Shown: positions 1 through 64,000 of the stretch, piece after piece
How the letters are laid out: every line of letters starts with the position of its first letter
How positions within the stretch are numbered: the first letter of the stretch is position 1
DNA from: a virus
Virus record (IMG/VR): IMGVR_UViG_3300045988_167063
Reading direction: 5' to 3' (one strand)
DNA length: 64,000 bases
The notes under the pieces: model-generated
The model's input: only the letters and a program-made list of their open reading frames with translations
What the model was told of the DNA's origin: nothing
Databases searched by the model: none
Position numbers and translations under genes: made by a program

Positions 1-672
1 AAAATAGGCTATAATAATCATTATAAAGTAATTAATTCAAAGGATTATGGCTCGGTTCAAAGCAGAGAACGAATTTATATAGTAAGTATTAGAAAAGATA
101 TAGATAATGGCTTATTTTCCTTTATAGATAAGATAGATAATAAAAAAGTTATGAAAGACATTGTTGAAAATTTGAATGAAAATGATTATTATTTATCCAA
201 TAATAAGATTGAAAAAATATATAATTGGAAAGCACGACAAAGACCATTCACTAAAGTTCTCGGTCAAAATAGTGTTTGCCCTACAATAACCGCAAGAGGT
301 TGTGGCGAATATCATAGTGGAATGATATTATATAGCGACAAATTATTAGATACAACTAATTGTGAATTAAAAGAAAACCCTATTGAATTTATAAAATCTA
401 TTCACCCTCGTGTTCTTACTGAATTAGAGGCTTTTAGAGTTATGGGGTTTTCAGATGAAGATTATTATTCTTGTCAAAATGCAAATATTCCTTCTCGTCA
501 ACTTTATAAGATAACAGGAAATAGTATTGTGGTAGATGTATTATATTATATCTATTTGCAACTTTATAAAGCTATTCCTGATATATTTGAAGATTTAAAA
601 GTTATTAGTTTCTTTAGTGGTATGGGAGCATTTGAAAAAGCATTAGATAAACTTTATTCTCAAATTTCATAA
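1..672 (+). CDS. DNA (cytosine-5)-methyltransferase, C-terminal portion (5' end outside window)
   Basis: The frame is open from base 1 into ORF 151..672. Motifs: QSRERIYIV (motif VIII), CPTITARG (target-recognition region), RVLTELEAFRVMGF (IX), GNSIVVDV (X). Confidence 0.85.
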   Translation, partial: KIGYNNHYKVINSKDYGSVQSRERIYIVSIRKDIDNGLFSFIDKIDNKKVMKDIVENLNENDYYLSNNKIEKIYNWKARQRPFTKVLGQNSVCPTITARGCGEYHSGMILYSDKLLDTTNCELKENPIEFIKSIHPRVLTELEAFRVMGFSDEDYYSCQNANIPSRQLYKITGNSIVVDVLYYIYLQLYKAIPDIFEDLKVISFFSGMGAFEKALDKLYSQIS

Positions 673-680
673 ATTTACTC

Positions 681-709
681 TTGACAATACACCTTTTATG
701 TGGTATAAT
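681..709 (+). promoter_or_regulatory. sigma70-type promoter (TTGACA, 17 nt, TG-n-TATAAT)
   Basis: TTGACA at 681-686 and tgGTATAAT with TATAAT at 704-709, 17-nt spacer, directly after the methyltransferase stop. Confidence 0.6.
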
Positions 710-740
710 GCGAATATACTATATAAGAGGTGTATTTACT

Positions 741-1118
741 ATGTGTGAATTATATCACAGAAAAATTAAATGGAATAAAAATTTTGACAAATCTTATAAT
801 GAAATGTTGTCAACTAAACCATATATTCAATATAGTCAACATTTTTCGCAAAGATTTAAAGAAAAAGGCTTTAATTTAAGACTTTTTGAACAAGCGTTAT
901 ATTCTATTAAATACCAACATAAAGGTTATTTATTTGAAGTTGGAGTAGAAAATAATATCCCTTGCAAGTTTGTTATTAGAACAAAATATGATGACAGCCG
1001 AGATATTGTGTTTGTTTTAAAGAAAATCAATAAAAGTGTTTTGTTAATAACGGCTTGGCTCAACGAAAATGACGATAATCATTATACTTTAGATAGGAGT
1101 AAATATATATGCAATTAA
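741..1118 (+). CDS. hypothetical protein (weak DUF4258-like pattern)
   Basis: ATG at 741 preceded by AGAGGTG. ORF-track start 681 lies inside the promoter. HFSQRFKEKGF ... VLLITAW loosely resembles DUF4258 small toxin-like proteins. Confidence 0.55.
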   Translation: MCELYHRKIKWNKNFDKSYNEMLSTKPYIQYSQHFSQRFKEKGFNLRLFEQALYSIKYQHKGYLFEVGVENNIPCKFVIRTKYDDSRDIVFVLKKINKSVLLITAWLNENDDNHYTLDRSKYICN

Positions 1119-3328
1119 AAGTAAAGGCAAAAGTAATTAGAGAAATTTATCATAATGATAATTTTTATATTCTTGCTTTATCGCCTATGAAAATATATGA
1201 CAATCTTGAAATTACTCAATATGGCACATTTACTTGCAAAGGTGAATTATCAATGTTGACAGTTGGGCAGGAATATGACCTTGTTATTGAACCTATAAGC
1301 AATGATAAATATGGCACTTGCTATAAAGTGGTTGATGTGCCGAGTTTAAAAGTCGAGGATTTAAGTGACGATGACGAACTTGAAATATTAAGAACAATAA
1401 CCACAAACTCTCAAGCCGACTATGTTCATAAAGCATATCCAAATTTTATAAGGCTTATTTTAAATGGCGAAGAAGATAAAATAGATATTAAAAACATCTA
1501 TAATGTAGGTGAAACAAGGCTTAAAGTTTACAAAAGACTTATAAATGAAAAATTTAGATATTATTATCTTATGAAACAGACAAAAGAATATAAAATTTCA
1601 ATGTCGGACTGTAAACTTTTATTGAGCAAATACAAAACAATAGAGGAATGTGTAAAGAAAATCAATAATACTCCATATTTCATTCTTATGGAGGTGTTAG
1701 GGCGAACATTCGAGAATATTGACAAGATGATACTTGATATTCAACCTGACCTAAAAGTGTCTAAACAACGCTGTGAGGCTCTTATAATAGGTGTTCTGCG
1801 TAGGAATGAAGTTGACGGTTCAACAAGGCTTTATGCAAACGATTTATTCTATTATATTAAAGAGGAATATGACGCTAAAGAATTGTTGCCTATGCTCAAA
1901 GATGTTGCAGTTGAAAGTGATTTAATTTATTATGATGAAAAAACTAAAGATTTATCAATAATGTCAACTTATTTTGCTGAATGTAAAATAGCAGACTTTG
2001 TAAAAAGTAAAATACAAAATAGTAAAAAACTTGATATTGATTATACTAAATATAAAAACATTGATAATTTTATTATGAGTGATATGCAGTTAAATGCTTT
2101 AAAGGTTTTTTGCGAAAGTAATATTAGTATTTTGGCAGGCTTTAGCGGCGGAGGGAAGACAACAGCTATAAAAGGACTTGTTTCTCTTATGGAAGATAAT
2201 CATTTGACCTATACTTTACTCTCTCCAACAGGTAAAGCCTCTAAAGTATTATCTGAAAGTACAGGCAGAAAAGCCTACACTATTCATAAGCGTTGTTTTT
2301 CAGGCTCTATTGATACAGATGTAGTAATTGTTGATGAATGTGGTATGGTGTCACTTGATGTATTTTGTATGTTATTATCAGCAATTCAAAATGATAATGC
2401 AAGAATAGTATTAGTAGGCGACCCTGCACAGTTATCCTCAATCGGCTTGTCTAAAATTTATGATGATTTGATTAAATCAAATAAAGTACCTATGACAATG
2501 CTTACTGAAGTATTTAGATATAAAAGTAACGGCTCTCTTTTTGTTGCAACAAATATTCGTCAAGGCAAAAATTTCTTTGATGATGATTTTGTAAAACATA
2601 ATGAAAATACAAACGAATATACTGTGAGCGATAATTATAAGTTCATTCAAACAGATGAAGTGCTTGAAACTGTTGTTAATGAATATAAAAAGCTTTTACA
2701 AAAAGGCATAAAAAAAGAAAACATTATGGTATTAAGTCCATTCAATGTTGGTTTGTTTGGCACTTATGCAATAAATAACGAAATCCAACAAATGATTAAC
2801 CCTATTTTACCAAATGATAAAATACAGTCAAGAACAGTTAATAAAACAAAGATTGTATTTAAAGAGGGCGATTTAGTAATAAACACCAAAAATGATTATG
2901 AAGCAGTTAAAGCCGATAGCTATTATGAAAATAAAGATGTCGAGGGCATTTCAGAGTCAGATTATGAAACCACAGCAATAGTAAATGGGCAAATGGGTAT
3001 AATTCGAGAAGTAGTTGACAAAGGCTTGATAATTCAATTTGATGAGGAAATGGTTTATATGAACCGAAATAAACTTAATCATCTACTTTTGGGTTATGCA
3101 ATAAGTTGTCACAAGTCACAAGGTTCAACTATTGATTATAGTATTAACATTATTACAAACGCACATAAAAATATGTTGTCAAGAGGTTTATTATATGTTG
3201 CAACTACAAGGTGTAGAAAATCACACATAGATATAGGTGACGAAAGTGCTTTTCAATATGCGTTATCTGTATGTGACAATGATTTAAGAAAAACTTGGCT
3301 TTTAGATTTAATGACTGAAGAAAAATAA
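1109..3328 (+). CDS. RecD-like SF1 DNA helicase
   Basis: Walker A GFSGGGKTT, Walker B VVIVDECGMV, VLVGDPAQLSS, and C-terminal YAISCHKSQGS motif typical of RecD/RecD2 helicases. Confidence 0.85.
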   Translation: MQLKVKAKVIREIYHNDNFYILALSPMKIYDNLEITQYGTFTCKGELSMLTVGQEYDLVIEPISNDKYGTCYKVVDVPSLKVEDLSDDDELEILRTITTNSQADYVHKAYPNFIRLILNGEEDKIDIKNIYNVGETRLKVYKRLINEKFRYYYLMKQTKEYKISMSDCKLLLSKYKTIEECVKKINNTPYFILMEVLGRTFENIDKMILDIQPDLKVSKQRCEALIIGVLRRNEVDGSTRLYANDLFYYIKEEYDAKELLPMLKDVAVESDLIYYDEKTKDLSIMSTYFAECKIADFVKSKIQNSKKLDIDYTKYKNIDNFIMSDMQLNALKVFCESNISILAGFSGGGKTTAIKGLVSLMEDNHLTYTLLSPTGKASKVLSESTGRKAYTIHKRCFSGSIDTDVVIVDECGMVSLDVFCMLLSAIQNDNARIVLVGDPAQLSSIGLSKIYDDLIKSNKVPMTMLTEVFRYKSNGSLFVATNIRQGKNFFDDDFVKHNENTNEYTVSDNYKFIQTDEVLETVVNEYKKLLQKGIKKENIMVLSPFNVGLFGTYAINNEIQQMINPILPNDKIQSRTVNKTKIVFKEGDLVINTKNDYEAVKADSYYENKDVEGISESDYETTAIVNGQMGIIREVVDKGLIIQFDEEMVYMNRNKLNHLLLGYAISCHKSQGSTIDYSINIITNAHKNMLSRGLLYVATTRCRKSHIDIGDESAFQYALSVCDNDLRKTWLLDLMTEEK

Positions 3329-3340
3329 TAAAAAAAATAC

Positions 3341-3369
3341 TTGACAAATACTAAACTTTTTGATATAAT
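3341..3369 (+). promoter_or_regulatory. sigma70-type promoter
   Basis: TTGACA 3341-3346, 17-nt spacer, TATAAT 3364-3369 preceded by TG. Confidence 0.6.
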
Positions 3370-3378
3370 ACAGATGTT

Positions 3379-4071
3379 GTGAGAAATAGAAAGGATGATT
3401 TTATTAAACAGAAAAGAATTATGCAAATACTTATTGGCATTTTAGCCATAATGTGTTTGGTATTTTATGGTGAAAAATTTGCATTGGCACAGCAAACAGA
3501 AACAACGATAAATGATAATAATGTTATTATCACAAATCAGCAAACAGAAATTGATAATCTAAAAAAAGAAAATCAAAAGCTAAAAGAACAGGTCAAGGCA
3601 CTAAAAAAAGAAAATTCAAAACTTAAAAACTCGCAACAAAAGAAAGACAAAACAAAATTGAAATCTTATAAAGTGCCGAAAAATATGTATTTTAAATCTT
3701 ATACTAACTACAAATGTTTAAGTCGTTCTTCAGCACAATGGAAATTACAAAAAAAGGCTTATACAGATAAAAATGGTTTAAGAAAAATTGGTGACGATTA
3801 CCTTGTTGCAATGGGTAGCTATTATACAAAGCATTTAGGTGATAGATTTAAAATTACCTTATCGACAGGAAAATCGTTTACAGTTAGAATATGTGATTTT
3901 AAAGCTAATAGCGACACTAATTCAACACATCAATACACAGCAAATGGTTGTATGATTGAGTTTTATGTTGATAGCAACCTAAACTCTAAAGCAAGACGAA
4001 TGGGCGATATATCCTATATCAAAGGATTTAAAGGCAATATTACTAAAGTAGAAAAAATTATAAAGGAGTAA
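3379..4071 (+). CDS. membrane-anchored coiled-coil protein with C-terminal 3D/RlpA-like (double-psi barrel-like) domain
   Basis: N-terminal hydrophobic helix ILIGILAIMCLVFYG, lysine-rich coiled coil, C-terminal GDRFKITLSTGKSFTVRICD pattern. Start uncertain: GTG 3379 or ATG 3421. Confidence 0.5.
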   Translation: MRNRKDDFIKQKRIMQILIGILAIMCLVFYGEKFALAQQTETTINDNNVIITNQQTEIDNLKKENQKLKEQVKALKKENSKLKNSQQKKDKTKLKSYKVPKNMYFKSYTNYKCLSRSSAQWKLQKKAYTDKNGLRKIGDDYLVAMGSYYTKHLGDRFKITLSTGKSFTVRICDFKANSDTNSTHQYTANGCMIEFYVDSNLNSKARRMGDISYIKGFKGNITKVEKIIKE

Positions 4072-4077
4072 AAAAAT

Positions 4078-4386
4078 ATGAAAAAGATTTTTATATCTCA
4101 ACCAATGAAAGATAAAACAACAGAACAAATCGAAAAAGAAAGAGAACAAGCATTTTCTGAATTGCATAAATTATTTGGAGATGATTTTGAAATTATTGAT
4201 AGTGTTTTTGATTTTGAAAATGTAGAAAATGTAAACAAAGGTCTTTATTATCTTTCAAAATCTCTTGAATTACTTTCAACAGCAGATTGTGCAGTCTTTT
4301 TAAGTGGTTGGGATAAGGCTCGTGGCTGTTTAATTGAAAAAGAATGTTGTGACAAATACGGAATTGAAACCATTATATTAAATTAA
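4078..4386 (+). CDS. DUF4406 / nucleoside 2-deoxyribosyltransferase-like small protein
   Basis: KIFISQPM N-terminus and ADCAVFLSGWDKARGCLIEKECC C-terminal pattern typical of this phage family. RBS GGAG upstream. Confidence 0.5.
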   Translation: MKKIFISQPMKDKTTEQIEKEREQAFSELHKLFGDDFEIIDSVFDFENVENVNKGLYYLSKSLELLSTADCAVFLSGWDKARGCLIEKECCDKYGIETIILN

Positions 4387-4397
4387 GGAGTGATTTA

Positions 4398-4898
4398 ATG
4401 GCAAATTTATATGAAATTGACACAAAACTTGTCAATGCAATCGAATGTGGTTGTGATGTTGAAACAGGTGAGTTTATTGACGAAAAAGGCATAGAAGATT
4501 TATATATGGAACTCAATAATAAAATTGAGGGAATTGCTTTATATCGTAAGAACACCGAAAGTGACATTGAGGCTATTGATAAGGAAATTGAAGCCTTAAA
4601 GAAACGCAAAGAAATCAAACAAAACAAACTTAAAGGCTTGACAAATTATTTGAGCAGTTATCTTTTAAGTAAGGATATTAAGAAGTTTGAAACACCTAAA
4701 GTGCTTATTAAATTCCGTAAATCAACACAAGTTGAAATTCTTGATGAAAGTAAATTGCCTCAAGAATTTGTACGAAAGATTGAAAAGGTCGAATATAAGC
4801 CTGATAAGAAAGAAATTAAGAACTACTTAAAGACAAATCCTGATAAGATTATTGAGGGTTGTAGACTTGTTGAAAATCAAAATATTTCAATTATATAA
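4398..4898 (+). CDS. Siphovirus Gp157-like protein
   Basis: MANLYEI...IDEKGIEDLYMELNNKIEGIALYRKNTESDIEAIDKEIEALKKRK coiled-coil layout characteristic of the Gp157 family. AAGGAG RBS. Confidence 0.65.
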   Translation: MANLYEIDTKLVNAIECGCDVETGEFIDEKGIEDLYMELNNKIEGIALYRKNTESDIEAIDKEIEALKKRKEIKQNKLKGLTNYLSSYLLSKDIKKFETPKVLIKFRKSTQVEILDESKLPQEFVRKIEKVEYKPDKKEIKNYLKTNPDKIIEGCRLVENQNISII

Positions 4899-4907
4899 GG
4901 TGATTTA

Positions 4908-5114
4908 ATGAATAAATATATTGTCTTTTTTAATGACATTCAATTTAGTAACTTGTACTACTATAAAGGTGTAAAATATAGAATATCAAGTGAAGATAAA
5001 GATAACTATATTTTAAATCAATATATTGAGCCTTTTATAGTATCAAAAAAATTTGAAAATAAAGATTATTCGGTAGGTGATATTATAGTTGAAAGTAACA
5101 GATATGATTACTAA
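4908..5114 (+). CDS. hypothetical protein
   Basis: ORF with AAGGTG RBS, co-oriented and tightly packed. Confidence 0.5.
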   Translation: MNKYIVFFNDIQFSNLYYYKGVKYRISSEDKDNYILNQYIEPFIVSKKFENKDYSVGDIIVESNRYDY

Positions 5115-5736
5115 TGTAGATGTTTATGGATTTGAAAACGCTATTAAGTGTTCCAAATATCCTATGAGTGTTGATATTTCAACTCTTAATACAGATATAA
5201 CAAATACTGTCAAGAAACTTGGAAATGCTCAAAAAGGAAGCGGACACGATAATTTTTTAAAAGGTATTATTGTGCAATTTGATTTAACAATGACACCTAA
5301 AATGTCGATTGAACTTGAACGCTATCATTTTATTGATTTTATTTCAAGTCAATCAACAATGCACCGAATTACAAAATTTGATTTAGATAAAGCATATATT
5401 GAATATGTTGATAAAAGAATTATTGATATTATGAAAGATAAAGTTAATGAATATAATAAGTTAGTGGAACTCACTAAAGACAAATCTTTTTATGATAATA
5501 ACAAATGGGATATTGAAAATGAAAAAGAATATAAAGATGTTCTAAACAATTTATATCTTGAAATTCTTTACTCTAATCCTTGTGGCTTTAAACTTACAGC
5601 AGGAATGACAACAAATTATCAACAGTTAAAAACAATATATTATCAAAGAAAAAATCATAAACTCCCTGAATGGCGAACATTTTGTGAGTGGATAGAAACA
5701 TTACCATACTTTAAAGAAATTTGTTTGGAGGACTAA
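5089..5736 (+). CDS. ThyX-fold homolog with degenerate signature
   Basis: SGHDNFLKGIIVQFDL...LERYHFIDFISSQSTMH parallels ThyX HGHETPFEH..F.V....RHRxxSxxxxSxRY, but RHR is RYH and SGRY is STMH. Start is TTG 5089 or ATG 5104. Confidence 0.45.
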   Translation: MKVTDMITNVDVYGFENAIKCSKYPMSVDISTLNTDITNTVKKLGNAQKGSGHDNFLKGIIVQFDLTMTPKMSIELERYHFIDFISSQSTMHRITKFDLDKAYIEYVDKRIIDIMKDKVNEYNKLVELTKDKSFYDNNKWDIENEKEYKDVLNNLYLEILYSNPCGFKLTAGMTTNYQQLKTIYYQRKNHKLPEWRTFCEWIETLPYFKEICLED

Positions 5737-5739
5737 AAT

Positions 5740-5976
5740 ATGTCAAGAGCTTATCAATGTGATATTTGTAAAGGTTTTTATTGTGATAATGAAAGCACAA
5801 ATTCTAAAATTATTAAACACAATAATCTTTTTAAACTTTCTGGGACTGATGTATATTCATTATATGACACCAATACTAATAGCAAATTTGACGCAGATAT
5901 TTGCCCAAATTGCACAAAAAGAATACAAGACACGATTGATGATATTCTTAGAGAACACATAGAAATTAGAAACTAA
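5740..5976 (+). CDS. zinc-ribbon protein
   Basis: CDIC ... CPNC cysteine pairs. ATG with GGAGGA RBS. Confidence 0.6.
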   Translation: MSRAYQCDICKGFYCDNESTNSKIIKHNNLFKLSGTDVYSLYDTNTNSKFDADICPNCTKRIQDTIDDILREHIEIRN

Positions 5977-6001
5977 GTAACATATTAAGGAGAAAATAAT
6001 T

Positions 6002-6160
6002 ATGAATAAGAAAGAAATTTGCGAAACAGCATATAACCTCATTTGTGGACTCGGTGATATTGATGATGAAGAATTTATAAATACAATTATCAATGCAATC
6101 TATAATAGAGAGGAATATACAGTTGAAGAAATTTTGGAAGAAGTTGAAATCGAAGATTAA
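6002..6160 (+). CDS. small acidic hypothetical protein (52 aa)
   Basis: Hand-translated ATG 6002 to TAA 6160 with AAGGAG RBS. Below the ORF-track size cutoff. Confidence 0.45.
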   Translation: MNKKEICETAYNLICGLGDIDDEEFINTIINAIYNREEYTVEEILEEVEIED

Positions 6161-6252
6161 ATTAAGAAAAACGCTTTTAGCAGTAGGCTTAGACCTTACT
6201 GAAAAAGATATATTTGACGAATGTGGTATCACATTAAAAATGTAATAAAGGA

Positions 6253-6819
6253 GTGGTTTATTTGATTGTATTAGTCGGTGAAAGTGCAAGTGGAAAGTCA
6301 ACAATAGAAAATGAATTAGCTGATTATTTTGGTTATGAAAAAATTATCACTTTCACCACAAGACCTCAACGCAAAGGTGAAGAAAATGGTAAAGACTATT
6401 ACTTTGTATCTGATAACACATTTAATTCATTAAAAAATACAAATTATTTCTTTGAAACAGCAGAATATAATGGTTGGCAATATGGCTCACCTATTCCCCA
6501 AGAAAGAGATAATAAAGTAATTATATTAACTCCACAAGGTTTAAGAGCATTACAGCGTTATCGAACTAAAAGCAACAATAAAATAGACTTTAAAAGTTTT
6601 TATATTAAAGTGCCACGCAGAGAACGGCTGATAAGGCTACTTAATAGAGGTGATAATATTGAAGAAGCATATCGGAGAAATTTATCTGATTTAGGTATGT
6701 TTTCGGGAATAGAAAATGAAGTTGATTATACAATAAGTAATGAAAACTCTCACGATATTTACGCTTTGTGTTGTAAAATAGACTATCTATATAATAAAGG
6801 TGGTGGTATTCATAATTAG
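6253..6819 (+). CDS. gmk: guanylate kinase-like nucleoside monophosphate kinase
   Basis: P-loop GESASGKST and TTRPQRKGEENGKDYYFVS signature of guanylate kinases. Start is GTG 6253 or TTG 6262 after AAGGAG. Confidence 0.75.
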   Translation: MVYLIVLVGESASGKSTIENELADYFGYEKIITFTTRPQRKGEENGKDYYFVSDNTFNSLKNTNYFFETAEYNGWQYGSPIPQERDNKVIILTPQGLRALQRYRTKSNNKIDFKSFYIKVPRRERLIRLLNRGDNIEEAYRRNLSDLGMFSGIENEVDYTISNENSHDIYALCCKIDYLYNKGGGIHN

Positions 6820-7276
6820 GAAAATTTATCTTGCAGGTGGTATGCAAAATTTAACAGTTCAAGAACAAAAACAATGGCGAAAAAAAGTCATAGACTCTCT
6901 AAAAGACGAATTCAGAATACTTGAAATTGTTGACCCAACCAATTATTATAATTTTGAGCGTAAGATTTATGATACCGAAAGAGAAGTTAAGGCTTGGGAT
7001 ATTCACGAAGTTAAAACAAGTGACTTAATTATTGTTTATTTTAATGACCCACAATCTATCGGTACTGCTCAAGAATTACAATGTGCAAATGATTTTGATA
7101 TACCTGTTCTTGGCATTTATGAAAATGCCCATAATAAAGAACTTCAAATGTTAGGCAAACCTACTGAAAAACTCCACTCTTGGCTCGTTGACTCTTGTAA
7201 TAAGATTTTTGACGATATACCAAGCTGTGTTGAATATATAAAAGAATTTTATTTAGACGGAAGAAGGTTTGTATAA
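6800..7276 (+). CDS. nucleoside 2-deoxyribosyltransferase-like protein
   Basis: IYLAGGM N-terminal motif and IGTAQELQCANDFDIPVLG resemble the NDT family. Exact start unclear. Confidence 0.55.
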   Translation: MVVFIIRKIYLAGGMQNLTVQEQKQWRKKVIDSLKDEFRILEIVDPTNYYNFERKIYDTEREVKAWDIHEVKTSDLIIVYFNDPQSIGTAQELQCANDFDIPVLGIYENAHNKELQMLGKPTEKLHSWLVDSCNKIFDDIPSCVEYIKEFYLDGRRFV

Positions 7277-7277
7277 T

Positions 7278-8447
7278 ATGCAAGTAATTAAGAGAGATGC
7301 CTCTCTTGAAGATTTCAACAAACAAAAAATTGTAATTGCTATTATTTCTGCAATGGAAGAAGGCAATGGTATTAAAGAAGATATTGCTCAAAAAATTGCA
7401 GATGAAATAGAAGAAAAATACTCAAAAAGCGACACTCAAGAAATTGAGATAAACGACATTGAACTTGATGTTTTTAATGCTTTGATTAGTCATAAACAGC
7501 GACTTTCAGCAAGAGCATACGAAGGTTATCGTAGCATTAGAGAATTTCAAAGAGATATTGACAATACTACTGACGGAGAATTATTAACACTTCTTTCAAA
7601 TAAAAATGATTATTGGAAAACTGAAAATTCTAATAAAAATGCAACTCTTGTAACCACTCAAAGAGATTATATGGCAGGAATTGTCAGTAAAGATTTAAGC
7701 GAAAGATTTTTATTGCCACCCGATGTAGTACAGGCACATAAAGAAGGAGTTATCCATTTCCACGATATTGACTACTTCGCTCAATCTGCCCTCCATAATT
7801 GTTGCCTTATCAATCTTCAAGATATGCTACAAAATGGAACAGTAATAAATAATGTTAAAATTGATAAACCTCACAGATTTTTGACTGCTTGTACTATTGC
7901 GACACAAGCTATAACTGCTGTGGCAAGCTCTGAATATGGTGGTTGCACTATAACATTAACAGCACTTGCTCCTTTTGTAAGAGATAGTTATGATATTTAT
8001 TATAACAAATATAAAGACAGAGGATTTAGTGATGAACAATCAAAAGAATATGCAACACAAGACCTAAAAAAAGAGGTCGAAGATGGTGTGCAAACCTTTA
8101 ATTATCAAATCAATTCAATGTCAACAACAAATGGGCAAGCACCTTTTATTACAATCTTTATGTATCTTAATGAAACCGAAGAATATAAAGATGAACTTGC
8201 AATGATTATTGAGGAATTTCTTAATCAACGCATAAAGGGAATAAAAAATAGAAAAGGTGTTTATGTAACTCAAGCATTTCCTAAACTCATATATGCTCTT
8301 GAAGAAGATAATATTACAGAAGATAGCAAATATTGGTATCTTACTGAATTATCTGCTAAATGTACTGCTAAAAGAATGGTGCCTGATTACATAAGTGAAA
8401 AAGTGATGAGAAAACTTAAAGAGGGAAATTGTTTTCCTTCAATGGGT
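7278..8447 (+). CDS. nrdD: anaerobic ribonucleoside-triphosphate reductase NrdD, exon 1
   Basis: ATP-cone start MQVIKRDASLEDFNKQKI. Frame ends ...CFPSMG, then a stop follows 6 codons later. SMG joins CRSFL of exon 2 to give the conserved SMGCRSFL. Confidence 0.85.
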
Positions 8448-8759
8448 GAACTATTGCTCATTTAAAACTATGTGAACTCATAAATATGAGGTGTATAATC
8501 TACGAATAGTAATTGTAGGAAATGACAACTAAAGATTATGCTAATAGGGAATATTCAAATTTGAACAATCCTATGCCAAGATTTAATATAATTATTAAAT
8601 AAGGTTCAACGACTATCGAAAACATAATATAAGAGAAACACTTATATGAAGAAGTGAGTAGAGTACATTCAAGGTGAAACTCCTTGCTTGGAAGTGCATA
8701 GTATTTAATATTTGGTAATAGAATATTAAGTAAAGATATAGTCTAAATAGTAATATTTG
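8448..8759 (+). mobile_element. group I intron (ORF-less) in nrdD
   Basis: Follows exon U (ggT) and ends in G. Contains GGTTCAACGACTATCG and AAGATATAGTC, matching conserved group I core elements as in T4 td and Tetrahymena. Confidence 0.7.
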
Positions 8760-9455
8760 TGTAGAAGTTTTCTTGCTCCTTTTAAAGACACCGAAAATAT
8801 CTCAAATGCGAAAAATTATAAAGACGGAGAATATAAATTCTACGGAAGACTAAATAAAGGGGTTGTAACAATCAATTTACCCGATGTAGCTTTGTCTGCT
8901 GACGGAAACATTGATGAATTTTGGAAGATTTTTGACAAAAGGCTTGAACTTTGTAGAAAAGCATTATATTGTAGATATTTAAAGCTAAAAGGAACTTTGT
9001 CTGATGTTGCTCCTATTCTTTGGCAAGATGGAGCATTAGCAAGGCTAAAACAAGGCGAAACTATTGATAAACTTTTAACAGGTGGATATTCAAGTATTTC
9101 ACTCGGTTATGCAGGTCTTTATGAATGTGTAACTTGCTTGACACATAAGCCTTATATAGACAAAGAGTCTAAAGAACTTGGCTTAAAGATAATGCAATAT
9201 ATGAATGACAAATGCGAAGAATGGGATAAAAGTGATAATATTGGCTATTCAATTTATGGTAGTCCTATTGAGTCAACTACTTATAGTTTTGCCAAACATT
9301 TAAAACAGCGTTTTGGTGATGATGTATTTATAAAAATTGACGGTAGAGATAGAGATTACATTACTAATAGCTATCATTATCCTGTATTTGAGCCGATTGA
9401 CGCCTTTAGTAAATTAAAGTTTGAAAGTGAATTTCAAGCATTATCAACAGGTGGT
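8760..9455 (+). CDS. nrdD: NrdD exon 2
   Basis: Starts CRSFLAPF. The ORF-track TTG start is the intron end. Ends ...ALSTGG before read-through into a stop. Confidence 0.8.
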
Positions 9456-10436
9456 TATTTCTACATACCTTGAGTAGCCACCTTAAACTATGTGAACTGT
9501 TTGCTTAACAGGTGTAGATATTTAATCTGCTAACGGTGGACTCTTTTAACAAAAGACAATACCGTGCCAAGCCTATTATTTATTTATAGGAAGGTGTATC
9601 GACTAATTAGTAGGGTTGAGATAAGCACAATCCGAAGTGCATAGGGTGTAAAGCAGAGTTGTCCTGCTACGCTAAGATATAGTCAGAAGGGAAAATAAAA
9701 TGTATAAATGTGATTTTTGTGGAAGAGAAAGTTTTAAAAAAATCAGATATGGTGGGTATACAGTATGTTCAAAACATATGCACCAAATGAATAAATACGG
9801 AAAAGTTTTAGATAATATTCCAAGAACAAATAATGACTTAAGTGATTTTGTCATAAAAGACAACCTTGTTTATTTTAATGTTTATAACCAAAAGAATATT
9901 AAAATAGGTGAATTTTTTATTGATAAATGTGATTTAGATAAAGTAAGATGGCACAAATGGAGAATAAGCAGTGGGCATATTGTGACAGGTCAACCTGCTA
10001 AAAAGCAACAAAAAGATGTAGGTCATATCATTTTAGGAACAAATCCAAGTGTTGATACTGTAATAGACCATAAAGACGGAAATCCTATGAATAATACAAG
10101 GGAAAATTTAAGAATTTGCCCTCAAAGCAAAAATGTATTAAATAAAAGATATATAAGTAATAATACAAGTAATTTTATAGGGGTTACTGCTGTAAAAGAT
10201 AGAAATGCTTATGACCCCGAAATTAGAATAAACTATAAAAGATGTCATTTAGGATATGAAAAAGATAAAAAACACGCTGTATACAAAAGATATATAGCCG
10301 AGGAATTACTCTTTGGTGAATATGTTAATGAAGAAGAACATAATAAAAAGAAAAACTTTACAAATGATATTCCACAAAACATCAAAAATGAATTGAAAGA
10401 AAAAACAATTCAAAAATTAAAAGCAAAAAACCTTTG
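9456..10436 (+). mobile_element. group I intron with HNH homing endonuclease ORF in nrdD
   Basis: 5' region shares TAAACTATGTGAACT, GCCAAG, GAAGTGCATAG and AAGATATAGTC with the first intron. Ends in G before GCA ATA AGT (AISYVEVPN). Confidence 0.65.
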
Positions 10437-10443
10437 GCAATAA
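9700..10443 (+). CDS. HNH homing endonuclease (intron-encoded)
   Basis: N-terminal Cys motif CDFCG...CSKH, HNH motif DHKDGNPMNNTRENLRICPQSKN, followed by an AP2-like FIGVT segment. Confidence 0.8.
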   Translation: MYKCDFCGRESFKKIRYGGYTVCSKHMHQMNKYGKVLDNIPRTNNDLSDFVIKDNLVYFNVYNQKNIKIGEFFIDKCDLDKVRWHKWRISSGHIVTGQPAKKQQKDVGHIILGTNPSVDTVIDHKDGNPMNNTRENLRICPQSKNVLNKRYISNNTSNFIGVTAVKDRNAYDPEIRINYKRCHLGYEKDKKHAVYKRYIAEELLFGEYVNEEEHNKKKNFTNDIPQNIKNELKEKTIQKLKAKNLWQ

Positions 10444-10685
10444 GTTATGTAGAAGTGCCAAATATGCAAAATAATATTTCTGCCGTTTTATCCGTAATTA
10501 AATACATTTATGACAATATTATGTATGCAGAACTTAACACGAAAAGTGATTATTGTCAAGTTTGTGGATATGACGGTGAAATTCAAATAGTCAAAGACGA
10601 GAACACAGGAAAATTGATTTGGAAATGCCCTAAATGCGGTAATACAAATCAAGACAAAATGAATGTGGCTCGGAGGACTTGTGGT
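10437..10685 (+). CDS. nrdD: NrdD exon 3
   Basis: AISYVEVPN..., Zn-ribbon CQVCG...CPKCG, ends ARRTCG (glycyl-radical motif RxCG) at ggT. Confidence 0.75.
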
Positions 10686-11634
10686 AGAAACTATATTGCC
10701 ACAATATAAAATAATTAAAATTCACGGGAAATCTAAACACAAAATGTGCAAGACAATCGTGAGCCAAGTCTATAAACATAATCTAAAGGGTGACAAAAAT
10801 ATATACAATAAATAAAGTTAAAACATATCCAAACCACGATATTAAACAAGTAAAAATTGATAATAAAATATATTATGTGTGTAATGTTTGTGGCAGATTG
10901 ATGTCAAAAAAAATTTCTGCAAACAAAAAAGTATGGTGTAATAAACACTATAAACAATTAAAAAAATATGGCAAACCAATAGATATAAACCCACGAACAA
11001 TTCTTGATAAAAACGAAATAAATGTTGTCGGAGATATTGCATATATCAATATTTACAATGACAAATGCGATGTAATAGCCATTACGACTATAAACGCAGA
11101 TGATGTAGATAAAGTTAAAAATACAAAGTGGAAATTATCAAATTCGGGTTATATTATGAATACACCAAAATTTAAAGGTTCAAACATACATTTATCACGA
11201 AGAATATTAGGTACAAATGATTTTGTAGACCACATAAACGGAGATAAATTGAATAATTGCAGAAATAATTTAAGAATAGTAACAAAATCACAAAATCAGA
11301 TGAATGTGAATTATAAAGGCGTATGCAAAACAAAATCCAATAAATTTTATGCATATATTAAAATAAATCAAAAACTATTAAATCTCGGTACTTATGTCGA
11401 TGAAGAAGAAACCTTATATGCAAGGTGGTATGCAGAAACTTTATTGTTTAAAGAATATCGTTATCCTAAAGAAGAACCAAATATTCTTGAAAACAGAAAA
11501 GAACAAATAAAAGATTATGTAAATAGAAAGGTGCAACGACTATAATAATTAACATTGCTCAACCAAAAAAATGGAGAGAATGTAAGGCATAGTCTACTCC
11601 CTCAATAAATATCGGGAAACCGAGGGTATAAAGG
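10686..11634 (+). mobile_element. group I intron with HNH homing endonuclease ORF in nrdD glycyl-radical motif
   Basis: Interrupts RRTCG|YIG. Contains GAGCCAAGTC and GGCATAGTCTACTCC core-like elements. Terminal G at 11634. Confidence 0.7.
10790..11545 (+). CDS. HNH homing endonuclease (intron-encoded), paralog of 9700..10443
   Basis: Same architecture: CNVCG...CNKHYKQLKKYGK, DHINGDKLNNCRNNLRIVTKSQN, then YKGV AP2-like segment. Confidence 0.8.
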   Translation: MTKIYTINKVKTYPNHDIKQVKIDNKIYYVCNVCGRLMSKKISANKKVWCNKHYKQLKKYGKPIDINPRTILDKNEINVVGDIAYINIYNDKCDVIAITTINADDVDKVKNTKWKLSNSGYIMNTPKFKGSNIHLSRRILGTNDFVDHINGDKLNNCRNNLRIVTKSQNQMNVNYKGVCKTKSNKFYAYIKINQKLLNLGTYVDEEETLYARWYAETLLFKEYRYPKEEPNILENRKEQIKDYVNRKVQRL

Positions 11635-11703
11635 TATATAGGAACTAATTTTTGGAACGAAGGTAGAACACAAGAGATAAAAGAGCGTGTATTACACCTT
11701 TAA
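11635..11703 (+). CDS. nrdD: NrdD exon 4 (C-terminal glycyl-radical tail)
   Basis: Hand translation gives YIGTNFWNEGRTQEIKERVLHL*. With exon 3 this gives RRTCGYIG...NEGR..EI.ERV.H, the canonical NrdD C-terminus. Confidence 0.8.
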   Translation, partial: YIGTNFWNEGRTQEIKERVLHL

Positions 11704-11770
11704 ACGCTCTACAACGCTCTACAACAAGTTTTTGCCTTTAATCAATGAAATTACATTAGGAGGATATAAA

Positions 11771-11977
11771 ATGCAATTTAAGACACATATAAAGGAAGTT
11801 GACGAGGCAGGGTTTATCACCTTTACTCGTGATGAACTCAATGAAGTGATGTTGGAGTCTTACCAAAGAGGATATAATGACGGACTTTATCAAGCCGTAC
11901 CTTATGATATTGATAAGACTGACAATAGACCGCCTATTATTAAAACAGTCAACGAGAATGAAATTATTTCAAAGTAA
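11771..11977 (+). CDS. hypothetical protein
   Basis: ATG 11771 after AGGAGG. The ORF-track start 11687 overlaps nrdD exon 4. Confidence 0.6.
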   Translation: MQFKTHIKEVDEAGFITFTRDELNEVMLESYQRGYNDGLYQAVPYDIDKTDNRPPIIKTVNENEIISK

Positions 11978-11996
11978 ATATTAGCAAGGTCGAAAA

Positions 11997-12026
11997 ATGG
12001 GAGATAGAACTTAATCTATCTCCCAT
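11997..12026. terminator. bidirectional stem-loop terminator between convergent blocks
   Basis: ATGGGAGATAG / CTATCTCCCAT 11-bp stem with 8-nt loop, T-rich on the plus side. Sits between the last plus gene and the endolysin stop. Confidence 0.6.
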
Positions 12027-12033
12027 AATTTAT

Positions 12034-12912
12034 TTATTTAACAAATTTCTTATTTTTATCTTTTTCCCAAACACAAAACCAACCGCTTGGAATTTTTGCC
12101 CAAAGATTACCACTTGAGGCAAGTTTTGTTTCACTAATAGTAATAGGTGTTTTTGCTTTTAAATATGCGTAATCATTTGCCTTTTTAGAAGTAGCATATT
12201 TCTTACCCATAGAAGTCAAGTCTTTAACTTTCTTTCTACCACTATTTGCTCCAACACCCTTATAGATACCACGCTCATTTGTAAGAGTATATGAACCTGC
12301 TTTAATAGTTGGTGCTTTAATCTTTGGCTTAGGCTTCTTATAACTTACAAGAAAATATGCCTTAGTTCTATCTGCTGTTGCCTTACCCATTTGAGTAACA
12401 CTAACCACACAACCTGTAGAAGTCTTTTTTACAATGCGTTGAGGTCTTTTGTAAGCATCGTACTTACCCGAATACATTTGAGGGTCAAGAACTTCAATAT
12501 TTTTCCCGTTCATTTTATAAGCAACTACAAAATGACCTGCGGTTGAAAAGACATTATACTTATCGCCTTGATTAGCAATGACAATTCCACCTTTTTTAAG
12601 ATGAGCGACAAGTTTATTTTCATCGTCTGTAATCTTAAACGAAAATTCCTTATGTTTTTTACACAATTCCGTTAAAAGCTTTTCAACATTTGTACCACTA
12701 TTGTCCCTACAATCGTGTGAGAGGCTGAATTTAGCCATTTTAGACACAGTATATAGTTCTTTGCCACAAAGATTATTAAAAGTCATACAAGCCGAGCAGA
12801 CACCACATCCTGAACTTGCCACTGTTTCCTTTTTCTTTGTGTTTGGATTGTCGTATGATACTTTGTCATAATTATTTTGATTGTAATAAAACTTTGCCAT
12901 TATATTACTCAC
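12034..12912 (-). CDS. endolysin: cysteine peptidase domain plus SH3-like cell-wall binding domain
   Basis: SSGCGVCSACMTF catalytic-Cys region and GHFVVAY His region (papain/C39-like). C-terminal SH3b-like GSYTLTN...LWAKIPSGWFCVW. Adjacent to the holin. Confidence 0.65.
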   Translation of the reverse strand: MSNIMAKFYYNQNNYDKVSYDNPNTKKKETVASSGCGVCSACMTFNNLCGKELYTVSKMAKFSLSHDCRDNSGTNVEKLLTELCKKHKEFSFKITDDENKLVAHLKKGGIVIANQGDKYNVFSTAGHFVVAYKMNGKNIEVLDPQMYSGKYDAYKRPQRIVKKTSTGCVVSVTQMGKATADRTKAYFLVSYKKPKPKIKAPTIKAGSYTLTNERGIYKGVGANSGRKKVKDLTSMGKKYATSKKANDYAYLKAKTPITISETKLASSGNLWAKIPSGWFCVWEKDKNKKFVK

Positions 12913-13144
12913 CCTTATCTAACTTTTTCTTATAGTTATCTGCCTTAATTGCATTGAGTGTGAAGCTATTATTTTTCCACCAAGTAGCAATTGAGGTGCA
13001 AATAAGAAAGACTAATGAAATAAATTGACTAATTTCATCGTCTGTAAATGGCAAAGTGTTCTTGCCTGTCATTTGAAGAATGATGTTAATAATTGCTACA
13101 AGTTGTAACACTGTTCTAATAATTGTTTCTTTTGATACTTTCAT
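12905..13144 (-). CDS. holin
   Basis: 79 aa, two hydrophobic helices, basic C-terminal tail, immediately upstream of the endolysin. Resembles LL-H/phi LC3-type holins. Confidence 0.65.
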   Translation of the reverse strand: MKVSKETIIRTVLQLVAIINIILQMTGKNTLPFTDDEISQFISLVFLICTSIATWWKNNSFTLNAIKADNYKKKLDKGE

Positions 13145-13160
13145 ATCTATTCCTTCCTAA

Positions 13161-13550
13161 TTAAACAAGCATAAATTTAATTGCACGAATGTCTTTAACT
13201 GACATTTCCTTTGGCAATCCTTTATCTTTTTCATATGTACTAACTTCGATTTCATTTTCAATGGCAAGAAGTTTGTCAACTTTTTCATTTGCCTCTTGAA
13301 ATTCTTTAATATGTTCTTCACGAACTATTGTTTTATTATCCTCGGTTATTTCAAAAACATTATGTTCTTGAAGCTTTTGAATAATATCTGCTCTATATCG
13401 TTCAAACTTTTCGACTATCGCCTTAAATTCCTCTTGATTTTCTTCTAAATCCCACGCAAGTTCAAGAGGAATTTCTTTGTCATTTTGCACAAATTCCTCA
13501 ATTTCTTTGTACTTTTCGATAATTTCATTTGTAGTCCACTTAATTTTCAT
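13161..13550 (-). CDS. acidic hypothetical protein
   Basis: ORF between fiber and holin. No recognisable motif. Confidence 0.55.
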   Translation of the reverse strand: MKIKWTTNEIIEKYKEIEEFVQNDKEIPLELAWDLEENQEEFKAIVEKFERYRADIIQKLQEHNVFEITEDNKTIVREEHIKEFQEANEKVDKLLAIENEIEVSTYEKDKGLPKEMSVKDIRAIKFMLV

Positions 13551-13555
13551 TGCAA

Positions 13556-15055
13556 TTACCTCTTTAAATTCTCAATTTGTTGTTTTAATTCTTCAATTTC
13601 TTTTTGTTGTTTTTGAACCATTGCTACTGTTGGTGCAATAAGTTCATCATAACTCAAAGTCCATTTTAAATCTTTATCTTCAACATCAGGACTATAAGGT
13701 TTTTCAATTTCTTTTCCATTTTTGTCTTTTGCTAATTGAATTGCCTGATACATTGAAATATCGCCTATTGTATTCTTTGCATTTTCAGCAATATCTTGGG
13801 CATAAAATCCCAAATGTGTTCTATGCCCATTATCTTTCCATTTATATTCAACAGGCTTTAAATTCATATAAAACTCATCAAGTTTATTTTCATCTTTTAA
13901 ATAAGCAATATGAGTTTTTGCTTTTTTATCTGATACTTGAGATAAAGAACCATAATAAACAGTTCCTGTACAATATATGCTTTGCCAAGCGTGGTTTGTT
14001 GTTCCTAATTTTAAAACATTTGTAACATCGGGTTGAAATACTCCGCCTTCACCATCATCGTATAAAGTAAGTCCACTTGCTTTAGATGCAGACAATCTAA
14101 CAGTAGCATTGCTATATAACATTAACGAATTGGAATTAGTTGGGTCGTTATAAATAGATGAGTTTTTTGCAACACTTATATTATTGCACTCTATAATTCC
14201 TGTTGCAGTTAAATTATATGTATTTAAAGCATTTGTGGCATAAATATATGGGGATTTTATATCATTATTACAAGTAATATTATAACCATAAAAATTACCA
14301 TTATGGTCTATAACAATCGGACTTGTTCCATCATCTTTATTAATCGATACACTATGTACAAAAGCATTTCCAGCATAAGTTATTGCTACTTTTGAAGTAT
14401 TATTTTTAGCAATAGAAACAGCTACTTCATCTTCACTTTCAGAACTTGGCTTTAAAATCTTAACAGATTTCTGAACATTATTGATAAGACTATCATAACC
14501 AATATATAAGTCGTTTCGAGTTATAGCTCTTGCCCAACCAGTCCAATTTGTGCCTTCCCACGAATTAAACCACTCGGTAGGAATACCATATTTATCTCTG
14601 CCAAAAATTCTTACATAAGTAGGGTTACCCTTTCCTCGCCCAACATCTCTTATTCCCAAAAGACAATCTTCGGGCATATTAGCAGTTGTACCCCAAGAAA
14701 CTAACTGTGTTTTATTCAATTCAAAGTTTTCATCTGTTGTTGAAATAGATAATGCATCAGTTAAAATATCTAAATCTTTAGCATAAGCAGGAATAAAATC
14801 TTTAAGTCCATTAACTATCTTTTTATTAGCTAATGGATATGGACTTTCTTTGTCAAAATCTTGGTCTACTTGAATAGTACCACCAATTTGAGTTCGTTTA
14901 ATTGTATCGTCACTTTGTTTGACATCATTATATATTTTATCGTTTCCCTCTTGGTCGATAGTCCATAAAACTTGACCGTCTTTGAGAGGGGTGCTTCTTA
15001 TATTTTCGAGGGTATCTCTTTTAAAGAGAACATCAACCGTGTTCTTTTCGCCCAT
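13556..15055 (-). CDS. tail fiber/spike with C-terminal intramolecular chaperone (peptidase S74) domain
   Basis: C-terminus SDKKAKTHIAY...LKPVEYKWKD...HLGFYAQDI...LSYDELIAPTVAMVQKQQKEIEELK matches the S74 auto-cleaving chaperone pattern. Confidence 0.7.
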   Translation of the reverse strand: MGEKNTVDVLFKRDTLENIRSTPLKDGQVLWTIDQEGNDKIYNDVKQSDDTIKRTQIGGTIQVDQDFDKESPYPLANKKIVNGLKDFIPAYAKDLDILTDALSISTTDENFELNKTQLVSWGTTANMPEDCLLGIRDVGRGKGNPTYVRIFGRDKYGIPTEWFNSWEGTNWTGWARAITRNDLYIGYDSLINNVQKSVKILKPSSESEDEVAVSIAKNNTSKVAITYAGNAFVHSVSINKDDGTSPIVIDHNGNFYGYNITCNNDIKSPYIYATNALNTYNLTATGIIECNNISVAKNSSIYNDPTNSNSLMLYSNATVRLSASKASGLTLYDDGEGGVFQPDVTNVLKLGTTNHAWQSIYCTGTVYYGSLSQVSDKKAKTHIAYLKDENKLDEFYMNLKPVEYKWKDNGHRTHLGFYAQDIAENAKNTIGDISMYQAIQLAKDKNGKEIEKPYSPDVEDKDLKWTLSYDELIAPTVAMVQKQQKEIEELKQQIENLKR

Positions 15056-15066
15056 ATTATCACTCC

Positions 15067-16563
15067 TTAACCTAATAATTCGGCAACTTTATTAAATTCT
15101 TGCGTTATAACTTTATTTTGCACGATATTTGTACTATCAATATCTAAAAAGTCCTCAATAATTATATATGTTGAAACATTCATTAAAGATATTGTTTGAG
15201 TATCACTTGTATTTATAGATTTAACAAGGCAAATCATAGTTTCATCTTGCCCATATTTATTTGGCAAAGTTACTTCGATTAAATCATTAACATCAAGCCA
15301 ATAAATCGGCACACAAGTTATCGTAATACTATTTTGTATTAAACACCTTTTATACAATTCATATTCAGCACAATCTTGACATTGCAAATCTGTATATAAA
15401 TTATCATAATTATCACCTTGCAAAACTATTCTAATTTTGCCTATTGAACCACCAACATAAAACGGACTCGCCACATTATTCTCTTGTGCAATTGCATAAG
15501 GTGTTATATGACCTAAAAACCTAAAATAATCACCATTTGCCACATATTTACATACATAATATGTATTTGGCTGATAGGTAGGATAATTACCTTTATCATC
15601 TACAATGGGTCTACTTCCAAGTTGATTTATAACTAATCCATATAATGTATTAAGTTGAGTGTCTTTTGGTGTTGTAAATCCGACTAAAAGTCCATCTGTG
15701 TATGACTTTATCTGTTCCATAATTAATCCAAATGCTTTACCATTGTCAACAATTGTGGCATCACTATAATTTGCAATAGTATGTGTTTGCCCATATACTT
15801 CAACGATATTTTTAACACTTTCAAAATCTGTTGAAACATTATAGTTAATCAACACATTATTCCAAAAATTATGATATGCAACAATCTCACCCTCATTTGC
15901 GTTCATAGGAATTTTATGATAATGAAACACTCCATCAACATCAAAATACATCTCATAATTATCTGCAATATTTAAAAGTTGACTTAATATATCATAAGCC
16001 GTTCCACCACTTGATATATTTATATCTTGTGGCACTTCATAAGGACATTCATCAATATCATACTTATCAAACCCAAATTCAGCATCAGTAATCGTGGCAA
16101 TCATAGCCTTACGAACATTTGAACCAGCAGGAATAATATATGACATTCCCTCAAGATAGCCATTTCTCATCCCTGTTAATTTTGACATTAAATCAACTAA
16201 TTTAAAAGATAATGTATTGTCTGTTGCCGAATACACTCTTTCAGGATTGTCAATAAGATAAATGCCCATATTAGTATAAACAGGTTCTCTTGTTGTTATA
16301 TCTTCGATTCCTACATAGACTTGAATATATTTATCAAGCCATATTGCACTGCCTGACTTTATTTCAAATGTTTGTGCTGTTGGAATAAGGCTAATACTAC
16401 AAGTTCGTCTTATATTACTTTCAGAGTCTATTGTAAAACTCGGAAAACCAACCACGACACCCTCTAAATTCCCAAAATCACTAAAATCATAATTCTTAAC
16501 TATAATCTTAGTGTGCAAAACTCTTGTAGGCTGTAAAGAAACATTATATTCCTCTTGTGTCAT
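15067..16563 (-). CDS. tail/baseplate structural protein
   Basis: Position downstream of the tape measure. C-terminal NIVQNKVITQEF motif is shared with other fiber-module proteins here. Confidence 0.45.
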   Translation of the reverse strand: MTQEEYNVSLQPTRVLHTKIIVKNYDFSDFGNLEGVVVGFPSFTIDSESNIRRTCSISLIPTAQTFEIKSGSAIWLDKYIQVYVGIEDITTREPVYTNMGIYLIDNPERVYSATDNTLSFKLVDLMSKLTGMRNGYLEGMSYIIPAGSNVRKAMIATITDAEFGFDKYDIDECPYEVPQDINISSGGTAYDILSQLLNIADNYEMYFDVDGVFHYHKIPMNANEGEIVAYHNFWNNVLINYNVSTDFESVKNIVEVYGQTHTIANYSDATIVDNGKAFGLIMEQIKSYTDGLLVGFTTPKDTQLNTLYGLVINQLGSRPIVDDKGNYPTYQPNTYYVCKYVANGDYFRFLGHITPYAIAQENNVASPFYVGGSIGKIRIVLQGDNYDNLYTDLQCQDCAEYELYKRCLIQNSITITCVPIYWLDVNDLIEVTLPNKYGQDETMICLVKSINTSDTQTISLMNVSTYIIIEDFLDIDSTNIVQNKVITQEFNKVAELLG

Positions 16564-16565
16564 AT

Positions 16566-18023
16566 TTATGCACTCCTTACCATTAACCCACTTGTATAAT
16601 AATCTTCTTGATTAGTCCAATCGCCTTGTTCAACATAATCAAAAGTTATTGACAATACACCATTTCCATAACTTGAATTATATGAAAATGTAGGTGAGCC
16701 ACCAATAGAAATAATTTTTGTGTTTCCGTTCCAATCAGTATAAAATTTAGTTAAACCATTTGTAAGGAACTCTATAATTTCTTCTTTTTGAGCGACAACA
16801 TCTGCCCTATTAACCTTTTTTGTTACTTCAAAGTTTTCGCCCAAAACAAGAAAGCTAATTTGACCCGACTCGTAATTTGTTTTTGCATTTTTAATTACAA
16901 TAGGATATTTTTTGCCAATAGGTTGCTGTATTGAAATCGGAATATTTTGAGAATTTGAACTATATTCAACAGCCGAATATAATTTGAAAATATTATATCT
17001 ATCTGAAATAAAACAAGAATTAAACACAATATTTACTTCTTTTTGCTCAATCAATACCGTTTCTTTATTTTTAATATACAATAATAAACTATAATTTATA
17101 ATTGAATTATTAGAAATAAAATTATCATAAGTTTCAAATTCTATATCTCTTTCTTCAGTAACATTTTTACCATAAACAAGATAACTATTTTTTGCCTTTT
17201 TATTTATATATTTTTTAGTCATCTCTATTCTTTCGATTTCATCAATATTGTAATCAATATTTCCTGCGTTGATATTATCCTTAAAATTACAATTCATTAT
17301 AGTATTATTAGTCCAATTTGACTTATCTAAAGAAAATGGCAAATTAACATCATCTGTTAAATCCCAATATTGATATACACCATTTGTTAATTCAACATAA
17401 TTTAATGGAGTAATGTTAATGTCATTATTCATTTCCCCTATAAATTTAACCGTATTGTCTAAATCAATAGAACTAAACTCATAATCTATTGTTGAACTTT
17501 TATTATATTCAACATTGCTCACTCCACCATTTTCTATCCATTGAAATAATGTAGGAGTATACTCAAAAGCTGTTAAAATCAATTCGTAATCGTTGCCTTT
17601 TTTCTTTACCCAAATCATAAGTCGAGTAAGATTATTGATTAAATTGACATAATTAGATTTTTGTTGCACTTTAAGAACATTGTTTTCATAACCTTGTAAA
17701 ACAAAACAATCTTTACTTTTATTATCCACTTCAACATATTCTCTTGCCCAATGCAACTTAAAATAATTGCCTGTACTTTTATCACCTAAATAACAAAAGT
17801 CCTCATCTATTCTTGAAGGCTTCATCCATATTCTTAATAAAAAATTAGCCTTAATATTAATATAATCGGAGTTCCAAATTAAATAATCATTAGTTAAGTC
17901 AAGACCGTCATTATAAATAACTTTTTTTCTTGTTTCACCTTGAATAGAAAATAAATTACTTTTTAAATCAACATTTCCCTTATTGCAGTTTGGATTAACT
18001 TCAAAATAATCATAATCAGCCAT
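16566..18023 (-). CDS. tail structural protein
   Basis: Position in the tail module. No motif recognised. Confidence 0.4.
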   Translation of the reverse strand: MADYDYFEVNPNCNKGNVDLKSNLFSIQGETRKKVIYNDGLDLTNDYLIWNSDYINIKANFLLRIWMKPSRIDEDFCYLGDKSTGNYFKLHWAREYVEVDNKSKDCFVLQGYENNVLKVQQKSNYVNLINNLTRLMIWVKKKGNDYELILTAFEYTPTLFQWIENGGVSNVEYNKSSTIDYEFSSIDLDNTVKFIGEMNNDINITPLNYVELTNGVYQYWDLTDDVNLPFSLDKSNWTNNTIMNCNFKDNINAGNIDYNIDEIERIEMTKKYINKKAKNSYLVYGKNVTEERDIEFETYDNFISNNSIINYSLLLYIKNKETVLIEQKEVNIVFNSCFISDRYNIFKLYSAVEYSSNSQNIPISIQQPIGKKYPIVIKNAKTNYESGQISFLVLGENFEVTKKVNRADVVAQKEEIIEFLTNGLTKFYTDWNGNTKIISIGGSPTFSYNSSYGNGVLSITFDYVEQGDWTNQEDYYTSGLMVRSA

Positions 18024-18038
18024 TTGCTTTCACCCCTC

Positions 18039-19901
18039 TTATATTGTATTTTCCTCTGTGGCATTTGAAGTATTGGTTGTAGCCACACCCAATTCAATAT
18101 CACCATTTTTGGTACGCAATATCAACTTATCTGTTTCAATAATAATTTTTCTTTGCCAATTATTATCACTATCAAAACCTTCTTCAAAATGAATAGCATT
18201 TTTATAATCAAGGTTTTTCGTTAAAGGATTTAATCTACCAATATTTATATTATATTTATCTTTTATATTAAGAATATCTACATTTTCATTAAAGTTATTT
18301 ATAATGGATAGTTTAGTTTTTAATTTAGGAGAGTTAAGTACCAAATCTTCATCTCTTGAAATATACATTATCTTTTTCACGTTCAAAAGGTTTTGAAGTT
18401 CTTCAATGTCTTTTAGATTATTTTCTAATTCAGGAATTGTTCCTGTTCCATTTCCTAAACAAATAATTGTTCCCTTTAAACTATTTGGCAAATCAAAAAC
18501 TGTTTGATATTTTGTTTTATCATAGTCAGGAATGAAGCAAGGGGCAGCATCCATCCTAAAAACATAATATAATATATGACCTGTTTTATTTTCGCTATCT
18601 TCATCATCGGGAATGGGCAAAATTTCTCCATTACTTAAAATAAAACAATTATATTTATTTTCACTTAAATTATTGTTTTTTAATGTTACTCCCGACTTTA
18701 AGGTTTCTCTTGAGTCCCAATCAAGTCCAATTCCATAACCCCAATAAACAGGTGACCATCTATTGCAAACAAAAGTTATTGTTTGTTCATTATCATTTAT
18801 ACTGCTACAATTATAAAAAGTTAAACTATTATCTCCTACCGTATCTGCCCCTGTTCCTAATCCAAACGATACAGTTAAATTACTTGAATTTGATAAAAAC
18901 AAATTTGAGTTTACTAAATCAGGATTATAAGTATTATATGTTGTAAAAGCTCCATATCCAGCAGAAACTGTATTATTTTTAGTTCCTGATATATTATTTT
19001 CATCAAATTTTATATTTTCTCTATCTAATGGATTGACATATGGGTTTTCTTCATAATCTTTATATGTTTGAGAATAAACTCTTGAAATATATCCATTTCC
19101 CATATCGGCAAAATAAACGGTTGGGTCAAATACAGTTTTTTCATTGCCATTTTCGTCTATTATTTTTTTATAAACTTCATCTTTATAAATTCTCTTTGCA
19201 GTTGAATTTGGCAAAGAAATCAATTCTAATCGTATATCTTTTCTGTAATATGCCGAAAAAATATCATCTTTATCTTCAGGCGTAAAATCAATAAAAAGGC
19301 TTCCTTTTTTGATTGATTGTTGTTCAACAACCTTATCACTATGTAAAGATAACTCACCATTTTGTTTTAATTTAAAATACGCATTACAGCCATCTATCAG
19401 TCCATTTGTACTATTTGTTTCTCCTGCCCACAAAGCATATCTGTTTTTATTGGGTGACATACCAACATTTTTTGAGCCTTTTTTATTACTAAAAAATTCA
19501 CCAATTGTTTGTACCCAACCACCAAATTCACTTATAGAACTTGAATCGTCAATATGTAAGTCGGCAGATGTTAAATCCCCAACAATTTCAACTCCATTGA
19601 TTTTAGGTTTATTAACATTATTAACATAATCATTATTGACATTTATAATAAACATATTATTAAAGTTATTCATTGGCACAAGCACTTTAACAATTTCGTT
19701 CAATTTACACACTGCATTGCCTGCAACGGGTACATTGTTATATATAACATTTTTAACATTTACTGAATAAGTATTATTATCTGTAATTGCTGTTATTATG
19801 CCTATATATGTTTTATCAAATTTTGTTTCAGATATTTTTTTATCAACATAAGTTTCAATACCTTTTTGAAGTTGCCTTACCGCCTCTTCATATTTATTCA
19901 T
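18039..19901 (-). CDS. tail structural protein (first gene after tape measure)
   Basis: Position only. 620 aa. Confidence 0.4.
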   Translation of the reverse strand: MNKYEEAVRQLQKGIETYVDKKISETKFDKTYIGIITAITDNNTYSVNVKNVIYNNVPVAGNAVCKLNEIVKVLVPMNNFNNMFIINVNNDYVNNVNKPKINGVEIVGDLTSADLHIDDSSSISEFGGWVQTIGEFFSNKKGSKNVGMSPNKNRYALWAGETNSTNGLIDGCNAYFKLKQNGELSLHSDKVVEQQSIKKGSLFIDFTPEDKDDIFSAYYRKDIRLELISLPNSTAKRIYKDEVYKKIIDENGNEKTVFDPTVYFADMGNGYISRVYSQTYKDYEENPYVNPLDRENIKFDENNISGTKNNTVSAGYGAFTTYNTYNPDLVNSNLFLSNSSNLTVSFGLGTGADTVGDNSLTFYNCSSINDNEQTITFVCNRWSPVYWGYGIGLDWDSRETLKSGVTLKNNNLSENKYNCFILSNGEILPIPDDEDSENKTGHILYYVFRMDAAPCFIPDYDKTKYQTVFDLPNSLKGTIICLGNGTGTIPELENNLKDIEELQNLLNVKKIMYISRDEDLVLNSPKLKTKLSIINNFNENVDILNIKDKYNINIGRLNPLTKNLDYKNAIHFEEGFDSDNNWQRKIIIETDKLILRTKNGDIELGVATTNTSNATEENTI

Positions 19902-19917
19902 ATCTAAAACCTCTCTT

Positions 19918-19955
19918 TATGTACTATAAAGGAGTTAGATAAGCCTAACTCCTTT
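19918..19955 (-). promoter_or_regulatory. hairpin plus GTACATA unit (candidate late regulatory element)
   Basis: Minus strand: AAAGGAGTTAG-gcttat-CTAACTCCTTT, 3 nt, GTACATAAAGAGAGG, then ATG of 18039..19901. Confidence 0.4.
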
Positions 19956-19969
19956 ATCTAAAATATATT

Positions 19970-22900
19970 CTAATAAGATTTTTGTTTCATTTTTAAAGCA
20001 AAATCTTGTAAATAATTAACAAATTCTTCCCCATTATCCGTTTGAACATTCAAATTAGAAATATTTATATTTGTTGAATTTTCTTGTGAAGAATTATTTA
20101 TCGTGCCATTTCCTGCACCAAAGTTACTGCTACTAAAAGCACCAACATTATTTAAAATACCTGCTAAAGTATTTAAACTTTTAGCATTAACTACCCCACT
20201 ACCTTTTGGTAACATTGTAGTAATACCCTCATTTATTTTTGAGCCAACAACAAGTTCTGTATCTGGACTATCACCAACCAAAGCAATTTCGTCATTTTGA
20301 ACTCGTGCCACACCATCTGCGTGCTTTTTCTTTTTTTTCTTTTTAGATTTAGTCTTTGTAGAAGCAACAATCTTTTCAACTTTCTTATTTACAGATGCTT
20401 TTGAAACTTTTTTAGATGAACTTTTAGTCTTGTTTTCAAGTTCATCTAACTTTTTAGTCGCAGCCTCAAGCTTTTCAACTTGTTTTGTTGCACTTTCAAT
20501 TTTCTTTTGAATAGAAATGTATTTATTTTCAACATTACTTAATGTCGGAATAACATTATTTTTAAGTCCTTCTGTTCCAAAAATATCTGTTGTTCCAAGA
20601 TATTGTATTAAAAGTTGATTATTTTGAATATCTTTATATTTATTAGCAAGAGTATCAACTTGTTCCTTTTGCTTTTCAAGAATACTTATTTGATTATTAA
20701 GGCTATTAAGTATTCCGTCATTAGCCAATTTAATCTCATATTCTTTATCAAGACTATCTTGCTGTGCTTGTAAAATATCTCTTTGACTTTCAAGAGCAGA
20801 CACAGCATTTTCTTGTGCTTTTTCCCTATTATATTCATCTAAAGCTTGCTGTGCCTCATCTACTGCCCTTTCGTCAACACCATAAGTCCATTCGCCATCT
20901 TTAAATGTTTTGACTTTAGTCGCTTTAGCCTTTTGTAGTGCCTCAAGCTTTTCTTGTAATTCAATAGCATCGTTTACAGCATCATTAGCTTCTTCTTGCT
21001 TTTCAATTTCAGTATCAATAGCATCTATTTGAGATTGTAATAAGTCATTTTGTGCTTCTTTTTCAGCCTCAATCTGTTCTGTTCTTGCATCTTTTTCCTC
21101 TTCTAAAAGGTCAATTCTATCTTGAATTTTATCCGAAACAACACTGAAAACATCTTCAATATCCTCGGCTTGTTCTTTCCATTTATCAATGTTGTCCTCA
21201 AGTTTTTGCTTTTCCTTTTCAAGTTGTTTAGAAACCTTTTCAATAGATTTTGCAAGTTTCTTGTTTGCCTCGGTTAATGCCTTTTTAGCCTTTGTGGCTT
21301 TTGATGTAGCAGAAGAATTACTTTTAGTTGCTTTAGTTTGAGCAGCAGTGACCTTAAAGGATTTTTGCATTTGATTATGATAACCTTGATAAGCTTTCAT
21401 AATCTTTTCTTGACCCTCGGTCAATTTGTCTAAATTAACACCTTTACCACCTGCTGCCTCATTTGCAGTTGCAAGAGCAGTAGCAAAGCTTAGCACTCCT
21501 CCCGTAGCATTTGTAGCTTTATTACCCGTTGTTTCGGCAGTATCACCAAAAAGTCCAACTGCACTTTGAGCAAGATTAGACATATCGTTAGTGTTGCCCA
21601 TTGCATAATTATACATATCTTGAACAGCCGAATTGGCTAAAGTTTGAGTATAATTATTTGCAAGAGCTTGATTGAGATTGCCAAGCGTTGTTTTGTTAAT
21701 CTCAAATTGACCGCTATCGTTTATAAGATATTGTAAATATTCAGGTTGGAGGCTTAATAAATCTTGAAGTGTATCATAACTTACACCACCATATTTATTA
21801 TACTCTCTAAGAGCGTCTTTAGCAGTATCTTGAATATCTTTAAGTTCTTTAAGTTGAGTTGCTAAATCTTTTACAGCCTCGGCATTATCCGTAGTGCTAT
21901 CGGTGTTTTCGTCAGTTGAGTCGGTTGACTCGGATTGTGCATTTCTTTGTTTTAAATACTCATCGGTAGTCAAGCCTAAAGACTCTGCAAATTCTTTTGC
22001 TTGTTTTGCCGTTAATCCAAATTTCTTTAAAAGAGTTTTTTGACTTTCTGTCGCTTTATCCGCACTTTTAGCATTTTTGTTTTGAGTGCCATTTAATTTA
22101 TCTAAGGCTTTATTTGCTTCTTCGTTTGTTTGAGCATAAGCACCAAGATTTTCTTTGCCTATTTGATAAGCAATATTAGCATCTTCAAGAGTTTCTTTAT
22201 CTTGTTTTTGTTGTTCTGTGAGTTTTTTAATTTCTTCACTTGTTTGAGCTATGGCACTATCATAATTTTTATATCTGTTATTGCCTTGTTTTCTTAATTC
22301 GTCACTAACTTCTTGAAGTTTATCTTGATATTTTTGCAAGGCTTCTATTTGAGCTGTAATCCCCTTAGCAGATTTTACATCATCAAATTCAGACATTATA
22401 GAAATTTGTCCTTGACTCTGTTGTAATCGCTGAGATGTTAAATATCCTGTTAAAGAAGTGCCTTCTGTGGCTCTTTTAGTTGCACTTTTAACCTCACCAA
22501 CAGACTCTCTATATGTGGAAGCTGCCTCTTCAGCGTTTTGCTCTTTAAGAATTTCTAAATACTTTTCTCGTTCTTTAGTAGTGCCTTTAATAGCCTCTGT
22601 ATATTCACCAAAAATGTCGGTATTATTTTTGAGAATAGTATTTAATTCTTTTTCGGATAAATTTGTGTCGCTTAAATATTTTTCAAGTTCTTTATATTTA
22701 TCTGCACTTTCACTATAAGACTTTAGATTATCTCTTGCTTCTTTTGCGTTTTGTTCTTGTGTTTGCTTATATTTGTTATAAGCCATTACACCTATGCTTA
22801 TAGCAGATGTAACAAGACCGATAGCAGAAATAAGACCTTGTGTTGAAATTGCAAAACCCTCATTAGCAGTTGTTGCAGTATTTACACCTGTAACATATCC

Positions 22901-23542
22901 TGCAAAATGTTTTACAACTGTGGCTAAACCATTTGCCAAATCTTGTTTTATAGAATTAGCAAGATTTGCAATTCCACTTATAACACTATCAATTTTAAGG
23001 GCAATCACTTTAGCATTGATAGTAACTAAAATACCACCTATGGTAGTTAAAATAGCAACCAAATTGTTGCCATAGCCAATAAATTTGACTATACCTGTGC
23101 CAGCATCTACAAGATTCTTTAAAAATGTGTTAAGTCCACCCTCACCGAGTACAACCTCAGTAAACGCAGACTTTAATTGTGTAACCTTTGCTTGCAAGGA
23201 CTCCATATAAGCTTCGTTTTCTTTTGTTGCCGAGCCTTGCGAAGAAAGTGCTGTTATATTTGCCTCGATTGCCGTGTTGAAGTTACTCATAACGGCTGCG
23301 AATACCTTATATTGATGGTTAGAAGCAAGAGCATTACCAAGAGCAACTTGTTCCGTGTTGCTCATTGTTTCCCATTTAGGTGCTAAATCGGCAAGAATAT
23401 CATAGGTTGAACGAAGATTACCATTTCCGTCTTTAATTGCAACACCATATTCGGCTAATGCTTTTTCATTCTTTGCTATTCGGCTTGAAATGGTATTTAA
23501 ACCTCTTGCAACCTGTTGTGACTTGCCTTGGAATATTTCTGT
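19970..23542 (-). CDS. tail tape measure protein, exon 2
   Basis: The frame is open upstream of the ORF-track ATG back to TEIFQGKSQQVARGLNTISSRI (TMP core motif). Long coiled-coil body. Confidence 0.8.
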   Translation of the reverse strand, partial: TEIFQGKSQQVARGLNTISSRIAKNEKALAEYGVAIKDGNGNLRSTYDILADLAPKWETMSNTEQVALGNALASNHQYKVFAAVMSNFNTAIEANITALSSQGSATKENEAYMESLQAKVTQLKSAFTEVVLGEGGLNTFLKNLVDAGTGIVKFIGYGNNLVAILTTIGGILVTINAKVIALKIDSVISGIANLANSIKQDLANGLATVVKHFAGYVTGVNTATTANEGFAISTQGLISAIGLVTSAISIGVMAYNKYKQTQEQNAKEARDNLKSYSESADKYKELEKYLSDTNLSEKELNTILKNNTDIFGEYTEAIKGTTKEREKYLEILKEQNAEEAASTYRESVGEVKSATKRATEGTSLTGYLTSQRLQQSQGQISIMSEFDDVKSAKGITAQIEALQKYQDKLQEVSDELRKQGNNRYKNYDSAIAQTSEEIKKLTEQQKQDKETLEDANIAYQIGKENLGAYAQTNEEANKALDKLNGTQNKNAKSADKATESQKTLLKKFGLTAKQAKEFAESLGLTTDEYLKQRNAQSESTDSTDENTDSTTDNAEAVKDLATQLKELKDIQDTAKDALREYNKYGGVSYDTLQDLLSLQPEYLQYLINDSGQFEINKTTLGNLNQALANNYTQTLANSAVQDMYNYAMGNTNDMSNLAQSAVGLFGDTAETTGNKATNATGGVLSFATALATANEAAGGKGVNLDKLTEGQEKIMKAYQGYHNQMQKSFKVTAAQTKATKSNSSATSKATKAKKALTEANKKLAKSIEKVSKQLEKEKQKLEDNIDKWKEQAEDIEDVFSVVSDKIQDRIDLLEEEKDARTEQIEAEKEAQNDLLQSQIDAIDTEIEKQEEANDAVNDAIELQEKLEALQKAKATKVKTFKDGEWTYGVDERAVDEAQQALDEYNREKAQENAVSALESQRDILQAQQDSLDKEYEIKLANDGILNSLNNQISILEKQKEQVDTLANKYKDIQNNQLLIQYLGTTDIFGTEGLKNNVIPTLSNVENKYISIQKKIESATKQVEKLEAATKKLDELENKTKSSSKKVSKASVNKKVEKIVASTKTKSKKKKKKKHADGVARVQNDEIALVGDSPDTELVVGSKINEGITTMLPKGSGVVNAKSLNTLAGILNNVGAFSSSNFGAGNGTINNSSQENSTNINISNLNVQTDNGEEFVNYLQDFALKMKQKSY

Positions 23543-23544
23543 CT

Positions 23545-24663
23545 TTAAATTTTAATAAAATCGTCTAAAATCTTTTTAAATTTTCCATTTCTTATTATAT
23601 CATATTTTAATTTCAATAATGGAATATTATGTTTTTTACAATAATTTTCCTTTATTTTATCTCTCTCGATTTGATTTTGATAATTTACCAACGCTTTATC
23701 TTTAGCAATATTTCCAAAAAGAACAGGTTTATAATGTTGCTCACCCTGCACTTCAATTAAAATATTTTGTTTTGGCAAATAAAAATCAAAGGGATAAGGC
23801 TTAATATTTCCACAATCTTCAAATTTATATTCAGTGATAAAATCAATATTTTTAAATTTTAAATAATTTAACACAATTTTTTCCAATATTGATTTACTAC
23901 ACTCACTACAATAAATGCTTTTTCTTTGTTTTATACTATCCCAACTATGATAAGTAATATTTCCACACATACACTTTATTTTAAGTAGTTCATCACAATT
24001 TTTATATTCTGTACTTAATATTTCTATGCCTAAATTATTAAGCTTTATAAAATGTTTAATATTATCAATTGTATACGGATTAGATTTTATAAAAGGACTA
24101 AACATAGTATCTCTTCTCTGTTTTAAATTAGCATAACAAATCTTACCTTTATATCCATTTTTATCAATAACATCTATTAAAGTATCATTATATTCTATTT
24201 GACTTTTATCAAGAATAGTTAAACCGTGTTCGCTAAATACTTCTTCATATTGTTGTTCGTTCAATCTTTGAGCAATTCCTTTTCTACTTAAATAACATTT
24301 AGGACACAAATAATAATGTCTATTATAAATATTATTCCAATCACTTTTAAATAAATGCCCATTTAAATCTCTAAACAACATTTTAGTTGTCGAGTTTATA
24401 TATTTATGTGCTAAAATTTCAACAGGTATATTATTATTCTTAATATACTGCTTGATATTATTTAACGCAAATGGATTAACTGAATAAAAAGGAGAAAAAT
24501 CATTTCCAACATTAAATCTTGACCAACTTATAGAATATTTATATTCATTTTTGTCCTTAAATAAAACTTTTGTTTTATATCCCTGAAACTTAAAATCTAA
24601 TGGAATATATCCCTTGTTATATATTGAATTTATTATTGTTTCTTTAGTTACTTTCTTACTCAT
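23545..24663 (-). CDS. intron-encoded endonuclease, Vsr-like PD-(D/E)XK nuclease C-terminal domain
   Basis: Two repeated N-terminal modules (SPFYSVNPFALNNIKQYIKNNNI / SPFIKSNPYTIDNIKHFIKLNNL), Zn-ribbon CMCG...CSEC, nuclease motif FDFYLP...ILIEVQGEQH. Confidence 0.65.
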   Translation of the reverse strand: MSKKVTKETIINSIYNKGYIPLDFKFQGYKTKVLFKDKNEYKYSISWSRFNVGNDFSPFYSVNPFALNNIKQYIKNNNIPVEILAHKYINSTTKMLFRDLNGHLFKSDWNNIYNRHYYLCPKCYLSRKGIAQRLNEQQYEEVFSEHGLTILDKSQIEYNDTLIDVIDKNGYKGKICYANLKQRRDTMFSPFIKSNPYTIDNIKHFIKLNNLGIEILSTEYKNCDELLKIKCMCGNITYHSWDSIKQRKSIYCSECSKSILEKIVLNYLKFKNIDFITEYKFEDCGNIKPYPFDFYLPKQNILIEVQGEQHYKPVLFGNIAKDKALVNYQNQIERDKIKENYCKKHNIPLLKLKYDIIRNGKFKKILDDFIKI

Positions 24664-24803
24664 ATATCAATTTCTTTTTTAGACGATTTAATTTTCTTAT
24701 ATTTTCATATAAGAACCGACTATATTTTCATTTTAATAATAAAATGTAGGCTCTTTTGCTTTCGCTACTCTACTCACTTCGTCTACTTTTGTAGCTTATT
24801 CTA

Positions 24804-24832
24804 ATTATACCACAATTAGTTACATTTGTCAA
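24804..24832 (-). promoter_or_regulatory. sigma70-type promoter inside the intron, upstream of the endonuclease ORF
   Basis: Minus strand: TTGACA-aatgtaactaattgtgg-TATAAT (17-nt spacer, TG extended), same style as the early promoters. Confidence 0.4.
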
Positions 24833-25026
24833 GTATTTTTTACTTGATTGTTTTCGATAGTCTGTGAACCTTTCCTACTATTTCAAGTAAGACTTGGCTG
24901 CTGATTATCCATTATTACATATACATAATTTTCAAACATTCACACTTATAGTTTCCTATTATGTTGTAGTCTATGTATCTTTAGGACTTTCCAGCAATTT
25001 AGCCTATACAGGCAAGAAATTATTTC

Positions 25027-25719
25027 ACCTGCTGTTACTAATGCAATAGTTTGCTCAAAACTATTGCCATATGTACTTAAAGCAGCACCTGCCGCTGTTA
25101 AACCTTTACCAATATCACCTGATGAAACAGAAAAATTATTAGAAGTTTCATTGATAGCATCTATAATATGTTCGCTATTTTCTGCTTGAATATCAAAAGC
25201 TTTCATCTGTGAAATAAGAACAGCTGAAGCATCAGAAGCACTTAATTCTTCATCTGCAATATTTTGGTATAAGCTTGATATTTTTGCCAATTGAGCTGAT
25301 TGTTCATCTGAATAACCCGACTTTTTAAATTCTGTCGCAGCTTCAGTCATCTCAATACGAGTTCTTGCGACACTTTCACCCAACTCACCTAATTGTTGAG
25401 TGTATTCATTTAAGCTGTCACCACTTAAATCACTAACTTTTTTAAATTCGGTTAAAGCATCATCAAAATCTTTTACAATTTGAACTGCATTTGTAACACT
25501 TGCGGTAAATAATCCAATTACTGCTGTACTTATACCGAATTTAGCTACTTTCTTGGTAGTATCAATAAAATCACTACCAAGACTTTTTATTTTTGCACCT
25601 AACCCTGTAATTTGGTTAGTAGCGTCTTTAGTGTCAACGCTAATTTTCTTTTTACTTAATTGTTTTTGAACATCAGAAGTATCAACTCTGACCTTCGCAT
25701 TTATGAAAAAATCAGCCAA
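25027..25719 (-). CDS. tail tape measure protein, exon 1
   Basis: TTG start directly after the RuvC stop. Ends ...FEQTIALVTAG. The remaining 26 codons of the ORF-track frame are intron read-through. Confidence 0.8.
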
Positions 25720-26265
25720 CTAATCACCCACCTTTGATTTTCGACCAAAAGCATTATTATTTTTGGGTTTAATTTGCGAATATGCAATATTTATTGCATC
25801 AGCAATATCATCTTGATTATATTTGCTTGTTTTACTTTTCCATATTAAATCAAGACCAAATGTTTTATTTGCATATTCTATACTTGATTGCTTCATCAAT
25901 TCTCGTTCTGTGTCTTTTCTTTTGCCTGTAAATAAGCCTAAATCAGCTCTCCATTTAGACACAGCAATATATTCGACTTTTATATCAAAAGCCGTTACAA
26001 TACCTGCTATAATGCCCTGCAAGAACGCTAATATTTTTAGTGTTTGAGGGTTTTTCATTATAAGAGGCACATCTTCTATGTAAATAATATCTATCTTATG
26101 AGTTACAATAAATTCTTTAAGCCTATCACCCATCCAAAATGCCCTATCTCGCCAATCAACTATGTCTTTAGGTATTGCCCAAACACCATAGTCGATTAAC
26201 CTATCATCCTTAAATAAGCCATAGCCACTTTTAGTTGAACTCATATCAAGACCCAAACTAATCAT
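25720..26265 (-). CDS. RuvC-like Holliday junction resolvase
   Basis: ISLGLDMSSTKSGYG (first catalytic Asp), IIYIEDVP, DDIADAINIAY, a typical RuvC-fold acidic tetrad layout. Confidence 0.75.
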   Translation of the reverse strand: MISLGLDMSSTKSGYGLFKDDRLIDYGVWAIPKDIVDWRDRAFWMGDRLKEFIVTHKIDIIYIEDVPLIMKNPQTLKILAFLQGIIAGIVTAFDIKVEYIAVSKWRADLGLFTGKRKDTERELMKQSSIEYANKTFGLDLIWKSKTSKYNQDDIADAINIAYSQIKPKNNNAFGRKSKVGD

Positions 26266-26776
26266 AAGAAGTAAAAACCCCTTTCAAGCCGACTTTAGAA
26301 CATTCATTCTTGAAAATATCATAGGCATTAGCGTAAAGCCAAGTTTCAAATTTAGACCAAAAAGGGCGAGCAGGTGGGTTACCAATAGTATAACCTATTC
26401 CTGTTTCAATTATCTCTGCAAGTTCTTTTCTATCAGCGTGCATAATAACATTTTTCATTTTTCTTTTTTTCATTATAGAAAAATTTTGTTCTATTCCACC
26501 GATAATCTCATTTGCTACTACTTTTGTATTTCTCTTATAAAACGATTTTTCAAATTCGTATGTACGAAGTCCTGCCTTTGCCCAATCGCCCTTATAAGCC
26601 TCGTAAACTTCACTTTCAATAATGTCTTTTAATTTATCTAAACATTGAGTCAAAGTCGCTTTAAACGCAATTCTAAGCCGTCTTATAAGCACTTGTTGCA
26701 ATTCAGCCTCATTACTTATTGTTCTCTTTCCTGCCAACTGCTTCCTCGACCTTTTTAATAAATTCTTTTGTATCAA
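26258..26776 (-). CDS. HK97 gp10-like tail/head-tail component
   Basis: IIETGIGYTIGNPPARPFW resembles the vE.G......a.PF motif of the HK97 gp10 family. Start uncertain, since it overlaps the upstream gene. Confidence 0.4.
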   Translation of the reverse strand: MIQKNLLKRSRKQLAGKRTISNEAELQQVLIRRLRIAFKATLTQCLDKLKDIIESEVYEAYKGDWAKAGLRTYEFEKSFYKRNTKVVANEIIGGIEQNFSIMKKRKMKNVIMHADRKELAEIIETGIGYTIGNPPARPFWSKFETWLYANAYDIFKNECSKVGLKGVFTSYD

Positions 26777-27119
26777 AGTTCTTTGGTATCTTTTTCATAC
26801 CTTTTTCAATTGACTTATTAAGACCTTCAAGAAATTCTCTAAAAGTCTGCTCAATGCTATTTTCTTTTCTAATACAATCCTCAAGAACCTCGATATTTGT
26901 AATGGCAAAATAGCCATTATCAAGAAAATCTTTTTCTGCAAGTTCGTTATAAACAGTAACATCGTCTTTATCACTAAAATCATAATCAAGACAATATTTT
27001 GCAACAAGAACAGTTTTAATGAGTTCGCACTCATAAGAAGTATGTTTTTCGGCACATTGATTTACAATATTGCCAATTTCCTCAATAGTAAGATAATTTT
27101 TCTTTAATTTTAATTCCAT
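26712..27119 (-). CDS. hypothetical protein
   Basis: ATG 27119 after AAAGGAGAG. Acidic helical protein. Confidence 0.5.
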   Translation of the reverse strand: MELKLKKNYLTIEEIGNIVNQCAEKHTSYECELIKTVLVAKYCLDYDFSDKDDVTVYNELAEKDFLDNGYFAITNIEVLEDCIRKENSIEQTFREFLEGLNKSIEKGMKKIPKNFDTKEFIKKVEEAVGRKENNK

Positions 27120-27139
27120 TATATTCTCTCCTTTATAAA

Positions 27140-28513
27140 TTATGCAAGTTGCCAATTCTTTGAAGTTATAGCACTTTTCTGCTCTTCCGTCAATTTTGAT
27201 TTCACATCTGCGTGTAATGTTAATGTTTGTTGACTTGTAACTGTTGCTAAACCATTTATAAGACTTTGAATAGACTCATCTGTCAATAATGGTGAGTCAC
27301 CCAAATTGAAGCTTATTTTAATACTATTTTCTACAAAAGTAACATTTTTTAAATTTGAACAGCCTAAAAACATATTAGATACATTTGTTGCACTACTTAA
27401 ATCTAATCCTTTAGCTGTTTCTAATAAGGTTTTTCCATTAAAAAGCTCACTAAAATTAGTTACTTTCGATGTGGAATTTACAAAATCTATGGACTTTAAA
27501 TTTGTAGAGTCTGTAAAAGGAGGTAATGAAGTTGCTGAACTTACATTAAATTCCCCAATACTTTCCAAATTAGAACATCCTTTAAACGGATTACCAAGAG
27601 ATTTAACTTTGGGAACGGATAACACACCTATTGTTTTTAAATTAGTGCAATTAGTAAGAAAACCATTTGTATTTGTCGTACTATCAAGACTGACATTTCC
27701 AATAGATACTAAATTAGTACAACCACTAAACATATCATTTGAGATTGTTGCTAAAGGTGCTTCAATACTTCCAATTTCCGTTAATGAGGTACAACCTTTA
27801 AATAATTGATATACAGTTGTTACTTTCGGAATATCTAAATTTTGTAGAAAGTTATTTAATTTTGAACAATTTTGAAAAAGACCCTTGGCTGTTGTAGCTT
27901 TAGGAAGAAATAAATTAGGCACTTTAGTAATTTGTGTCTGACCGAAAATATAATCAGCATTAGTTACATTTGGAAAATTCAAATCTTCTTCTCCTAAATC
28001 GCTTAATGAACTTGCCCAAAACATCTCACCCATATTAATAATAATTTCGTGATTAAACCTCGGCAATCGAGTGATTTTTGTGCCATATCCAAACATAGCA
28101 AAACCATTAGTCATCTTATTAAAATTTAGATTTTTTATACTTTCATCAGTTAGCTTAGTACAAGCTTTAAATGTTGAAGTAAAATTAGTACCAGCACTTG
28201 TATCAATATCTATATCTACTAAATTAGAACAGCCATTAAAAGCATTGCTCCAATTGGTTATTTTTACACATTCTTCATTAAAATAATTAGGCATAACTTT
28301 TAAATATGTATTGCCCTTAAAAAAAGTTGGATTAGCAGAACTAAAGTTAATTACATTATTTAATGCCCATTCCCATTGTTCACTCGCTCCACTTATTCCT
28401 CTGATTTTATCATCAAATTCACTTGCCTTAATTTTATCTGTTGTTTTTGTTTTTTCTCTTATTGCATTTGCCACATCGGTTAAATAGTTTTTTAAATTAT
28501 CAGTCCTTGCCAT
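27140..28513 (-). CDS. BspA-type leucine-rich-repeat protein (possible receptor-binding protein)
   Basis: Repeats of F.GC.NL..I.. (FNGCSNLVDIDI, FKACTKLTDESI, FQNCSKLNNFLQ, FKGCTSLTEIGS, FSGCTNLVSIGN ...). ATG 28513 after GGAGGA. Confidence 0.7.
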   Translation of the reverse strand: MARTDNLKNYLTDVANAIREKTKTTDKIKASEFDDKIRGISGASEQWEWALNNVINFSSANPTFFKGNTYLKVMPNYFNEECVKITNWSNAFNGCSNLVDIDIDTSAGTNFTSTFKACTKLTDESIKNLNFNKMTNGFAMFGYGTKITRLPRFNHEIIINMGEMFWASSLSDLGEEDLNFPNVTNADYIFGQTQITKVPNLFLPKATTAKGLFQNCSKLNNFLQNLDIPKVTTVYQLFKGCTSLTEIGSIEAPLATISNDMFSGCTNLVSIGNVSLDSTTNTNGFLTNCTNLKTIGVLSVPKVKSLGNPFKGCSNLESIGEFNVSSATSLPPFTDSTNLKSIDFVNSTSKVTNFSELFNGKTLLETAKGLDLSSATNVSNMFLGCSNLKNVTFVENSIKISFNLGDSPLLTDESIQSLINGLATVTSQQTLTLHADVKSKLTEEQKSAITSKNWQLA

Positions 28514-28514
28514 A

Positions 28515-28778
28515 TTAATAACTATCCTCCAATGCACCCATAATTAAATTATAAACAGCCTTACTACTTGCTATTCCTGTGGATTGTGCAGTAATCTCGC
28601 TGTCACATAAATCATCAGTTGTTTTATTGCCTTCAAGTATAATTCCGTTAATCTGTGGTTTATCTGTTAAGCCATTATAACTTGTCACATTTTTAACACG
28701 CTTAATTAATTCATCAAAATAATAATTAAGTGTATTTTGACCGTCAACAGCCTTTTGTGCTTCACTTGCCAAACTCAA
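28515..28778 (-). CDS. small fiber-module protein
   Basis: ORF in the fiber cluster. GLTDKPQINGIILEGNKT and SSKAVYNLI motifs are common in phage fiber N-terminal regions. Confidence 0.45.
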   Translation of the reverse strand: MSLASEAQKAVDGQNTLNYYFDELIKRVKNVTSYNGLTDKPQINGIILEGNKTTDDLCDSEITAQSTGIASSKAVYNLIMGALEDSY

Positions 28779-28963
28779 CTTACCAACCCACTTTCTTTAA
28801 TTTTTTCTATTTCATCATTTATCATTTTATTAAGTTGAACTAATGATAAAGTGGCTTTTTCAATATCACCCTCAACCTCATAAAACTTTTGAGTAACGAC
28901 CTTGTTTTGAACGGGATTTTCACTTGTCAAACTTAATTCTGTATCAACTGTTATATCTGCCAT
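28775..28963 (-). CDS. small fiber-module protein
   Basis: ATG 28963 after AGAGGTG. SENPVQNKVVTQKF motif is shared with the C-terminus of 15067..16563. Confidence 0.45.
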   Translation of the reverse strand: MADITVDTELSLTSENPVQNKVVTQKFYEVEGDIEKATLSLVQLNKMINDEIEKIKESGLVS

Positions 28964-29029
28964 TTTATCACCTCTAAACAAAAAAAATAGGCTAATGTTT
29001 AAATAAAACACTAACCTATTTTATATATT

Positions 29030-31114
29030 TTATCCTTTATTCCAAACCTTTACTTGCGTTCCACTACTAAAATTACCCATCGAAGTTCTAATAGTAACCG
29101 AATTGTTTATAATAGGAGTTGGGAATAAACCAAAATTTCTATCACTACTTAAAGCAAAAGCAGTATTTGGTGTAATCGTACTCCAATCTAACAAAGCATA
29201 ATCATCACTTTGTTTTATAATATGCAATAAAACATTCTTACTATCTGTTTCTAAATTGCCAAGTGTAATATTAGTACCAAATAAATCAACTGTAAGACTA
29301 CCTTGTACTCCTGTATTTATAGGAGTATCTTTACTTAACCAAATATAATACTCTCCCTTGCTCAAATTAGACAAAGTATAGTATTCTGTATCTACCGAGA
29401 TTGACTCGTCTTTTAATATATCCCAACTTGGTGACAAATCAATATTTCCTCTATGCAAGATAGATTGATGATTTATTGTCTTTATATTTGTACCACTCAC
29501 AAGTTTATCTTGTTTTTTTACTAATTCTTCATCCATTTCTGCTCTTGTAGGAGTATAATTATTTATCCATTCTGCATCATTATGAAAATCATTAACAAAG
29601 TGCATACCTTCATTATCCCAATAAGAAAAAGAAGTGCCTGACTTACAAGTTATTACTCCTTTAGTAAAAGTTCTTTTTGTTTCATTAGACAACAATATGT
29701 TGCAACTTTCTATATTAATAATATAAAAGCTATCACTTAATGTTGTTAATTCAATACTATCTTTTAAGACAGGAGTTATAGGTAAATTTTCTAAATTATT
29801 AAAATCAGCAGTATTAAGAAGTTCAAAATTACCATTGCCTAAAATTGACTCATTATTTATGGTTTTAATGTTTTCGCCACTAATTAAAATATTTTGTTTA
29901 CCCTTGTCTAACTGTTCCGCAAATTGCCAAGTTTGATAAACTGCATTAAGATTAGTTCTATATAATTTCCAACTATCATTAGTTGTTAGTTTTTCAAAAT
30001 AATATTGATTTTCGTCTGTAATAAAATAAATAGACTTATATCCATTTTCGCCTTTATTGACTATTATAAAACTATTTGCGTTAACATAAATGACATTATT
30101 TTGTTTTTGAGTTGGTTCTTCTGCTTGCCAATCATATAAAATACTATTCGCAATACCAACATATCCTGCTTTATTTACAAAAATAGTTTTATTTTCGTCA
30201 AGTTGAGATAAATCATAGAAATTATCTTCCGTTGAATATTGTGAATAATCGGCAAAATCAATATTCTCAATATTTTCAAGAATATCAACTATGGACTGTG
30301 CGAGAAATTGCTTATCAATAGATTTATCTTTAAGTTTTAAAATGTCAGCATTTTCACCATTGCCAATTTCCTTGCTTAAAGGACTATTAACATCAAACTT
30401 CTTTGCTTTATTTTCAATAAGTTTTGCAAATACTTCATTATCTTTAATGTATTGAGTAATAAAATCTTTAAAAGAAATTTCCTCGCCTTTATAAGTGACT
30501 TTTGCCTCGTCAACCTTTAATCCATTTCCGATATTGTAATCATTTGCTGTTTTGTTCCCTTTTATTTCAATTTCGTTAAGTATTGGGATATTTAAAAGAC
30601 TTTCATAATCTTTTGTTTCGTCTTTAATTCTTGTTGTTGAAAGTACCTTATTACCACTCTTTAAAGATAAAGTATCATCTTCAAATTGAATACTATCACC
30701 TTTTGAGTCTAATTTATTCAATAACTGATTATATATAGGAATAGTTGGCTCTTGAGGAATTGTGTCGCTATCTTTGTCACTCTTTTGTAATATAATAGGT
30801 CTATTCATTTTAGTCCAAATTTCTGTATCATCTTGAACACCTTGAATAGAAACAATTAATTGACCCTCTCTTGTCAATACTTCCCACGGAATAAGACACA
30901 CTGTTTCATTTTCGCCCAAGAACATAGGAACACTAATGTCTTTTTCATCTTTATCATTACTTTTATTTATGAAATATGCAGTTTTAGAAAAATTATTCCA
31001 ATCCTCACTAAATTTGAATTTAGCGGTGTGGTATTTAACGGAGTCTGTTAAAATAATTCTTTTGGCATTTTTACAAACTACATCTAATTTATTTATATCA
31101 AAGGCATAAATCAA
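29030..31114 (-). CDS. tail fiber-like protein
   Basis: Two copies of the SG.NIKTIN..SIL..GN..L motif (SGENIKTINNESILGNGNFEL, SGTNIKTINHQSILHRGNIDL) typical of phage fibers. Confidence 0.55.
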   Translation of the reverse strand: MIYAFDINKLDVVCKNAKRIILTDSVKYHTAKFKFSEDWNNFSKTAYFINKSNDKDEKDISVPMFLGENETVCLIPWEVLTREGQLIVSIQGVQDDTEIWTKMNRPIILQKSDKDSDTIPQEPTIPIYNQLLNKLDSKGDSIQFEDDTLSLKSGNKVLSTTRIKDETKDYESLLNIPILNEIEIKGNKTANDYNIGNGLKVDEAKVTYKGEEISFKDFITQYIKDNEVFAKLIENKAKKFDVNSPLSKEIGNGENADILKLKDKSIDKQFLAQSIVDILENIENIDFADYSQYSTEDNFYDLSQLDENKTIFVNKAGYVGIANSILYDWQAEEPTQKQNNVIYVNANSFIIVNKGENGYKSIYFITDENQYYFEKLTTNDSWKLYRTNLNAVYQTWQFAEQLDKGKQNILISGENIKTINNESILGNGNFELLNTADFNNLENLPITPVLKDSIELTTLSDSFYIINIESCNILLSNETKRTFTKGVITCKSGTSFSYWDNEGMHFVNDFHNDAEWINNYTPTRAEMDEELVKKQDKLVSGTNIKTINHQSILHRGNIDLSPSWDILKDESISVDTEYYTLSNLSKGEYYIWLSKDTPINTGVQGSLTVDLFGTNITLGNLETDSKNVLLHIIKQSDDYALLDWSTITPNTAFALSSDRNFGLFPTPIINNSVTIRTSMGNFSSGTQVKVWNKG

Positions 31115-31143
31115 ATTATTGCCCTCCCATTTTCTAATTTAAT

Positions 31144-31171
31144 TATGTACCAAAGGGGCAAAATGCCCCTT
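31144..31171 (-). promoter_or_regulatory. hairpin plus GTACATA unit
   Basis: Minus strand: AAGGGGCA-ttt-TGCCCCTT, 2 nt, GTACATAATTAAATTAGAAAATGGGAGGG, then start of 29030..31114. Confidence 0.4.
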
Positions 31172-31172
31172 A

Positions 31173-31706
31173 TCAAGACAACTTTTGAATTAACTCTACT
31201 ATTGCAAATATAATACCACTTCCACCCACAATATAACCACCATACTTTGATAAAAATGTTTTAACTGAATTACTTTGAGTTTCAATAATATCAATTTTTG
31301 ATTTATTGTCAACTCTTTGAATTTCATCATCTACTTCGTCAAATTTATTTTCAACACTATTGATTTTACTTTCAACATTATTTACTTTATTTTCAACACT
31401 ATTAACTTTATCTGTCAACTGTGAAATAACTTCTGTTTGTTTCAAAAATGTTTCACCTTGATATTTAACTGTTTGTGCAATTTCAACCATAGAACTTTTA
31501 ACAGAGTCCAATGTGCTTACAAGTTTTTCATTTGCCTCAATAGATTGTTTAACTAAAAGGTCATTAGTATTAAGTTCAACCTCAAACTTATTCATTTTTT
31601 GATTAATTTCTTTAATATCATCATATTCAATATGGTCTATTCTTTTTTGAGTGTCTTTTATATCTTTAATAAGTCTATTAATTTCAACTGTTGTATTTTC
31701 TGCCAT
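31173..31706 (-). CDS. coiled-coil protein with C-terminal transmembrane anchor
   Basis: Repeats VNSVENKVNNVESKINSVENKF. C-terminal GGYIVGGSGIIFAIVELI hydrophobic helix. Confidence 0.55.
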   Translation of the reverse strand: MAENTTVEINRLIKDIKDTQKRIDHIEYDDIKEINQKMNKFEVELNTNDLLVKQSIEANEKLVSTLDSVKSSMVEIAQTVKYQGETFLKQTEVISQLTDKVNSVENKVNNVESKINSVENKFDEVDDEIQRVDNKSKIDIIETQSNSVKTFLSKYGGYIVGGSGIIFAIVELIQKLS

Positions 31707-31721
31707 TGAGATTATCCCCTT

Positions 31722-32402
31722 TTACAAAAAATCATCCTTATTTAAAAAGAGTGTTATATCACAAAGGATAATACTCCACAAAATGCAAGATGTGTATAAA
31801 TATAATTTTAAATATAGAAACAAAATGGCAAAAAATAAGGATATGACTATCCATTTAATCATACCCTTTCTATACCAAACAACATCATAAGGTTTATTAT
31901 ATTTGCTTGTATCTATATTTAATTTATTCCACAATAAAGTATAAGGTTTATTATTATACCACCTATCTTTAGGTTGTATATCGTTTATTTGCTCTTTAAA
32001 TGGTGCTTTTATATATAAGTCCTTAATTGATATTAACGCAATTAAAAAGACTAACCAAAGCCATTGTAGAGAATATTTTGACATATATCCTGTAACTATA
32101 ATTAACATATTAGAAATTACACTACACCTCAAATTTGAAGTGCAATGAAAACCGCCACAAAATTTTCTAATCTTATTAAAAACAATCGCGCTTACAATTA
32201 CAAAAGGCAAAATGTCAAACAAAATACCAAATACTATTATTGGAGTATATGTAGTTATTAGATAAATACAACAAGTTACATAATATGCTAAATCGTGATT
32301 GTCTGTTTTCTTAATAATAAAATCTTGTATTTTTTCTAAAATAAAAATCACCTCATTGTATTTATTATGTACTATGGTTGCTTTTTCAAGTAAAAGAACC
32401 AT
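31722..32402 (-). CDS. agrB: AgrB-like membrane cysteine endopeptidase
   Basis: IRKFCGGFHCTSNLRCSVIS aligns with S. aureus AgrB [20 protein letters not shown]. The catalytic His and Cys show the same 7-residue spacing. Multiple TM helices. Confidence 0.7.
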   Translation of the reverse strand: MVLLLEKATIVHNKYNEVIFILEKIQDFIIKKTDNHDLAYYVTCCIYLITTYTPIIVFGILFDILPFVIVSAIVFNKIRKFCGGFHCTSNLRCSVISNMLIIVTGYMSKYSLQWLWLVFLIALISIKDLYIKAPFKEQINDIQPKDRWYNNKPYTLLWNKLNIDTSKYNKPYDVVWYRKGMIKWIVISLFFAILFLYLKLYLYTSCILWSIILCDITLFLNKDDFL

Positions 32403-32425
32403 ATAAGAAAACTTTTAAGGTGTAA

Positions 32426-32902
32426 TTACTTACGAACTACGCCTGAACCCCACCATTGTTTCATCTTTAATCTCCTTAAAACGAAAATAAATATAAATTC
32501 AAATAAATCAATTACTATGAAATATTTGAACATTTTAAAGTTTGTAAGTTTAGATAAATCAATATTACAAACTCTCTCATAAAACAAAGAAAATGTTGCA
32601 TTGATTACTAAAGTATATAAATATTCTAAAGCAATAACAATTAACGAATAAAACACTTTCTTTATATCCTCATTTGTGTAATATCTTATCCTATAAATAT
32701 AGGCAAATATTACTATAATACCTATAATTTGCCTTGCAATAGGTGGTGCTAATGAACTCAAACAAAATACTGCACTAACAACTAAAGCATCGACAAATTT
32801 CAGTTTGATTTTTGTCAACTTGTTTACAAATAGATAGAATACTAAACTATCCCATAAACTAAATAACAAATAATCTGTTGCTAAGCCTTTAATAATTTCC
32901 AT
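32426..32902 (-). CDS. polytopic membrane protein
   Basis: About 5 hydrophobic segments, basic C-terminus. No kinase or other soluble domain. Confidence 0.55.
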   Translation of the reverse strand: MEIIKGLATDYLLFSLWDSLVFYLFVNKLTKIKLKFVDALVVSAVFCLSSLAPPIARQIIGIIVIFAYIYRIRYYTNEDIKKVFYSLIVIALEYLYTLVINATFSLFYERVCNIDLSKLTNFKMFKYFIVIDLFEFIFIFVLRRLKMKQWWGSGVVRK

Positions 32903-32969
32903 AATATAATCACCTTTCTTTGTTTTATTTCTTATGGTGACTACATTATATCACATAATATTTAAGATG

Positions 32970-33218
32970 TCAAGAGGAAAATGGAAAATTATCGTTAGTT
33001 TTTTCTACTACTTTTGTTGGTGGTACACAACAACAATCTAAATTTGGCAATATTTTTTCATACATTACCCTACTTCTAAATATATTATCAATTTGACTTA
33101 AACACTCTGCAACCTCTTTAAGTTCGCTAACATACATTTCATCATATTTTCTTGACTCTATTTCTGCTATTAGTCTATCAATTTGTGTATCAATCTTATC
33201 TCTTATACAATTTTCCAT
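32970..33218 (-). CDS. small helical protein with C-terminal CCC motif
   Basis: ATG preceded by GAAAGGTGGCTTTATAGAA. C-terminal ...LPNLDCCCVPPTKVVEKTNDNFPFSS. Confidence 0.5.
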   Translation of the reverse strand: MENCIRDKIDTQIDRLIAEIESRKYDEMYVSELKEVAECLSQIDNIFRSRVMYEKILPNLDCCCVPPTKVVEKTNDNFPFSS

Positions 33219-33242
33219 TTTCTATAAAGCCACCTTTCATAA

Positions 33243-33602
33243 TCAAGCATTTGTAAAATTGTATCTCAATATTTTAATGATTTGTTTTAAATCATCTTGT
33301 TTTATCTCTCCAAGTAACCTTTCTATTCTCTTTTTGCTTATATCTCTTATACATTCGCATAAAACAGTATTTGTCTTTTTTGCAAAGAACAGATAATCGT
33401 CACGAGATAATTCGTAATGATTTATCATATTTTTTTTGGTTGTACTTGATGTAATTGGAATAACAATAACATTATTCCGATTTTTATTCAGCATTTCTGC
33501 CGAAACAACAATACAAGGTCTTATACCCTTTTCCTCATTGCCAACATTTTCGTCACCAAGATTAACCATATAAATTCCACCTTGTTTTATGCTTCTACTC
33601 AT
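33243..33602 (-). CDS. mazF: MazF/PemK-family endoribonuclease toxin
   Basis: KQGGIYMVNLGDENVGNEEKGIRPCIVVS...VIVIPITSS and VLCECIRDISKKRI align with B. subtilis EndoA [28 protein letters not shown]...AAITAQ / VILLEQIRTIDKQRL. Confidence 0.8.
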   Translation of the reverse strand: MSRSIKQGGIYMVNLGDENVGNEEKGIRPCIVVSAEMLNKNRNNVIVIPITSSTTKKNMINHYELSRDDYLFFAKKTNTVLCECIRDISKKRIERLLGEIKQDDLKQIIKILRYNFTNA

Positions 33603-33967
33603 ATCTTTTTAGGTTTACTTGTTACTACTTTCTTTTTTTGTTCAAAAGGTGTCAACGAAACATCATAAATATCATCAATTCCCTCTTGAACATATACATA
33701 TTCGGGTACACTCTTAAAAGTGTTTTTTACTTTAATTGTAGTGTCCTTATATTCAATATATAAATATCCCCTACGCTCAAACAAAACTCTATTCGAGCCT
33801 TTTGGAATTTCCTTTAAATCTTTCACTTTACAATTTTCCCACCTGTCATTGAGAATAAATTTATTTTGCAAATTACAGAATTTACTATAATTGCAAATAT
33901 TATTAGTTTTTTTACAAAATAAATATTCTTTGCCTTTAAAATTCCTATATTCTGTATAAAAACACAT
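33599..33967 (-). CDS. Cys-rich protein translationally coupled to the MazF-like gene (candidate antitoxin)
   Basis: ATGA overlap with the downstream toxin. Five N-terminal Cys residues (C2, C18, C25, C31, C46). No AbrB/RHH-like motif recognised. Confidence 0.5.
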   Translation of the reverse strand: MCFYTEYRNFKGKEYLFCKKTNNICNYSKFCNLQNKFILNDRWENCKVKDLKEIPKGSNRVLFERRGYLYIEYKDTTIKVKNTFKSVPEYVYVQEGIDDIYDVSLTPFEQKKKVVTSKPKKI

Positions 33968-34013
33968 AAGTTTATCACCTATAAAAATGTGGGAGAGTAT
34001 AAAACCCTCCCAC

Positions 34014-34049
34014 TATATGTAAAAAGAGTAGAGTTTTACCCCTACTCTT
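34014..34049 (-). promoter_or_regulatory. hairpin plus TACATATA unit (variant), followed by a second hairpin
   Basis: Minus strand: AAGAGTAG-gggtaaaact-CTACTCTT, ttt, TACATATAG. Next comes hairpin 33989..34013, whose 11-nt loop GGTTTTATACT is identical to that of hairpin 37352..37375. Confidence 0.35.
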
Positions 34050-34059
34050 GAAAGCAAAA

Positions 34060-34380
34060 TTACATTGCTTTATATTTATCAACTTTATATTGAATATGGT
34101 CTATTCTATTTAGAATTTCTGAATGAGTAAATTTCCAAATATTTGTCATAACATCAAGTGTTATCTTATCTGTTATTTCATTGTCTTTCTTTTCTTTAAT
34201 AAGATTTACTACAAAAGTATGCAAACTATCTACATTTGCCATACAACCCTCATAAATCTTAAAATACTCCTCGCTTATTTCAGCATATTCATCTTTCCAT
34301 TCAATAGCCTTATCAATATAGCACTCTGCTTTGTCGATAAAACAATTTATATCTTTAACAAGTTCGGCAATAATTACCAT
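34060..34380 (-). CDS. small helical hypothetical protein
   Basis: ORF with RBS. No motif. Confidence 0.5.
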   Translation of the reverse strand: MVIIAELVKDINCFIDKAECYIDKAIEWKDEYAEISEEYFKIYEGCMANVDSLHTFVVNLIKEKKDNEITDKITLDVMTNIWKFTHSEILNRIDHIQYKVDKYKAM

Positions 34381-34393
34381 TTAAACTCACCCC

Positions 34394-34828
34394 TTAATGA
34401 AACATTTGATAAACTTCTTTAACTTTTGCTTTTACCATTGAACACTCTTCCATATCATCTTGACATATTTTAGCGAGTTCTCGGTAAACATCATTAACAT
34501 TATTTAAAAAATGTCCTAATTCATCGTGAGCCATTTGTAAATCATCGTCTTGTCTTGTTCTCTTATATTGTTCTTTGTAAGTCTTGTATGAAACAAATTC
34601 ATCCCAAGCATCTGCCAAATAATTGTCAATTTCTGTATGTTTAGCAATACTTTGAGCATTATCATCCTCATCGTATGCTTCACCTTTTATGACCTTGTTG
34701 AGTTTATGTTCCACTTTCATCAAATCCTTTAGATAATCTAAAAGATTTTCAGTAATTGACATATCACTTACCATTTCATATTCTTCAACAATATTTTTAA
34801 GAATTTTTTGGGCAATCTGTTTATCCAT
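34394..34828 (-). CDS. helical hypothetical protein
   Basis: ATG 34828 after AGGTGGTG, overlapping the upstream stop. Confidence 0.5.
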   Translation of the reverse strand: MDKQIAQKILKNIVEEYEMVSDMSITENLLDYLKDLMKVEHKLNKVIKGEAYDEDDNAQSIAKHTEIDNYLADAWDEFVSYKTYKEQYKRTRQDDDLQMAHDELGHFLNNVNDVYRELAKICQDDMEECSMVKAKVKEVYQMFH

Positions 34829-35039
34829 TAACATCACCACCTATTTTATTCAAAATTAAATCAAGTTTTTTATCTTGCTCTTCTAAATGATTATGAATAT
34901 CTATAAGCATATTGTGCATATTTTTTTCTAAATCATCTTTGGTTATGACCTTATCATAAGTCATAATTCCCAACATAGTTCCCATTACAGAAACTACATC
35001 AAGAGCAGATATTTCTTGTCGAACATTATTGTTTGCCAT
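34821..35039 (-). CDS. small hypothetical protein
   Basis: ORF immediately after 35041..35469. Confidence 0.5.
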   Translation of the reverse strand: MANNNVRQEISALDVVSVMGTMLGIMTYDKVITKDDLEKNMHNMLIDIHNHLEEQDKKLDLILNKIGGDVNG

Positions 35040-35040
35040 A

Positions 35041-35469
35041 TTAAGACAATTTTGTAACTGTTACATTAGCATTTGTTATTGTAACAGGTGTTCCGTCATT
35101 TTGAATAGTAAGATTAAGTGGAATATTATCAGTAACAGCACAGCAATTTGGACTTACTCTAACCATAAACTGTGATTGAGATAAGTTCATAATTACAGTA
35201 TCAGCAGTAGCAGACTGTGAAGCCTCAAAGCCTTCAATCTGTGTGCCATTACCATACAAATGGAATGTCGCTGTGCCACCTGCCGTTGCGACTGTACTTG
35301 CCGTTGCAGTGAAATCTACAAGATACCAACCTGCCCTATGCAAGCTAATAGCCGAACTTCCTGCCGAATGTCTTACTGTGCAAGAATTACTATTATAATT
35401 AGTTGTAAATACCACGGCACTGCCTGTATTTACTGTTTGTGTAGTATTAGAGAATGTAGTCAAAGCCAT
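35041..35469 (-). CDS. BclA C-terminal domain-like (C1q/TNF-like jelly roll) protein without collagen repeats
   Basis: ATG 35469 after GAAAGGA. Thr/Ala/Asn-rich beta pattern (AGWYLVDFTATAS...FHLYGNGTQIEG...LNLTIQNDG...ANVTVTKL) resembles the exosporium BclA CTD. Confidence 0.45.
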   Translation of the reverse strand: MALTTFSNTTQTVNTGSAVVFTTNYNSNSCTVRHSAGSSAISLHRAGWYLVDFTATASTVATAGGTATFHLYGNGTQIEGFEASQSATADTVIMNLSQSQFMVRVSPNCCAVTDNIPLNLTIQNDGTPVTITNANVTVTKLS

Positions 35470-35611
35470 TATATCAAGTCCTTTCAAGTATTTAGCATAT
35501 CGCACTTATACTGAAATAACTTTATCTAAATAGAAAAATGGCGAGTATTTCTACTCGCCATTATTATTTAATATTTGGTGCGAGTATGCACTCTGTCATA
35601 TTTTATTTAGA

Positions 35612-36298
35612 TTATGCTACTGTTCCGCAACCATTGCAATTACTGTAACCATATACATTTGTTGGGGTTGTATATGGTGAGCAAGTAATATAAGACGGAA
35701 TTGGGAACGGTCTTAAAAGGTTGACAAGGTTTGCAGACTGTGCTTGCTGTGAAAGTTGGAAGTTTGCAGTCTGTAATTCTCTATCTCTGTCCTCAAGTTT
35801 ATCACGAAGGTCTTGCATTGTATTAGCGTTAATCAATGCACGAGTAGCTTCGCCCTCTGCGTGAATTGCAGTAGTAATTTCGCAAGTGTTCTGTGCATTT
35901 TCATAACGAACTGCATCAATGTTGCGATTGGTTGTGCAACAGCAATCTTTCATTTGATAACCAAGTTCTGTAATGCCACCTGAAACACCATTAAAACCAT
36001 TAAGCATAGTTGTATTCATAGCATAAAAGCCATCACACAAACCATTAGAAATGCCATCAAGTTTATTAATAATTTGGTTAGTGTCAAATCCTCTCTGAAT
36101 ATCAGCCTGTGTTGCATAAGTGCCAACAGCACCATTACCATAGCCACCCCAAGCACTACCTCCACCAAAAAGAAGAATAAACACAATTATAAGAGCGAGA
36201 ATACCACCAGCACCACCACTAAGGAAACCGCCGTTGTCATCATTATTCTTTGTGAGAGCGAGAGCATCTCCAATACTTAAACCATTATCCATTGCCAT
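35612..36298 (-). CDS. Gly-rich membrane protein with Cys-rich ectodomain
   Basis: One TM helix (GGILALIIVFILLFGGG), CCC motif (MKDCCCTTNR), coiled coil, C-terminal CSPY...CNGCG. Confidence 0.5.
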   Translation of the reverse strand: MAMDNGLSIGDALALTKNNDDNGGFLSGGAGGILALIIVFILLFGGGSAWGGYGNGAVGTYATQADIQRGFDTNQIINKLDGISNGLCDGFYAMNTTMLNGFNGVSGGITELGYQMKDCCCTTNRNIDAVRYENAQNTCEITTAIHAEGEATRALINANTMQDLRDKLEDRDRELQTANFQLSQQAQSANLVNLLRPFPIPSYITCSPYTTPTNVYGYSNCNGCGTVA

Positions 36299-36562
36299 AA
36301 TAAAAATCTCCTTTTACTTAAATAAAATATATATTTATATTAAATTTAAGAGCCGTACGCATCTCTTAAATAAAATATCATTTATTAAAAGAGAGTACAA
36401 CTAAAAGAGATTTTAAAGTTAAGGGTTTACTTAAAAACATTAATTGCACCCCCTTGTAGTACAAATAATGTTTTGATTGTATTAACCAAAATCATATTAT
36501 TTTGATTGATTGTTTAAAGAAAGCACAATCAATATTTCTAAAGCCACCTTTCAAAATATATG

Positions 36563-36829
36563 TCACATAAAGTGTTTAAGAAAATTTCCTATACCCTTTA
36601 TATTTTTTAAATTTCCTTGAGTAGTTTTCATTATTTCCTCAGCCTGTTTTGTTGCTTGATTTATCTGTTCTTGAGAAAATTGCCCACTACTCTGCATTTT
36701 TGCTAATAGCTCATTTGGGTCTAAATTTTTCATATTCATAACATCAACGAATTTTTGAAAATTATTCATATTGAACCCATTACCATTAGACTGTGAAGAA
36801 CCCATAGAAAAAGGATTAAAAGATTTCAT
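36563..36829 (-). CDS. small Q/N/S-rich hypothetical protein
   Basis: ORF coupled to the upstream gene (TAATG overlap). Confidence 0.5.
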   Translation of the reverse strand: MKSFNPFSMGSSQSNGNGFNMNNFQKFVDVMNMKNLDPNELLAKMQSSGQFSQEQINQATKQAEEIMKTTQGNLKNIKGIGNFLKHFM

Positions 36830-37323
36830 TACTTCGCCTCCCTATTTTGAGTTTTGGTAGGTTTAACTTTTGATAATTCTTGAATAGTATTATTCTGTTG
36901 AATTATAACATCTTTTAACCTATCAACCTCACTATTAAGTTCGTTAAATTTGTCAACAGTTACATAATTTTTATTTTCTTTTGTTTCTGAATTATTAAAA
37001 TCAATCTCGTGTAATTCGTATGCCCCAAAACTCGGTTGCCCCACGGCTGAAACCGCTTTAACATAAATTTCAGGCTTGCTTGTATGTCTAAACCACCTTA
37101 TTTGTCCGTTTGGCACATTAAAGTCTTGTGCCTCTTGCATACTTGAAACTGTAATAAAATCAAAATTAGTATTAGTCATTTGACTATTATTATTATTTTG
37201 TTGTTCTACCATATTCATATATCTGTTATATCGGCTATCATTATTAAAATTATTTTGAAAGCCATTTGGTTGTTGATAAGTCATTCCATAATTATTAGGA
37301 AAGCCATAACCACCATAACTCAT
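36829..37323 (-). CDS. protein with Q/N/Y/G-rich low-complexity N-terminus
   Basis: ATG 37323 after GAAAGGTGGCTTATAGA. N-terminus is MSYGGYGFPNNYGMTYQQPNGFQNNFNN...QQNNNNSQ. Confidence 0.55.
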   Translation of the reverse strand: MSYGGYGFPNNYGMTYQQPNGFQNNFNNDSRYNRYMNMVEQQNNNNSQMTNTNFDFITVSSMQEAQDFNVPNGQIRWFRHTSKPEIYVKAVSAVGQPSFGAYELHEIDFNNSETKENKNYVTVDKFNELNSEVDRLKDVIIQQNNTIQELSKVKPTKTQNREAK

Positions 37324-37342
37324 TCTATAAGCCACCTTTCAC

Positions 37343-37375
37343 TATGTACTATTGCGTGAGTATAAAACCCACGCA
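37343..37375 (-). promoter_or_regulatory. hairpin plus GTACATA unit
   Basis: Minus strand: TTGCGTG-ggttttatact-CACGCAA, 2 nt, GTACATAGTGAAAGGTGG, then ATG 37323. Confidence 0.4.
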
Positions 37376-37399
37376 ATTTATATTTAAACTAATTTATAG

Positions 37400-38356
37400 T
37401 TATGCACTAACATTTACTACACAAGCAGTAGTAAGAGTAGTCTTACCCTTTGCTACAATCTCAATAGTAGTAACTCCGTCAGTAGTCTTTGCTGTAACAG
37501 CACCATTATTGTCTACTGTTGCAGATGTACCTGAAGCAGTAAATGTAAGCTTAGTATTGTCAATCAACGAAGGCTGTGTGCCATCTGAATACATTTTATA
37601 AACTTTAATTGTCTGTGTTTCATTATGACCGAGTTCAATATTGCCACCTGCAACTACAAGAGCAGAAACATTAGCAAGCTCATCCTGTCCGTAAATGCAT
37701 TCTGTAATAACTGCATAATAGCCGTGGTCTGAACAGCCTACATTACCTGTAAATGTAGCAAGTGCTGTACCTGAAAGTGAAACAGAAGCAATGCCACTTG
37801 AGGTAAGCGACAAATCTTGTGAGCCTTCAAGTTGGAAATTAGGAATATCAACTACAATATCACCTATTCTTGAGGCATTACTTTCAATTGTTTCGCCTGT
37901 TGCACCACTCTTGAAAAGCGGAATTGTCATTACAGCGTGACAAACAGAAGGAACATAATCTGCATTTACAGTAAATCTACGAGCAGTAGCATCCGAGATT
38001 ACATATTTAATACAAATCGTTGAACCTACAACAAGTCCATCAACTGTTGCTTTATTTTCGCCTTTTGTAAAATCAAATTTCTTATAAGCATCATCAGCTT
38101 CTGTTGACAATTTATACCAACCAATAGTGCCACTTGTAGCAGTAAAATCTTTAGGTGTTTGAGCCACTTCAAGAGTATCTTTCTCTTTTACAGTAAATTG
38201 TTCAACAGTAAGAATATCTGCACCTGCGGTAATACCACCACCACAGCTAAGTGCAATATAATTCAAATCCCAAATTTGGTCTGTAAGTGTAAGACCAAAT
38301 GAGGAGTCGTGATAATACCTGCCGAGGAGAATATTACATTCAAAATAGTTTTTCGG
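37400..38356 (-). CDS. major tail (tube) protein with C-terminal Ig-like (Big_2-type) domain, exon 2
   Basis: Position, size and C-terminal TFTASGTSATVDNNGAVTAKTTDGVTTIEIVAKG Ig-like repeat. The 5' boundary is approximate: alternative acceptor at 38371. Confidence 0.55.
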   Translation of the reverse strand, partial: PKNYFECNILLGRYYHDSSFGLTLTDQIWDLNYIALSCGGGITAGADILTVEQFTVKEKDTLEVAQTPKDFTATSGTIGWYKLSTEADDAYKKFDFTKGENKATVDGLVVGSTICIKYVISDATARRFTVNADYVPSVCHAVMTIPLFKSGATGETIESNASRIGDIVVDIPNFQLEGSQDLSLTSSGIASVSLSGTALATFTGNVGCSDHGYYAVITECIYGQDELANVSALVVAGGNIELGHNETQTIKVYKMYSDGTQPSLIDNTKLTFTASGTSATVDNNGAVTAKTTDGVTTIEIVAKGKTTLTTACVVNVSA

Positions 38357-38739
38357 CATTAAACTATTTTTCTTTTATTATAAAACGCTACTTTTATAAT
38401 GCTATTTCGTTCACACTAATAGCCACATTCTTTCGATATGTGATAAGACTATTTCTTCACCTTTAAATTAAAGGGCAACCCATTTCTTCCTCCAAACACT
38501 TGAGGCTTTACTCTCTCCCGAGATAGTCGTTTAACCTTTTCCTATTCAGAACTTGGCGACCAAACTTCCATTGTTGCTTCTACTTAGGATTTAACCATAT
38601 AGAAATTTCTGTTGTTGTTTCTGCTTTCGCAACATTCATAAAATCATATTTCATATTTTATTGTAGTAACAGAACTTTAGGATTTACTGGTTTTAAGGTT
38701 GTGTCCTATGCTAATCACTTAACATACGGAGCATTAGTT
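38357..38739 (-). mobile_element. group I intron (ORF-less) in major tail protein gene
   Basis: Minus strand contains GGTTAAACGACTATCTCGG and GAAGAAATAGTC core elements. The 5' end GAGT|AACTAATGCTCC mirrors the terL intron GAGT|AAATAATAATGCTCC. Confidence 0.6.
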
Positions 38740-38880
38740 ACTCTGACCGCCCCTTGCTTCCTCATTACTAATAGCCATATTAATACCTGAGTCAGTCAAG
38801 GTTTTGGTAGATACAATAAGATTATTATTATTATCAAAAAGGTCAACATTAGCAACAGATGCCAAAAGTCCTTTAGCCAT
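38740..38880 (-). CDS. major tail protein, exon 1
   Basis: ATG 38880 after AAAGGAG. MAKGLLASVANVDLF...EEARGGQS, then a stop two codons later. Confidence 0.6.
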
Positions 38881-38905
38881 ATATTTTATCTCCTTTATAT
38901 ATAAT

Positions 38906-40030
38906 TTATATAAAATAAAAATGCAATCCATATACGGATTGTCTTTCTTTTCTACAAACTCTGCCGACACAATCTTTTAGTATATTCAATGTCTTTTCAG
39001 CTTGAGAAATGCTTTCAAATACTTTATCTTTTTCGACGCAATAAACCTTTTTTCTTTTTATGTTTTTTGAAGGAGTATATAATCCTCTCTTACTATCTTC
39101 AACATTATAGTTTACAAGGTTTAATTTATTTGCTTTTTTTAATAATTTACAAAACTCAAAAGAAGATATTTTTAACTTTTCTGCCATTTCTTTCATTGAC
39201 AATATACCAAGATTGTTATTAAACATATCAACAGCATAAGAAAGTAAATTGTGGTTAATCAATTCATTTTCTAATTTATCCCAATCAAATTTGTTTAAAT
39301 CAAAATAATTAAATAAACTACTATTTAAAATATTATTTTTTATATATTCAAAATCACTCTTAAAACAATTTATTCTAATTATTTTATAGCCGTTTTGAGT
39401 TGCCATTAAATTTTTTTGTCTATCTATTTCTTCTTGATTTATGTTTTTATTAAAACCTATAATTCCCGTTTTATGAAATATTCCATCCATTTCAATTATA
39501 ATTTTATTATTCTCAATTACAAAATCATAAATCCTTCTATTCGACCACTCAAACATTTTTTCTCGCTCAAAAGGAATGTTTAATTGTTTAAGTAAACAAT
39601 ACATAAATCTATTCGGATAACTATATCCTTTCCCACACTTAGGGCAAGCAAATCCTTTATTAACCAAATCTGATAATTTTTGTTTCCTTTCATTGTGACA
39701 AATAGGACAGACCATATCCACCTCTTGTGAACTTCCAAAGGTATAATTATAAGCTTCTTTTTTATTTTTAAAATAAACTAAATATTGTGGATAAATAGTA
39801 GCAAAATCATTTTTTCCAATAACGAGTTTTCTTCCGCCACAAACACCACATCCACTAACACCTCTCATAATAGCATTTGCCTCATTACAAATGCCCTCTG
39901 TCCCACAAATTTTACACTTGTATTTTATAGGAGAGTGTGCATTTTTATATTTGCTAATTATTTTTAAATTAGGGTTATTTTTACTAACCCTTTTTTCAAA
40001 ATCTTTTTGAGATAACTGATTATATGTCAT
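38906..40030 (-). CDS. free-standing Vsr-like PD-(D/E)XK endonuclease with Zn-ribbons
   Basis: ATG 40030, so no overlap with the upstream gene. CKICG...CGVCG, CPIC...CPKCG, nuclease motif IYDFVIENNKIIIEMDGIFH. Lies between structural genes, just upstream of the intron-containing tail gene. Confidence 0.6.
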   Translation of the reverse strand: MTYNQLSQKDFEKRVSKNNPNLKIISKYKNAHSPIKYKCKICGTEGICNEANAIMRGVSGCGVCGGRKLVIGKNDFATIYPQYLVYFKNKKEAYNYTFGSSQEVDMVCPICHNERKQKLSDLVNKGFACPKCGKGYSYPNRFMYCLLKQLNIPFEREKMFEWSNRRIYDFVIENNKIIIEMDGIFHKTGIIGFNKNINQEEIDRQKNLMATQNGYKIIRINCFKSDFEYIKNNILNSSLFNYFDLNKFDWDKLENELINHNLLSYAVDMFNNNLGILSMKEMAEKLKISSFEFCKLLKKANKLNLVNYNVEDSKRGLYTPSKNIKRKKVYCVEKDKVFESISQAEKTLNILKDCVGRVCRKERQSVYGLHFYFI

Positions 40031-40037
40031 TATAAAA

Positions 40038-40829
40038 TTAACCGTTAATTTGTTGTATTTTCTGTTCAAAAGACTCTGCGTCTGTGAACATTTCTTTATA
40101 TTTATCAACCCTCTTTTTGAACATAGGATGTTTAACATCGTCTTTAACTTCATATTTAAAAGAGGCTTGTATTATCTTTTGTGCAAGATAAATTTCACTA
40201 TTTATACAATGATTAAATATTTGTTCAAAAGTTCTATAAACCATATTATTTATCTGTTCCATTGTATATCCATTTTTACTCATTACATAAGTTTTCTGTT
40301 CTTCTAATGTTGGATTGTGAACTCCTTTATTAACCATTTTACAATATTTTTCATATTCGGCTTTTACATCAGGATTGACATATCTATCATCATAATCTTT
40401 GTCATTTTGAAATAATATTATCTTTTTTATATCATCAAATTCTTTTGCCGATATAATACTTTCTATAATATCATTTTCACCAAGAACTACAATACAATCT
40501 TTGCCATTATCTTTTGATAAAGCAATATTTTTATGAATACATAATTGAAACAACATTGCAAATAAACTTTGAGTATTTATATCTACTAAAACTCGATTGA
40601 TTAAAAATTCTAAATAATTCATTTGAATAACATCAATATCATTTATTGTATTTTTATCAATTTCTAAAAGTTCTTTACAATTTGCATAAATAGGAAAATC
40701 TTTTACTTTAATGGGGTATATAAATATTTCTGCTCCTTTTTTTAGTTCATAAGGAACAGCATACTCGTTAATAAAATAATTTAATTGCAAGTTATCAATA
40801 TCAACCAATACAACCACCACTTTGAGCAT
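40038..40829 (-). CDS. hypothetical structural-module protein
   Basis: Position between head-tail genes and the tail tube gene. Confidence 0.45.
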   Translation of the reverse strand: MLKVVVVLVDIDNLQLNYFINEYAVPYELKKGAEIFIYPIKVKDFPIYANCKELLEIDKNTINDIDVIQMNYLEFLINRVLVDINTQSLFAMLFQLCIHKNIALSKDNGKDCIVVLGENDIIESIISAKEFDDIKKIILFQNDKDYDDRYVNPDVKAEYEKYCKMVNKGVHNPTLEEQKTYVMSKNGYTMEQINNMVYRTFEQIFNHCINSEIYLAQKIIQASFKYEVKDDVKHPMFKKRVDKYKEMFTDAESFEQKIQQING

Positions 40830-41415
40830 TTACATATCTCATTGCCATAGTGAGAGAACGACCGAATATGGTTTTACTATTTGTAAGTCCAATAGTTGAG
40901 CCTGTAACACGATATAATTCTCTGTCAAAAGATAAATAACTACTTCCTATATTTATATCCCTACCATTAAAAACTGCCAAAAACAAACTTTCCATTAAAT
41001 CTGTTCGTTCACATAAAACACCCTCATAATAAACAAGGCAAGTTTTTTCATTTGTTAAGAAATCAAAATCATAACAAATAATTGCACTATTTCTTGCTTC
41101 GGGTACTGTTTGTGAACGATATAATCTAAATTGTGTTTGACTTTGGCTATCTGAAAGAATTGAGCCAACAATAGGCTTTAAGAAAACACGATAATTCTGT
41201 TCATCCGTTTCGCCTGTCCAAATATAATTCCTTTTTTGTTCAAAAGTTAAATTATCTTTATCTAAAGCATCTTTAGTGTCATAAATTAAACACTTCCAAA
41301 AATCTTCTGCCATTTGGCTTTTTTCTTTCATTAAAAATTCTAATATCTTATAAGTTACTAAAGGCTGTTGAGAAAAATCATTATAAGACATTGTATTATT
41401 ACCATTATAATTCAT
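40801..41415 (-). CDS. hypothetical head-tail joining protein
   Basis: Position only. Confidence 0.4.
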   Translation of the reverse strand: MNYNGNNTMSYNDFSQQPLVTYKILEFLMKEKSQMAEDFWKCLIYDTKDALDKDNLTFEQKRNYIWTGETDEQNYRVFLKPIVGSILSDSQSQTQFRLYRSQTVPEARNSAIICYDFDFLTNEKTCLVYYEGVLCERTDLMESLFLAVFNGRDINIGSSYLSFDRELYRVTGSTIGLTNSKTIFGRSLTMAMRYVNAQSGGCIG

Positions 41416-41424
41416 AAACTCTCC

Positions 41425-42684
41425 TTATAGTAAACTCTTTAATTTAATTTTAAGTTCAACATCATCGCAACCATCTGCTTTGAATGTCAATGTTAGTAAG
41501 TTCTTATCCATTTTTAAATTAGTTACTTTAAATCCGTCAATAGTTTCCTCTAATTGATAATGCCTACTATCTGCTCCACTCGGAATACACTGAATAGCAA
41601 TATTTTGTTTTTCGCCCTCAATATAAACACCACAAGTTATTTCTAAACTTTCCATTTCATTTAATTCGGTTACATCACTTGGACTAATAATTATCTTCTT
41701 TTCGGGCAAATAATCATCTACTATGTTAATTGTAATAGTATCGTAAATATTTTCATTATCTGTTAAATATGCCTTTATTTCGGCTTTAGAGCCTTTATTG
41801 CCTATAAGACGATAAATTCCATTACTATCAATAGAAACAGTCTTATTATCGCTTGTAGACCACGATATAGGCATATCTGTAGCTAATTCATTATCTTTCA
41901 TTACATTAGCAGTTAATTGACCTTGAAAACCTTGAATTTGCGAAATATTATCGCTATCAATTTTTACTCTATAATCAACTGCATAATAGTCGCAAACATT
42001 AAGCTCTTTATTGTCAATCGGCAATAATGGACTATAAACAAGATAAATCTTTATCATTGTCACATCTCCATTAGTGCCTTCTTCTTGATTGTAATTATCA
42101 ATCTGTTCGACTTTATAACATTGACTATGTTGAAACATAAATCTTTGATTTAAGTCTATTGTTTTTGTTTTGTCATTTCCTTGAACATAAAGTATCAATC
42201 TCCTGTTCTCAACCGTTGCTGTTTTTGCAACTTGCTGATTTGTACTCGATACTTCATATCCAAAAAAGACCTTTTCAGTCAAAATATTTCCATTACTCTT
42301 ATCTAACCAAGAAATTTCATTATTACAACGAATAAGCTTTGCATTTGCAACTTTTGATAGTTTATTTATTTTATCATAACACAAATAGGTTTCGCCTTCC
42401 CATTTGTATTTTTGCCCCCTATAATTTCTATGAGAACAATCTTTAAATAAAACGGCAATATAATCGCCCATTACTTTAGTTAAGTTAGTAGAAACCTCAC
42501 TAACGCTATCAATATGCACATCAAAACTTTTATATTGTTCATTAAATGGATATTTTTCTTCTTTAATAATTGTATTCAGCGTAGTATCTTCAAAAGTATC
42601 GTTTATCCATTCTTGAGTAATTTCTTTATAATAATCTTTGTTAGATTGAGCCATATTATCTATAAAATTACTATACCAACTCAC
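41425..42684 (-). CDS. structural protein with Ig-like (Big_2-type) domains
   Basis: ISWSTSDNKTVSIDSNGIYRLIGNKGSKAEIKAYL pattern of bacterial Ig-like domains. Confidence 0.5.
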   Translation of the reverse strand: MSWYSNFIDNMAQSNKDYYKEITQEWINDTFEDTTLNTIIKEEKYPFNEQYKSFDVHIDSVSEVSTNLTKVMGDYIAVLFKDCSHRNYRGQKYKWEGETYLCYDKINKLSKVANAKLIRCNNEISWLDKSNGNILTEKVFFGYEVSSTNQQVAKTATVENRRLILYVQGNDKTKTIDLNQRFMFQHSQCYKVEQIDNYNQEEGTNGDVTMIKIYLVYSPLLPIDNKELNVCDYYAVDYRVKIDSDNISQIQGFQGQLTANVMKDNELATDMPISWSTSDNKTVSIDSNGIYRLIGNKGSKAEIKAYLTDNENIYDTITINIVDDYLPEKKIIISPSDVTELNEMESLEITCGVYIEGEKQNIAIQCIPSGADSRHYQLEETIDGFKVTNLKMDKNLLTLTFKADGCDDVELKIKLKSLL

Positions 42685-43178
42685 GATAAATCACTCCAAT
42701 ACGGCAATTCATCTAAATGCTTTAAATGATAATTAGCAATATCCTCTTGATATTCACTAACAAGATTGTTATACCAATTATCATTTTGTTTCATTATTGG
42801 GGCAATAGAGTCTTTTTTAAACTCTCTCTGCGAAATATAAGGCACTCTTGCCTTAATATCTTGTGTCAATCTTTTGAAATATTTTGAAACTGCAATTTCC
42901 GAAACAATTTTCTTTTCATCATCATCTAAATCATAATCAAAATAATATGCTGTTTTGTTTTCTTCTGTATCTTCAATAAAAACTTTTTCTATGTGATAAG
43001 TCAATGGCTTAATACAGTCAAAATCACTTAATCCACTTTTAAGAAAACCACAAAGATAATCAAAAACAACATCTTTATTTATTTCATATAATTTATCTAT
43101 TTTATAATCATTGATTATTGGAAGCATCCAATCCTCGTATATTTCAATAAAACTCGTTCCCAATTTGGCTACCTCCAT
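42681..43178 (-). CDS. hypothetical head-tail connector protein
   Basis: Position downstream of the capsid genes. Confidence 0.4.
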   Translation of the reverse strand: MEVAKLGTSFIEIYEDWMLPIINDYKIDKLYEINKDVVFDYLCGFLKSGLSDFDCIKPLTYHIEKVFIEDTEENKTAYYFDYDLDDDEKKIVSEIAVSKYFKRLTQDIKARVPYISQREFKKDSIAPIMKQNDNWYNNLVSEYQEDIANYHLKHLDELPYWSDLS

Positions 43179-43188
43179 TTTATTAAAT

Positions 43189-43842
43189 TTATTTTGCAGA
43201 AATAAGATTACTCATCTCATCAATGTCATAACCATTCTTTTCAAGTTCCTTAATCTTGTTAAAATCATAGTTATAACCCTCACTCATTTTACGAGCAATA
43301 AGAGCGACAAATCTTTCAGCAGTGTCTTTATCCATATTAAGAATAGTATCAACTGCATTATCATCAACAAGACTAATAAGTCTTTCTACTGTTTCTTTAT
43401 TCATAACTTCATTATAAATATATCCAATACCTAAATCCTCATAGTCTTTTTGAGAAGTAAGAATAGCGTAGCCTTTTTCAAACTGCGAATTGTAATTATT
43501 TACAATTTCAACCATATCTGAAAATCTAATATTCTTAACCTCGCCAAACTTATCAAACACATAAGTACGACCTTTTTCTTTAGGATTTGACTTTACTGAA
43601 AGAACATAAGTGTGTGGGAGCATAGAAACAACCTTAACAGTTCTTGTAATATCTGAATTAGATTGAACTACAACATTTGGCTGACTTTGTGCTTGTGCCA
43701 ACTGTGACTGTAACTGTTCAATCTGCTTTTGCATTTGCTTAATCAAATCAAGATTTTCGTCTTTATTCTTTTCATCATTAGCAGACTTCGTTGTAGAAGT
43801 TTTAGTTGAAGTTCTGCTTTTCTTTGCTGTTTGTTCAGCCAT
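43189..43842 (-). CDS. hypothetical protein with basic/low-complexity N-terminus
   Basis: ORF with GGAG RBS. KKSRTSTKTSTTKS then a Q-rich coiled coil. Confidence 0.5.
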   Translation of the reverse strand: MAEQTAKKSRTSTKTSTTKSANDEKNKDENLDLIKQMQKQIEQLQSQLAQAQSQPNVVVQSNSDITRTVKVVSMLPHTYVLSVKSNPKEKGRTYVFDKFGEVKNIRFSDMVEIVNNYNSQFEKGYAILTSQKDYEDLGIGYIYNEVMNKETVERLISLVDDNAVDTILNMDKDTAERFVALIARKMSEGYNYDFNKIKELEKNGYDIDEMSNLISAK

Positions 43843-43870
43843 ATATAAAACTCCTATATTTTATAAATAA

Positions 43871-43903
43871 TATGTACGAGGTGGGTATATTTCAACCCAC
43901 CCC
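43871..43903 (-). promoter_or_regulatory. hairpin plus GTACATA unit
   Basis: Minus strand: GGGGTGGG-ttgaaatata-CCCACCTC immediately followed by GTACATATTATTTATAAAATATAGGAG, then ATG 43842. Confidence 0.4.
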
Positions 43904-43935
43904 AAATATAATCAACTCTAATCTAAAAGAGTAAA

Positions 43936-45033
43936 TTAACCAGCAAGTTTAACCTTTACAATCTTCTTATTTGTAGCAAGAGAAACACCAAGTTCCTTAC
44001 GAAGTGTTGAAAGAATTGCAAGGTTATTGTTGTCATAATCTTCATCTGTATTAGTAGATGTATAACCAATAGCAACCTGAATAAGCTTTGAGCCATTAAC
44101 AGGGAGTGCATAAATTCTATCTGTTGGAAGTCCAACTACACCGTCATTTCCGTCTGAAACAACATTAAATCCAAGAACAGTATAACCATTGAATACTGAC
44201 ATATAACCAACAGTATTGTATTCATCACCAAGAAGAATACGAGTTCTTGCTTCAGCAGGAAGAACTGACTTAAGGGCAACAGCGTCACCAACGATTACCA
44301 TTTTAGCACCATTACGAGCAGAAGCAAGACGGAGCTTCTTGAGGAACTCTGTTTCATCAAAGTTTTCAAGAACAAGATTTTCATCAGTCATAGCCTCTGA
44401 AACAGTTGTAAATTCACCAATAACAAGCTGATAAATCTTTGCAACCATTGAAATAGCCTTGAGCATTACATCCTCAGCAAACATAGAGTCACCTACAAGG
44501 ATTTCAGGAAGATTAGTAATGGTAGTGATACCATACATATCTGTTGCAATAGTCTTAGTAGAAGCTTTCTTTGTCTGTGTTCTTGTGTGCTTTTGGCGTC
44601 TGCCCATTCTTGATACTTCATAAATGCTATTATCTACAAGTTCAAATTCAAATACATCGCCATAGCCACCATACTGAATATTAGAAAGTGCCGAAAGACC
44701 CATAGCATCTGTTACGATAGGTGTAACAGTATCAAGCATTACTTTTTGAATATTTGCAGCCATTTGAGCAACTACACCATAAGTAGCGTATTCCTGAATA
44801 TCATTATTGAAATCTTCAAGAGAATACTTACTTCTACGAGCAAGTTCGCTCTTAAATGTTTCGTTAATCTTATTTGCCTTTTCCTCAAGACTATATTTAG
44901 TTGTTTCGTATGAAAGACCCTTTACATCATACTTGCTTGACATATAATGTCTTGCATAATCTTCCATACTTGAAACCAACTTATTTGAGTCTGCTGTTGT
45001 AGCAAACTTAACTACTGTATCAAATCTCTTCAT
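43936..45033 (-). CDS. major capsid protein
   Basis: 365 aa, strong RBS, downstream of the protease/scaffold gene. Assigned by position and size. Confidence 0.55.
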   Translation of the reverse strand: MKRFDTVVKFATTADSNKLVSSMEDYARHYMSSKYDVKGLSYETTKYSLEEKANKINETFKSELARRSKYSLEDFNNDIQEYATYGVVAQMAANIQKVMLDTVTPIVTDAMGLSALSNIQYGGYGDVFEFELVDNSIYEVSRMGRRQKHTRTQTKKASTKTIATDMYGITTITNLPEILVGDSMFAEDVMLKAISMVAKIYQLVIGEFTTVSEAMTDENLVLENFDETEFLKKLRLASARNGAKMVIVGDAVALKSVLPAEARTRILLGDEYNTVGYMSVFNGYTVLGFNVVSDGNDGVVGLPTDRIYALPVNGSKLIQVAIGYTSTNTDEDYDNNNLAILSTLRKELGVSLATNKKIVKVKLAG

Positions 45034-45058
45034 TAATATTTTCTCCTTTTCCTACAAA

Positions 45059-45589
45059 TTAACCATTGAAAACAGTTTTAAGAATATAAACCTTTTCTGT
45101 ATCATCATCAAAATTGAATGTAGGATATTTTGCACTATCTACAATATCAACAACCTTAAATGAAGCTACATCGGCTGTTTGAATAGCCTTTGTTACCCAA
45201 CCGTCTGCTGATGGCTCTAAAAATTGACCCTTTGTTGGAGCAGCACCCTTAATTCCGTGTGCAAGAACACCAAATTCAATATTTACTTTAGGAATGAAAA
45301 AGTCAAGTGGATGCTTTGCAGGATTTGTATAGTTTCTATCATCCTTGCTTCTTGCAGGATAAAGATTGTCACCAATAATATCATACTTTACAGACGGATT
45401 AAAAGCAATAGCAACTTCTTTAGCACCAGCTTCAGCCTTTGTTACCGTGTAAAGTTCCTTGTCTTTAGTATCATAATCACCAACAGCAAGTGCAGTACCG
45501 CCGTCAATATCTACTGTTGCAATACCACCTCTGTTAATGCAACTTGGAATAAAATTATCTGTTTCAAACAAAACATTATGTTTAGCCAT
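45059..45589 (-). CDS. capsid-associated protein (decoration or scaffold-like)
   Basis: Lies between the protease/scaffold and capsid genes. Confidence 0.35.
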   Translation of the reverse strand: MAKHNVLFETDNFIPSCINRGGIATVDIDGGTALAVGDYDTKDKELYTVTKAEAGAKEVAIAFNPSVKYDIIGDNLYPARSKDDRNYTNPAKHPLDFFIPKVNIEFGVLAHGIKGAAPTKGQFLEPSADGWVTKAIQTADVASFKVVDIVDSAKYPTFNFDDDTEKVYILKTVFNG

Positions 45590-45616
45590 ATATTTAATCT
45601 CCTTATAAAAAGTTAA

Positions 45617-47131
45617 TTAGTCGTAAATGCTTGTCGGTTGGTCTTTCTTTTCTGTTTGAACCATACCCATATCAAGCATATCTTTTTCTGTACTCTTTGA
45701 CATCACACTTACATAAGCCTGTGCAAGAGCGTTGTTTTTCCACGCACCTATGTTCTCATAAGCACATTCTTTTGAAGCCTTTTCGATTTCTGCATATTTA
45801 TTTTCGTCAACACTACCCTTAATTTGTGAAAGAGTAGACTGAACGATACTATCTTTCTTTGCAGTTTCTACATCGGCTTTATATTTTTCAAGTGTTTTTA
45901 CTTTTGCCTTATATGTTTCAAGTTCGGCTTTAGTAGTTTCAAGTTCTGACTTGAGTTCAGCCATTTTTGTTTCGGTGTCATCCTCTTTTTCAGGTTCTCC
46001 CTCTTTTTTGGCTGTATCGTCATCGGTAACTTCGGCTTTTGTATCAGGTTCTTTTTGAGTATCAGTTGTTTCGGTTTCTTTTTCGTCTACCTTTACATCT
46101 TCCTCTTTTGGAGTAACCTTTTCTTTCTCTTTAGCCATAGTTTCCTCCTTTAATTGATTTTCTATATTTTCAAGTTTTTCTAAAATATCATTCATTTTTT
46201 CTTCTTGGTCTAAACCAAGTTTCTTATAAATTTTTTGAATTTTAGATACTACTGCTGACTCATTTTCTTTTTGAGCATATCCAAGAGCAGAAGCAAGTCC
46301 TTTTCGATTATAAACCCATTCTCCCTCTTTAATGTTCATTATAGGATAACCAAGTTTTGTTACTTGTCTATCTTCCCAACCCTCTTCAAGTTTCATACAC
46401 ACACTTTTTGCAAGTGTTTTAAAGTTTTTCTCTTTAATAAGGTCTTGTTTAGCTTTATCGCCATTCCAATCTCCCTCATCAAGAGCCTCTTTTGACTTAT
46501 TAACAGGGTGAGATACAAAATTATCCTTTTCAGCCATTTTGTGTTCAGAATACTTTACATATTCCTTTTCAATTTCTTTTTCACTCATTTGAGTTAATTT
46601 TATATTTGCATTTGGAACACTTGGCTTATACTTCAAACCCAAAATTGTAATGCCTGTAATATTAAAGCCTTCAACAATTTTCGGCTTATCCCCACCGTCC
46701 ATATAATTCTTTGTTTCGGGTGTAAAACCAACAAGTTCCTCAATGCTTACATTTCTATAATTATGTTCACGAAATAATGAATAAACATCATTTGCATAAA
46801 GTTTTGACATAACTATATCTACTGAGGCAATTAAATCATTGTCATCATCATATCTATACTTTATATCTTGCTGTGGCACAAAACCAACGATTTTTTGATT
46901 TTCAGTATGTTCGGTAACATCGCCCTCAAAATTATCATATTCGGCAAGTACCCATTTACCTATAACAGTAGGAGCATATTTTTTAATTACTTCTTCACTA
47001 TAAAGGTGATTATGTGAATTTTTCTTTGTACTTAAAAAATCAACTGTACCATATGCAAATTCATAATCTTCATCATTTTCGTATTTTCGCCAATCTTCTA
47101 TTGACATTTTTACTTTATTTTCAAAAGTCAT
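45617..47131 (-). CDS. XkdF-like prohead protease fused to acidic coiled-coil scaffold region
   Basis: N-terminal FAYGTVDFLSTKKNSHNHLYSEEVIKKY...KWVLAEYD pattern of the XkdF family. C-terminal E/K/T-rich coiled coil. Confidence 0.55.
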   Translation of the reverse strand: MTFENKVKMSIEDWRKYENDEDYEFAYGTVDFLSTKKNSHNHLYSEEVIKKYAPTVIGKWVLAEYDNFEGDVTEHTENQKIVGFVPQQDIKYRYDDDNDLIASVDIVMSKLYANDVYSLFREHNYRNVSIEELVGFTPETKNYMDGGDKPKIVEGFNITGITILGLKYKPSVPNANIKLTQMSEKEIEKEYVKYSEHKMAEKDNFVSHPVNKSKEALDEGDWNGDKAKQDLIKEKNFKTLAKSVCMKLEEGWEDRQVTKLGYPIMNIKEGEWVYNRKGLASALGYAQKENESAVVSKIQKIYKKLGLDQEEKMNDILEKLENIENQLKEETMAKEKEKVTPKEEDVKVDEKETETTDTQKEPDTKAEVTDDDTAKKEGEPEKEDDTETKMAELKSELETTKAELETYKAKVKTLEKYKADVETAKKDSIVQSTLSQIKGSVDENKYAEIEKASKECAYENIGAWKNNALAQAYVSVMSKSTEKDMLDMGMVQTEKKDQPTSIYD

Positions 47132-47313
47132 TTTTGCGGAGTTTCCCCCTTTCCTAAAATTTTACATATCTTATCTGTTTTAAGATAATATATTTTATCT
47201 ACACCGATTTCACGATAAATCGGAATAAAACCTAATTTATGTAATTTTTTAGACTGTTCGGAGGTAACGCAAATATAATCATCAATATTGTTAGGTTTTC
47301 CTAAAATAATCAT
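47128..47313 (-). CDS. small hypothetical protein
   Basis: 61-aa ORF between the portal and protease genes. Confidence 0.45.
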   Translation of the reverse strand: MIILGKPNNIDDYICVTSEQSKKLHKLGFIPIYREIGVDKIYYLKTDKICKILGKGETPQK

Positions 47314-47324
47314 ATCATTATCTC

Positions 47325-48956
47325 CTATTGATACTCACGACTGACCGCTCCACCCTCAGCTAAATCACTATTATCCTTTTGTGGTGCGCCAATATCGTAA
47401 GTATTTGTATTAGCATTAAACAAGGCAAATAAAGTATTTTGCATATCACTATGTTTAGCCTCTTTTACCATTGTTTCAAATTCACTGCCCTCATAACCTA
47501 AAAGAGTTCCCCACTTTCTTAAAGGCACTTGTATTCCTTTATCAGATAATTTTAAATGAGTATCAATATCTTCTTTCCTCTTAAAAGGCAGTGTACTACC
47601 ACTAACACGAAATCTAAATTTATATCTTTTAGTTTTCTTGTTTACAAAGAAATTTAAAAAGTTTTCAAATTGTGGATAAACTGCATTTGCAATTTCTTGA
47701 TAATCAGCGTTTGCAGCCAACTGTGCCTCTTCTTGTGATAATCTTTCATCTGTATAAATAAGTGAACTATTTGAAGCACCTAAACCAGCACTTGTTTTAA
47801 GTTGATTTTTATACATATTACTATTATTATCAGCAAATTGATAAAGCCTTGTTTCTTCAAGAGGTAAAGCAATTTGCTTAATATTTTTGTTAATGCCATT
47901 TCTTGCCAATCTCATAAGTTGTCCGACAACTTTAGGGTCAATAGTAAAGGCATTTTTATTATTGCCAACATTATCTTTATCTCTTGTTTTCATTTCTCCA
48001 AGAATAATTGCATTTGCAGAAATAATATCCTTATCTCTTTGTAATTTAGAAATTATATCATCATCAAATACTGACTTTAATAAGGAAGTTAAAGGTGGAA
48101 CAGTATTAAAATTAGAGGTATCATATTTAAACAACCAACTTCCTGCATTTACCTTTGTTCTTATATAATTTTCAGCATTAAAAGTATTTTGCCTACCCAA
48201 ATTTGACATATTGTCTACAATAAAGTTTTGCATTTGTTTGCTATTATCTTTACTACTTTGTCCTAATTTAGAATAGGCTTGGGCAAGTGTTTCGTCATAA
48301 TTAAGAACATTTACATTTGAACCATTAAAATAATTCAAATTAAAATCCCATAAAAAGCCATTTGCCCCACTACTTATAAAACGACCTGTGAGTTTACAAT
48401 ACTTTTGTGGCATCATTTGTAATGAAAAAGACTCTTTATTATCGTTCAAATCAATCGGAGTATCGTCAAAAGTCTTTTCGCTATCTCTAAGCCAACAAAA
48501 ATAAGTATCTGTTTTGAGCATATTTTTGACAACATTTCTAAATTCTTGTTTCGCTTTAAAATAATTAAAGAATTTATCTACTCTTTTGCAATCCTCTTTA
48601 TACTCTTCACTTTCAAACTCATCATCGTCTACTATATTAATCGGAACTCTATCTATATCAAAAGCCAATAAATTTGTTTTATATTCTATTGCCCTTTTAT
48701 AAATAGCATCCCAAGTTTCCATAAATTCGGAATAATCTTGTAATGTTTCAGCAGAATTTTTATAAGTAGCAATAGCTTGCCTTAAACTATCTCTGTCAGG
48801 TATTTGTTCATTATTATTTAAGTCAACTAATGTTTTATATTCGTTTATAGTATCATAAAAATAATTATTCTTATCTAATGGTGCTGAACTATAAAGTGCG
48901 TTCATAAAATCAATTACATTCCACACTTCGTCACGAGTTATAACTTCATCAGGCAA
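47325..48956 (-). CDS. portal protein
   Basis: 543 aa, directly downstream of terL and upstream of the protease. TTG start after GAAAGGAGG. Confidence 0.6.
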   Translation of the reverse strand: MPDEVITRDEVWNVIDFMNALYSSAPLDKNNYFYDTINEYKTLVDLNNNEQIPDRDSLRQAIATYKNSAETLQDYSEFMETWDAIYKRAIEYKTNLLAFDIDRVPINIVDDDEFESEEYKEDCKRVDKFFNYFKAKQEFRNVVKNMLKTDTYFCWLRDSEKTFDDTPIDLNDNKESFSLQMMPQKYCKLTGRFISSGANGFLWDFNLNYFNGSNVNVLNYDETLAQAYSKLGQSSKDNSKQMQNFIVDNMSNLGRQNTFNAENYIRTKVNAGSWLFKYDTSNFNTVPPLTSLLKSVFDDDIISKLQRDKDIISANAIILGEMKTRDKDNVGNNKNAFTIDPKVVGQLMRLARNGINKNIKQIALPLEETRLYQFADNNSNMYKNQLKTSAGLGASNSSLIYTDERLSQEEAQLAANADYQEIANAVYPQFENFLNFFVNKKTKRYKFRFRVSGSTLPFKRKEDIDTHLKLSDKGIQVPLRKWGTLLGYEGSEFETMVKEAKHSDMQNTLFALFNANTNTYDIGAPQKDNSDLAEGGAVSREYQ

Positions 48957-48980
48957 TAACGACTATTCCTCCTTTCTTAT

Positions 48981-49556
48981 TTAACCATAATCGTAAATAT
49001 CACTGAAATCATCTAAATCAATTTCAGCATCTTGTTCATCTTTCACATACTTAATATAGACTTTATCACAAAAGTAATTAAACATTGCCAAAGTCATATA
49101 TCTATCCTTTGTAGCTGTACTTTTTTCTTTAACTCTAACACCTTTATCTTTAAATTCTGTTGTTAAAGTAATTGCCTCATTAATAGCATACCTTGTTTCA
49201 ACAAACGGTACAAGGTCATAAGCCTTCTTTTCAGAGGACTTCAATATCCATTTACTATCTTTTTCTTGAAATAGTAATTCCATTTCAGAGTCATCTTTAA
49301 GAAAACTAATTATATTATCTTTAAGATTTTTTCTCATCGCTAAGTGCATATCACTATTGATTTCACTTGTACCAGCAATAGGAATAATTACTTCTTCGGC
49401 ATTAGAGTCCATAGTCCTATTAATTTTATCATTTATGATTTTATCAGAGCTTATTTGTAAAATTTTATCTCTACATACAGTCCACGCAGGATATGTAATA
49501 TCTCTTTCATCATCATATGTTTCAGTTGTCAATAAATCAAAGAAAACATTTCCTAC
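48981..49556 (-). CDS. terL: terminase large subunit, exon 3 (nuclease domain C-terminal part)
   Basis: Begins VGNVFFDLL. The ORF-track TTG is the intron end. Joins DSKG of exon 2 to give DSKGVGNVFFDLL, like the D.xGxG nuclease motif. Confidence 0.75.
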   Translation of the reverse strand, partial: VGNVFFDLLTTETYDDERDITYPAWTVCRDKILQISSDKIINDKINRTMDSNAEEVIIPIAGTSEINSDMHLAMRKNLKDNIISFLKDDSEMELLFQEKDSKWILKSSEKKAYDLVPFVETRYAINEAITLTTEFKDKGVRVKEKSTATKDRYMTLAMFNYFCDKVYIKYVKDEQDAEIDLDDFSDIYDYG

Positions 49557-49911
49557 CAATTATGTTATCATATAAGTTTTTTATCTTATATTTCTTATAG
49601 TTGTATTTCCTATAAGTTCGGCGTACCTTTTCATCTAATAAATTTATTTATATAAAAATGACAAGTTTATTTTATTTTTTTGCGTTCCAAAATACATATA
49701 CTTCTTCACTTATTATCATTTATTACTACTAATTATTTATTAGATGCCGAGAACTCTTGGCAAAATTATATTCTATAAAAATAGTTTCATTTGCTACGCT
49801 CTGCGTGTGACTATTCTTTTAAAAATAGCCTTCCACTCGGATTGACATTTCAGTTTTTCCGTTTCTTTCTCGGTTCGATTATATATCACTATATAAAAGG
49901 GCGAAGTTTTC
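49557..49911 (-). mobile_element. group I intron (ORF-less) in terL
   Basis: Follows ggT (G of DSKG). 3' end is ...GAACTTATAGG...CTTATATGATAACATAATTG, homologous to two other introns. Contains GCCAAGAG. Confidence 0.65.
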
Positions 49912-50892
49912 ACCTTTTGAGTCCATAACAAAATATGTGCATTTATAATCATAAAATAATCTTTTTATCATTACAATTTGTTTTTGAGAATTTAAACCAT
50001 TTTCGGCTTTTATATACTCTACTTTTCTTTGATTTGTTTCTATATCTATATTTCCTAATACAAAAACTGTATTATCGTTTTCTCTACCACCACTAACGGC
50101 AATATCCATTGCCAATACTCTTATTTCATTTTCGTGACTAAAATCATATTTATTTTTAATATTATAATAATAGTCATCATTTGTAGTTGGTAAAAAAGCA
50201 GTTTCAAGCACTTGATTTTTATGAAAATCATCATACAAAAACAAACTACCTTCTGTTTCACCAAGCCACAAATTCAAAAACTCCATTTCAAAATCCAAAT
50301 CATTTGTATTTTCTCGTCTTGTTAAATACTGATTTTTTGTTTGAATTTTATTAGCAACTGCTGTAAATATATCACCTGCAAAAAAGCCATATTTAATTCT
50401 TTTATCTGTGTAATGCTTTCTAACTACTGTTTTTAAATAAGTCCAAACCCAATTATCTTTCGTTCTTGCCGAAGTCATAAATATTTGCTTTGGCTCAATC
50501 ATTAACCCATTAAAACTATATGGCTCAAGCATAGGTTCAACAATAGACTCATAGTCTCTTTTCTTAACAATTCTTGCCTCATCTGTTATAGTTATATTAG
50601 CTCTTGCACCACGACCTGTTTCATTACACGCAACAGCGAATATTTTACTACCATTGCCATATTCGACAACTCTACCACCTGTTGTTTTATCTTTTGTAAA
50701 GTTAATATAGCCATCTGCTCGTAGTTGTTTTAAAATAGGACTTATGCCTTTTTTGTCACTACTTAACAACTTATCAATTTTATCATCAATAATTTTATTA
50801 CTTTGACCTAAAGTAAGCGAAGTAATAGCAATTTGAACTCCGGGTAAAAGCAAAGCAAGGTCATTGGCGAGAACACCTATGGTAAAGGATTT
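49912..50892 (-). CDS. terL: terminase large subunit, exon 2
   Basis: KSFTIGVLAND..., Walker B ITITDEARIV. Ends ...YFVMDSKG. Confidence 0.75.
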
Positions 50893-51178
50893 CAATTTTG
50901 TTATCGTATAGGCTCTTTATCCTATACTTCTTATACTGTACTAATTTTCGTATAAGTTCAGAGTACATTTTCATACATAAATACAGAGTATGTGGACACT
51001 CTTGGTGATATTATATTCTTCCATTTCAAAAGTTTCAATCACTACTCGTTACAATACTATTAATTTTTACATTAAATAGTTATCTCGGTGTTGTACTTAA
51101 AATTAGTGTAGTTTCACCGATTTTGCCCAATTTGCTTTATAACTATCTATAATTCATTATAAAGGAGCATTATTATTT
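50893..51178 (-). mobile_element. group I intron (ORF-less) in terL Walker A motif
   Basis: Splits ASRGLS|KSFT. Follows agT and ends ...CCTATACGATAACAAAATTG. Confidence 0.65.
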
Positions 51179-51418
51179 ACTCAATCCTCTACTTGCAATA
51201 AACGCATAAATATCATATTCCCAACAGTCAAGTAATACTTGTCTTTGAAAATAATGTAGTGGTATTTTTAAATGTTCTTCAGTAAAAATATCAAGATTAT
51301 TAAGATAAAATAATTGCCAATTAGCAATTCTCCTATCATAATCTTTTTTACTCAATTTTTTATTTTCTTTTATTTTCTTTTCTTTTGCCAAGCTAATAAG
51401 TTGTTTTTCGTCAATCAA
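51179..51418 (-). CDS. terL: terminase large subunit, exon 1
   Basis: Ends ...YAFIASRGLS (start of Walker A, compare T4 gp17 SRQLGKT). A stop follows two codons later. Confidence 0.7.
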
Positions 51419-52355
51419 GATTATATTTGTCTATGTCATCAATAGATAAATTAAAATCTCTATTGCCTGCCAACATATTTCCTAACGGTCTTAAAACCAT
51501 ATCTTTTTCATATTGATGTACTTTATTGAGGTCATAATATCTGCTTGGCTCTGAATATACATCCTCGACATTATTTTCGTCTACAAGTCTTATCTTTTCA
51601 AACAAAGACTGTTCCGAAGCCGTTTTAGGCTTATTGCTTTCATATTCATCAATACGAAGTTTATTCATATCTCTTATAATTCGATTTTGAACTTTATCTC
51701 TTGTTTCTTCACCACTATATGAACCGTCATCAATTTTTCTCAATAGCAATCTATCTCTACATAAATCACGATAAAGGTCATCTTGCGGTTCATTTATGAT
51801 TTCTACATTTTTTGTATATCTCTCATAGGTTCTTTCAAGATATTGATAATCTTCTGAACTTTCTTGTTTTCCCCAATTAAGTTCAAATTCATCAAGTTCT
51901 TTTTGTCTTAATTCTCGTTGTTCTATTCTACTATCAATATCACTTAAATTAACATTTGTTGCTGATAATTCATTCCAAATATTCTTTTTAGTTTTTGACT
52001 TATGTAATTCAGAAATATACAATCCCAAATAATTGTTCATTCGTTTGCCTTCTTTGCGACCTTCTTTCATTCGGTTTTCGACACCTGCCCAAACCTCAAG
52101 AATAAAAGGAATGTCATTTCGCAAACAAGTATAATAAACGGCTGATTTCATACTACAACCATTTTTAATATAATAATCAATCATTTTTTGACAACAATCT
52201 TTACAATAAGGTGTATGCCCACTTGCAAAAGGTGACCAACTTTCGTAAAAATTAGTCGCACCTCTCATACCACTACACCCTAATTCTGTATTATTGCCGA
52301 GGCAAAGAAACATATCGGTTTCCTTTTTTATGTTTTTAGAAGCCAACGCTTTCAC
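51411..52355 (-). CDS. putative terminase small subunit
   Basis: Immediately upstream of and overlapping terL. Cys-rich N-terminal region. Assignment by position only. Start uncertain. Confidence 0.35.
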   Translation of the reverse strand: MKALASKNIKKETDMFLCLGNNTELGCSGMRGATNFYESWSPFASGHTPYCKDCCQKMIDYYIKNGCSMKSAVYYTCLRNDIPFILEVWAGVENRMKEGRKEGKRMNNYLGLYISELHKSKTKKNIWNELSATNVNLSDIDSRIEQRELRQKELDEFELNWGKQESSEDYQYLERTYERYTKNVEIINEPQDDLYRDLCRDRLLLRKIDDGSYSGEETRDKVQNRIIRDMNKLRIDEYESNKPKTASEQSLFEKIRLVDENNVEDVYSEPSRYYDLNKVHQYEKDMVLRPLGNMLAGNRDFNLSIDDIDKYNLD

Positions 52356-52358
52356 CTC

Positions 52359-52399
52359 TATGTACTAAAAAATAAAAGAGAGAACTTTTGCTCTCTCTT
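52359..52399 (-). promoter_or_regulatory. terminator-like hairpin plus GTACATA unit
   Basis: Minus strand: AAGAGAGA-gcaaaagt-TCTCTCTT, TTATTTTTTA, GTACATAGAGGTG, then the start of the packaging operon. Confidence 0.45.
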
Positions 52400-52424
52400 A
52401 AATTATATTTTACTAAATCTTAAT

Positions 52425-53621
52425 TTAATTTAATACTATTGTAAAATCTGCCACTTTACCTTTATTTTCCTCATAGCAAATAAGACTTGCAGAAGCGTCA
52501 GCAGACTTTCTTATTCTCATAGAATAATCATCTATACCTACAACAGAAGCCACGCCAATAGCACCTCTACGCACACCACAGTTGGCATATTCATTATAAT
52601 GCTTATGCCCTGCAATAATATAGTCAATATTTATGCCATAAATTTCTCTATAATCTTTAATTGCACGACTTAAATCTTTAACTTCTCCGTGAATACCGAG
52701 AAAATTAAAGCCAGCAATGGTATCATAAATAAATCCTGTTTTATTTTCTTTAAAAGTAAAGTTAGGATTATCTTTATTTTTAATTTTAATGATATTAGCA
52801 ATTATTTTATCTGTTGTTTCACAAAGATGTTCATTCTTTTTACCGTCAAGCAATCTTAATTCATCGTGGTTGCCTGCCGTTTGGTTATAAATAATTTTTG
52901 TATATTTTGATAATTCTAAAAGCCATTCGCCTATATAATTACCAAAGTTAATTGCACTATCAACTACACCATATCTTAAAGACCAAAGTTGAGAATTTCT
53001 TATAAAACCTTCCGTACTATCTCCAAGATTGTTAATGTGTAATTCTTTAATGTCAAACAACTTTATTTTTTCAATAGTTTCAGATAAAATTGTTTCCATT
53101 CTCTGTTCAAAAATTTCAGGACTATATTCATTGATAATTTCATTCATAAGTCCATAAACTTTAATATCTTTTCCATAATGGCAATCTGCAAAATTTAATT
53201 GCCAACCTAATTTGCTATGTTCGACAGGAATAGGTTTAATATTAACAGAGTTGCAATTTTCATTGATTGACTCAATTACTTTTTCTTCAAAAAGTTCATC
53301 TCTTGCATTTTCACGCAACCATCTGTTATATTCAAGTTTTTCTGTTTGTAGTTTCTTTCGTTCTTTTTCAAGTTCCCTTGTTTGTTCTTTTATGTCATTC
53401 AAAAGTTCTTCACTATCAGCAAATTTAGATTGGTTAGCAACCATTATTTTTTGAAAAGATTGATATTTTTTTCTATAAGCACTTTCAGAATAGTTATTAT
53501 CTAATAATTCATTAAGAATTTTTGCTACATCTTGCCAAGTGCCAATAATATCCTTTTCAGAACAGACACGATAAATCAATTCATCTTCTGTTTCGTTTTC
53601 AAATCTCTTATAGGTCATCAT
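52425..53621 (-). CDS. calcineurin-like metallophosphoesterase with N-terminal helical domain
   Basis: Motifs DCHYG, LGDSTEG, AGNHDE, GIHGE, AGHKH in canonical order. Confidence 0.7.
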   Translation of the reverse strand: MMTYKRFENETEDELIYRVCSEKDIIGTWQDVAKILNELLDNNYSESAYRKKYQSFQKIMVANQSKFADSEELLNDIKEQTRELEKERKKLQTEKLEYNRWLRENARDELFEEKVIESINENCNSVNIKPIPVEHSKLGWQLNFADCHYGKDIKVYGLMNEIINEYSPEIFEQRMETILSETIEKIKLFDIKELHINNLGDSTEGFIRNSQLWSLRYGVVDSAINFGNYIGEWLLELSKYTKIIYNQTAGNHDELRLLDGKKNEHLCETTDKIIANIIKIKNKDNPNFTFKENKTGFIYDTIAGFNFLGIHGEVKDLSRAIKDYREIYGINIDYIIAGHKHYNEYANCGVRRGAIGVASVVGIDDYSMRIRKSADASASLICYEENKGKVADFTIVLN

Positions 53622-53622
53622 A

Positions 53623-53808
53623 CTATTCCTTTTCGAGTATTGTCTTTATTTGAACTGTGTTCCCAACCATTGTATCTAAAAGGTCAATAATAGGAATTTC
53701 CTTAATATTATCCTTTAATTCAACAAATATGCACAATTCATTATTTTCATTTTTATCCAAAACACCAACAATATCAGTAATTGAATATGAGTCAAATTTA
53801 TGTTTCAT
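53623..53808 (-). CDS. small hypothetical protein
   Basis: 61-aa ORF, tightly coupled. Confidence 0.45.
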   Translation of the reverse strand: MKHKFDSYSITDIVGVLDKNENNELCIFVELKDNIKEIPIIDLLDTMVGNTVQIKTILEKE

Positions 53809-54254
53809 TATTGATTAACCACCTTATTAAGTAAATTGATTACACTATCTTCCATAGGCTTTTTAGGAGGCTTATGTCTTTCATAATGCGCTCTTTCTCT
53901 TTCTTTGGCATTTTTATAAATTTTTCTTGTTTTCATTTTAGGCAAAGTATAATCACATTCATTTACTGCCTTATTAAAAGTATCTGACGGTCTAAAGGTT
54001 ATCTTTTCTTTAGGTTGAACATATCTTATAACTCCGTCAAGATTTATTTTTTTGTCATATCCACCAACTTGCTTAATTTCAAAAATGCCAAATCTAAAAA
54101 TACTTATTCGACCATTTAATTTGAGTTCATCTAAAATAACCTCATAAAGTGCTTTAAGATATTTTTTTGCAAGATTGGGTGTGGCATTTTGACCTACTTT
54201 TTTAGCAATAAGGTTATAAAAGTCATCTGTTCTTAAATCATTCGGTCTACCCAT
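53808..54254 (-). CDS. HU/IHF-like DNA-binding protein
   Basis: LAKKYLKALYEVILDELKLNGRISIFRFGIFEIKQ...ITFRPSDTFNKAVN follows the HU fold pattern. Confidence 0.65.
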   Translation of the reverse strand: MGRPNDLRTDDFYNLIAKKVGQNATPNLAKKYLKALYEVILDELKLNGRISIFRFGIFEIKQVGGYDKKINLDGVIRYVQPKEKITFRPSDTFNKAVNECDYTLPKMKTRKIYKNAKERERAHYERHKPPKKPMEDSVINLLNKVVNQ

Positions 54255-54823
54255 TATGCTTTACTCCTCTTCTTTTCTTTTTCATATCTATTAGAAGAAT
54301 ATTCACGGAGTCTTTCTTTGTATTCTCTTTTAACATTTACTTTAAAAACATCATAATCGGGTTTATCTTCCTCAATAATATGTTTTGTACTCTTTTCACC
54401 TATTTGTGAAGGACAATTTATTACAGTACCTGCTTTTTTACCCTTTTTATGCTTAAATTCTACTTTTGCAAAATACGGAATAGCAAAACTAATATTTGAC
54501 CTATTATTTGATTTAATAAGAGTGTCAACAATATGAACGAAAGTTGTAAATACTTCATCAACTTCGTCAATGGAAAGAGAAGAGTTCCTTGCAATAAGTT
54601 TAACCATATCTCCACCATTTATGTACCCAAGAGTTAATTCTCTCGTAACTTGTTCTTCCGTAATTTCATTTCTTTTAATATGTTGCCTAAGAACATTCAT
54701 AATATCATTTCTTGCTTTTTCATCGGTATCAATAAGTTGCACTGCTTCATCAGCCGAAATGTTTTCTTTATAATAAGTTCTTAAAACTTTTAAAATTCTT
54801 GATTTAACAAGTTTATTATTCAC
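54254..54823 (-). CDS. HU/IHF-like domain protein with N-terminal extension
   Basis: LSIDEVDEVFTTFVHIVDTLIKSNNRSNISFAIPYFAKVEFKHKKG. GTG start after GAAAGGAG. Confidence 0.5.
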   Translation of the reverse strand: MNNKLVKSRILKVLRTYYKENISADEAVQLIDTDEKARNDIMNVLRQHIKRNEITEEQVTRELTLGYINGGDMVKLIARNSSLSIDEVDEVFTTFVHIVDTLIKSNNRSNISFAIPYFAKVEFKHKKGKKAGTVINCPSQIGEKSTKHIIEEDKPDYDVFKVNVKREYKERLREYSSNRYEKEKKRSKA

Positions 54824-55013
54824 TATTTAATTCTCCTTTCTATGAAATTTACCTTTAAGGCGATAGCCCACAATTAAGTGGACTATCTTAAAAAATACTT
54901 TGAGAATATAATTGCAATCCCATATTTATTAAACGCATTGGCAATAGCGTTGGAATGTAATAAAGGACATCTCCTCGTTCCCCTTCCATATTACAGACGC
55001 ATTTCAATATCGA

Positions 55014-55038
55014 AAATTTGGCTTAACCAAGCCATTTT
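55014..55038 (-). terminator. stem-loop downstream of the RNA polymerase gene
   Basis: Minus strand: AAAATGGCTT-ggtt-AAGCCAAATTTT. Confidence 0.4.
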
Positions 55039-55072
55039 CAAAGCTTTTTCGCAAATAGTTTTCTGCAATTTT

Positions 55073-56046
55073 TTAGTCATTTTCGCCAAAAATAAAGCAA
55101 TTTAAGAATTTTTCTTTGTTTGTTTTATACAAAACATTAAGCATTTTTCTTGTAAATTTAGATGTTGATTTATCAATAGGTCTACCTGTAATATTACTTT
55201 CAAGACCCAAAGCACTTTCAACAAGTCTATTGATTGTCACTAAATTATTTACTTTAACCTTTGAAACATTGTCAATTAACTGTTGAAATTTCTCAATATT
55301 TTTTTCAACATCATTTCCTTGCTCTTTATTAGTTTTTACAAAAGTATCATATTCATCAACGAGTTTTCGTATTTTAGACATTTGCCTATGATTAGGTTTT
55401 CCCTCAATCTTAACAAAAAACTCATTTGTCGGAATAGTGTTTGTTGTACCACTTGGCTCAATCTCGTCTAAAATTTCTTCAAGCCAATTCATAGGACAAA
55501 TTATATCATAGTTAATTCTATCATAAACTTTTTTCTTATTATTTCTAACAATCTCAAAAGACAACTCTACACCATTTTTAGTATACGGAATATCTTTTGT
55601 ATATTTCATAAATTTAGGATAATCACATTTGACTTTTTTTTCTTTGTCATTATTTGTAATTATTGTTTTAGTTTTTTGCATACAAGACATATTTTGTATT
55701 CTGTCTATTTCATCCATTCCGTTAATTTCATACTCTCTTTTACACCCATCAATTATAATTTGGGCAACAACAGATAAAATCACAAAATTATTATACAAAT
55801 CTTCATCTTGTTCAGTCCAATAATAACTCATAGCAAGTTGAGCTAAATTACTCGACCATCCTATTCCGAGCCTTGATTTAGCAAATTTATTATCCATTTG
55901 AGAATAAGCAAGTTTTGTATTTTCGTATGTAATAGAACTTTCTTTTAGTTGATTTACAATAGTAGGAAATTCATCATAACATCTTTTTGCACACTTAACC
56001 ATAATGGGATTATTGGTTGCAAAAATGAAGTCAGAATCGAAATCTG
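55073..56046 (-). CDS. YonO/RdRP-like single-chain two-barrel RNA polymerase, exon 2
   Basis: The frame is open upstream of the ORF-track ATG back to (S)DFDSDFIFATNNPIM. Joins exon 1 in frame (1810 + 974 nt = 928 codons). Confidence 0.6.
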
Positions 56047-56936
56047 CAATATGTTATCGTATAGGTTTTTTATCCCATACCTCTTATGGTTTCCCATAAG
56101 TTCAGACTATCTCTTTACCCTCGTCTTATCCGTTAGGGTATTCGGCACTCTTGCAAAGGATTATTGTTTGTCTACTCACCTTGTAGTCGTTAAACCTTAC
56201 TGCCTACTTTTACGACATTCAGCAGTCTTGGTAATTGATTGGCTTATGTGTGTTAATTTTTGCAATATATCCATAGCAAGGCTTATTACATTTTGCCCTT
56301 CTTGCTATAAATCCACTAATTGCATTTATGCTTCCTTTAAGGTTCTGTTTAGTTTTAATCCATTCCGAACAATTCTTTATGCAAGAAAACGATTTTACCA
56401 AATTATCATTTTTATATAAGTCGACAGACTTACTTTTACCATTTTTATCTCCGAGTTTACAAACACTATATTTACCAATATCGGAACTATATCGAACATT
56501 ATCTTTGTGTGTAATCCATTCAAGATTATCAACACGATTATTTGTTCTATTATAGTCTTTATGATTTATTTCTAAATATTTATTTGGATTTGGAATAAAT
56601 GCTTCTGCTACTAATCTGTGAACAGATACATATCTTTTATTTCCACACATTTGTAAACAAACTACTTTATATCCATCTGAATTTGTTTTTGGCTTTTTAA
56701 TCTTTTCATTCCTTACAATATATCCACATTTTGCTTGTGGATGAGGAACTTTTCTACAAAGAGATTTTACTCTTCCAAAATTACTAATTTGATAATAGCC
56801 TAAAAATCCATCTATATCCTTCCATTGTTCTTTCAAAAAATCACCTCCTTGTTTATTTTTTTACACACACTTAGCGTTCCAATTTTCACCGAATAGTTTT
56901 AGAAAAGTGTTTCCACTTAACCGACCCATTTTATTA
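56047..56936 (-). mobile_element. group I intron with HNH endonuclease ORF, inserted at the DFDSD motif
   Basis: Follows ggcT. Core GGTTTAACGACTACAAGG and AGAGATAGTCTGAAC lies downstream of the ORF. 3' end is CCTATACGATAACATATTG. Confidence 0.65.
56219..56836 (-). CDS. HNH homing endonuclease with NUMOD4-like N-terminus
   Basis: WKDIDGFLGYYQISNFGRVKS (NUMOD4-like). HNH motif EINHKDYNRTNNRVDNLEWITHKDN. Confidence 0.8.
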   Translation of the reverse strand: MKEQWKDIDGFLGYYQISNFGRVKSLCRKVPHPQAKCGYIVRNEKIKKPKTNSDGYKVVCLQMCGNKRYVSVHRLVAEAFIPNPNKYLEINHKDYNRTNNRVDNLEWITHKDNVRYSSDIGKYSVCKLGDKNGKSKSVDLYKNDNLVKSFSCIKNCSEWIKTKQNLKGSINAISGFIARRAKCNKPCYGYIAKINTHKPINYQDC

Positions 56937-58746
56937 AGCCATTAGTCCTATCTTGTAAATCCGTTCCAATACAATTCACAGCCACAATATTCTCACTAAA
57001 AGGAAAATATTTTTGCATCTCTTTTGAGTAAGTATTTTTTAAATAACAAATATTATTTGGACTGTTTTGAGGTGACCTTATACCACATAAATATTCTCCG
57101 TCATTAAATCTTGTAGTATAACATTGAATAGTTCCCTGCTCTTGTTCAAAGCAAGGGTCTTTAGTCCAATCCTCGCCAACTGCATATAACAGTAAAGCAT
57201 AGGGGTTTCCACACATTGTCAAATTATCTGCATTGACAGTTATTTTGCCTTTACGCAATTTTTCAACATAAGCAAAAATAATTTTTCGCTTTTCAGTTCT
57301 AAACCACTTACTATTTGCAAAATCTTTATTTTGATTATATAAATCTGCCATCATTTCATAATGATTTATTTCATTTGCATTTAATCTTAAAAACTTTTCA
57401 AACTCATCGTTATCTTGCTTTAACTTTTCAACATACGCTACACTATATTGAGCAAGTTCTTTAATTTCATCTTTACTACAAGGCAATGAATTAACCATTT
57501 GATAACTCATTTGTTGAACATTTCCGAGTTTACTTTTATGGTCTGTTTTAACGATACCAAAAATGCTGTTGTCAGCCTTTATTCTATCACACCAATATTT
57601 ATAAGGGTTATCCCCCATAAGCTCTGTAAACTTTTTCCATTTAATCGCATTGTCTGTTGTAATAACTTTAATATTTTTTGCTAAATGTTTCACGCCAAAC
57701 ATATCTTCAATTTCAAAAGTTTCATAATCAACATTGTTTTCAATACACCAATCTTTTAAAAATTGTTGTAAATTAGTTCTAAATCCACACATTTTAAAAA
57801 AATGATTTCTTAACAACATCATTCCGTTGACATATTTAGGCATTATAGAAGTTTCAACTAACCCCATACCATCCCATAAAGTATTTTTTAGATTAACATT
57901 TTCTTTATGTACGACACATTTTTTAGTTGGTACTCGTATTTTTTTAAATACTCTTTTAGGCTTTTTACCTTGACTTAAAGCTTTTTGTCTATTAATTTCA
58001 GTTTTTTCTGTATCAATAACTTTTTTCTCAACAAAATACTCTTCAGCTCTAACAATATTTGCCATTGTTTGAAAATAACTATCTTGGTCTTTTAAAATTA
58101 AAATATCCTCAACAGGAATATGAATGTTCCCTACAATAGTGCTTGTAGTTAAAGGGGCATAAGCAGACATTTCAACAATTTTTGCCTTTTTTTTATCCAT
58201 TTTGTTCCCCAAACCCATAGTAAGCCATTCGTATGCTGTTTTATAATACTTTTCGTTAATAAAGATAGATTGCCCGACTTTAGCTTTTGAGGGCGTTCTA
58301 AAGAGCATTTTATAATGAATTGTTTGTGTCTTTTTTATTGCTCCGTTCTTATCTCTTGTCACATAATCAATAGAAACACCATTTTGATAATATTCATCTC
58401 TTATTTCTTCCATACTCTTTTTTATAAATTTATCTTTATTCTCGTGTACTGTATTTAAAATTTCATTTAATCGTTCTAATGATTTTTCATCTGCTTTTTC
58501 AATAAGCGTTTCTATCTGTTGTACTTTTTCTTCATAAGACTTTGAGCCAAAGTCAAATTCAAGACAAACAATATCTCTTGTAGACTCACCTTTGTAAACA
58601 TTAAGACCTTTATTTATAATATAATTACTAAACAATGAATTATTAAACATTGCGTCAGTATAATCAAGCCTATCCCTTACTCCGAGATTATATTCATAAA
58701 GCGTTCCTGCCTTAATATTTTTAATTTTTATTCCAAACTCGGACAA
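56937..58746 (-). CDS. YonO/RdRP-like single-chain RNA polymerase, exon 1
   Basis: TTG start after AAGGAGTG. SKAKVGQSIF (compare RdRP SK.aaR.GQ.FS). IRSPQNSPNN...TDLQDRTNG precedes the metal-binding motif. Confidence 0.6.
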
Positions 58747-58865
58747 TTTATCACTCCTTATATCGCCTGTGTGCCTATATAAGCCATTTTTATATTAAAG
58801 GAATATAATTTCACTATTATTATATAAAAGTGTCTTATTCAGCCTTACAGAGCATTATAATTATA

Positions 58866-59030
58866 TTATTTATTAAATTCATCTATTACAAATGCTTTTT
58901 CAACACCAAAAGTATTGTCGTAGCATAAATTTTCGTATAGACCATAGAATACTACATTTTCATAATCAGCCGAAGCTAAATCTTTTCTTTGTAGTTCGTG
59001 TTTTCTATTGGCAAATTTATAATATGACAT
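58866..59030 (-). CDS. small hypothetical protein (54 aa)
   Basis: Hand-translated MSYYKFANRKHELQRKDL.... First ORF after the minus-strand promoter. An in-frame GTG at 59042 is an alternative start. Confidence 0.35.
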   Translation of the reverse strand: MSYYKFANRKHELQRKDLASADYENVVFYGLYENLCYDNTFGVEKAFVIDEFNK

Positions 59031-59134
59031 TTCGTTCCACACGATTTCGTTATTCTCCTTTCGTGTTATAGATTACTTTTATGCTTTGATATTGAAATTT
59101 GTAAGCACAAAAGTAAATTTTCAATCTTTTCTTA

Positions 59135-59163
59135 ATTATACCATATTTCATTGTAAAAGTCAA
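59135..59163 (-). promoter_or_regulatory. sigma70-type promoter driving the minus-strand block (RNA polymerase gene first)
   Basis: Minus strand: TTGACT-tttacaatgaaatatgg-TATAAT (17-nt spacer, TG extended). Confidence 0.55.
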
Positions 59164-59167
59164 GTGT

Positions 59168-59199
59168 TTTTTTACTTTACCACTTTTTTACTTTACCAC
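59168..59199. repeat. tandem 16-nt direct repeat TTTTTTACTTTACCAC x2
   Basis: Exact copies at 59168-59183 and 59184-59199. Confidence 0.8.
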
Positions 59200-59720
59200 T
59201 TTATTTTTTATATATTTATATATACTTTATAATATAATATAATACTTATATATATATATATATATATATTATATTTATATTAAATAATAATAATTAATAT
59301 AATAATATAGACAAGGAATGATACCAAATCCTGAAAAATAATGCAAATTTCCATTATTTTAATATGTTTTGTCAACGATAAAAGGTACTTATTTTAAAGA
59401 GGCACTATAAAAATCAATAATGAAATAATATATAATTTACATCTTTTTAAAGAAATCTTTGGGAAATTATCGGCTTTTCGTAAGAAAAGCTTTAATCGAA
59501 AAAGTTAAGACACGATAGTGGCTTAATTTTTTTGTCAAAAGTTAAGGAGCGTAGCGACTTAACTTGCGACAGCCTTGTGAAATCTTATGAGGAATATTTA
59601 TTTTTAATATTTATAAATTAAATTTTATATTATATAATAAAATATATAATAAATATATTAATATATAAATTATAATATAATAAGATAATCTAATAAATAA
59701 TATAAATAAAAACATTTTAA
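59200..59720. other. divergent intergenic region: two nearly pure A/T tracts flanking a hairpin-rich island (candidate replication origin)
   Basis: Near-100% A/T at about 59200-59300, including an (AT)n run around 59248-59268, and at about 59590-59700. The central segment carries three stem-loops. Confidence 0.4.
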
Positions 59721-59790
59721 ACATATTCTATTAACTTGATATGTAATATGATACAGTTAAATTTCAATCACAATTTTTTTAAAAAAGTTC

Positions 59791-59819
59791 TTGACATTTA
59801 GATAAAACTATGGTATAAT
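59791..59819 (+). promoter_or_regulatory. sigma70-type promoter for the plus-strand early block
   Basis: TTGACA 59791-59796, 17-nt spacer, tgGTATAAT with TATAAT at 59814-59819. Confidence 0.6.
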
Positions 59820-59838
59820 TAAGAAAATCGACAAAGAG

Positions 59839-60762
59839 GTGATATTTATTGAATTAGAATTTGATAAAAAATATAAATATCAACAACTATGTAGTATCTT
59901 TCAGCTTGAAGTTAAAAGAGGTTCGGCACAAAGAACTCAAATAAGTAAACTTAAAGAAAAGTATGATATTGAAAAAGATAATGGCTTTTATATTATTCAT
60001 AGAGAATATTCACAAGAAGAACAATTAGATAATATAAAATATCATAAATATAAAAAACTTATTGAGCCTATGTTATATACCATTTTGTCGCAGCCGAATA
60101 AAGATGTGATAAGAATGGATATGCACGAACTTATGGAGTTTTTAGGAATAGTCAATAAAGATTATCATTATGCTAAATATCATCCAAAAGAATGTATTGA
60201 GCAAATTGATAAAGGTACGGTCGCAGGACTTACTATATTTTCAAGAGAAAGTGAACCTTTATTAAAAAGAATTATTGTAGATGTTCTTAAAGATATGCAA
60301 AGAAAATGTTTAATTAAAGTTAATATGATACCTATGTTTGCCAAAAAGTATATCAACAACGAGGATGGCAAATTATATACAAAAGTATGGGAAGCAAATA
60401 AAATAACAGAAATTCCTAAATTACTTGAGGCTAAAAGGTTAGTCCTTAAAGAATTTAACATTGAATATTGGGATGATTTACAATATAATCAATTTGGGAG
60501 AGCAAAAGATATTATTGCAGAACAATTAGGTATTGATTATTTTTATTATGAATATGAATTGATATTAAATAAGCAAGGACTTAATGAGTTAATTACTGAA
60601 AATTACACGGAATTAAAAAAAGCTCTTAATAAACACATTCAGTCAAAAACTAAAATGTCAAAACAAGGAAATTTAAAATTCCTTACAGACAATGAAAAAA
60701 GTGTTTACATTGAGCATTTTATCAATACTGAAAAAGATTATAGATTGAGGGATAAAAAATAA
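59839..60762 (+). CDS. hypothetical early protein
   Basis: Long ORF right after the promoter. The first ATG is about 78 codons in, so a non-ATG start (GTG 59839 or nearby) is needed. No motif recognised. Confidence 0.5.
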   Translation: MIFIELEFDKKYKYQQLCSIFQLEVKRGSAQRTQISKLKEKYDIEKDNGFYIIHREYSQEEQLDNIKYHKYKKLIEPMLYTILSQPNKDVIRMDMHELMEFLGIVNKDYHYAKYHPKECIEQIDKGTVAGLTIFSRESEPLLKRIIVDVLKDMQRKCLIKVNMIPMFAKKYINNEDGKLYTKVWEANKITEIPKLLEAKRLVLKEFNIEYWDDLQYNQFGRAKDIIAEQLGIDYFYYEYELILNKQGLNELITENYTELKKALNKHIQSKTKMSKQGNLKFLTDNEKSVYIEHFINTEKDYRLRDKK

Positions 60763-60765
60763 AAA

Positions 60766-60891
60766 ATGAATATAGATTTTAAATATTTATACGAAAAGAA
60801 AAGATTAAGACTTAGTTCAAAGAAAGGTCACATTGATGAAAAATTATTAACGAAAGGTAAAAAATATGACAATAAAAGAATTGATGAATAA
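60766..60891 (+). CDS. small basic ORF (41 aa)
   Basis: Hand-translated. Low confidence. Confidence 0.25.
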   Translation: MNIDFKYLYEKKRLRLSSKKGHIDEKLLTKGKKYDNKRIDE

Positions 60892-61003
60892 ATTAAACCA
60901 AATTGAAAATAAAGACTTACCAATTAAATATTTTAGTTACAATGGCTATACTAAGACCATTGAAAATATTGAAATAAAAGATAATTATTTGGAGGTAAAA
61001 TAA
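60866..61003 (+). CDS. small ORF (45 aa)
   Basis: MTIKELMNKLNQIENK.... Its stop overlaps the ATG of the next gene (TAATG). Confidence 0.35.
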   Translation: MTIKELMNKLNQIENKDLPIKYFSYNGYTKTIENIEIKDNYLEVK

Positions 61004-61377
61004 TGACTTGTAAAGAAAATATTAAATGGCTTGAAAGCCTTAAAAAAGAGTTAGAACAAAGCCAATATCAATGTTTATGGCATTATGAGCAAGCATTAGC
61101 AGAAACTATTGAACTATTGCAAAGCGACAGGCTTGTTGAACTGCCTTGTAGAATTGACGATAAAGTCTATTATATAATAATAAAAAGATATGTTCCTTTA
61201 ACATACAAGATAGTAGAAGCCAAAGTACTTGATTATAACATTAATAGATACGGAATTTGTGGTGTGAAAATAAGACCGTTAAATTCAGAGTATACATTCG
61301 AAACAAATATTGATAAGATATTTCTCACTAAAGAAGAAGCAGAAGCAAAGTTAAAGGAGTTGAACGGCAATGATTGA
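61003..61377 (+). CDS. hypothetical early protein
   Basis: GGAGG RBS. C-terminal FLTKEEAEAKLKEL motif is common in small phage proteins. Confidence 0.55.
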   Translation: MTCKENIKWLESLKKELEQSQYQCLWHYEQALAETIELLQSDRLVELPCRIDDKVYYIIIKRYVPLTYKIVEAKVLDYNINRYGICGVKIRPLNSEYTFETNIDKIFLTKEEAEAKLKELNGND

Positions 61378-61516
61378 TGAAACTTTAGAACTTACACTTG
61401 ACGAAGTGGAATATATAATTGCGTTCATTCGCAGTCACGAATGGAATGACATACCTGAAACATTAAAAAGTAAAATTTTACCGAAGTTAGAAAATTTCTG
61501 TGATGAATGTTATTAA
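61370..61516 (+). CDS. small ORF (48 aa)
   Basis: Hand-translated MIDETLELTLDEVEYII.... Overlaps the upstream stop. Confidence 0.35.
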   Translation: MIDETLELTLDEVEYIIAFIRSHEWNDIPETLKSKILPKLENFCDECY

Positions 61517-61536
61517 TCAAAGGAGTTGAATGAAAA

Positions 61537-61851
61537 ATGAAAGAAAATTTAATGTTGTTTTTTACTTTCTTTGGAATAATATCTTCAGTTATAGTATTAG
61601 TAACTATCATAATGTTTATTATAATGGCGGCATATTATTTTATCACAGAAAAAATTGAAGAATTGAAATATGATTATAAAGCCAAGCATCGTTTCGATAA
61701 ACCACCATTAGCTAATTGTTATTGCATAGATTGCAAGTCTTACAATCGTGAAAATGAGAGATGTTATAGGCTTAACCGAAGCACAGCAGATAATTGGTTT
61801 TGTAGTTGGGCAGAAAGGAAACGAGTAGAAAATGAGCAAGAAAAAGCGTAA
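61537..61851 (+). CDS. small membrane-anchored Cys-motif protein
   Basis: TM helix plus CYCIDCKSY...C...FCSWAERK motif. Confidence 0.55.
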   Translation: MKENLMLFFTFFGIISSVIVLVTIIMFIIMAAYYFITEKIEELKYDYKAKHRFDKPPLANCYCIDCKSYNRENERCYRLNRSTADNWFCSWAERKRVENEQEKA

Positions 61852-62050
61852 GTTTAGGGTTATGACTCTTGATGAATATTGTACTTATAGAAAAACGGGG
61901 TGTAATGGCTGTGAGTATCGCCAAAGTTTAACTTATTATGATTATTACTGTGATTATTCAAACTTTAATAAAGTAAATCGAGAGCGTGACAAAAGTAAGC
62001 CTTACAAAACAAAAGACGGCAAATACATATTGATTGAGGTAAAAGAATAA
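61832..62050 (+). CDS. small Cys-motif protein
   Basis: CNGCEY...YCDY. Confidence 0.5.
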   Translation: MSKKKRKFRVMTLDEYCTYRKTGCNGCEYRQSLTYYDYYCDYSNFNKVNRERDKSKPYKTKDGKYILIEVKE

Positions 62051-62316
62051 TGACAGAAAGTAATGTATTTTTAAAATTTGGTGCATTGAGTAACGATTTT
62101 AATACTCAATTCAAACAGCAAGGTTATGAATTGAAAAACAAAAAAATACCTATCCAATTCACCAATATGGTTACAGTTGTCCGTTGTAAAAATTGTAAAC
62201 ATTATATCACAAACACAGAATTATTAGGCAATGTATGCAATCGCTTGTTTACAGTATTTCCAATGAAACCCAACGATTTTTGCAGTTATGGAGAACGGAA
62301 AGGAGAGCAAAAATGA
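62050..62316 (+). CDS. small Cys-motif protein, C-terminal motif paralogous to 61537..61851
   Basis: CKNCKHY...C...FCSYGERK. Confidence 0.55.
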   Translation: MTESNVFLKFGALSNDFNTQFKQQGYELKNKKIPIQFTNMVTVVRCKNCKHYITNTELLGNVCNRLFTVFPMKPNDFCSYGERKGEQK

Positions 62317-62801
62317 GAGAGATTTTATTTAGAGCAACGGATTTGTCAGGTGTTAACAATCGCTCTTGGGTTTTTGGCAGTTTAGATACAACTGAAAATG
62401 AATATACAATAATGATTTACCCCGACAGATTTGGTAACAAGTGTAGAATTTTTGTTGACCCTAAAACAGTAGGGCAATACACAGGACTGATTGATAAAAA
62501 CGGCAAAAAGATATTTGAGGGTGATATTGTTCAGTATTTAACTTATGATGAATTTGATTGTCAATCTGTCGTTAAATTTGGCAAATACAAACAAGACGGT
62601 AGTGAAGGTGAATATAAAGCGAGTGACTGTTTAGGATTTTATGTTGAAGTAGATAATTTTACTTGCCCCGATTGGTGTGATAACGAACCTGAAAAATTTC
62701 ACGATTACTTGGAACAGCAAAGTTTAGCAGAGATAGCGAGTCGATGCGAAGTTATTGGCAATATACACGATAACCCCGAATTGTTGGAGGTAAAAGAATG
62801 A
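62313..62801 (+). CDS. YopX-family protein
   Basis: ATG 62313 after AAAGGAGAG. REILFRA..., VGQYTGLIDKNGKKIFEGDIV, VIGNIHDNPELLE are YopX hallmarks. Confidence 0.75.
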   Translation: MREILFRATDLSGVNNRSWVFGSLDTTENEYTIMIYPDRFGNKCRIFVDPKTVGQYTGLIDKNGKKIFEGDIVQYLTYDEFDCQSVVKFGKYKQDGSEGEYKASDCLGFYVEVDNFTCPDWCDNEPEKFHDYLEQQSLAEIASRCEVIGNIHDNPELLEVKE

Positions 62802-63001
62802 ATAATTTTGAAGATATTAAAAATAAAAACATTCAAGAAATGGCTGAATGGATAGAGGAAATATTTTCAAGTAACCCCTGTTATTGTTGTGTAAAAAAAG
62901 ATATTGATAAATGTCATTATTATGAAAAAAATTATTATGATAGAATAGAACTTTGTGTCGAAAATAGAAAATTGTGGCTTGAAAGTGAGGTAGAGGAATA
63001 A
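62798..63001 (+). CDS. hypothetical early protein
   Basis: Coupled ORF. Confidence 0.5.
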   Translation: MNNFEDIKNKNIQEMAEWIEEIFSSNPCYCCVKKDIDKCHYYEKNYYDRIELCVENRKLWLESEVEE

Positions 63002-63264
63002 TGGCAGGAATTATAGCAAAGCAACCTAATGGCTTATATTGTAGAATTTCAACCATAATTGACGCACCTACACATTCCAATATGACAAAACAAGATTATA
63101 TTGATATGTGTGTTGAAAAAGCAAAAGAAGAAGCTGAAAGTGTACTTGAAAATTATTGTTATGATTTTGATAGAGCATTAACATATATCAATTATGGGGA
63201 TAATACAAATATGACAAATGAAGAATATGAACAATTTATTAAATATTGTAATACAAAACCTTAA
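63001..63264 (+). CDS. hypothetical early protein
   Basis: Coupled ORF (TAATG). Confidence 0.5.
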   Translation: MAGIIAKQPNGLYCRISTIIDAPTHSNMTKQDYIDMCVEKAKEEAESVLENYCYDFDRALTYINYGDNTNMTNEEYEQFIKYCNTKP

Positions 63265-63278
63265 GGGAGTGATTAAAT

Positions 63279-63617
63279 TTGGATAGAAGAATTATCGCCG
63301 TTGATTTTGACGGCACATTATGTGAAAGCAATTATCCTTATTGTGGCAAACCTATTATGCCTGTTATCAGAGCTATTACCGAAGAAAAGAAAAAAGGGTC
63401 AATTATTATTCTTTACACTATGAGAGAAGGCAAGGAACTTGATTTGGCTTTAAAATGGTGTAAATGTTATGGCATTGAATTTGATGCCGTAAATGAAAAT
63501 TGTCAATGGGCAAAAGAATACTTCAATAACCCACGAAAAATATTTTATACTGAATTATGGGATGATAGGGCATTTAATGTTGACGATATTATTAGACTAT
63601 ATAATCAATTTTGTTAA
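63279..63617 (+). CDS. small HAD-superfamily-like phosphatase
   Basis: IIAVDFDGTLC (HAD motif I DxDGT), later YTMR and WDDRA. Confidence 0.5.
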   Translation: MDRRIIAVDFDGTLCESNYPYCGKPIMPVIRAITEEKKKGSIIILYTMREGKELDLALKWCKCYGIEFDAVNENCQWAKEYFNNPRKIFYTELWDDRAFNVDDIIRLYNQFC

Positions 63618-63772
63618 TGAATATGAATTATGAATATAGAATTTATGAAGTTAGTTCACAATACAGGCAAGGAAAAGTATTAAAAGATTATAAAAATTAC
63701 AATAATGCTATTGCTCATATGAAAAAATCAATTTTTAAATTTATAAAAGAAATAAAAATAATAAAGGAATAA
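63617..63772 (+). CDS. small ORF (51 aa)
   Basis: Hand-translated. Start overlaps the upstream stop. Confidence 0.3.
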   Translation: MNMNYEYRIYEVSSQYRQGKVLKDYKNYNNAIAHMKKSIFKFIKEIKIIKE

Positions 63773-63777
63773 AATAA

Positions 63778-63942
63778 ATGTTATTTAAAATAATAATTTC
63801 AGTTATGATTTGGTGTTTTGTGTTGAATTTGCCTCTTATATATGAACCAGCAGATATAACACCTAAACAATTTCGTATTTTTTGTTGGTATGAATTTATT
63901 GTTTTAATTGTTGGAACAATTATTATATTTAATTTAAAATAA
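63778..63942 (+). CDS. small two-helix membrane protein (54 aa)
   Basis: Hand-translated MLFKIIISVMIWCFVLNL...FIVLIVGTIIIFNLK. Confidence 0.35.
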   Translation: MLFKIIISVMIWCFVLNLPLIYEPADITPKQFRIFCWYEFIVLIVGTIIIFNLK

Positions 63943-63945
63943 CTC

Positions 63946-63974
63946 TTGACAAATTGATATTTTTATGGTATAAT
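63946..63974 (+). promoter_or_regulatory. sigma70-type promoter
   Basis: TTGACA 63946-63951, 17-nt spacer, tgGTATAAT with TATAAT at 63969-63974. Confidence 0.6.
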
Positions 63975-64000
63975 AAGGGAGAAATCTCGAAAAGGTGTAT

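Follow-up and report, generated by a model that had tools for sequence, protein, structure and literature searches.

In the agrBDCA systems of staphylococci and clostridia, AgrB removes the charged C-terminal tail of AgrD, a precursor of roughly 40-55 aa that has an amphipathic leader, a Cys or Ser for (thio)lactone formation, and an acidic tail with a Pro motif. To our knowledge, AgrB enzymes are known solely as maturases of such AgrD-type autoinducing peptides, and phage agr genes have so far been treated as recent host captures. The arbitrium system works differently: AimP, a secreted pro-peptide of about 40 aa, undergoes processing outside the cell, and AimR detects it in the cytoplasm. 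In Enterococcus faecalis, FsrD is a 53-aa AgrD-type precursor that gives rise to a Ser-lactone, and Nakayama and colleagues are said to have found in 2006 that fsrD lies in frame with fsrB, yet has a Shine-Dalgarno site and a start codon from which it is translated separately. The Clostridioides difficile phage phiCDHM1 carries agrB, agrD, and agrC, which have been interpreted as a horizontally acquired host agr3 locus (PMC3901668).

Here we describe a locus of a different kind in the window, the whole 64-kb stretch of DNA that we analyzed, from a large uncultured gut phage (Table 1). It has the look of a phage peptide module that is as yet undescribed, as opposed to a quorum-sensing gene borrowed from bacteria, and in the literature we found no paper describing the cassette.

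Table 1. Features of the AgrB-like locus and related genes in the window.
Feature	Position	Strand	Details
AgrB-family membrane cysteine peptidase (predicted)	31722-32402	minus	226 aa as called; Pfam PF04647
GTACATAA box	32365-32372	minus	after hairpin
Hairpin ATGGTTCTTTT-ACTTG-AAAAAGCAACCAT	32374-32402	minus	after mini-ORF; folding energy -9.7 kcal/mol
Mini-ORF MKQWWGSGVVRK, 12 codons	32426-32464	minus	ATG AAA CAA TGG TGG GGT TCA GGC GTA GTT CGT AAG TAA
Shine-Dalgarno site AAGGAGA of mini-ORF	32471-32477	minus	inside membrane reading frame, codons L-R-R
5-helix polytopic membrane protein, ~146 aa without tail	32465-32902	minus	ORF, AF2 model
Predicted sigma-A/sigma-70 extended -10 promoter	32945-32973	minus	TTGACA-17 nt-TGnTATAAT; 12/12 plus TG motif
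82-aa protein with CCC cluster, ending ...LDCCCVPPTKVVEKTNDNFPFSS	32970-33218	minus	neighbor, not a conserved part of the module
MazF/PemK-like toxin	33243-33602	minus	PemK_toxin, 78.4 bits
Cys-rich 122-aa protein	33599-33967	minus	upstream of MazF/PemK-like toxin, 4-nt overlap
Coiled-coil protein with C-terminal TM anchor, 177 aa, XhlA-like architecture	31173-31706	minus	weak XhlA match
Canonical holin	12905-13144		window phage
Canonical endolysin	12034-12912		window phage

The AgrB-like gene and its distribution

An earlier note on this DNA had listed three ORFs (31722-32402, 32426-32902, and 32970-33218) and placed them in the late region. All three are present on the minus strand, and the portal, tape measure, tail fiber, and tail tube genes lie on that same strand. 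The first ORF had been read there as AgrB-like with a His/Cys pair, and profile searches do place it inside the AgrB family: the 226-aa product matches Pfam PF04647 at 78.4 bits (E 5.7e-22; gathering score 23), with residues 23-152 aligned to profile positions 2-142 of 185. All of its homologs carry PF04647 as well, the NCBIfam AgrB-like model gives a weak match, and the PHROG match is to phrog_10353 (function unknown). About six hydrophobic segments are visible when the protein sequence alone is read, a clade-specific loop of about 26-30 aa is inserted after the KAP motif, and a PDB sequence search returned no match. The product is a genuine but very divergent AgrB-type protein.

A profile comparison aligns two residues of the motif IRKFCGGFHCTSNLRC, His86 (codon 32145-32147, minus strand) and Cys93 (codon 32124-32126, minus strand), with the catalytic segment of AgrB from S. 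aureus, where the pair is H77/C84 within an R-x4-G-x-H-x6-C segment. All phage homologs that we aligned, down to ~27% identity, share R79, G83/G84, H86, and C93 without exception, and the catalytic His/Cys dyad is intact. The ATG assigned to the 226-aa ORF, which lies inside the hairpin listed in Table 1, is probably wrong because the first ~17-20 codons fall within this hairpin, are frameshifted in locus L009, and are interrupted by a stop in the clade of relatives at 70% identity. The true start is probably GTG 32351 or ATT 32342, and either would give a protein beginning (M)LEKIQD..., matching the relatives.

The usual Agr partners were not found. Among the ORFs scanned in the 64-kb window there is no AgrD-like small ORF, AgrC-type kinase, or LytTR/AgrA regulator, in keeping with the earlier note, which had seen none following the AgrB-like ORF, and we also found no AimR-like protein among them. 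Pfam searches of ~50 ORFs of the window gave no match to HATPase_c_5, HisKA, or LytTR, and the intergenic space of the window has no AgrD-like small ORF. We also compared the 82-aa protein, the mini-ORF peptides described below, and extended C-terminal fragments with the AgrD models (which we take to be TIGR04223 and PF05931), and found no match at E-values up to 1 or 10. The phage locus does not have the features of a canonical agrBDCA system, namely an adjacent AgrD together with AgrC and AgrA.

Uncultured SPbeta-like gut phages of ~100-125 kb share the block that contains this gene, and in them it is a conserved part of the late region. A word-index search of 5.8 billion proteins returned only 10 AgrB relatives, and every relative whose contig we inspected sits in an SPbeta-like phage block. 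Searching 185,579 species-representative genomes for the clade motifs found no relative, tblastn with three versions of the AgrB gave no match among 50,697 phage records in the deposited set, and megablast and tblastn of the region against deposited phages found nothing; none of the cultured phages and reference bacterial genomes that were searched has the block. Given that the relatives are few, occur in phage blocks wherever the contig was inspected, and are missing from the species-representative genomes and deposited phages, these phage AgrBs appear not to be recent host captures and to have been inherited for a long time within the virion-module region.

This history bears on the possibility that the orphan AgrB hijacks or interferes with host AgrD and AIP production, and so manipulates quorum sensing during infection. 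That no cognate AgrD, AgrC, or AgrA was found in the window would fit such a role, for which the agr genes of phiCDHM1 are a precedent (PMC3901668), and the use of the host's Agr components by phages has been suggested in reviews (PMC11945551). We nevertheless consider it improbable, given the deep divergence from bacterial AgrBs, the clade-specific loop insertion, and the vertical inheritance in the phage structural module down to ~27% identity, which is not a host-matched pattern.

The mini-ORF and the membrane-protein gene

The 158-aa polytopic membrane protein that the earlier note had listed beside the peptidase is present as an ORF (32426-32902, minus strand), but it holds two coding units: the membrane protein itself and a mini-ORF formed by its final codons, located between the membrane gene and agrB. 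This mini-ORF is too small for gene callers and was overlooked in that note. It lies upstream of every intact AgrB examined, encoding 22 distinct peptides, and is in frame with the membrane ORF in 15/26 tabulated loci and a separate ORF in 11/26, where it is found in ATGA or TAATG stop-start overlaps or in another frame. Whether fused or separate, the mini-ORF keeps its ATG, its stop, and its Shine-Dalgarno site. A GGAG/AGGA/GAGG core is found 6-10 nt before the ATG in 24/24 distinct loci, and the residues encoded by this stretch vary among loci (RR, GG, KE, GE). Both the Shine-Dalgarno site and the start codon of the mini-ORF are thus kept whatever the upstream frame does, which is an fsrD-like arrangement.

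Gly6 of the mini-ORF is encoded by four synonymous codons, with synonymous variation at other positions too, and locus L018 spells a similar peptide, MKTWVGEIRR, with different nucleotides, so the peptide itself is under selection. Together, these comparisons of loci establish the mini-ORF as a predicted gene with a Shine-Dalgarno site and peptide-level selection. In the 3' half, rare codons are almost invariant, so some of the conservation concerns the nucleotides themselves and might stem from an element in the RNA or DNA.

Across the relatives, the micro-peptide is 10-24 residues long, with a variable head that is Trp-rich or hydrophobic (M-K/G-x-W-hydrophobic) and a conserved, charged tail, which is G(S)GVVRK in the clade of the window. 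One subfamily (L042, L043, and L044) has a long acidic tail, for example MGWMWLSEVEEEKEEVIEEQE. In the AF2 model of the membrane protein, the tail that corresponds to the mini-ORF is disordered (pLDDT <50). A comparison of charges between the peptide tail and the AgrB loops gave a weak hint of complementarity with the AgrB N-terminus, suggestive only, with too few independent lineages. The peptide lacks an amphipathic leader of the AgrD kind at its N-terminus. Neither Cys nor Ser is conserved in it (L005 has Ala in place of Ser7, and the GGVVRK group has no such residue), which makes an AIP-like thiolactone or lactone unlikely as its product. Since it consists of a hydrophobic core and a conserved charged tail, the peptide would follow AgrD-like logic without AgrD homology. 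The mini-ORF is the sole candidate peptide gene that we found adjacent to AgrB. It turned up in a search of relatives for small unannotated ORFs, a check that the earlier note had proposed, and it is a different candidate from the 82-aa protein named there.

In every intact locus inspected, the membrane gene is found a short way upstream of AgrB. Its product is modeled by AF2 with 5 helices (pLDDT 72); the model has no PDB fold match, and the protein has no match in Pfam, NCBIfam, PHROG, or PADLOC. A deep HMMER search recovered only 35 cluster representatives; apart from a single outlier of 727 aa, nearly all have 93-165 aa. The family is thus small, has been seen so far in phage contexts only, and has a profile too diverse to serve for a locus scan. 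Because nearly all relatives have 93-165 aa, this protein is not a truncated kinase sensor, and we rejected the idea that it is a decoy AgrC sensor domain since its relatives are essentially all stand-alone proteins of ~93-165 aa and there is no Pfam, NCBIfam, or PDB-fold match.

Between phages with 90-100% identical AgrB, the membrane gene and the N-terminal half of the peptide are hypervariable. Nucleotide identity drops from >0.9 to 0.5-0.7 over the membrane gene and the peptide head, and is back to 0.9-1.0 from the peptide tail through AgrB. The hypervariable stretch is limited to these two parts.

Perfect extended -10 sites are rare in the 64-kb window, which has only 6 of them (versus 0.22 expected in shuffles), 2 of these in the 46-kb late region. 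One of the 6 immediately precedes the membrane-protein gene. In 19/21 lineages, very divergent ones included, a site scoring at least 10/12 with 17-nt spacing is found 14-44 nt upstream of the membrane gene. This predicted promoter, host-type (sigma-A) and strong by its motif, would drive the membrane gene and the mini-ORF.

Hairpins and neighboring genes

Relatives have hairpins at the same site between the mini-ORF and AgrB, with stem sequences that differ; those of L031, L043, and L018 run into a stretch of U and are terminator-like, and in L005, L042, and L044 tRNA genes are located between the mini-ORF and AgrB. Because a hairpin (terminator-like in some lineages) and tRNA genes intervene, the mini-ORF and agrB may not be co-expressed. 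A hairpin with GTACATA(A/G) is found at five late intergenic sites of the window (52364, 37348, 32371, 31149, and 19923), and the hairpin and box are generic late-operon punctuation, not specific to AgrB. We rejected the hairpin and GTACATAA as an AgrB-specific attenuator since the element recurs at four other late intergenic gaps. At the junction, Rfam in E-value mode gave chance-level matches only and no known RNA family, and RNAalifold on the junction alignment was uninformative, with the hairpins misaligned.

The mini-ORF and the membrane protein could form a unit that is independent of AgrB, for instance a protein for superinfection exclusion or immunity that carries a short tail or a regulatory upstream ORF, in which case AgrB would act on another substrate and the adjacency would be synteny. 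The hairpin or terminator and, in some relatives, the tRNA genes separate this unit from AgrB, the membrane unit has its own predicted promoter, and the rare-codon conservation suggests a nucleotide-level element. AgrB is missing from locus L021, which nevertheless keeps the membrane gene together with an extended small ORF, so the membrane-peptide pair can persist without AgrB. However, the membrane gene, the mini-ORF, and AgrB occur together in all the other lineages, more than 10 in number, and are jointly absent in the Enterocloster phage PMBT24, no other candidate peptide was found near AgrB, and the charged-tail architecture fits what AgrB enzymes remove. We consider independence from AgrB rather doubtful.

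A role in lysis seems to us to have a low probability. The coiled-coil protein is located directly downstream of AgrB in all intact loci, has a weak holin-PHROG match in addition to the weak XhlA match, and in PMBT24, which lacks AgrB, its homolog adjoins a holin. These observations would suit a membrane protease in lysis or morphogenesis control that acts on this XhlA-like protein or on a holin-type partner. On the other hand, the coiled-coil protein is kept without AgrB in both PMBT24 and L021, the canonical holin and endolysin are 18 kb from the AgrB locus, and a hypervariable membrane partner is not expected of a lysis clock. The cassette as the lysis module of the phage was rejected for the same location of holin and endolysin (12034-13144). 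No defense system was assigned, PADLOC giving coiled-coil noise only.

On the upstream side, the toxin and the 122-aa protein form a conserved flank that follows the tail-tube gene in all relatives and in PMBT24. The PemK_toxin profile is matched by residues 6-113 of the toxin on positions 1-106 of 109, and MazF-like PHROGs match it too.

Between this flank and the membrane gene lies the 82-aa protein, which the earlier note had proposed as a non-canonical AgrB substrate. It is located two genes upstream of AgrB in the clade of the window, and its Cys cluster precedes a charged tail. Its 59-aa homolog in the 70%-identity clade has the N-terminal helical part and the C-terminal (F/Y)PFS(S/T) in common with it, but wholly lacks the CCC segment, making the Cys cluster a clade-specific insertion, and two extra genes are found between the homolog and AgrB. 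The more divergent lineages L018, L019, and L042-L044 have proteins of other sizes at this position, so judged by gene layout the 82-aa gene appears absent from these lineages, which keep AgrB, and from the majority of phages with AgrB. In the window, the strong predicted promoter separates the 82-aa gene from the membrane gene and AgrB. With the CCC segment not conserved, the gene not syntenic, and no match to the AgrD models, we rejected this protein as the substrate and think it very improbable indeed that it plays this part.

The proposed module and known systems

The reading that we prefer, tentatively, is that this is a phage module, seen so far in phage contexts only, and not a captured host agr gene, in which an allele-specific micro-peptide and its hypervariable membrane partner would be served by the AgrB-like peptidase. 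It would comprise a strong sigma-A promoter, the hypervariable 5-helix protein, a translationally coupled micro-peptide, and an AgrB-type peptidase just downstream. The micro-peptide, or in fused alleles the C-terminal tail of the membrane protein, would be the substrate, and the enzyme would recognize and remove the conserved charged tail, as AgrB does with AgrD. This would leave a short, allele-specific hydrophobic product that may act with the co-varying membrane protein. The outcome would be specific to the strain, for instance in signaling, superinfection exclusion, or recognition between phages. We infer the peptide's role as AgrB substrate, its cut site, any cyclization, and the function of the module.

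A bolder version of this proposal, which we hold to be unlikely, is that the locus represents a new class of peptide system in SPbeta-like gut phages, in which a directly translated micro-peptide of 10-24 aa with a diversifying head is trimmed by the phage AgrB and read or handled by the co-diversifying 5-helix protein, giving phage "pherotypes". These could be used for kin discrimination, superinfection exclusion, or lysis/lysogeny communication, and such a system would have agr-like logic built from parts that are neither AgrD nor AgrC.

If the peptide is the substrate, then AgrB-type peptidases would accept a broader range of substrates than is known today, abundant gut phages would have a new route to strain-specific peptide functions, and there would be a further case of functional micro-ORFs hidden at the ends of annotated genes. 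Should the substrate be something else, the conserved mini-ORF, the promoter, and the hypervariable cassette would still offer concrete, testable targets.

Several known systems resemble parts of this locus. Like XhlA of PBSX and SPbeta, the 177-aa downstream protein combines a coiled coil with a C-terminal TM anchor, and its PMBT24 homolog is beside a holin, but the profile matches are weak and the canonical holin and endolysin of the window are 18 kb away. With the arbitrium system of the SPbeta group the locus shares a short phage peptide with a variable, phage-specific part, in SPbeta-like phages, whereas the partners here are an AgrB-type peptidase and a polytopic membrane protein. As in phiCDHM1, an AgrB homolog is carried by a phage without AgrA. 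The earlier note was right that the layout is unlike that of phiCDHM1, with its agrB, agrD, and agrC: here neither agrD nor agrC nor a close bacterial homolog was found, and the gene seems to have been kept since ancient times, in synteny, within an SPbeta-like virion-module region.

As with fsrB and fsrD, the peptide ORF can be in frame with an upstream membrane-protein ORF and has its own Shine-Dalgarno site and start, although the upstream ORF in fsr is the AgrB homolog, while here it encodes a 5-helix protein that is unrelated to AgrB, with a much shorter peptide. Compared with agrBDCA, the phage peptide has 10-24 aa (AgrD has ~40-55 aa), no leader, and no conserved Cys or Ser, and its gene is upstream of agrB instead of downstream and is often fused to the membrane protein; the membrane partner has no kinase domain, no AgrA/LytTR was found, and the locus is in a late operon. 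In common with agrBDCA, the locus has a PF04647 enzyme, probably polytopic, with catalytic His and Cys 6-7 residues apart, an adjoining small ribosomal peptide gene with a hydrophobic core and a conserved charged tail, and, in an otherwise conserved locus, a hypervariable segment that spans the variable part of the peptide and its polytopic membrane partner.

AgrB-family gene and its phage setting

The 226-aa ORF matches Pfam PF04647 at 78.4 bits (gathering score 23, E 5.7e-22) and the NCBIfam AgrB-like model weakly, and it is phrog_10353, of unknown function. In its IRKFCGGFHCTSNLRC segment, His86 and Cys93 align with the catalytic segment of S. aureus AgrB in a profile comparison, and R79, G83/G84, H86 and C93 are invariant in every phage AgrB homolog aligned, down to ~27% identity. 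By these comparisons the ORF is a genuine AgrB-family member, and the PF04647 score and the invariant H86 and C93 bear out an earlier note that had called it AgrB-like with a catalytic His/Cys pair. All three minus-strand ORFs in that note (226, 158 and 82 aa) lie exactly where it put them. It had also seen no AgrD-like short ORF, AgrC or AgrA following the gene, and among the ~50 window ORFs scanned and the intergenic small ORFs there is no AgrD-like ORF, AgrC-type kinase or LytTR regulator. The gene belongs to the AgrB family, and the locus is not a canonical agr system. That the peptidase hijacks a host AgrD is a reading we consider quite unlikely.

The true AgrB start is most likely GTG 32351 or ATT 32342, because the N-terminal extension of the 226-aa call is frameshifted in the related locus L009 and interrupted by stops in relatives whose AgrB is 70% identical (the 70% clade). 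The ATG of the 226-aa call lies inside the hairpin downstream of the mini-ORF described below. Natural deletions were noted in relatives: in L004 (6001-6903) an in-frame deletion takes out the mini-ORF and leaves ~105 N-terminal residues of the membrane protein fused to an AgrB that has lost its own N-terminus, and in L009 (5001-5408) the membrane protein has a 23-residue internal deletion.

The window is from a large phage of ~29% G+C, and its AgrB gene sits within a long minus-strand structural module, in agreement with its earlier placement in the late region. Judged by Pfam YomU_Tube, YomW, YomX and YomN in relatives and YopX in the window, the phage is SPbeta-like; the closest cultured phages, ~100-kb Enterocloster bolteae phages, share protein identity of only ~35%.

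Features of the window, with strand
Feature	Position	Strand	Remark
Portal	47325-48956	-	
Tail tube	37400-38359	-	
82-aa protein with CCC segment	32970-33218	-	ORF
Sigma-A extended -10 promoter, perfect TTGACA-17-TGnTATAAT	32973-32945	-	just upstream of membrane gene
Membrane protein	32426-32902	-	158 aa
Mini-ORF	32464-32426	-	ATG AAA CAA TGG TGG GGT TCA GGC GTA GTT CGT AAG TAA = MKQWWGSGVVRK
AgrB-family ORF	31722-32402	-	226 aa
Tape measure	19970-23365	-	
Tail fibre	13556-15055	-	
Holin	12905-13144	-	
Endolysin	12034-12912	-	
Perfect promoters, plus strand	681-709, 3341-3369, 59791-59819, 63946-63974	+	upstream of early genes
Perfect promoters, minus strand	24804-24832, 32945-32973	-	sole two in 46-kb late region

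Elsewhere in the window, the tape-measure region (19970-25719, minus strand) is apparently interrupted: its first piece, a 257-aa ORF with PhageMin_Tail and TMP_2 matches (24946-25719, minus strand), comes before a gene for an HNH or intron-type endonuclease (23545-24663), which has a perfect promoter of its own, and the 1131-aa tape measure ORF comes after that. NrdD, the anaerobic ribonucleotide reductase, also apparently occupies two ORFs, one N-terminal and the other matching positions 264-471 of the NRDD profile, in a region with plus-strand ORFs at 7269-8465, 8757-9473, 9700-10443 and 10790-11545; the split and the nearby HNH endonuclease genes suggest an intron or homing-endonuclease interruption.

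In ~100-125-kb metagenomic phage contigs, we noted a recurring block: the tail-tube gene, a Cys-rich small protein, a MazF/PemK toxin, one to three small genes, a ~150-aa 5-helix membrane protein, AgrB, and a coiled-coil protein with a C-terminal TM anchor. Among the homologs of the membrane protein, one is named 'Phage sp. ctGns7'. A search of 185,579 species-representative genomes with clade-specific AgrB motifs turned up no relative, tblastn with three AgrB versions gave no match in 50,697 deposited phage records, and our literature search found no paper on the block. Given this recurrence in phage contigs and the lack of relatives in reference genomes, the block is an old, vertically inherited phage feature. 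Conserved as a module and with a micro-peptide gene hidden in it, the locus represents a new variant, known so far from phage contexts only.

In the window, a full-length MazF/PemK toxin homolog has a Cys-rich ~120-aa protein directly upstream of it (33243-33967, minus strand; 4-nt overlap). All these phages, among them the cultured Enterocloster phage PMBT24 (L041 1890-3137), keep this pair directly behind their tail-tube gene, an odd location for a toxin-antitoxin-like pair. Between the tail-tube and toxin genes of the window lie a BclA_C/C1q-like 154-aa protein (35041-35505, minus strand) and a 228-aa protein that is rich in Gly and has a TM segment (35612-36298, minus strand).

A micro-peptide gene at the end of the membrane gene

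The final 12 codons of the 158-aa ORF form a mini-ORF with an AAGGAGA Shine-Dalgarno site 7 nt upstream of its ATG. Small unannotated ORFs in relatives had been put forward as worth a search, and a mini-ORF with a preceding Shine-Dalgarno site is present at every intact-AgrB locus (22 distinct peptides). It is in frame with the membrane ORF in 15/26 tabulated loci and separate in the other 11/26, where stop and start overlap as ATGA or TAATG or the membrane ORF ends in another frame. Where the membrane ORF runs through the Shine-Dalgarno site, its amino acids vary by locus (RR, GG, KE, GE) while the GGAG core is kept, so it is the ribosome-binding site that is constrained. In an AF2 model of the fused protein, the mini-ORF-encoded tail is disordered. 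We take this as evidence that the mini-ORF is a coding unit separate from the membrane ORF.

All four Gly codons are used for Gly6 across loci, and the L018 micro-peptide, MKTWVGEIRR, is spelled with different nucleotides, so selection acts on the peptide itself. A second subfamily is longer and acidic (MGWMWLSEVEEEKEEVIEEQE, MGVQWMSEIEEPEIEDEVVEEK, MGYWWFSSLEEIEEEDEVVEETEE), and fused C-termini of metagenomic homologs provide intermediates. In all of them a head that is Trp-rich or hydrophobic leads into a charged tail that is conserved; no micro-peptide matches AgrD models, and none of their Cys or Ser residues is conserved.

Codons in the 3' half of the mini-ORF are almost invariably rare ones (GGC, CGT/CGC and AAG, against the GGT, AGA and AAA favoured in the genome), a sign of an additional constraint at the nucleotide level. 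At 32426-32448 and equivalent positions in the related loci (L001-L065), GGC GTA GTT CGT AAG TAA TTAC, the 3' half plus 4-8 nt after the stop, is nearly identical between phages with AgrBs only ~30% identical. This points to an RNA or DNA constraint or to a recombination boundary at the edge of a hypervariable cassette.

Promoters, hairpins and tRNA genes

The window has six perfect TTGACA-17-TGnTATAAT sites, against 0.22 expected by chance. Of the two in the late region, one precedes the HNH endonuclease gene inside the tail module, and the other precedes the membrane gene, where 19/21 lineages have a promoter scoring 10/12 or better (in most cases 11-12/12 with TG) at the equivalent position, even with unrelated flanks.

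A hairpin lies 3' of the mini-ORF, with a stem sequence that differs from clade to clade, a U-run after it in three lineages (L031, L043, L018) and a GTACATAA box following it. We rejected an AgrB attenuator: a strong hairpin (-10 to -17 kcal/mol) directly followed by GTACATA(A/G) occurs in five late-operon gaps (52364, 37348, 32371, 31149 and 19923, minus strand), four of them elsewhere, so the pair is general punctuation. Its role may be that of a terminator specific to the phage, a site of processing or a signal for late promoters. In several relatives, the box also stands ahead of the -35 element of the membrane gene's sigma-A promoter. Several relatives, including L005 (5809-5973), L042 (4700-4856) and L044 (4589-4756), have two tRNA genes (Gln+Leu, Ser+Met or Ser+Ser) between hairpin and AgrB, and in L021 (4211-4384) tRNA genes occupy the place of the missing AgrB.

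Candidate substrates and comparison with agr systems

While the AgrB family assignment in the earlier note was confirmed, its proposal of the 82-aa protein as substrate did not stand, and we consider it extremely improbable. The homolog in the 70% clade is 59 aa and shares the N-terminal helical region and terminal YPFST without the CCC segment, with two additional genes between it and AgrB; by gene layout, L018, L019 and L042-L044, which keep the AgrB block, have other small proteins (102-119 aa) in its position. In the window, a strong promoter separates the 82-aa gene from the next gene. It is not a conserved AgrB partner.

The best-supported reading, which we hold tentatively, makes the micro-peptide (in fused alleles, the corresponding tail) the substrate of the AgrB-like peptidase: the enzyme would take off the conserved charged tail, and the allele-specific head would serve some strain-specific function together with the membrane protein that varies alongside it. 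Against this, no Cys or Ser is available for a (thio)lactone, mini-ORF and AgrB stand in the opposite order to agrBD and are separated by a terminator-like hairpin and in some relatives by tRNA genes, and the rare-codon 3' half is constrained at the nucleotide level. The membrane-peptide pair is also retained in L021 without AgrB. A membrane-peptide unit independent of AgrB is a somewhat unlikely alternative. A lysis-related protease acting on the XhlA-like neighbour is suggested because that neighbour adjoins a holin in PMBT24, and we regard it as improbable.

Hypervariability shows in eight phages with AgrBs 90-100% identical. Among them, nucleotide identity drops from >0.9 to 0.5-0.7 over the membrane gene and the first ~5 mini-ORF codons, and returns to 0.9-1.0 from the mini-ORF 3' half through AgrB; the micro-peptide heads differ correspondingly (GWF, GWM, LWF, IWL, LWM, LGI, IWF and GWL). 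In the window's own clade, too, the C-terminal half of the membrane protein is allelic, and the heads are QWW, QWV and QWF. A hypervariable region is an established feature of staphylococcal agr specificity groups, and the phage locus resembles it in that the signal part and the polytopic partner vary while the recognition tail and the enzyme are conserved. As had been noted earlier, the arrangement is unlike that of the Clostridioides difficile phage phiCDHM1, whose agrB, agrD and agrC are read as a host-derived agr3 locus (PMC3901668), whereas the AgrB block of the window is old and vertically inherited in phages.

Follow-up and report, generated by a model that had tools for sequence, protein, structure and literature searches.

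The tail-tube gene of the virus analysed here is split by a group I intron that contains no open reading frame (ORF), and an adjacent free-standing gene encodes a Vsr-like homing endonuclease (HE). We read these as two separate selfish elements that may cooperate in collaborative or trans homing, and assign this reading a probability of roughly 0.45. Homing of this kind at the tail-tube locus is plausible, and the intron family also spreads without this HE. To our knowledge, collaborative or trans homing has been worked out in only two or three instances, each of them in a metabolic gene of a T4-like phage or a cyanophage. The locus described here has an endonuclease of another family, a host gene that encodes a virion structural protein in gut Firmicutes phages, and an IStron-type ribozyme with what appears to be a rare "splice after G" junction. 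Coordinates refer to the window, that is, the whole 64,000-nucleotide stretch of IMG/VR record IMGVR_UViG_3300045988_167063 that was analysed. The features of the locus are:

38906..40030, minus strand: free-standing Vsr-like HE gene, 374 aa (Pfam, phrogs, catalytic residues, AF2/Foldseek)
38908..40030, minus strand: HE cassette, 1123 nt, in a 37-nt spacer between a 263-aa gene (40829..40038) and the tail-tube gene
38741..38880, minus strand: tail-tube exon 1, codons 1-46 and two nucleotides of Ser47, ending ...CAG AG (ORF and translation)
38337..38740, minus strand: ORF-less group I intron of IA2 type with P7.1/P7.2, 404 nt, first base U38740, last base G38337 (omega G, ...GAAUG)
37400..38336, minus strand: tail-tube exon 2, the U of Ser47 followed by NILLGRYYHD... 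to the stop codon

The tail-tube gene belongs to the YomU_Tube family, lies on the minus strand, and is divided by the intron into two exons. As originally predicted, it starts at 38880 and reads MAKGLL...EEARGGQSN before a stop two codons past the S. Exon 1 is collinear with the intron-less homologues L010, L004 and phage PMBT24. Homologues without the interruption cover both halves of the gene, namely Enterocloster phages PMBT24 ('major tail protein') and CB457P1 at 35-37% identity, and unsplit IMG/VR contigs at 77-96%; Pfam models matched on tail-tube homologues are YomU_Tube and Big_2. A megablast search of the region against GenBank phages gave no match, and the window contains no tRNAs. 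Intron-less relatives, one of them 96% identical, give the spliced junction ...GGQS/NILLGRYY (a slash marks a junction throughout). It is set by L010 (GGT CAG TCC AAT ATT CTG), which lacks exactly the 404-nt intron block, and by comparison of L004 with L007. The original prediction had exon 2 resume about 380 nt downstream, at an acceptor of 38356 or 38371. The intron is instead 404 nt long (38740..38337), and intron-less alleles L010 and L004 place exon 2 at 38336. Both candidate acceptors fit the U(-1)/omega-G rule, yet they would add 7 to 12 residues found in no homologue and they fall within a conserved hairpin inside the intron; we rejected both on the evidence of the intron-less alleles. 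The residues PKNYFEC and the ATG at 38359 are intronic, in the loop of the hairpin at 38370..38342. That the gap holds no ORF was correctly foreseen: read in the sense direction, the intron has no run of more than 30 codons without a stop. Gene callers break the gene into ORFs of 48 aa and 319 aa, overlooking the intron because its Rfam score is below threshold.

Sequence comparison puts the 5' cut after G38741 and the 3' cut after G38337, with the U.G pair shifted one base into the intron. The final base of the 5' exon is therefore G38741 in place of the canonical U, and the U.G pair uses the first base of the intron. Splicing after a G agrees with three comparisons: the intron-less tail allele of L004 has flanks identical to those of L007, the terminase junction KG/QAKL retains the Q-A that is invariant in intron-less homologues, and the junction ARG/L in the tape-measure gene (TMP) retains a conserved Leu. 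We also considered the canonical U(-1) junction, with U38740 counted as exon. It would need a final intron base other than G (U or C), would create a stop codon in the terminase intron of L014 and L016, and would swap the conserved TMP Leu for Phe; it was rejected. Splicing after a G has been demonstrated experimentally for the group B IStron BcISt1 (PMC4227781), and the tail intron appears to splice in the same way, its U.G pair shifted by one base as in Twort-like and IS607 group B IStron ribozymes. The terminal G38337 serves as omega G, and a final G is kept in all ten family members with an assigned 3' end (AAUG, AAAG or AUUG). We infer that the 404-nt intron splices itself out of the tail-tube mRNA, which would restore ...GGQS-NILLGRYY... 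by ligating ...GGUCAGAG to UAAUAUUCUC.

The group I core elements reported for the gap in the original prediction are present, and further structural elements could be placed:

38729..38743, minus strand: P1, in which exon GAG (38743-38741) together with U38740 and A38739 pairs with U38733, G38732 and CUC (38731-38729)
38522..38536, minus strand: J6/7 and P7 5' strand, GGUUAAACGACUAUC, with GACUA at 38528..38524
38447..38458, minus strand: J8/7 and P7 3' strand, GAAGAAAUAGUC (family alignment, Rfam alignment)
38342..38370, minus strand: 3'-terminal AU-rich hairpin, AAAAUAGUUU...AAACUAUUUU, whose loop holds the spurious ATG 38359

P1 is supported by compensatory GAG/CUC, GGG/CCC and AAG/CUU pairings across insertion sites, and the minimum free energy (MFE) fold agrees; a U.G pair one base inside the intron is the geometry reported for group B IStrons (PMC4227781). 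The J6/7-P7 5' strand does not vary among all ten family members, and its pairing partner is UAGUC at 38451..38447. Over those ten members the group I structure comprises 61 pairs, 94.3% paired, with 28 compensatory pairs, as against 33-47% paired and 5 to 8 compensatory pairs in slid controls; none of 500 shuffles reached 28. Covariation supports the core helices P3-P8, P4-P6 and P7, and RNAalifold recovers P2-P8. The P7.1/P7.2 insertion between P7 and P3' is seen as helices 10 and 11 (38523..38512 and 38506..38489), with compensatory changes in both. A profile built from related introns of other genes only recovers 38744..38369 at E=1.4e-63. The tail intron is of IA2 type, kin to Twort-like and IS607 "group B" IStron ribozymes. 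A scan of the whole window at Rfam gathering thresholds gave no match. Rfam model RF00028 aligns to the tail intron over its full length (1-253) but weakly, scoring 18.8 bits where the gathering score is 50 (E=0.025 in a 751-nt region); the TMP intron scores 50.2 bits, seen in a local scan only. Folding energy is uninformative for the tail intron (MFE z-score -1.4). The 3'-terminal hairpin, supported by compensatory differences in L007, probably corresponds to the AU-rich IR stem described for IS-less copies of group B IStrons (PMC4227781). The Rfam scan also picked up this hairpin as a chance match to mir-303.

The HE is an intact Vsr-like (EDxHD-type) homing endonuclease, and DNA cleavage activity may be expected of it. 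Its predicted domains are two treble-clef Zn ribbons, a Vsr/DUF559 nuclease core, a helix-turn-helix, and an I-HmuI/NUMOD-like C-terminal DNA-binding module. Pfam matches are DUF559 (E=8.8e-5, above its cut-off) and DUF4379, and phrog_4538, phrog_559 and phrog_9084 are matched as well. The Zn ribbons and D...E.DG..H motif attributed beforehand to the 374-aa ORF are there, the motif as D169...E180-x-D182-G-x-x-H186; across 20 homologues D169, E180 and D203 are invariant, H186 is nearly so, and D182 is present. Catalytic residues and every domain are intact in the window HE and its orthologues. The AF2 model (pLDDT 87.9) matches Vsr and I-HmuI in Foldseek, with probability 1.0 and TM 0.42-0.45 on the target for 1vsr and 1cw0; since the query is a multidomain protein, its overall E-values stay weak (about 1e-2). 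Searches of PDB sequences with the HE and its family profile returned Zn-ribbon matches only, so the Vsr fold is visible only through structure prediction. The ORF in the TMP intron (24666..23548) is a distant paralogue, as had been supposed: the family profile matches it at E=7.7e-15, and pairwise BLASTP gives an E-value of only 0.029.

The position of the cassette confirms that the HE lies free-standing and directly upstream of the tail-tube gene, 165 nt from the intron site. It is precisely absent from L003 and L010, whose flanks are 98% identical. HE orthologues of 49-62% amino acid identity fill the same spacer in six lineages, and L038 has a truncated, decayed HE remnant beside an intron-less gene. 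HE divergence, 71% at the nucleotide level against 66-74% for the flanking genes, matches that of the flanks and so fits long vertical residence as well as active homing. More distant homologues sit upstream of intact, intron-less structural genes, in the autonomous style of "intronless homing". Within introns, HE-family members occur only in the TMP introns of L013, L020 and the window and in an L065 intron at tube-gene residue ~216; no copy was found in an intron at the tail site, which would have been the predicted fused mobile intron. The intron family, for its part, occurs at six or more other sites, distributed over TMP, terminase and sheath-like genes that lack an HE of this kind in their neighbourhood, and must spread by other means; it follows GGG, GAG or AAG in several genes, the guide sequence co-varying.

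Among about 37 related lineages, all four combinations of intron and HE are found. An intron within 6 nt of this site is present in 5 of 6 HE-positive lineages and in 3 of 33 HE-negative ones (Fisher p=5e-4, uncorrected for phylogeny, the lineage counts not being phylogenetically independent). Two species-level clusters (at least 95% nucleotide identity) each contain genomes with neither element, with the intron only, and with intron plus HE; "HE only" never occurs in them. The introns of these five HE-positive lineages belong to two distinct intron lineages, whose insertion points lie 5 nt apart. The sole HE-positive lineage without an intron, L027/L028, reads KSNSLLS where HE-negative relatives have [MKR]ANAILG. 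Presence/absence linkage was to serve as a check on the original prediction, with failure of co-inheritance speaking against it. The outcome is divided: the association is strong and nested, and strict co-inheritance fails, since L003, the L008 group and L040 have only the intron and L027/L028 only the HE.

Patterns of SNPs add to this picture. In the L024 cluster, 4 of 4 HE-positive genomes carry the same 11 synonymous SNPs at exon-1 positions 56-116, and 8 of 8 HE-negative genomes have the other exon-1 haplotype; exon 2 shows a mosaic pattern. The HE-linked tract ends at position 116, about 23 nt before the intron site at 139, and is what obligatory co-conversion from the HE gene to a break near 116-139 would produce. 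The tract stops before the intron, and the intron itself hardly differs from the one in HE-negative relatives, so that the two elements were probably gained separately. The isogenic pair L003 and L010 differs by 16 substitutions in 9 kb, 11 of them within 340 nt of the intron, and its HE site is untouched; this clustering points to a break near the intron site whose repair involved no cis endonuclease. At exon-1 positions 56-116 the HE-positive window does not differ from HE-negative L003 and L010, and a SNP map of the window against these two revealed no special tract around the window's own HE.

Under collaborative homing, an HE in a mixed infection would cut tail-tube alleles that lack both HE and intron, either in the conserved stretch that encodes RGGQ(S/G)/N(I/S)LLG or no more than a few tens of bases away. 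Repair templated on the donor would copy the HE gene and usually the intron too, and the donor's intron (in one lineage, site substitutions) would split or alter the target, protecting the HE's own genome. The trans-homing arrangement proposed at the outset is consistent with the ORF-less intron beside a free-standing HE, with their association, with the altered site of the HE-only lineage, and with the end of the L024 tract; strict co-inheritance was not part of what we found, and the existence of all four combinations counts against collaborative homing. Tentatively, and with less confidence, we suggest that the HE needs a broken target for self-immunity, and so settles only where the tail-tube site is already mutated or split by an intron, here an IS-less group B IStron ribozyme. 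If so, the nested series from none to intron to intron plus endonuclease, seen twice, would follow, as would the recruitment of two unrelated introns inserted 5 nt from each other. The locus would then link transposon-borne, endonuclease-borne and ORF-less introns in one lineage, and capture the step just before an endonuclease gene enters an intron. The locus offers a natural series of near-isogenic genomes with none, one or both elements. It makes testable both the intron as the HE's self-immunity and the convergence of free-standing HEs and ORF-less introns on one site before they fuse into a mobile intron.

Other readings have to be weighed against collaborative homing. The HE may be an ordinary free-standing endonuclease that cuts away from the intron site, in the spacer, at the 3' end of the gene upstream or early in exon 1, the intron being unrelated, sometimes co-converted, and without protective effect. 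A separation of 165 nt means that linkage alone could produce the association, and the apparently separate acquisition of the two elements, the distant HE-family members upstream of intact genes with no intron, and the precedent of mobE with the I-TevIII intron in T4 (PMC2790892) all agree with such hitchhiking. The L024 tract at 56-116 could itself be a resistant target variant; a target there would, however, leave the window genome self-sensitive, since it shares this segment with L003 and L010. Hitchhiking also sits poorly with HE orthologues accompanying two unrelated introns, with an HE-only lineage altered exactly at the intron site, and with the L003/L010 conversion centred on the intron, and we consider it rather unlikely.

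Less probable still, in our judgement, is that no functional link exists, the conserved RGGQG-NxLLGKY segment being a hot spot for selfish elements and the HE decaying, as the L038 remnant beside an intron-less gene might suggest, or serving another role. The intron would then be an IS-less descendant of a group B IStron, spread by reverse splicing, by IS607-type transposition in trans, or by ordinary recombination. Three intron lineages do lie within 6 nt of each other, with further introns at tube residues ~120 and ~216, and the family's range of insertion sites with co-varying guides and its IStron-like character, including the shifted 5' splice site (PMC4227781), are in keeping with this. 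Against it stand the strength and nesting of the association and the intact catalytic residues and domains of the window HE and its orthologues, and the co-conversion of exon markers between L003 and L010 points to break repair rather than transposition.

The concept of collaborative homing (PMC3984707, PMC2790892) comes from pairs such as the psbA intron of cyanophage S-PM2 and its partner F-CphI, or the nrdA intron of Aeromonas phage Aeh1 and its partner MobE (Zeng et al. 2009 and Bonocora & Shub 2009, summarised in PMC3984707, PMC6083498). The present locus shares with them a patchy distribution of both elements among relatives. It differs in that the HE is Vsr-like (EDxHD), whereas F-CphI is Endo VII-like and MobE is HNH; in that the host gene is a virion structural (tail tube) gene in low-GC gut phages; and in that the HE lies upstream, in a spacer, with orthologues paired with two different introns. 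Here the HE is proposed to cut at or near the intron site. As when T4 mobE mobilises the defunct I-TevIII intron in trans (PMC2790892), a nearby free-standing HE could spread the intron by co-conversion even if it does not cut precisely at the intron site; here the intron either never had an ORF of its own or keeps no trace of one, and the distance is 165 nt.

Group B IS607-type IStrons, BcISt1 and CbISt3/4 of C. botulinum phages c-st and D-1873 (PMC4227781, PMC10690162), share the Twort-like IA2 core, the tail intron core being about 72% identical in nucleotides to the c-st/D-1873 IStrons. Also common to both are a 5' exon ending in G, an intron beginning with U, a U.G pair shifted one base so as to lie next to the loop (described in PMC4227781), an AU-rich hairpin near the 3' end, and insertion after sites ending in GG or AG. 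The relationship is confined to the ribozyme part: the 404-nt window intron, in a phage structural gene, has no IS component (TnpA/TnpB) and lacks the IS607-family transposon portion, with ORF A and/or ORF B, that defines an IStron. Its flanking exon markers were co-converted, which points to recombination rather than transposition.

EDxHD homing endonucleases, with prototype I-Bth0305I (Dassa et al. 2009, PMC2677866), are modular, with separate DNA-binding parts, and occur free-standing and in group I introns of Firmicutes phages (PMC2677866). The window HE shares with them the Vsr fold, equivalents of Asp51, His69 and Asp97, and the extra invariant Glu; it differs in its N-terminal double Zn ribbons (DUF4379/DUF723) and I-HmuI-like C-terminus.

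The tail-tube gene of the window is split. A minus-strand ORF from 38880 runs from MAKGLL... to ...EEARGGQSN and then stops, agreeing with the start and early stop of the original prediction, and the gene continues in a second ORF, 38359..37400 (-), with ...NILLGRYYHDSS. In the Enterocloster phages CB457P1 and PMBT24, one uninterrupted segment covers both pieces at 35-37% identity (tblastn, GenBank phages) and directly follows the homolog of the 263-aa gene, with no ORF between. The PMBT24 homolog is annotated as major tail protein, and precomputed Pfam matches to YomU_Tube on other homologs found in later searches, with Big_2 additionally on two (loci L026 and L027 from IMG/VR contigs), show the predicted tail-tube identity to be correct. 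The features involved are these.

38880..38741, minus strand: exon 1 of the tail-tube gene
38740..38337, minus strand: tail-tube intron, 404 nt
38336..37400, minus strand: exon 2 of the tail-tube gene
40030..38906, minus strand: free-standing endonuclease (HE), 374 aa; Pfam DUF559 above cut-off, DUF4379 below cut-off
25049..24696, minus strand: second group I intron, in the tape-measure gene (TMP); RF00028, 50.2 bits, E=2.4e-11 (local scan)
24663..23545, minus strand: TMP-intron ORF, 372-aa Zn-ribbon plus Vsr-like endonuclease

A scan of IMG/VR for the tail-tube locus returned eight related loci. L003 and L010 are nearly isogenic; the tube gene is 1478 nt in L003, and in L010 is uninterrupted at 1074 nt and encodes a protein 96% identical to that of the window. 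In a three-way alignment exactly 404 nt (window 38740..38337, with a 4-nt ambiguity) are absent from L010, whose junction reads GGT CAG TCC AAT ATT CTG. Within the 77% group the sequence is CAG GGC AAC ATT TTG in intron-less L004 and CAG GG/T AAT TGA...ATAATG/C AAC ATT TTG in intron-bearing L007 (slashes mark junctions). These alleles imply a mature message encoding ...GGQ S NILLGRYY... and place the junction away from the acceptors first proposed, 38356 and 38371, which are wrong; both lie within a hairpin, 38370..38342, whose loop contains the ATG at 38359.

Taken alone, the Rfam evidence for a group I intron is weak, with a match that covers the full model (1-253) but scores only 18.8 bits where the gathering threshold is 50 (E=0.025 for the 751-nt region). 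The MFE z-score is -1.4. The remaining evidence is strong. An IMG/VR search with the core motif AAACGACTATC-N50-80-GAAGAAATAGTC retrieved 13 loci, four of them tail-gene contigs already found; the other nine carry the same intron family in TMP genes, one terminase gene and one sheath-like gene. A profile from six non-tail members matches window 38744..38369 with E=1.4e-63. RNAalifold, applied to ten family members, recovered P2, P3, P4, P5/P5a, P6, P7.1, P7.2 and P8; P7 and P9 were added by hand before the pairing test. Paired cells make up 94.3% in the group I structure vs 33-47% with slid partners, and compensatory changes occur at 28 pairs vs 5-8 in slid controls, values reached by 0 of 500 shuffles. 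Profile and covariation bear out the predicted group I intron, which is also ORF-less as proposed, since its longest stop-free stretch is 30 codons. The presence of P7.1/P7.2 places it in subgroup IA. By blastn, introns of Staphylococcus Twortvirinae and the "Group I catalytic intron" found in Clostridium phages c-st and D-1873 share about 70% core identity with it. A transposase gene follows the intron copies in D-1873 and Staphylococcus phage Romulus, marking these as IStrons; CbISt3/4 is given for both c-st and D-1873 by Tourasse et al. (PMC4227781).

Where members of the family carry an ORF, its position varies: L011/L023 have it in the P1 loop, L013 past P9. In L017, about 50 nt separate two introns of a sheath-like gene, and the TMP region of L020 shows several intron-like matches. 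The TMP intron of the window, past which homology to TMP picks up again at ~23542, was missed by an Rfam gathering-threshold scan of the whole window; nor is it picked up by an nhmmer profile of the tail-intron family, which makes it a member of another family.

In group I introns a U usually precedes the 5' splice site and a G the 3' splice site. Both rules cannot hold together at the tail-tube intron: either G38741 closes the exon and the intron starts with U and finishes with G, or the intron's final base is U or C. The G-ending 5' exon is favored, and, on comparison of junctions, three independent insertion sites settle the choice. The terminase junction of L014/L016, KG/QAKL, retains the Q-A invariant in intron-less homologs; counting the U there as exon was rejected, as it would yield a stop codon. 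In the TMP of L020, ARG/L retains a conserved Leu, not Phe, and the tail alleles L004 and L007 have identical flanks. P1 pairing is compensatory (exon GAG, GGG or AAG with CUC, CCC or CUU), and a conserved G is the partner of the intron's first base, which is U, or C in L019. In IS607-type group B IStrons, likewise, G is the last base of the 5' exon, the U is intronic and the U.G pair is displaced by one position, an exception experimentally confirmed for BcISt1; the c-st and D-1873 elements are classed in this group (Tourasse et al. 2014, PMC4227781). The window intron has the same shifted junction but no IS, and is thus an IS-less relative of the group B ribozyme lineage. A variant in L043/L044/L063 lacks the final hairpin and the ...AAUG end; its sole in-frame G-terminated acceptor, UAUAG/, would insert four residues (KFIH) in the tube protein.

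Compared with L003 and L010, HE is a clean 1123-nt insertion in a 37-nt spacer. It also matches PHROG families annotated HNH or homing endonuclease, and some of the 42 homologs found are named "very-short-patch-repair endonuclease" by JGI. Invariant in a 20-sequence alignment are the second Zn-ribbon cysteines, S137-Y-P, W162, D169, E180, G183, D203 and K206, with H186 nearly so. This pattern matches the Vsr-like homing endonuclease family of Dassa et al. (PMC2677866), in which counterparts of Vsr Asp51, His69 and Asp97 are joined by one more invariant Glu. Structural matches of an AlphaFold model (pLDDT 87.9) are to E. coli Vsr and the AbaSI Vsr-like domain, to Zn ribbons of the DUF4379 type, to HTH domains and to the portion of I-HmuI that binds DNA. 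The HE family profile hits the TMP-intron ORF (E=7.7e-15), confirming the distant paralogy suspected earlier. The HE ATG lies 7 nt past the stop of the upstream 263-aa gene (window 40030-40040) with no recognizable Shine-Dalgarno, which suggests weak or coupled translation.

HE orthologs (49-62% identity) occupy the same spacer in other lineages, in these combinations.

L024/25/36 (the L007 lineage): HE and the same intron as the window
L043/44/63: HE and an intron of the window's family
L026, L055: HE and a different intron, 5 nt upstream of the window's site, canonical GGU/ junction
L027/28: HE, no intron
L003: intron, no HE
L008 group: intron, no HE
L040: no HE; third intron type 1 nt downstream of the window's site, canonical junction

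Table. HE and intron at the tail site, one entry per state per cluster at >=95% nt identity.
HE-positive: intron 5; no intron there 1
HE-negative: intron 3; no intron there 30

HE and intron are associated (5/6 vs 3/33; Fisher p=5e-4, uncorrected for phylogeny), and the association is nested, for two clusters each hold none, intron only, and intron plus HE, with HE alone in neither. Strict co-inheritance fails, and a strict partnership is opposed, because all four combinations exist. Tentatively, at a probability of roughly 0.45, HE and intron collaborate at or near this site: HE would cut close to where the intron inserts, and its carrier would be protected by the intron or by mutations at that site. 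The only HE-only lineage (L027/28) reads KSNSLLS at the site, and its HE-negative relatives [MKR]ANAILG. A 113-aa HE remnant with only the C-terminal DNA-binding part, upstream of an intron-less tube gene (L038 2615-2953), looks like a decay stage of a homing cycle. Between L003 and L010 there are 16 differences in 9 kb, 11 of them within 340 nt of the intron, with the HE site untouched; by its distribution this cluster of exon substitutions (window-equivalent 38758..38003) is a co-conversion signature, a textbook tract, and at the Ser codon AGC, required for P1 pairing, stands against TCC in the intron-less allele.

Simple hitchhiking, with the HE target elsewhere nearby, is unlikely. In the L024 cluster, 11 synonymous SNPs within 60 nt (exon-1 positions 56-116) are common to 4/4 HE-positive genomes (L024/L025/L007/L036) and 8/8 HE-negative genomes have the other haplotype, intron present or not. 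Linkage of these SNPs with HE is perfect and exon 2 is mosaic. The tract ends short of the intron, whose sequence barely differs between HE-positive genomes and their HE-negative relatives, which suggests separate acquisition and speaks against strict partnership. That the two have no functional link at all is a still weaker candidate, set against the association in the table. A strict partnership is further opposed by the spread of the intron family to many other genes without the window's HE type, by more distant HE homologs that lie upstream of intact genes, and by HE having diverged (71% nt) as much as the flanking genes (66-74%), with the intron at 85%. The data fit the collaborative (trans) homing first proposed, short of proof. 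The components are familiar, an IA2 intron from the group B IStron lineage and a Vsr-like HE, and their arrangement follows an existing concept; what is new is the gene, the host group and the natural polymorphism with three states taken together, a readily testable finding of moderate interest.

The insertion points of three unrelated intron lineages (L026 and L055, L040 and L059, and the window type) fall inside a 6-nt stretch of one tube-gene segment: after RGG, after Q plus 2 nt, and after the S/G codon. The 5' junctions of L026/L055 (from L026 5334) and L040/L059 (L040 from 3147) are of the canonical GGU/ form, which the window's type does not share. Relative to L003 and L010, the window is missing 279 nt at ~35938 in ORF 36298..35612 (Gly-rich, 228 aa, structural region). 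At residues ~120 and ~216, the tube gene of other lineages holds further group I introns (Rfam 42-64 bits; L080 1785-2161 and L083; L062 1501-1816 and L065 864-1184), that of L065 being followed by an ORF of the HE family.

Follow-up and report, generated by a model that had tools for sequence, protein, structure and literature searches.

Group I introns in the gene for the large terminase subunit (terL) of phages, including genes from which two or three introns are spliced, have already been published, and the phenomenon is an established one. The terL introns of Twort are cited in PMC6409932, and the terL intron of phage 2972 was described as being removed through splicing of the phage mRNA (PMC6356513). 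In Bastillevirinae, some terL genes contain two or three group I introns, most of which are IA2/IA3-like (PMC11878797). Among the terL genes tested in that study, splicing was confirmed in vitro for SIOphi and in vivo for SIOphi and phiAGATE (PMC11878797).

Here we analysed a terL gene that is interrupted twice, in a 64,000-nucleotide stretch of viral DNA (hereafter, the window). What is specific to this locus is the phage lineage, the exact insertion sites in the P-loop and in the nuclease motif, and the failure of a standard Rfam screen to detect either intron. The introns of Bastillevirinae differ from these in that they occur in Herelleviridae and that most of them contain a homing endonuclease gene and were identified through Rfam and GISSD models, whereas the introns described here are ORF-less and invisible to the Rfam model RF00028. 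The terL intron of Streptococcus thermophilus phage 858, which appears to be the one known from phage 2972, belongs to the same family as the present introns; it is ORF-less, approximately 290 nt long, located between the Terminase_6N and Terminase_6C ORFs, and ends in the same P9/P9.1/GAUAAC..UG tail. The 2972/858 type differs in that a single intron separates two TerL domains in an unrelated terminase lineage.

Two further introns are comparable. The DNA polymerase intron of Wphvirus (Eyuki, Megatron) has a 3' core that shares 90.8% identity with the family consensus across 65 nt, and it shows the same IA-type layout, in which a hairpin separates P7 from P3'; it differs in residing in another host gene and in carrying an HNH nicking endonuclease ORF annotated I-BasI (Bacillus phage Eyuki). 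The terL gene of Enterocloster phage CB457P2 (OP172754) likewise consists of three exons, annotated only as hypothetical proteins, whose products are 87-92% identical to the intact TerL of phage PMBT24 and approximately 30% identical to the TerL described here. One of the CB457P2 introns is ORF-less and of the intron-2 family, and is located between SARG and ERA, not in the Walker A motif. The other, only a few codons from the intron-2 site of the present gene, is of another type, with a score of 95.9 bits on RF00028 and an I-TevI-like ORF. These positions indicate that the catalytic motifs of terL in this clade are recurrent landing sites.

Organization of the terL gene

The terL gene with its introns, the two flanking genes, and the third intron described below are on the (-) strand. 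Three ORFs lying head to tail (51418-51173, 50895-49879, and 49559-48981) were trimmed to the exon bounds. Exon 1 (51179..51418; 240 nt, 80 codons) begins with a putative TTG start codon that overlaps the stop codon of the upstream gene, and its 3' end, ..AGAGGATTGAGT, encodes ..SRGLS, the first half of the Walker A motif. Exon 2 (49912..50892; 981 nt, 327 codons) carries the remaining Walker A residues (KS), the Walker B motif (ITITDE), and the first nuclease Asp (LAMDIA), and ends in ..GACTCAAAAGGT, which encodes ..MDSKG. Exon 3 (48981..49556; 576 nt, 191 codons plus the stop codon) opens with GTAGGAAAT, encoding VGN.., and holds the remainder of the nuclease domain, including the invariant K557-D558. 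When joined, the trimmed exons form a single frame of 598 codons and a stop. The exon coordinates, the exon lengths of 240 + 981 + 576 nt, and the 598-aa frame reported in the preliminary description were all reproduced. At the first join, the protein reads ..FIASRGLS-KSFTIGVLA.., which completes the Walker A motif (SRGLS-KSF), and at the second it reads ..FVMDSKG-VGNVFFDLL.., which completes the nuclease D..G.G motif.

The two inserts, which we assign to IA-like group I introns from their predicted structure, are located at 50893..51178 (intron 1; 286 nt) and 49557..49911 (intron 2; 355 nt). Both had been described as ORF-less, and the ORF list agrees: among frames of at least 30 aa, neither insert has one of its own, and the 37-aa and 52-aa frames found there both cross an exon boundary. 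The last base of both 5' exons is T and the last three bases of both inserts are TTG, as had been noted earlier. A repeated AAA allows four registers for the boundary of insert 1, and a repeated G allows two for that of insert 2; only in the registers chosen in the preliminary description do both inserts combine U at position -1 with G at the intron end. In unspliced RNA, translation of exon 1 would end one codon into insert 1 (GLSK and then two stop codons) and that of exon 2 would end 10 codons into insert 2, so that an active terminase would require both splicing events.

The upstream gene (51411..52355; 314 aa, phrog_3314) occupies the position that yonG has in SPbeta, just before the terminase gene, and the portal protein gene (47325..48956; phrog_2739, 8e-35) is directly downstream of terL. 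The order YonG-like gene, terL, portal gene is that found in relatives.

Identity of the gene product

The joined protein matched PHROG 2, "terminase large subunit", at 3e-20, together with several unnamed PHROGs that each covered part of it, and the exon pieces taken separately gave weak family matches only. In a tblastn search, the joined protein matched 97 phage records, 79 of which had one place covering at least 80% of the query; each row listed was one unbroken piece spanning residues ~28-589, and the matches included SPbeta YonF, Enterocloster phage PMBT24, and Thomasclavelia phages. When the joined protein was aligned with three intact homologues, there was no gap at either junction, in agreement with the earlier claim that the joins restore the Walker A and nuclease D..G.G motifs. 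The residues invariant in this alignment include R77, K81 (SRGLSKS), and E185 (ITITDE) of the ATPase and D343, D404, and D558 of the nuclease, and junction 2 is three residues past D404 and two short of G409, which is invariant too. A profile built from the alignment matched the ATPase domain of T4 gp17 in the PDB (E 0.002-0.01) and the phage TerL nuclease structures 5M1F/5M1Q/5TGE (E 8e-4 to 1e-3), the latter across the intron-2 site and the D..G.G motif. The single-sequence Pfam match to PF17289 reached 15.7 bits, below the cut-off of 22.6.

The match to PHROG 2, the end-to-end alignment with TerL/YonF, the profile matches in the PDB, and the adjoining portal gene bear out the identification of a large terminase gene proposed earlier. 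Since a megablast search with 11 kb around terL found no match among GenBank phages, the phage is without a close cultured relative. By homology, the gene is the predicted large terminase gene of an uncultured SPbeta/PMBT24-like phage.

Empty sites in relatives and selection on the joined frame

Seven loci (L004-L010) were obtained when IMG/VR was scanned with the joined protein. In L004-L006, whose TerL proteins share 93-99% amino acid identity with the one described here, the 286-nt insert 1 is present and insert 2 is absent. Their empty insert-2 site, ..GACTCAAAAGGT GTGGGAAAT.. (..AAAAGGT GTGGGAAAT..), is close to the predicted join of exons 2 and 3; L004 reads ..GACTCAAAAGGT GTGGGAAATGTT.., which matches the predicted join except for a single synonymous change at the junction. 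In L007-L010 (68% identity), insert 1 is absent and the sequence ..GGATTGTCA AAAAGT.. encodes a contiguous SRGLSKSF, and a 254-256 nt homologue of insert 2 is present at the same codon boundary. At both positions, translation across the empty site gives the residues predicted for the spliced join. Both inserts are optional, with precise boundaries. The dN/dS values of the joined ORF were 0.04 against L004 and 0.17 against L005, indicating that all three exons are under purifying selection as one protein.

Conserved secondary structure in the intron family

Inserts 1 and 2 have in common a 3' block of approximately 80 nt with 79% identity. A pattern derived from this block had three matches in the window, compared with 0 expected from 100 shuffles, and the 3'-core pattern matched at least 118 loci in IMG/VR. 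In GenBank phages, the 3' core was found in 154 records, of which 63 were Streptococcus thermophilus phages (match at ~1.4-2.4 kb); the other matches included the tape-measure gene of Staphylococcus phage 6ec, Clostridium perfringens phages, and crAss-like phages. Helices were sought by covariation from 32 distinct core variants together with their upstream sequence, and the sets used for covariation comprised 11 to 80 related sequences.

The 3' strand of the predicted P7, the 5 nt just before GAAC, occurs in five co-varying forms (UAUGC, UACUC, UACGC, UAUUC, and UAGUC). An exact upstream complement was found in 76 of 80 distinct sequences, compared with 12-24 of 80 in non-overlapping shifted registers, and the 5' strand has the context ..AAC/AGA-NNNNN-A/G. 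The predicted P3 is formed by the 6-8 nt after the conserved CCA(A/C)GAG and a segment just before the J3/4-P4 motif. A helix of 6-8 bp with differing sequence was present in 20 of 25 distinct pairs, with a mean of 6.3 bp against 4.4 bp when the partners were exchanged; elsewhere in the family, the pairs are UCGGGCA/UGUCCGA, AUCGAGAA/UUCUCGAU, GUGAUCA/UGAUCGC, and UCAACCA/UGGUUGA. The order of the strands (5' P3, 5' P7, 3' P3, 3' P7) is interleaved, which is the arrangement of the group I pseudoknot.

RNAalifold, applied to 11 diverse members, predicted P4, P5, P6, P7, P7.1, P9, and P9.1 unaided. In this structure, 94.6% of the cells pair, compared with 75% in column shuffles and 27-43% with slid partners, and 23 of 39 pairs change on both sides, a number that was reached by none of 500 shuffles. 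P5 consists of merely 2-3 bp. In P7.1, a hairpin between P7 and P3', all five pairs change on both sides and 100% of the cells pair. One or more extra hairpins (P7.1/P7.2) separating the 5' strand of P7 from the 3' strand of P3 were reportedly given by Michel and Westhof in 1990 as the hallmark of subgroup IA, and P7.1 lies between exactly these strands. A hairpin of variable sequence occurs in family members at the place expected for P8. The first pair of P7, the putative guanosine-binding pair, is G-C in 11 of 11 sequences; J8/7 reads GAAAAUG or GAAAAGG, and J4/5 reads AA. Both introns, and nearly all of the approximately 30 distinct family tails listed, end in ..UG.

Two other pairings were considered for the core and dropped. 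For P7 these were the GUAC repeats, and for P4 the hairpin adjoining CAAGAGU; both were dropped because the I3-type members, whose loop is GAAA, lack a partner and because covariation of the GAGUA/UACUC type was found.

Predicted structures of introns 1 and 2

In intron 1, the internal guide sequence GCUC (51168-51165) is predicted to pair with the exon sequence GAGU, giving a P1 of only 4 bp in which the splice-site U is opposite G. The subsequent elements are P2 (51163-51146), P3 (51129-51124 with 50998-50993; UGGGCA/UGUCCA), P4 (51119-51115 with 51090-51086), P6 (51079-51057), P7 (51047-51043 with 50965-50961; GAGUA/UACUC), P7.1 (51042-51038 with 51009-51005), P8 (50992-50972), P9 (50955-50931), P9.1 (50927-50906), and the terminal G at 50893. 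The fold energy of this intron is mildly better than that of shuffled sequences (z = -1.9). An 8-bp pairing (33-40 with 96-103) is incompatible with the conserved P6 and was discounted as an AT-rich match arising by chance. Comparison of intron 1 between close relatives revealed a compensatory double change in P9.1 (G252-C273 to A-U) and one change from G-C to G-U in P4, and one position of P2 becomes an A.C mismatch.

In intron 2, the internal guide sequence GCCCUUUU (49902-49895; GCC(C)UUUU) is predicted to pair with the exon sequence AAAAGGU, again with U opposite G; this P1 requires a bulged C. In the insert-2 homologue of L007-L010, an A-to-U change at exon position -7 is matched by a change in the guide. 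The other elements are P2 (49896-49879), P3 (49873-49867 with 49753-49747; CCGAGAA/UUCUCGG), P4 (49861-49859 with 49840-49838), P6 (49830-49809), P7 (49799-49795 with 49625-49621; GCGUA/UACGC), P7.1 (49794-49790 with 49764-49760), P8 (49746-49735 with 49643-49632), P9 (49615-49595), P9.1 (49591-49570), and the terminal G at 49557. Approximately 91 extra nt (49734-49644) are located within the P8 loop; they are missing from the 254-256 nt homologues, and it is solely through this stretch that intron 2 is longer than those of L007-L010. An unconstrained fold of intron 2 recovered P2, P3, P4-P6, P7.1, P8, P9, and P9.1 (z = -3.9). In both introns, the element after P1 is a P2 hairpin whose loop has four bases (UGAA or GUGA). 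In comparison with the P7 pairs of introns 1 and 2, that of the 2972/858 type is classical (GACUA/UAGUC).

Covariation thus supports the predicted P3, P4-P6, P7, P7.1, P9, and P9.1, and P1, P2, P8, and the terminal G of both introns were read from the sequence. The proposal in the preliminary description that the inserts are two group I introns agrees with their optional occurrence, their precise bounds, the covariation-supported core, and the ends formed by U and a terminal G.

Relationship to Rfam and to characterized introns

An Rfam scan had been suggested as a check of the proposal, and it was negative for both inserts. At the gathering score, which is 50 bits for RF00028, the whole window gave no Intron_gpI and only chance snoRNA-like matches; with E up to 5, the whole window again gave no Intron_gpI, and with E up to 10 on 48900-51500 there was no RF00028 match to either intron. 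Because Rfam is blind to both introns, the case was built by comparison, and the group I assignment is derived from comparative structure and from homology to members of the family for which Rfam returns a score. Textbook R and S strings (UCAACGACUA and GAAGAUAUAGUC) are present in members whose P9-P9.1 tail is the same, and on RF00028 these members obtained 45.9 bits (E 1.5e-8), 33.9 bits, and 32.1 bits, which are sub-threshold but significant scores with E from 2e-4 to 1.5e-8. In addition, when an unrelated phage terL intron is aligned to RF00028, extra hairpins fall between P7 and P3', which is the site of P7.1 here.

Proposed splicing of terL and alternative explanations

The boundaries of the two inserts are exact, their presence is polymorphic among relatives, their structure is conserved with compensatory changes, and the joined frame is under purifying selection. 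Catalysis, splicing in vivo and its timing, and the mobility route of introns 1 and 2 are inferred. Both introns would very probably be spliced by the standard group I route to give a TerL of 598 aa. Intron 1 would be removed from between the Ser and Lys codons of the Walker A motif, and intron 2 from within the nuclease motif of the second catalytic Asp. Each intron is predicted to fold into a P3-P7 pseudoknotted core, with the last U of the 5' exon pairing with the internal guide G in P1. Free guanosine at the invariant G-C pair of P7 would attack the 5' splice site and would then be replaced by the intron's terminal G, and the exons would be ligated in phase 0, yielding the mRNA for the 598-aa TerL. 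Splicing of some phage terL introns occurs only in infected cells and fails in vitro (PMC11878797), and unaided self-splicing of the present introns is therefore not assured. As for mobility, recombination, or homing aided by endonucleases encoded elsewhere, is the most likely route; the latter is invoked because neither intron has an endonuclease of its own.

Loss of intron activity, which would make terL a pseudogene in a decaying or defective phage, is improbable. The missing Rfam match, the small P5 and P1, and the approximately 91 extra nt in the P8 loop of intron 2 would fit such a history, but the exons are in frame with dN/dS of 0.04-0.17 against relatives, the changes in intron 1 among close relatives mostly preserve helices, and seven further viral contigs have retained these two types of intron. 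Even less probable is a reading in which the inserts are MITE-like mobile DNA other than introns and the three pieces are separate terminase subunits started at in-frame TTG codons. It draws on the TTG that ends both inserts in frame with the next exon, on account of which ORF callers report exons 2 and 3 as TTG-started ORFs. However, no Shine-Dalgarno-like sequence precedes either TTG, the first break separates S from K of SRGLSKS within the P-loop, and every intact homologue is a single chain. The inserts also have no terminal inverted repeats, the only candidate for a target duplication is the ambiguous AAA of insert 1, and the RNA structure conserved in the inserts includes strand-specific G-U pairs.

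Removal of the inserts by some other means, namely as a group II intron, by translational bypassing, as an intein, or by DNA excision, has no specific support and can hardly be entertained. Group II introns are far larger than these inserts of 286 and 355 nt, which also show no domain V/VI pattern, and known bypass gaps are far shorter; the in-frame stops rule out an intein, and neither a recombinase gene nor direct repeats flank the inserts. Splicing as group I introns is the best explanation of both interruptions.

Other introns in the window and implications

A third intron of the same family (56047..56936; 890 nt) is located in another split gene of the window and contains a NUMOD4/HNH endonuclease ORF (56836-56219); it provides context for the intron family being active in this genome. 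A weak BLAST match at 24701-24731 was rejected as a fourth copy of the family, as the group I-like intron that contains it, in the tape-measure gene, is a different one. At least four group I introns without an Rfam report are present in the window, and the number of introns in uncultured Firmicutes-type phages is therefore probably underestimated. Rfam-based intron screens would miss both terL introns, and in annotation the terL gene described here would appear as three hypothetical ORFs, as is already the case in CB457P2.

A broader interpretation can be put forward only tentatively, and we regard it as doubtful in its entirety. Introns 1 and 2 might represent a large IA-type phage sub-lineage undetected by Rfam, with a variant P7 and a minimal or absent P5, that is now moving between near-identical phages and repeatedly landing in the catalytic motifs of terL (Walker A, RG-xRA, and nuclease D..G.G). 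Endonucleases encoded elsewhere would mobilise such introns in trans, and the introns might give the terL alleles that bear them protection when co-infecting phages compete. Biologically, the finding introduces no new principle. The natural intron-plus and intron-minus alleles in near-identical phages offer a ready system for studying the spread of ORF-less introns, and the same alleles could show whether insertion at the P-loop and the nuclease site reflects the targeting of conserved sequence by endonucleases.

A third intron of the terL-intron family

The family to which introns 1 and 2 of the large terminase gene (terL) belong has a third member in the window, an 890-nt intron on the minus strand (56936-56047) between exons at 58746-56937 and 56046-55073. 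The interrupted gene encodes a 927-aa product (phrog_8308), and the break falls at ..DRTNG-S-DFDSDF... At the 5' splice site the guide GGUC faces the exon end ..GGCT|, and the intron ends in ATATTG|. An endonuclease ORF with NUMOD4 and HNH_3 domains lies within it (56836-56219, minus strand). Two metagenomic phage records align in one piece across the junction; therefore, alleles without this intron exist.

A fourth intron in the window, group I-like and of a type different from the terL-intron family, was observed in the tape-measure gene (about 25030-23366, minus strand), between a 5' ORF at 25719-24946 and a 3' ORF at 23365-19970. The textbook group I strings CAGCCAAGUC, GGUUCACAGACUA, and GAAAAUAUAGUC are present at about 24900-24715, and the Rfam scan of the window gave no report for this intron. 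It also contains a promoter-like site, TTGACA-17-TATAAT, followed by a 372-aa ORF (24663-23545, minus strand).

Distribution and variation of the family

The common 3' core (P9, P9.1, and GAUAAC..UG) was detected in at least 118 viral contigs (IMG/VR loci L011-L128), many of which come from a single metagenome (3300045988). P5 or P7.2 is completely absent in some members, and the position of the endonuclease ORF varies among members.

The published genome of Enterocloster phage CB457P2 (L130, OP172754) has three terL exons annotated as hypothetical proteins, and the record looks mis-annotated. Its first terL intron (2940-3217) is a member of the intron-2 family, and the second (3971-5242) scores 95.9 bits against RF00028 and carries an I-TevI-like ORF.

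Two genes upstream of terL in the window, just past a YonG-like gene, a 398-aa ORF (52425-53621, minus strand) shows by eye the metallophosphoesterase-like motifs GDSTEG and GNHD.

In intron 2 of terL, the P8 loop contains about 91 extra AT-rich nucleotides (49734-49644, minus strand) that are missing from the 254-256 nt homologues in four IMG/VR relatives (L007-L010). This segment contains no ORF, and the rest of the window shows no clear repeat of it. Possible origins are a lost endonuclease gene, of which it would be the leftover, or an expansion of the loop.
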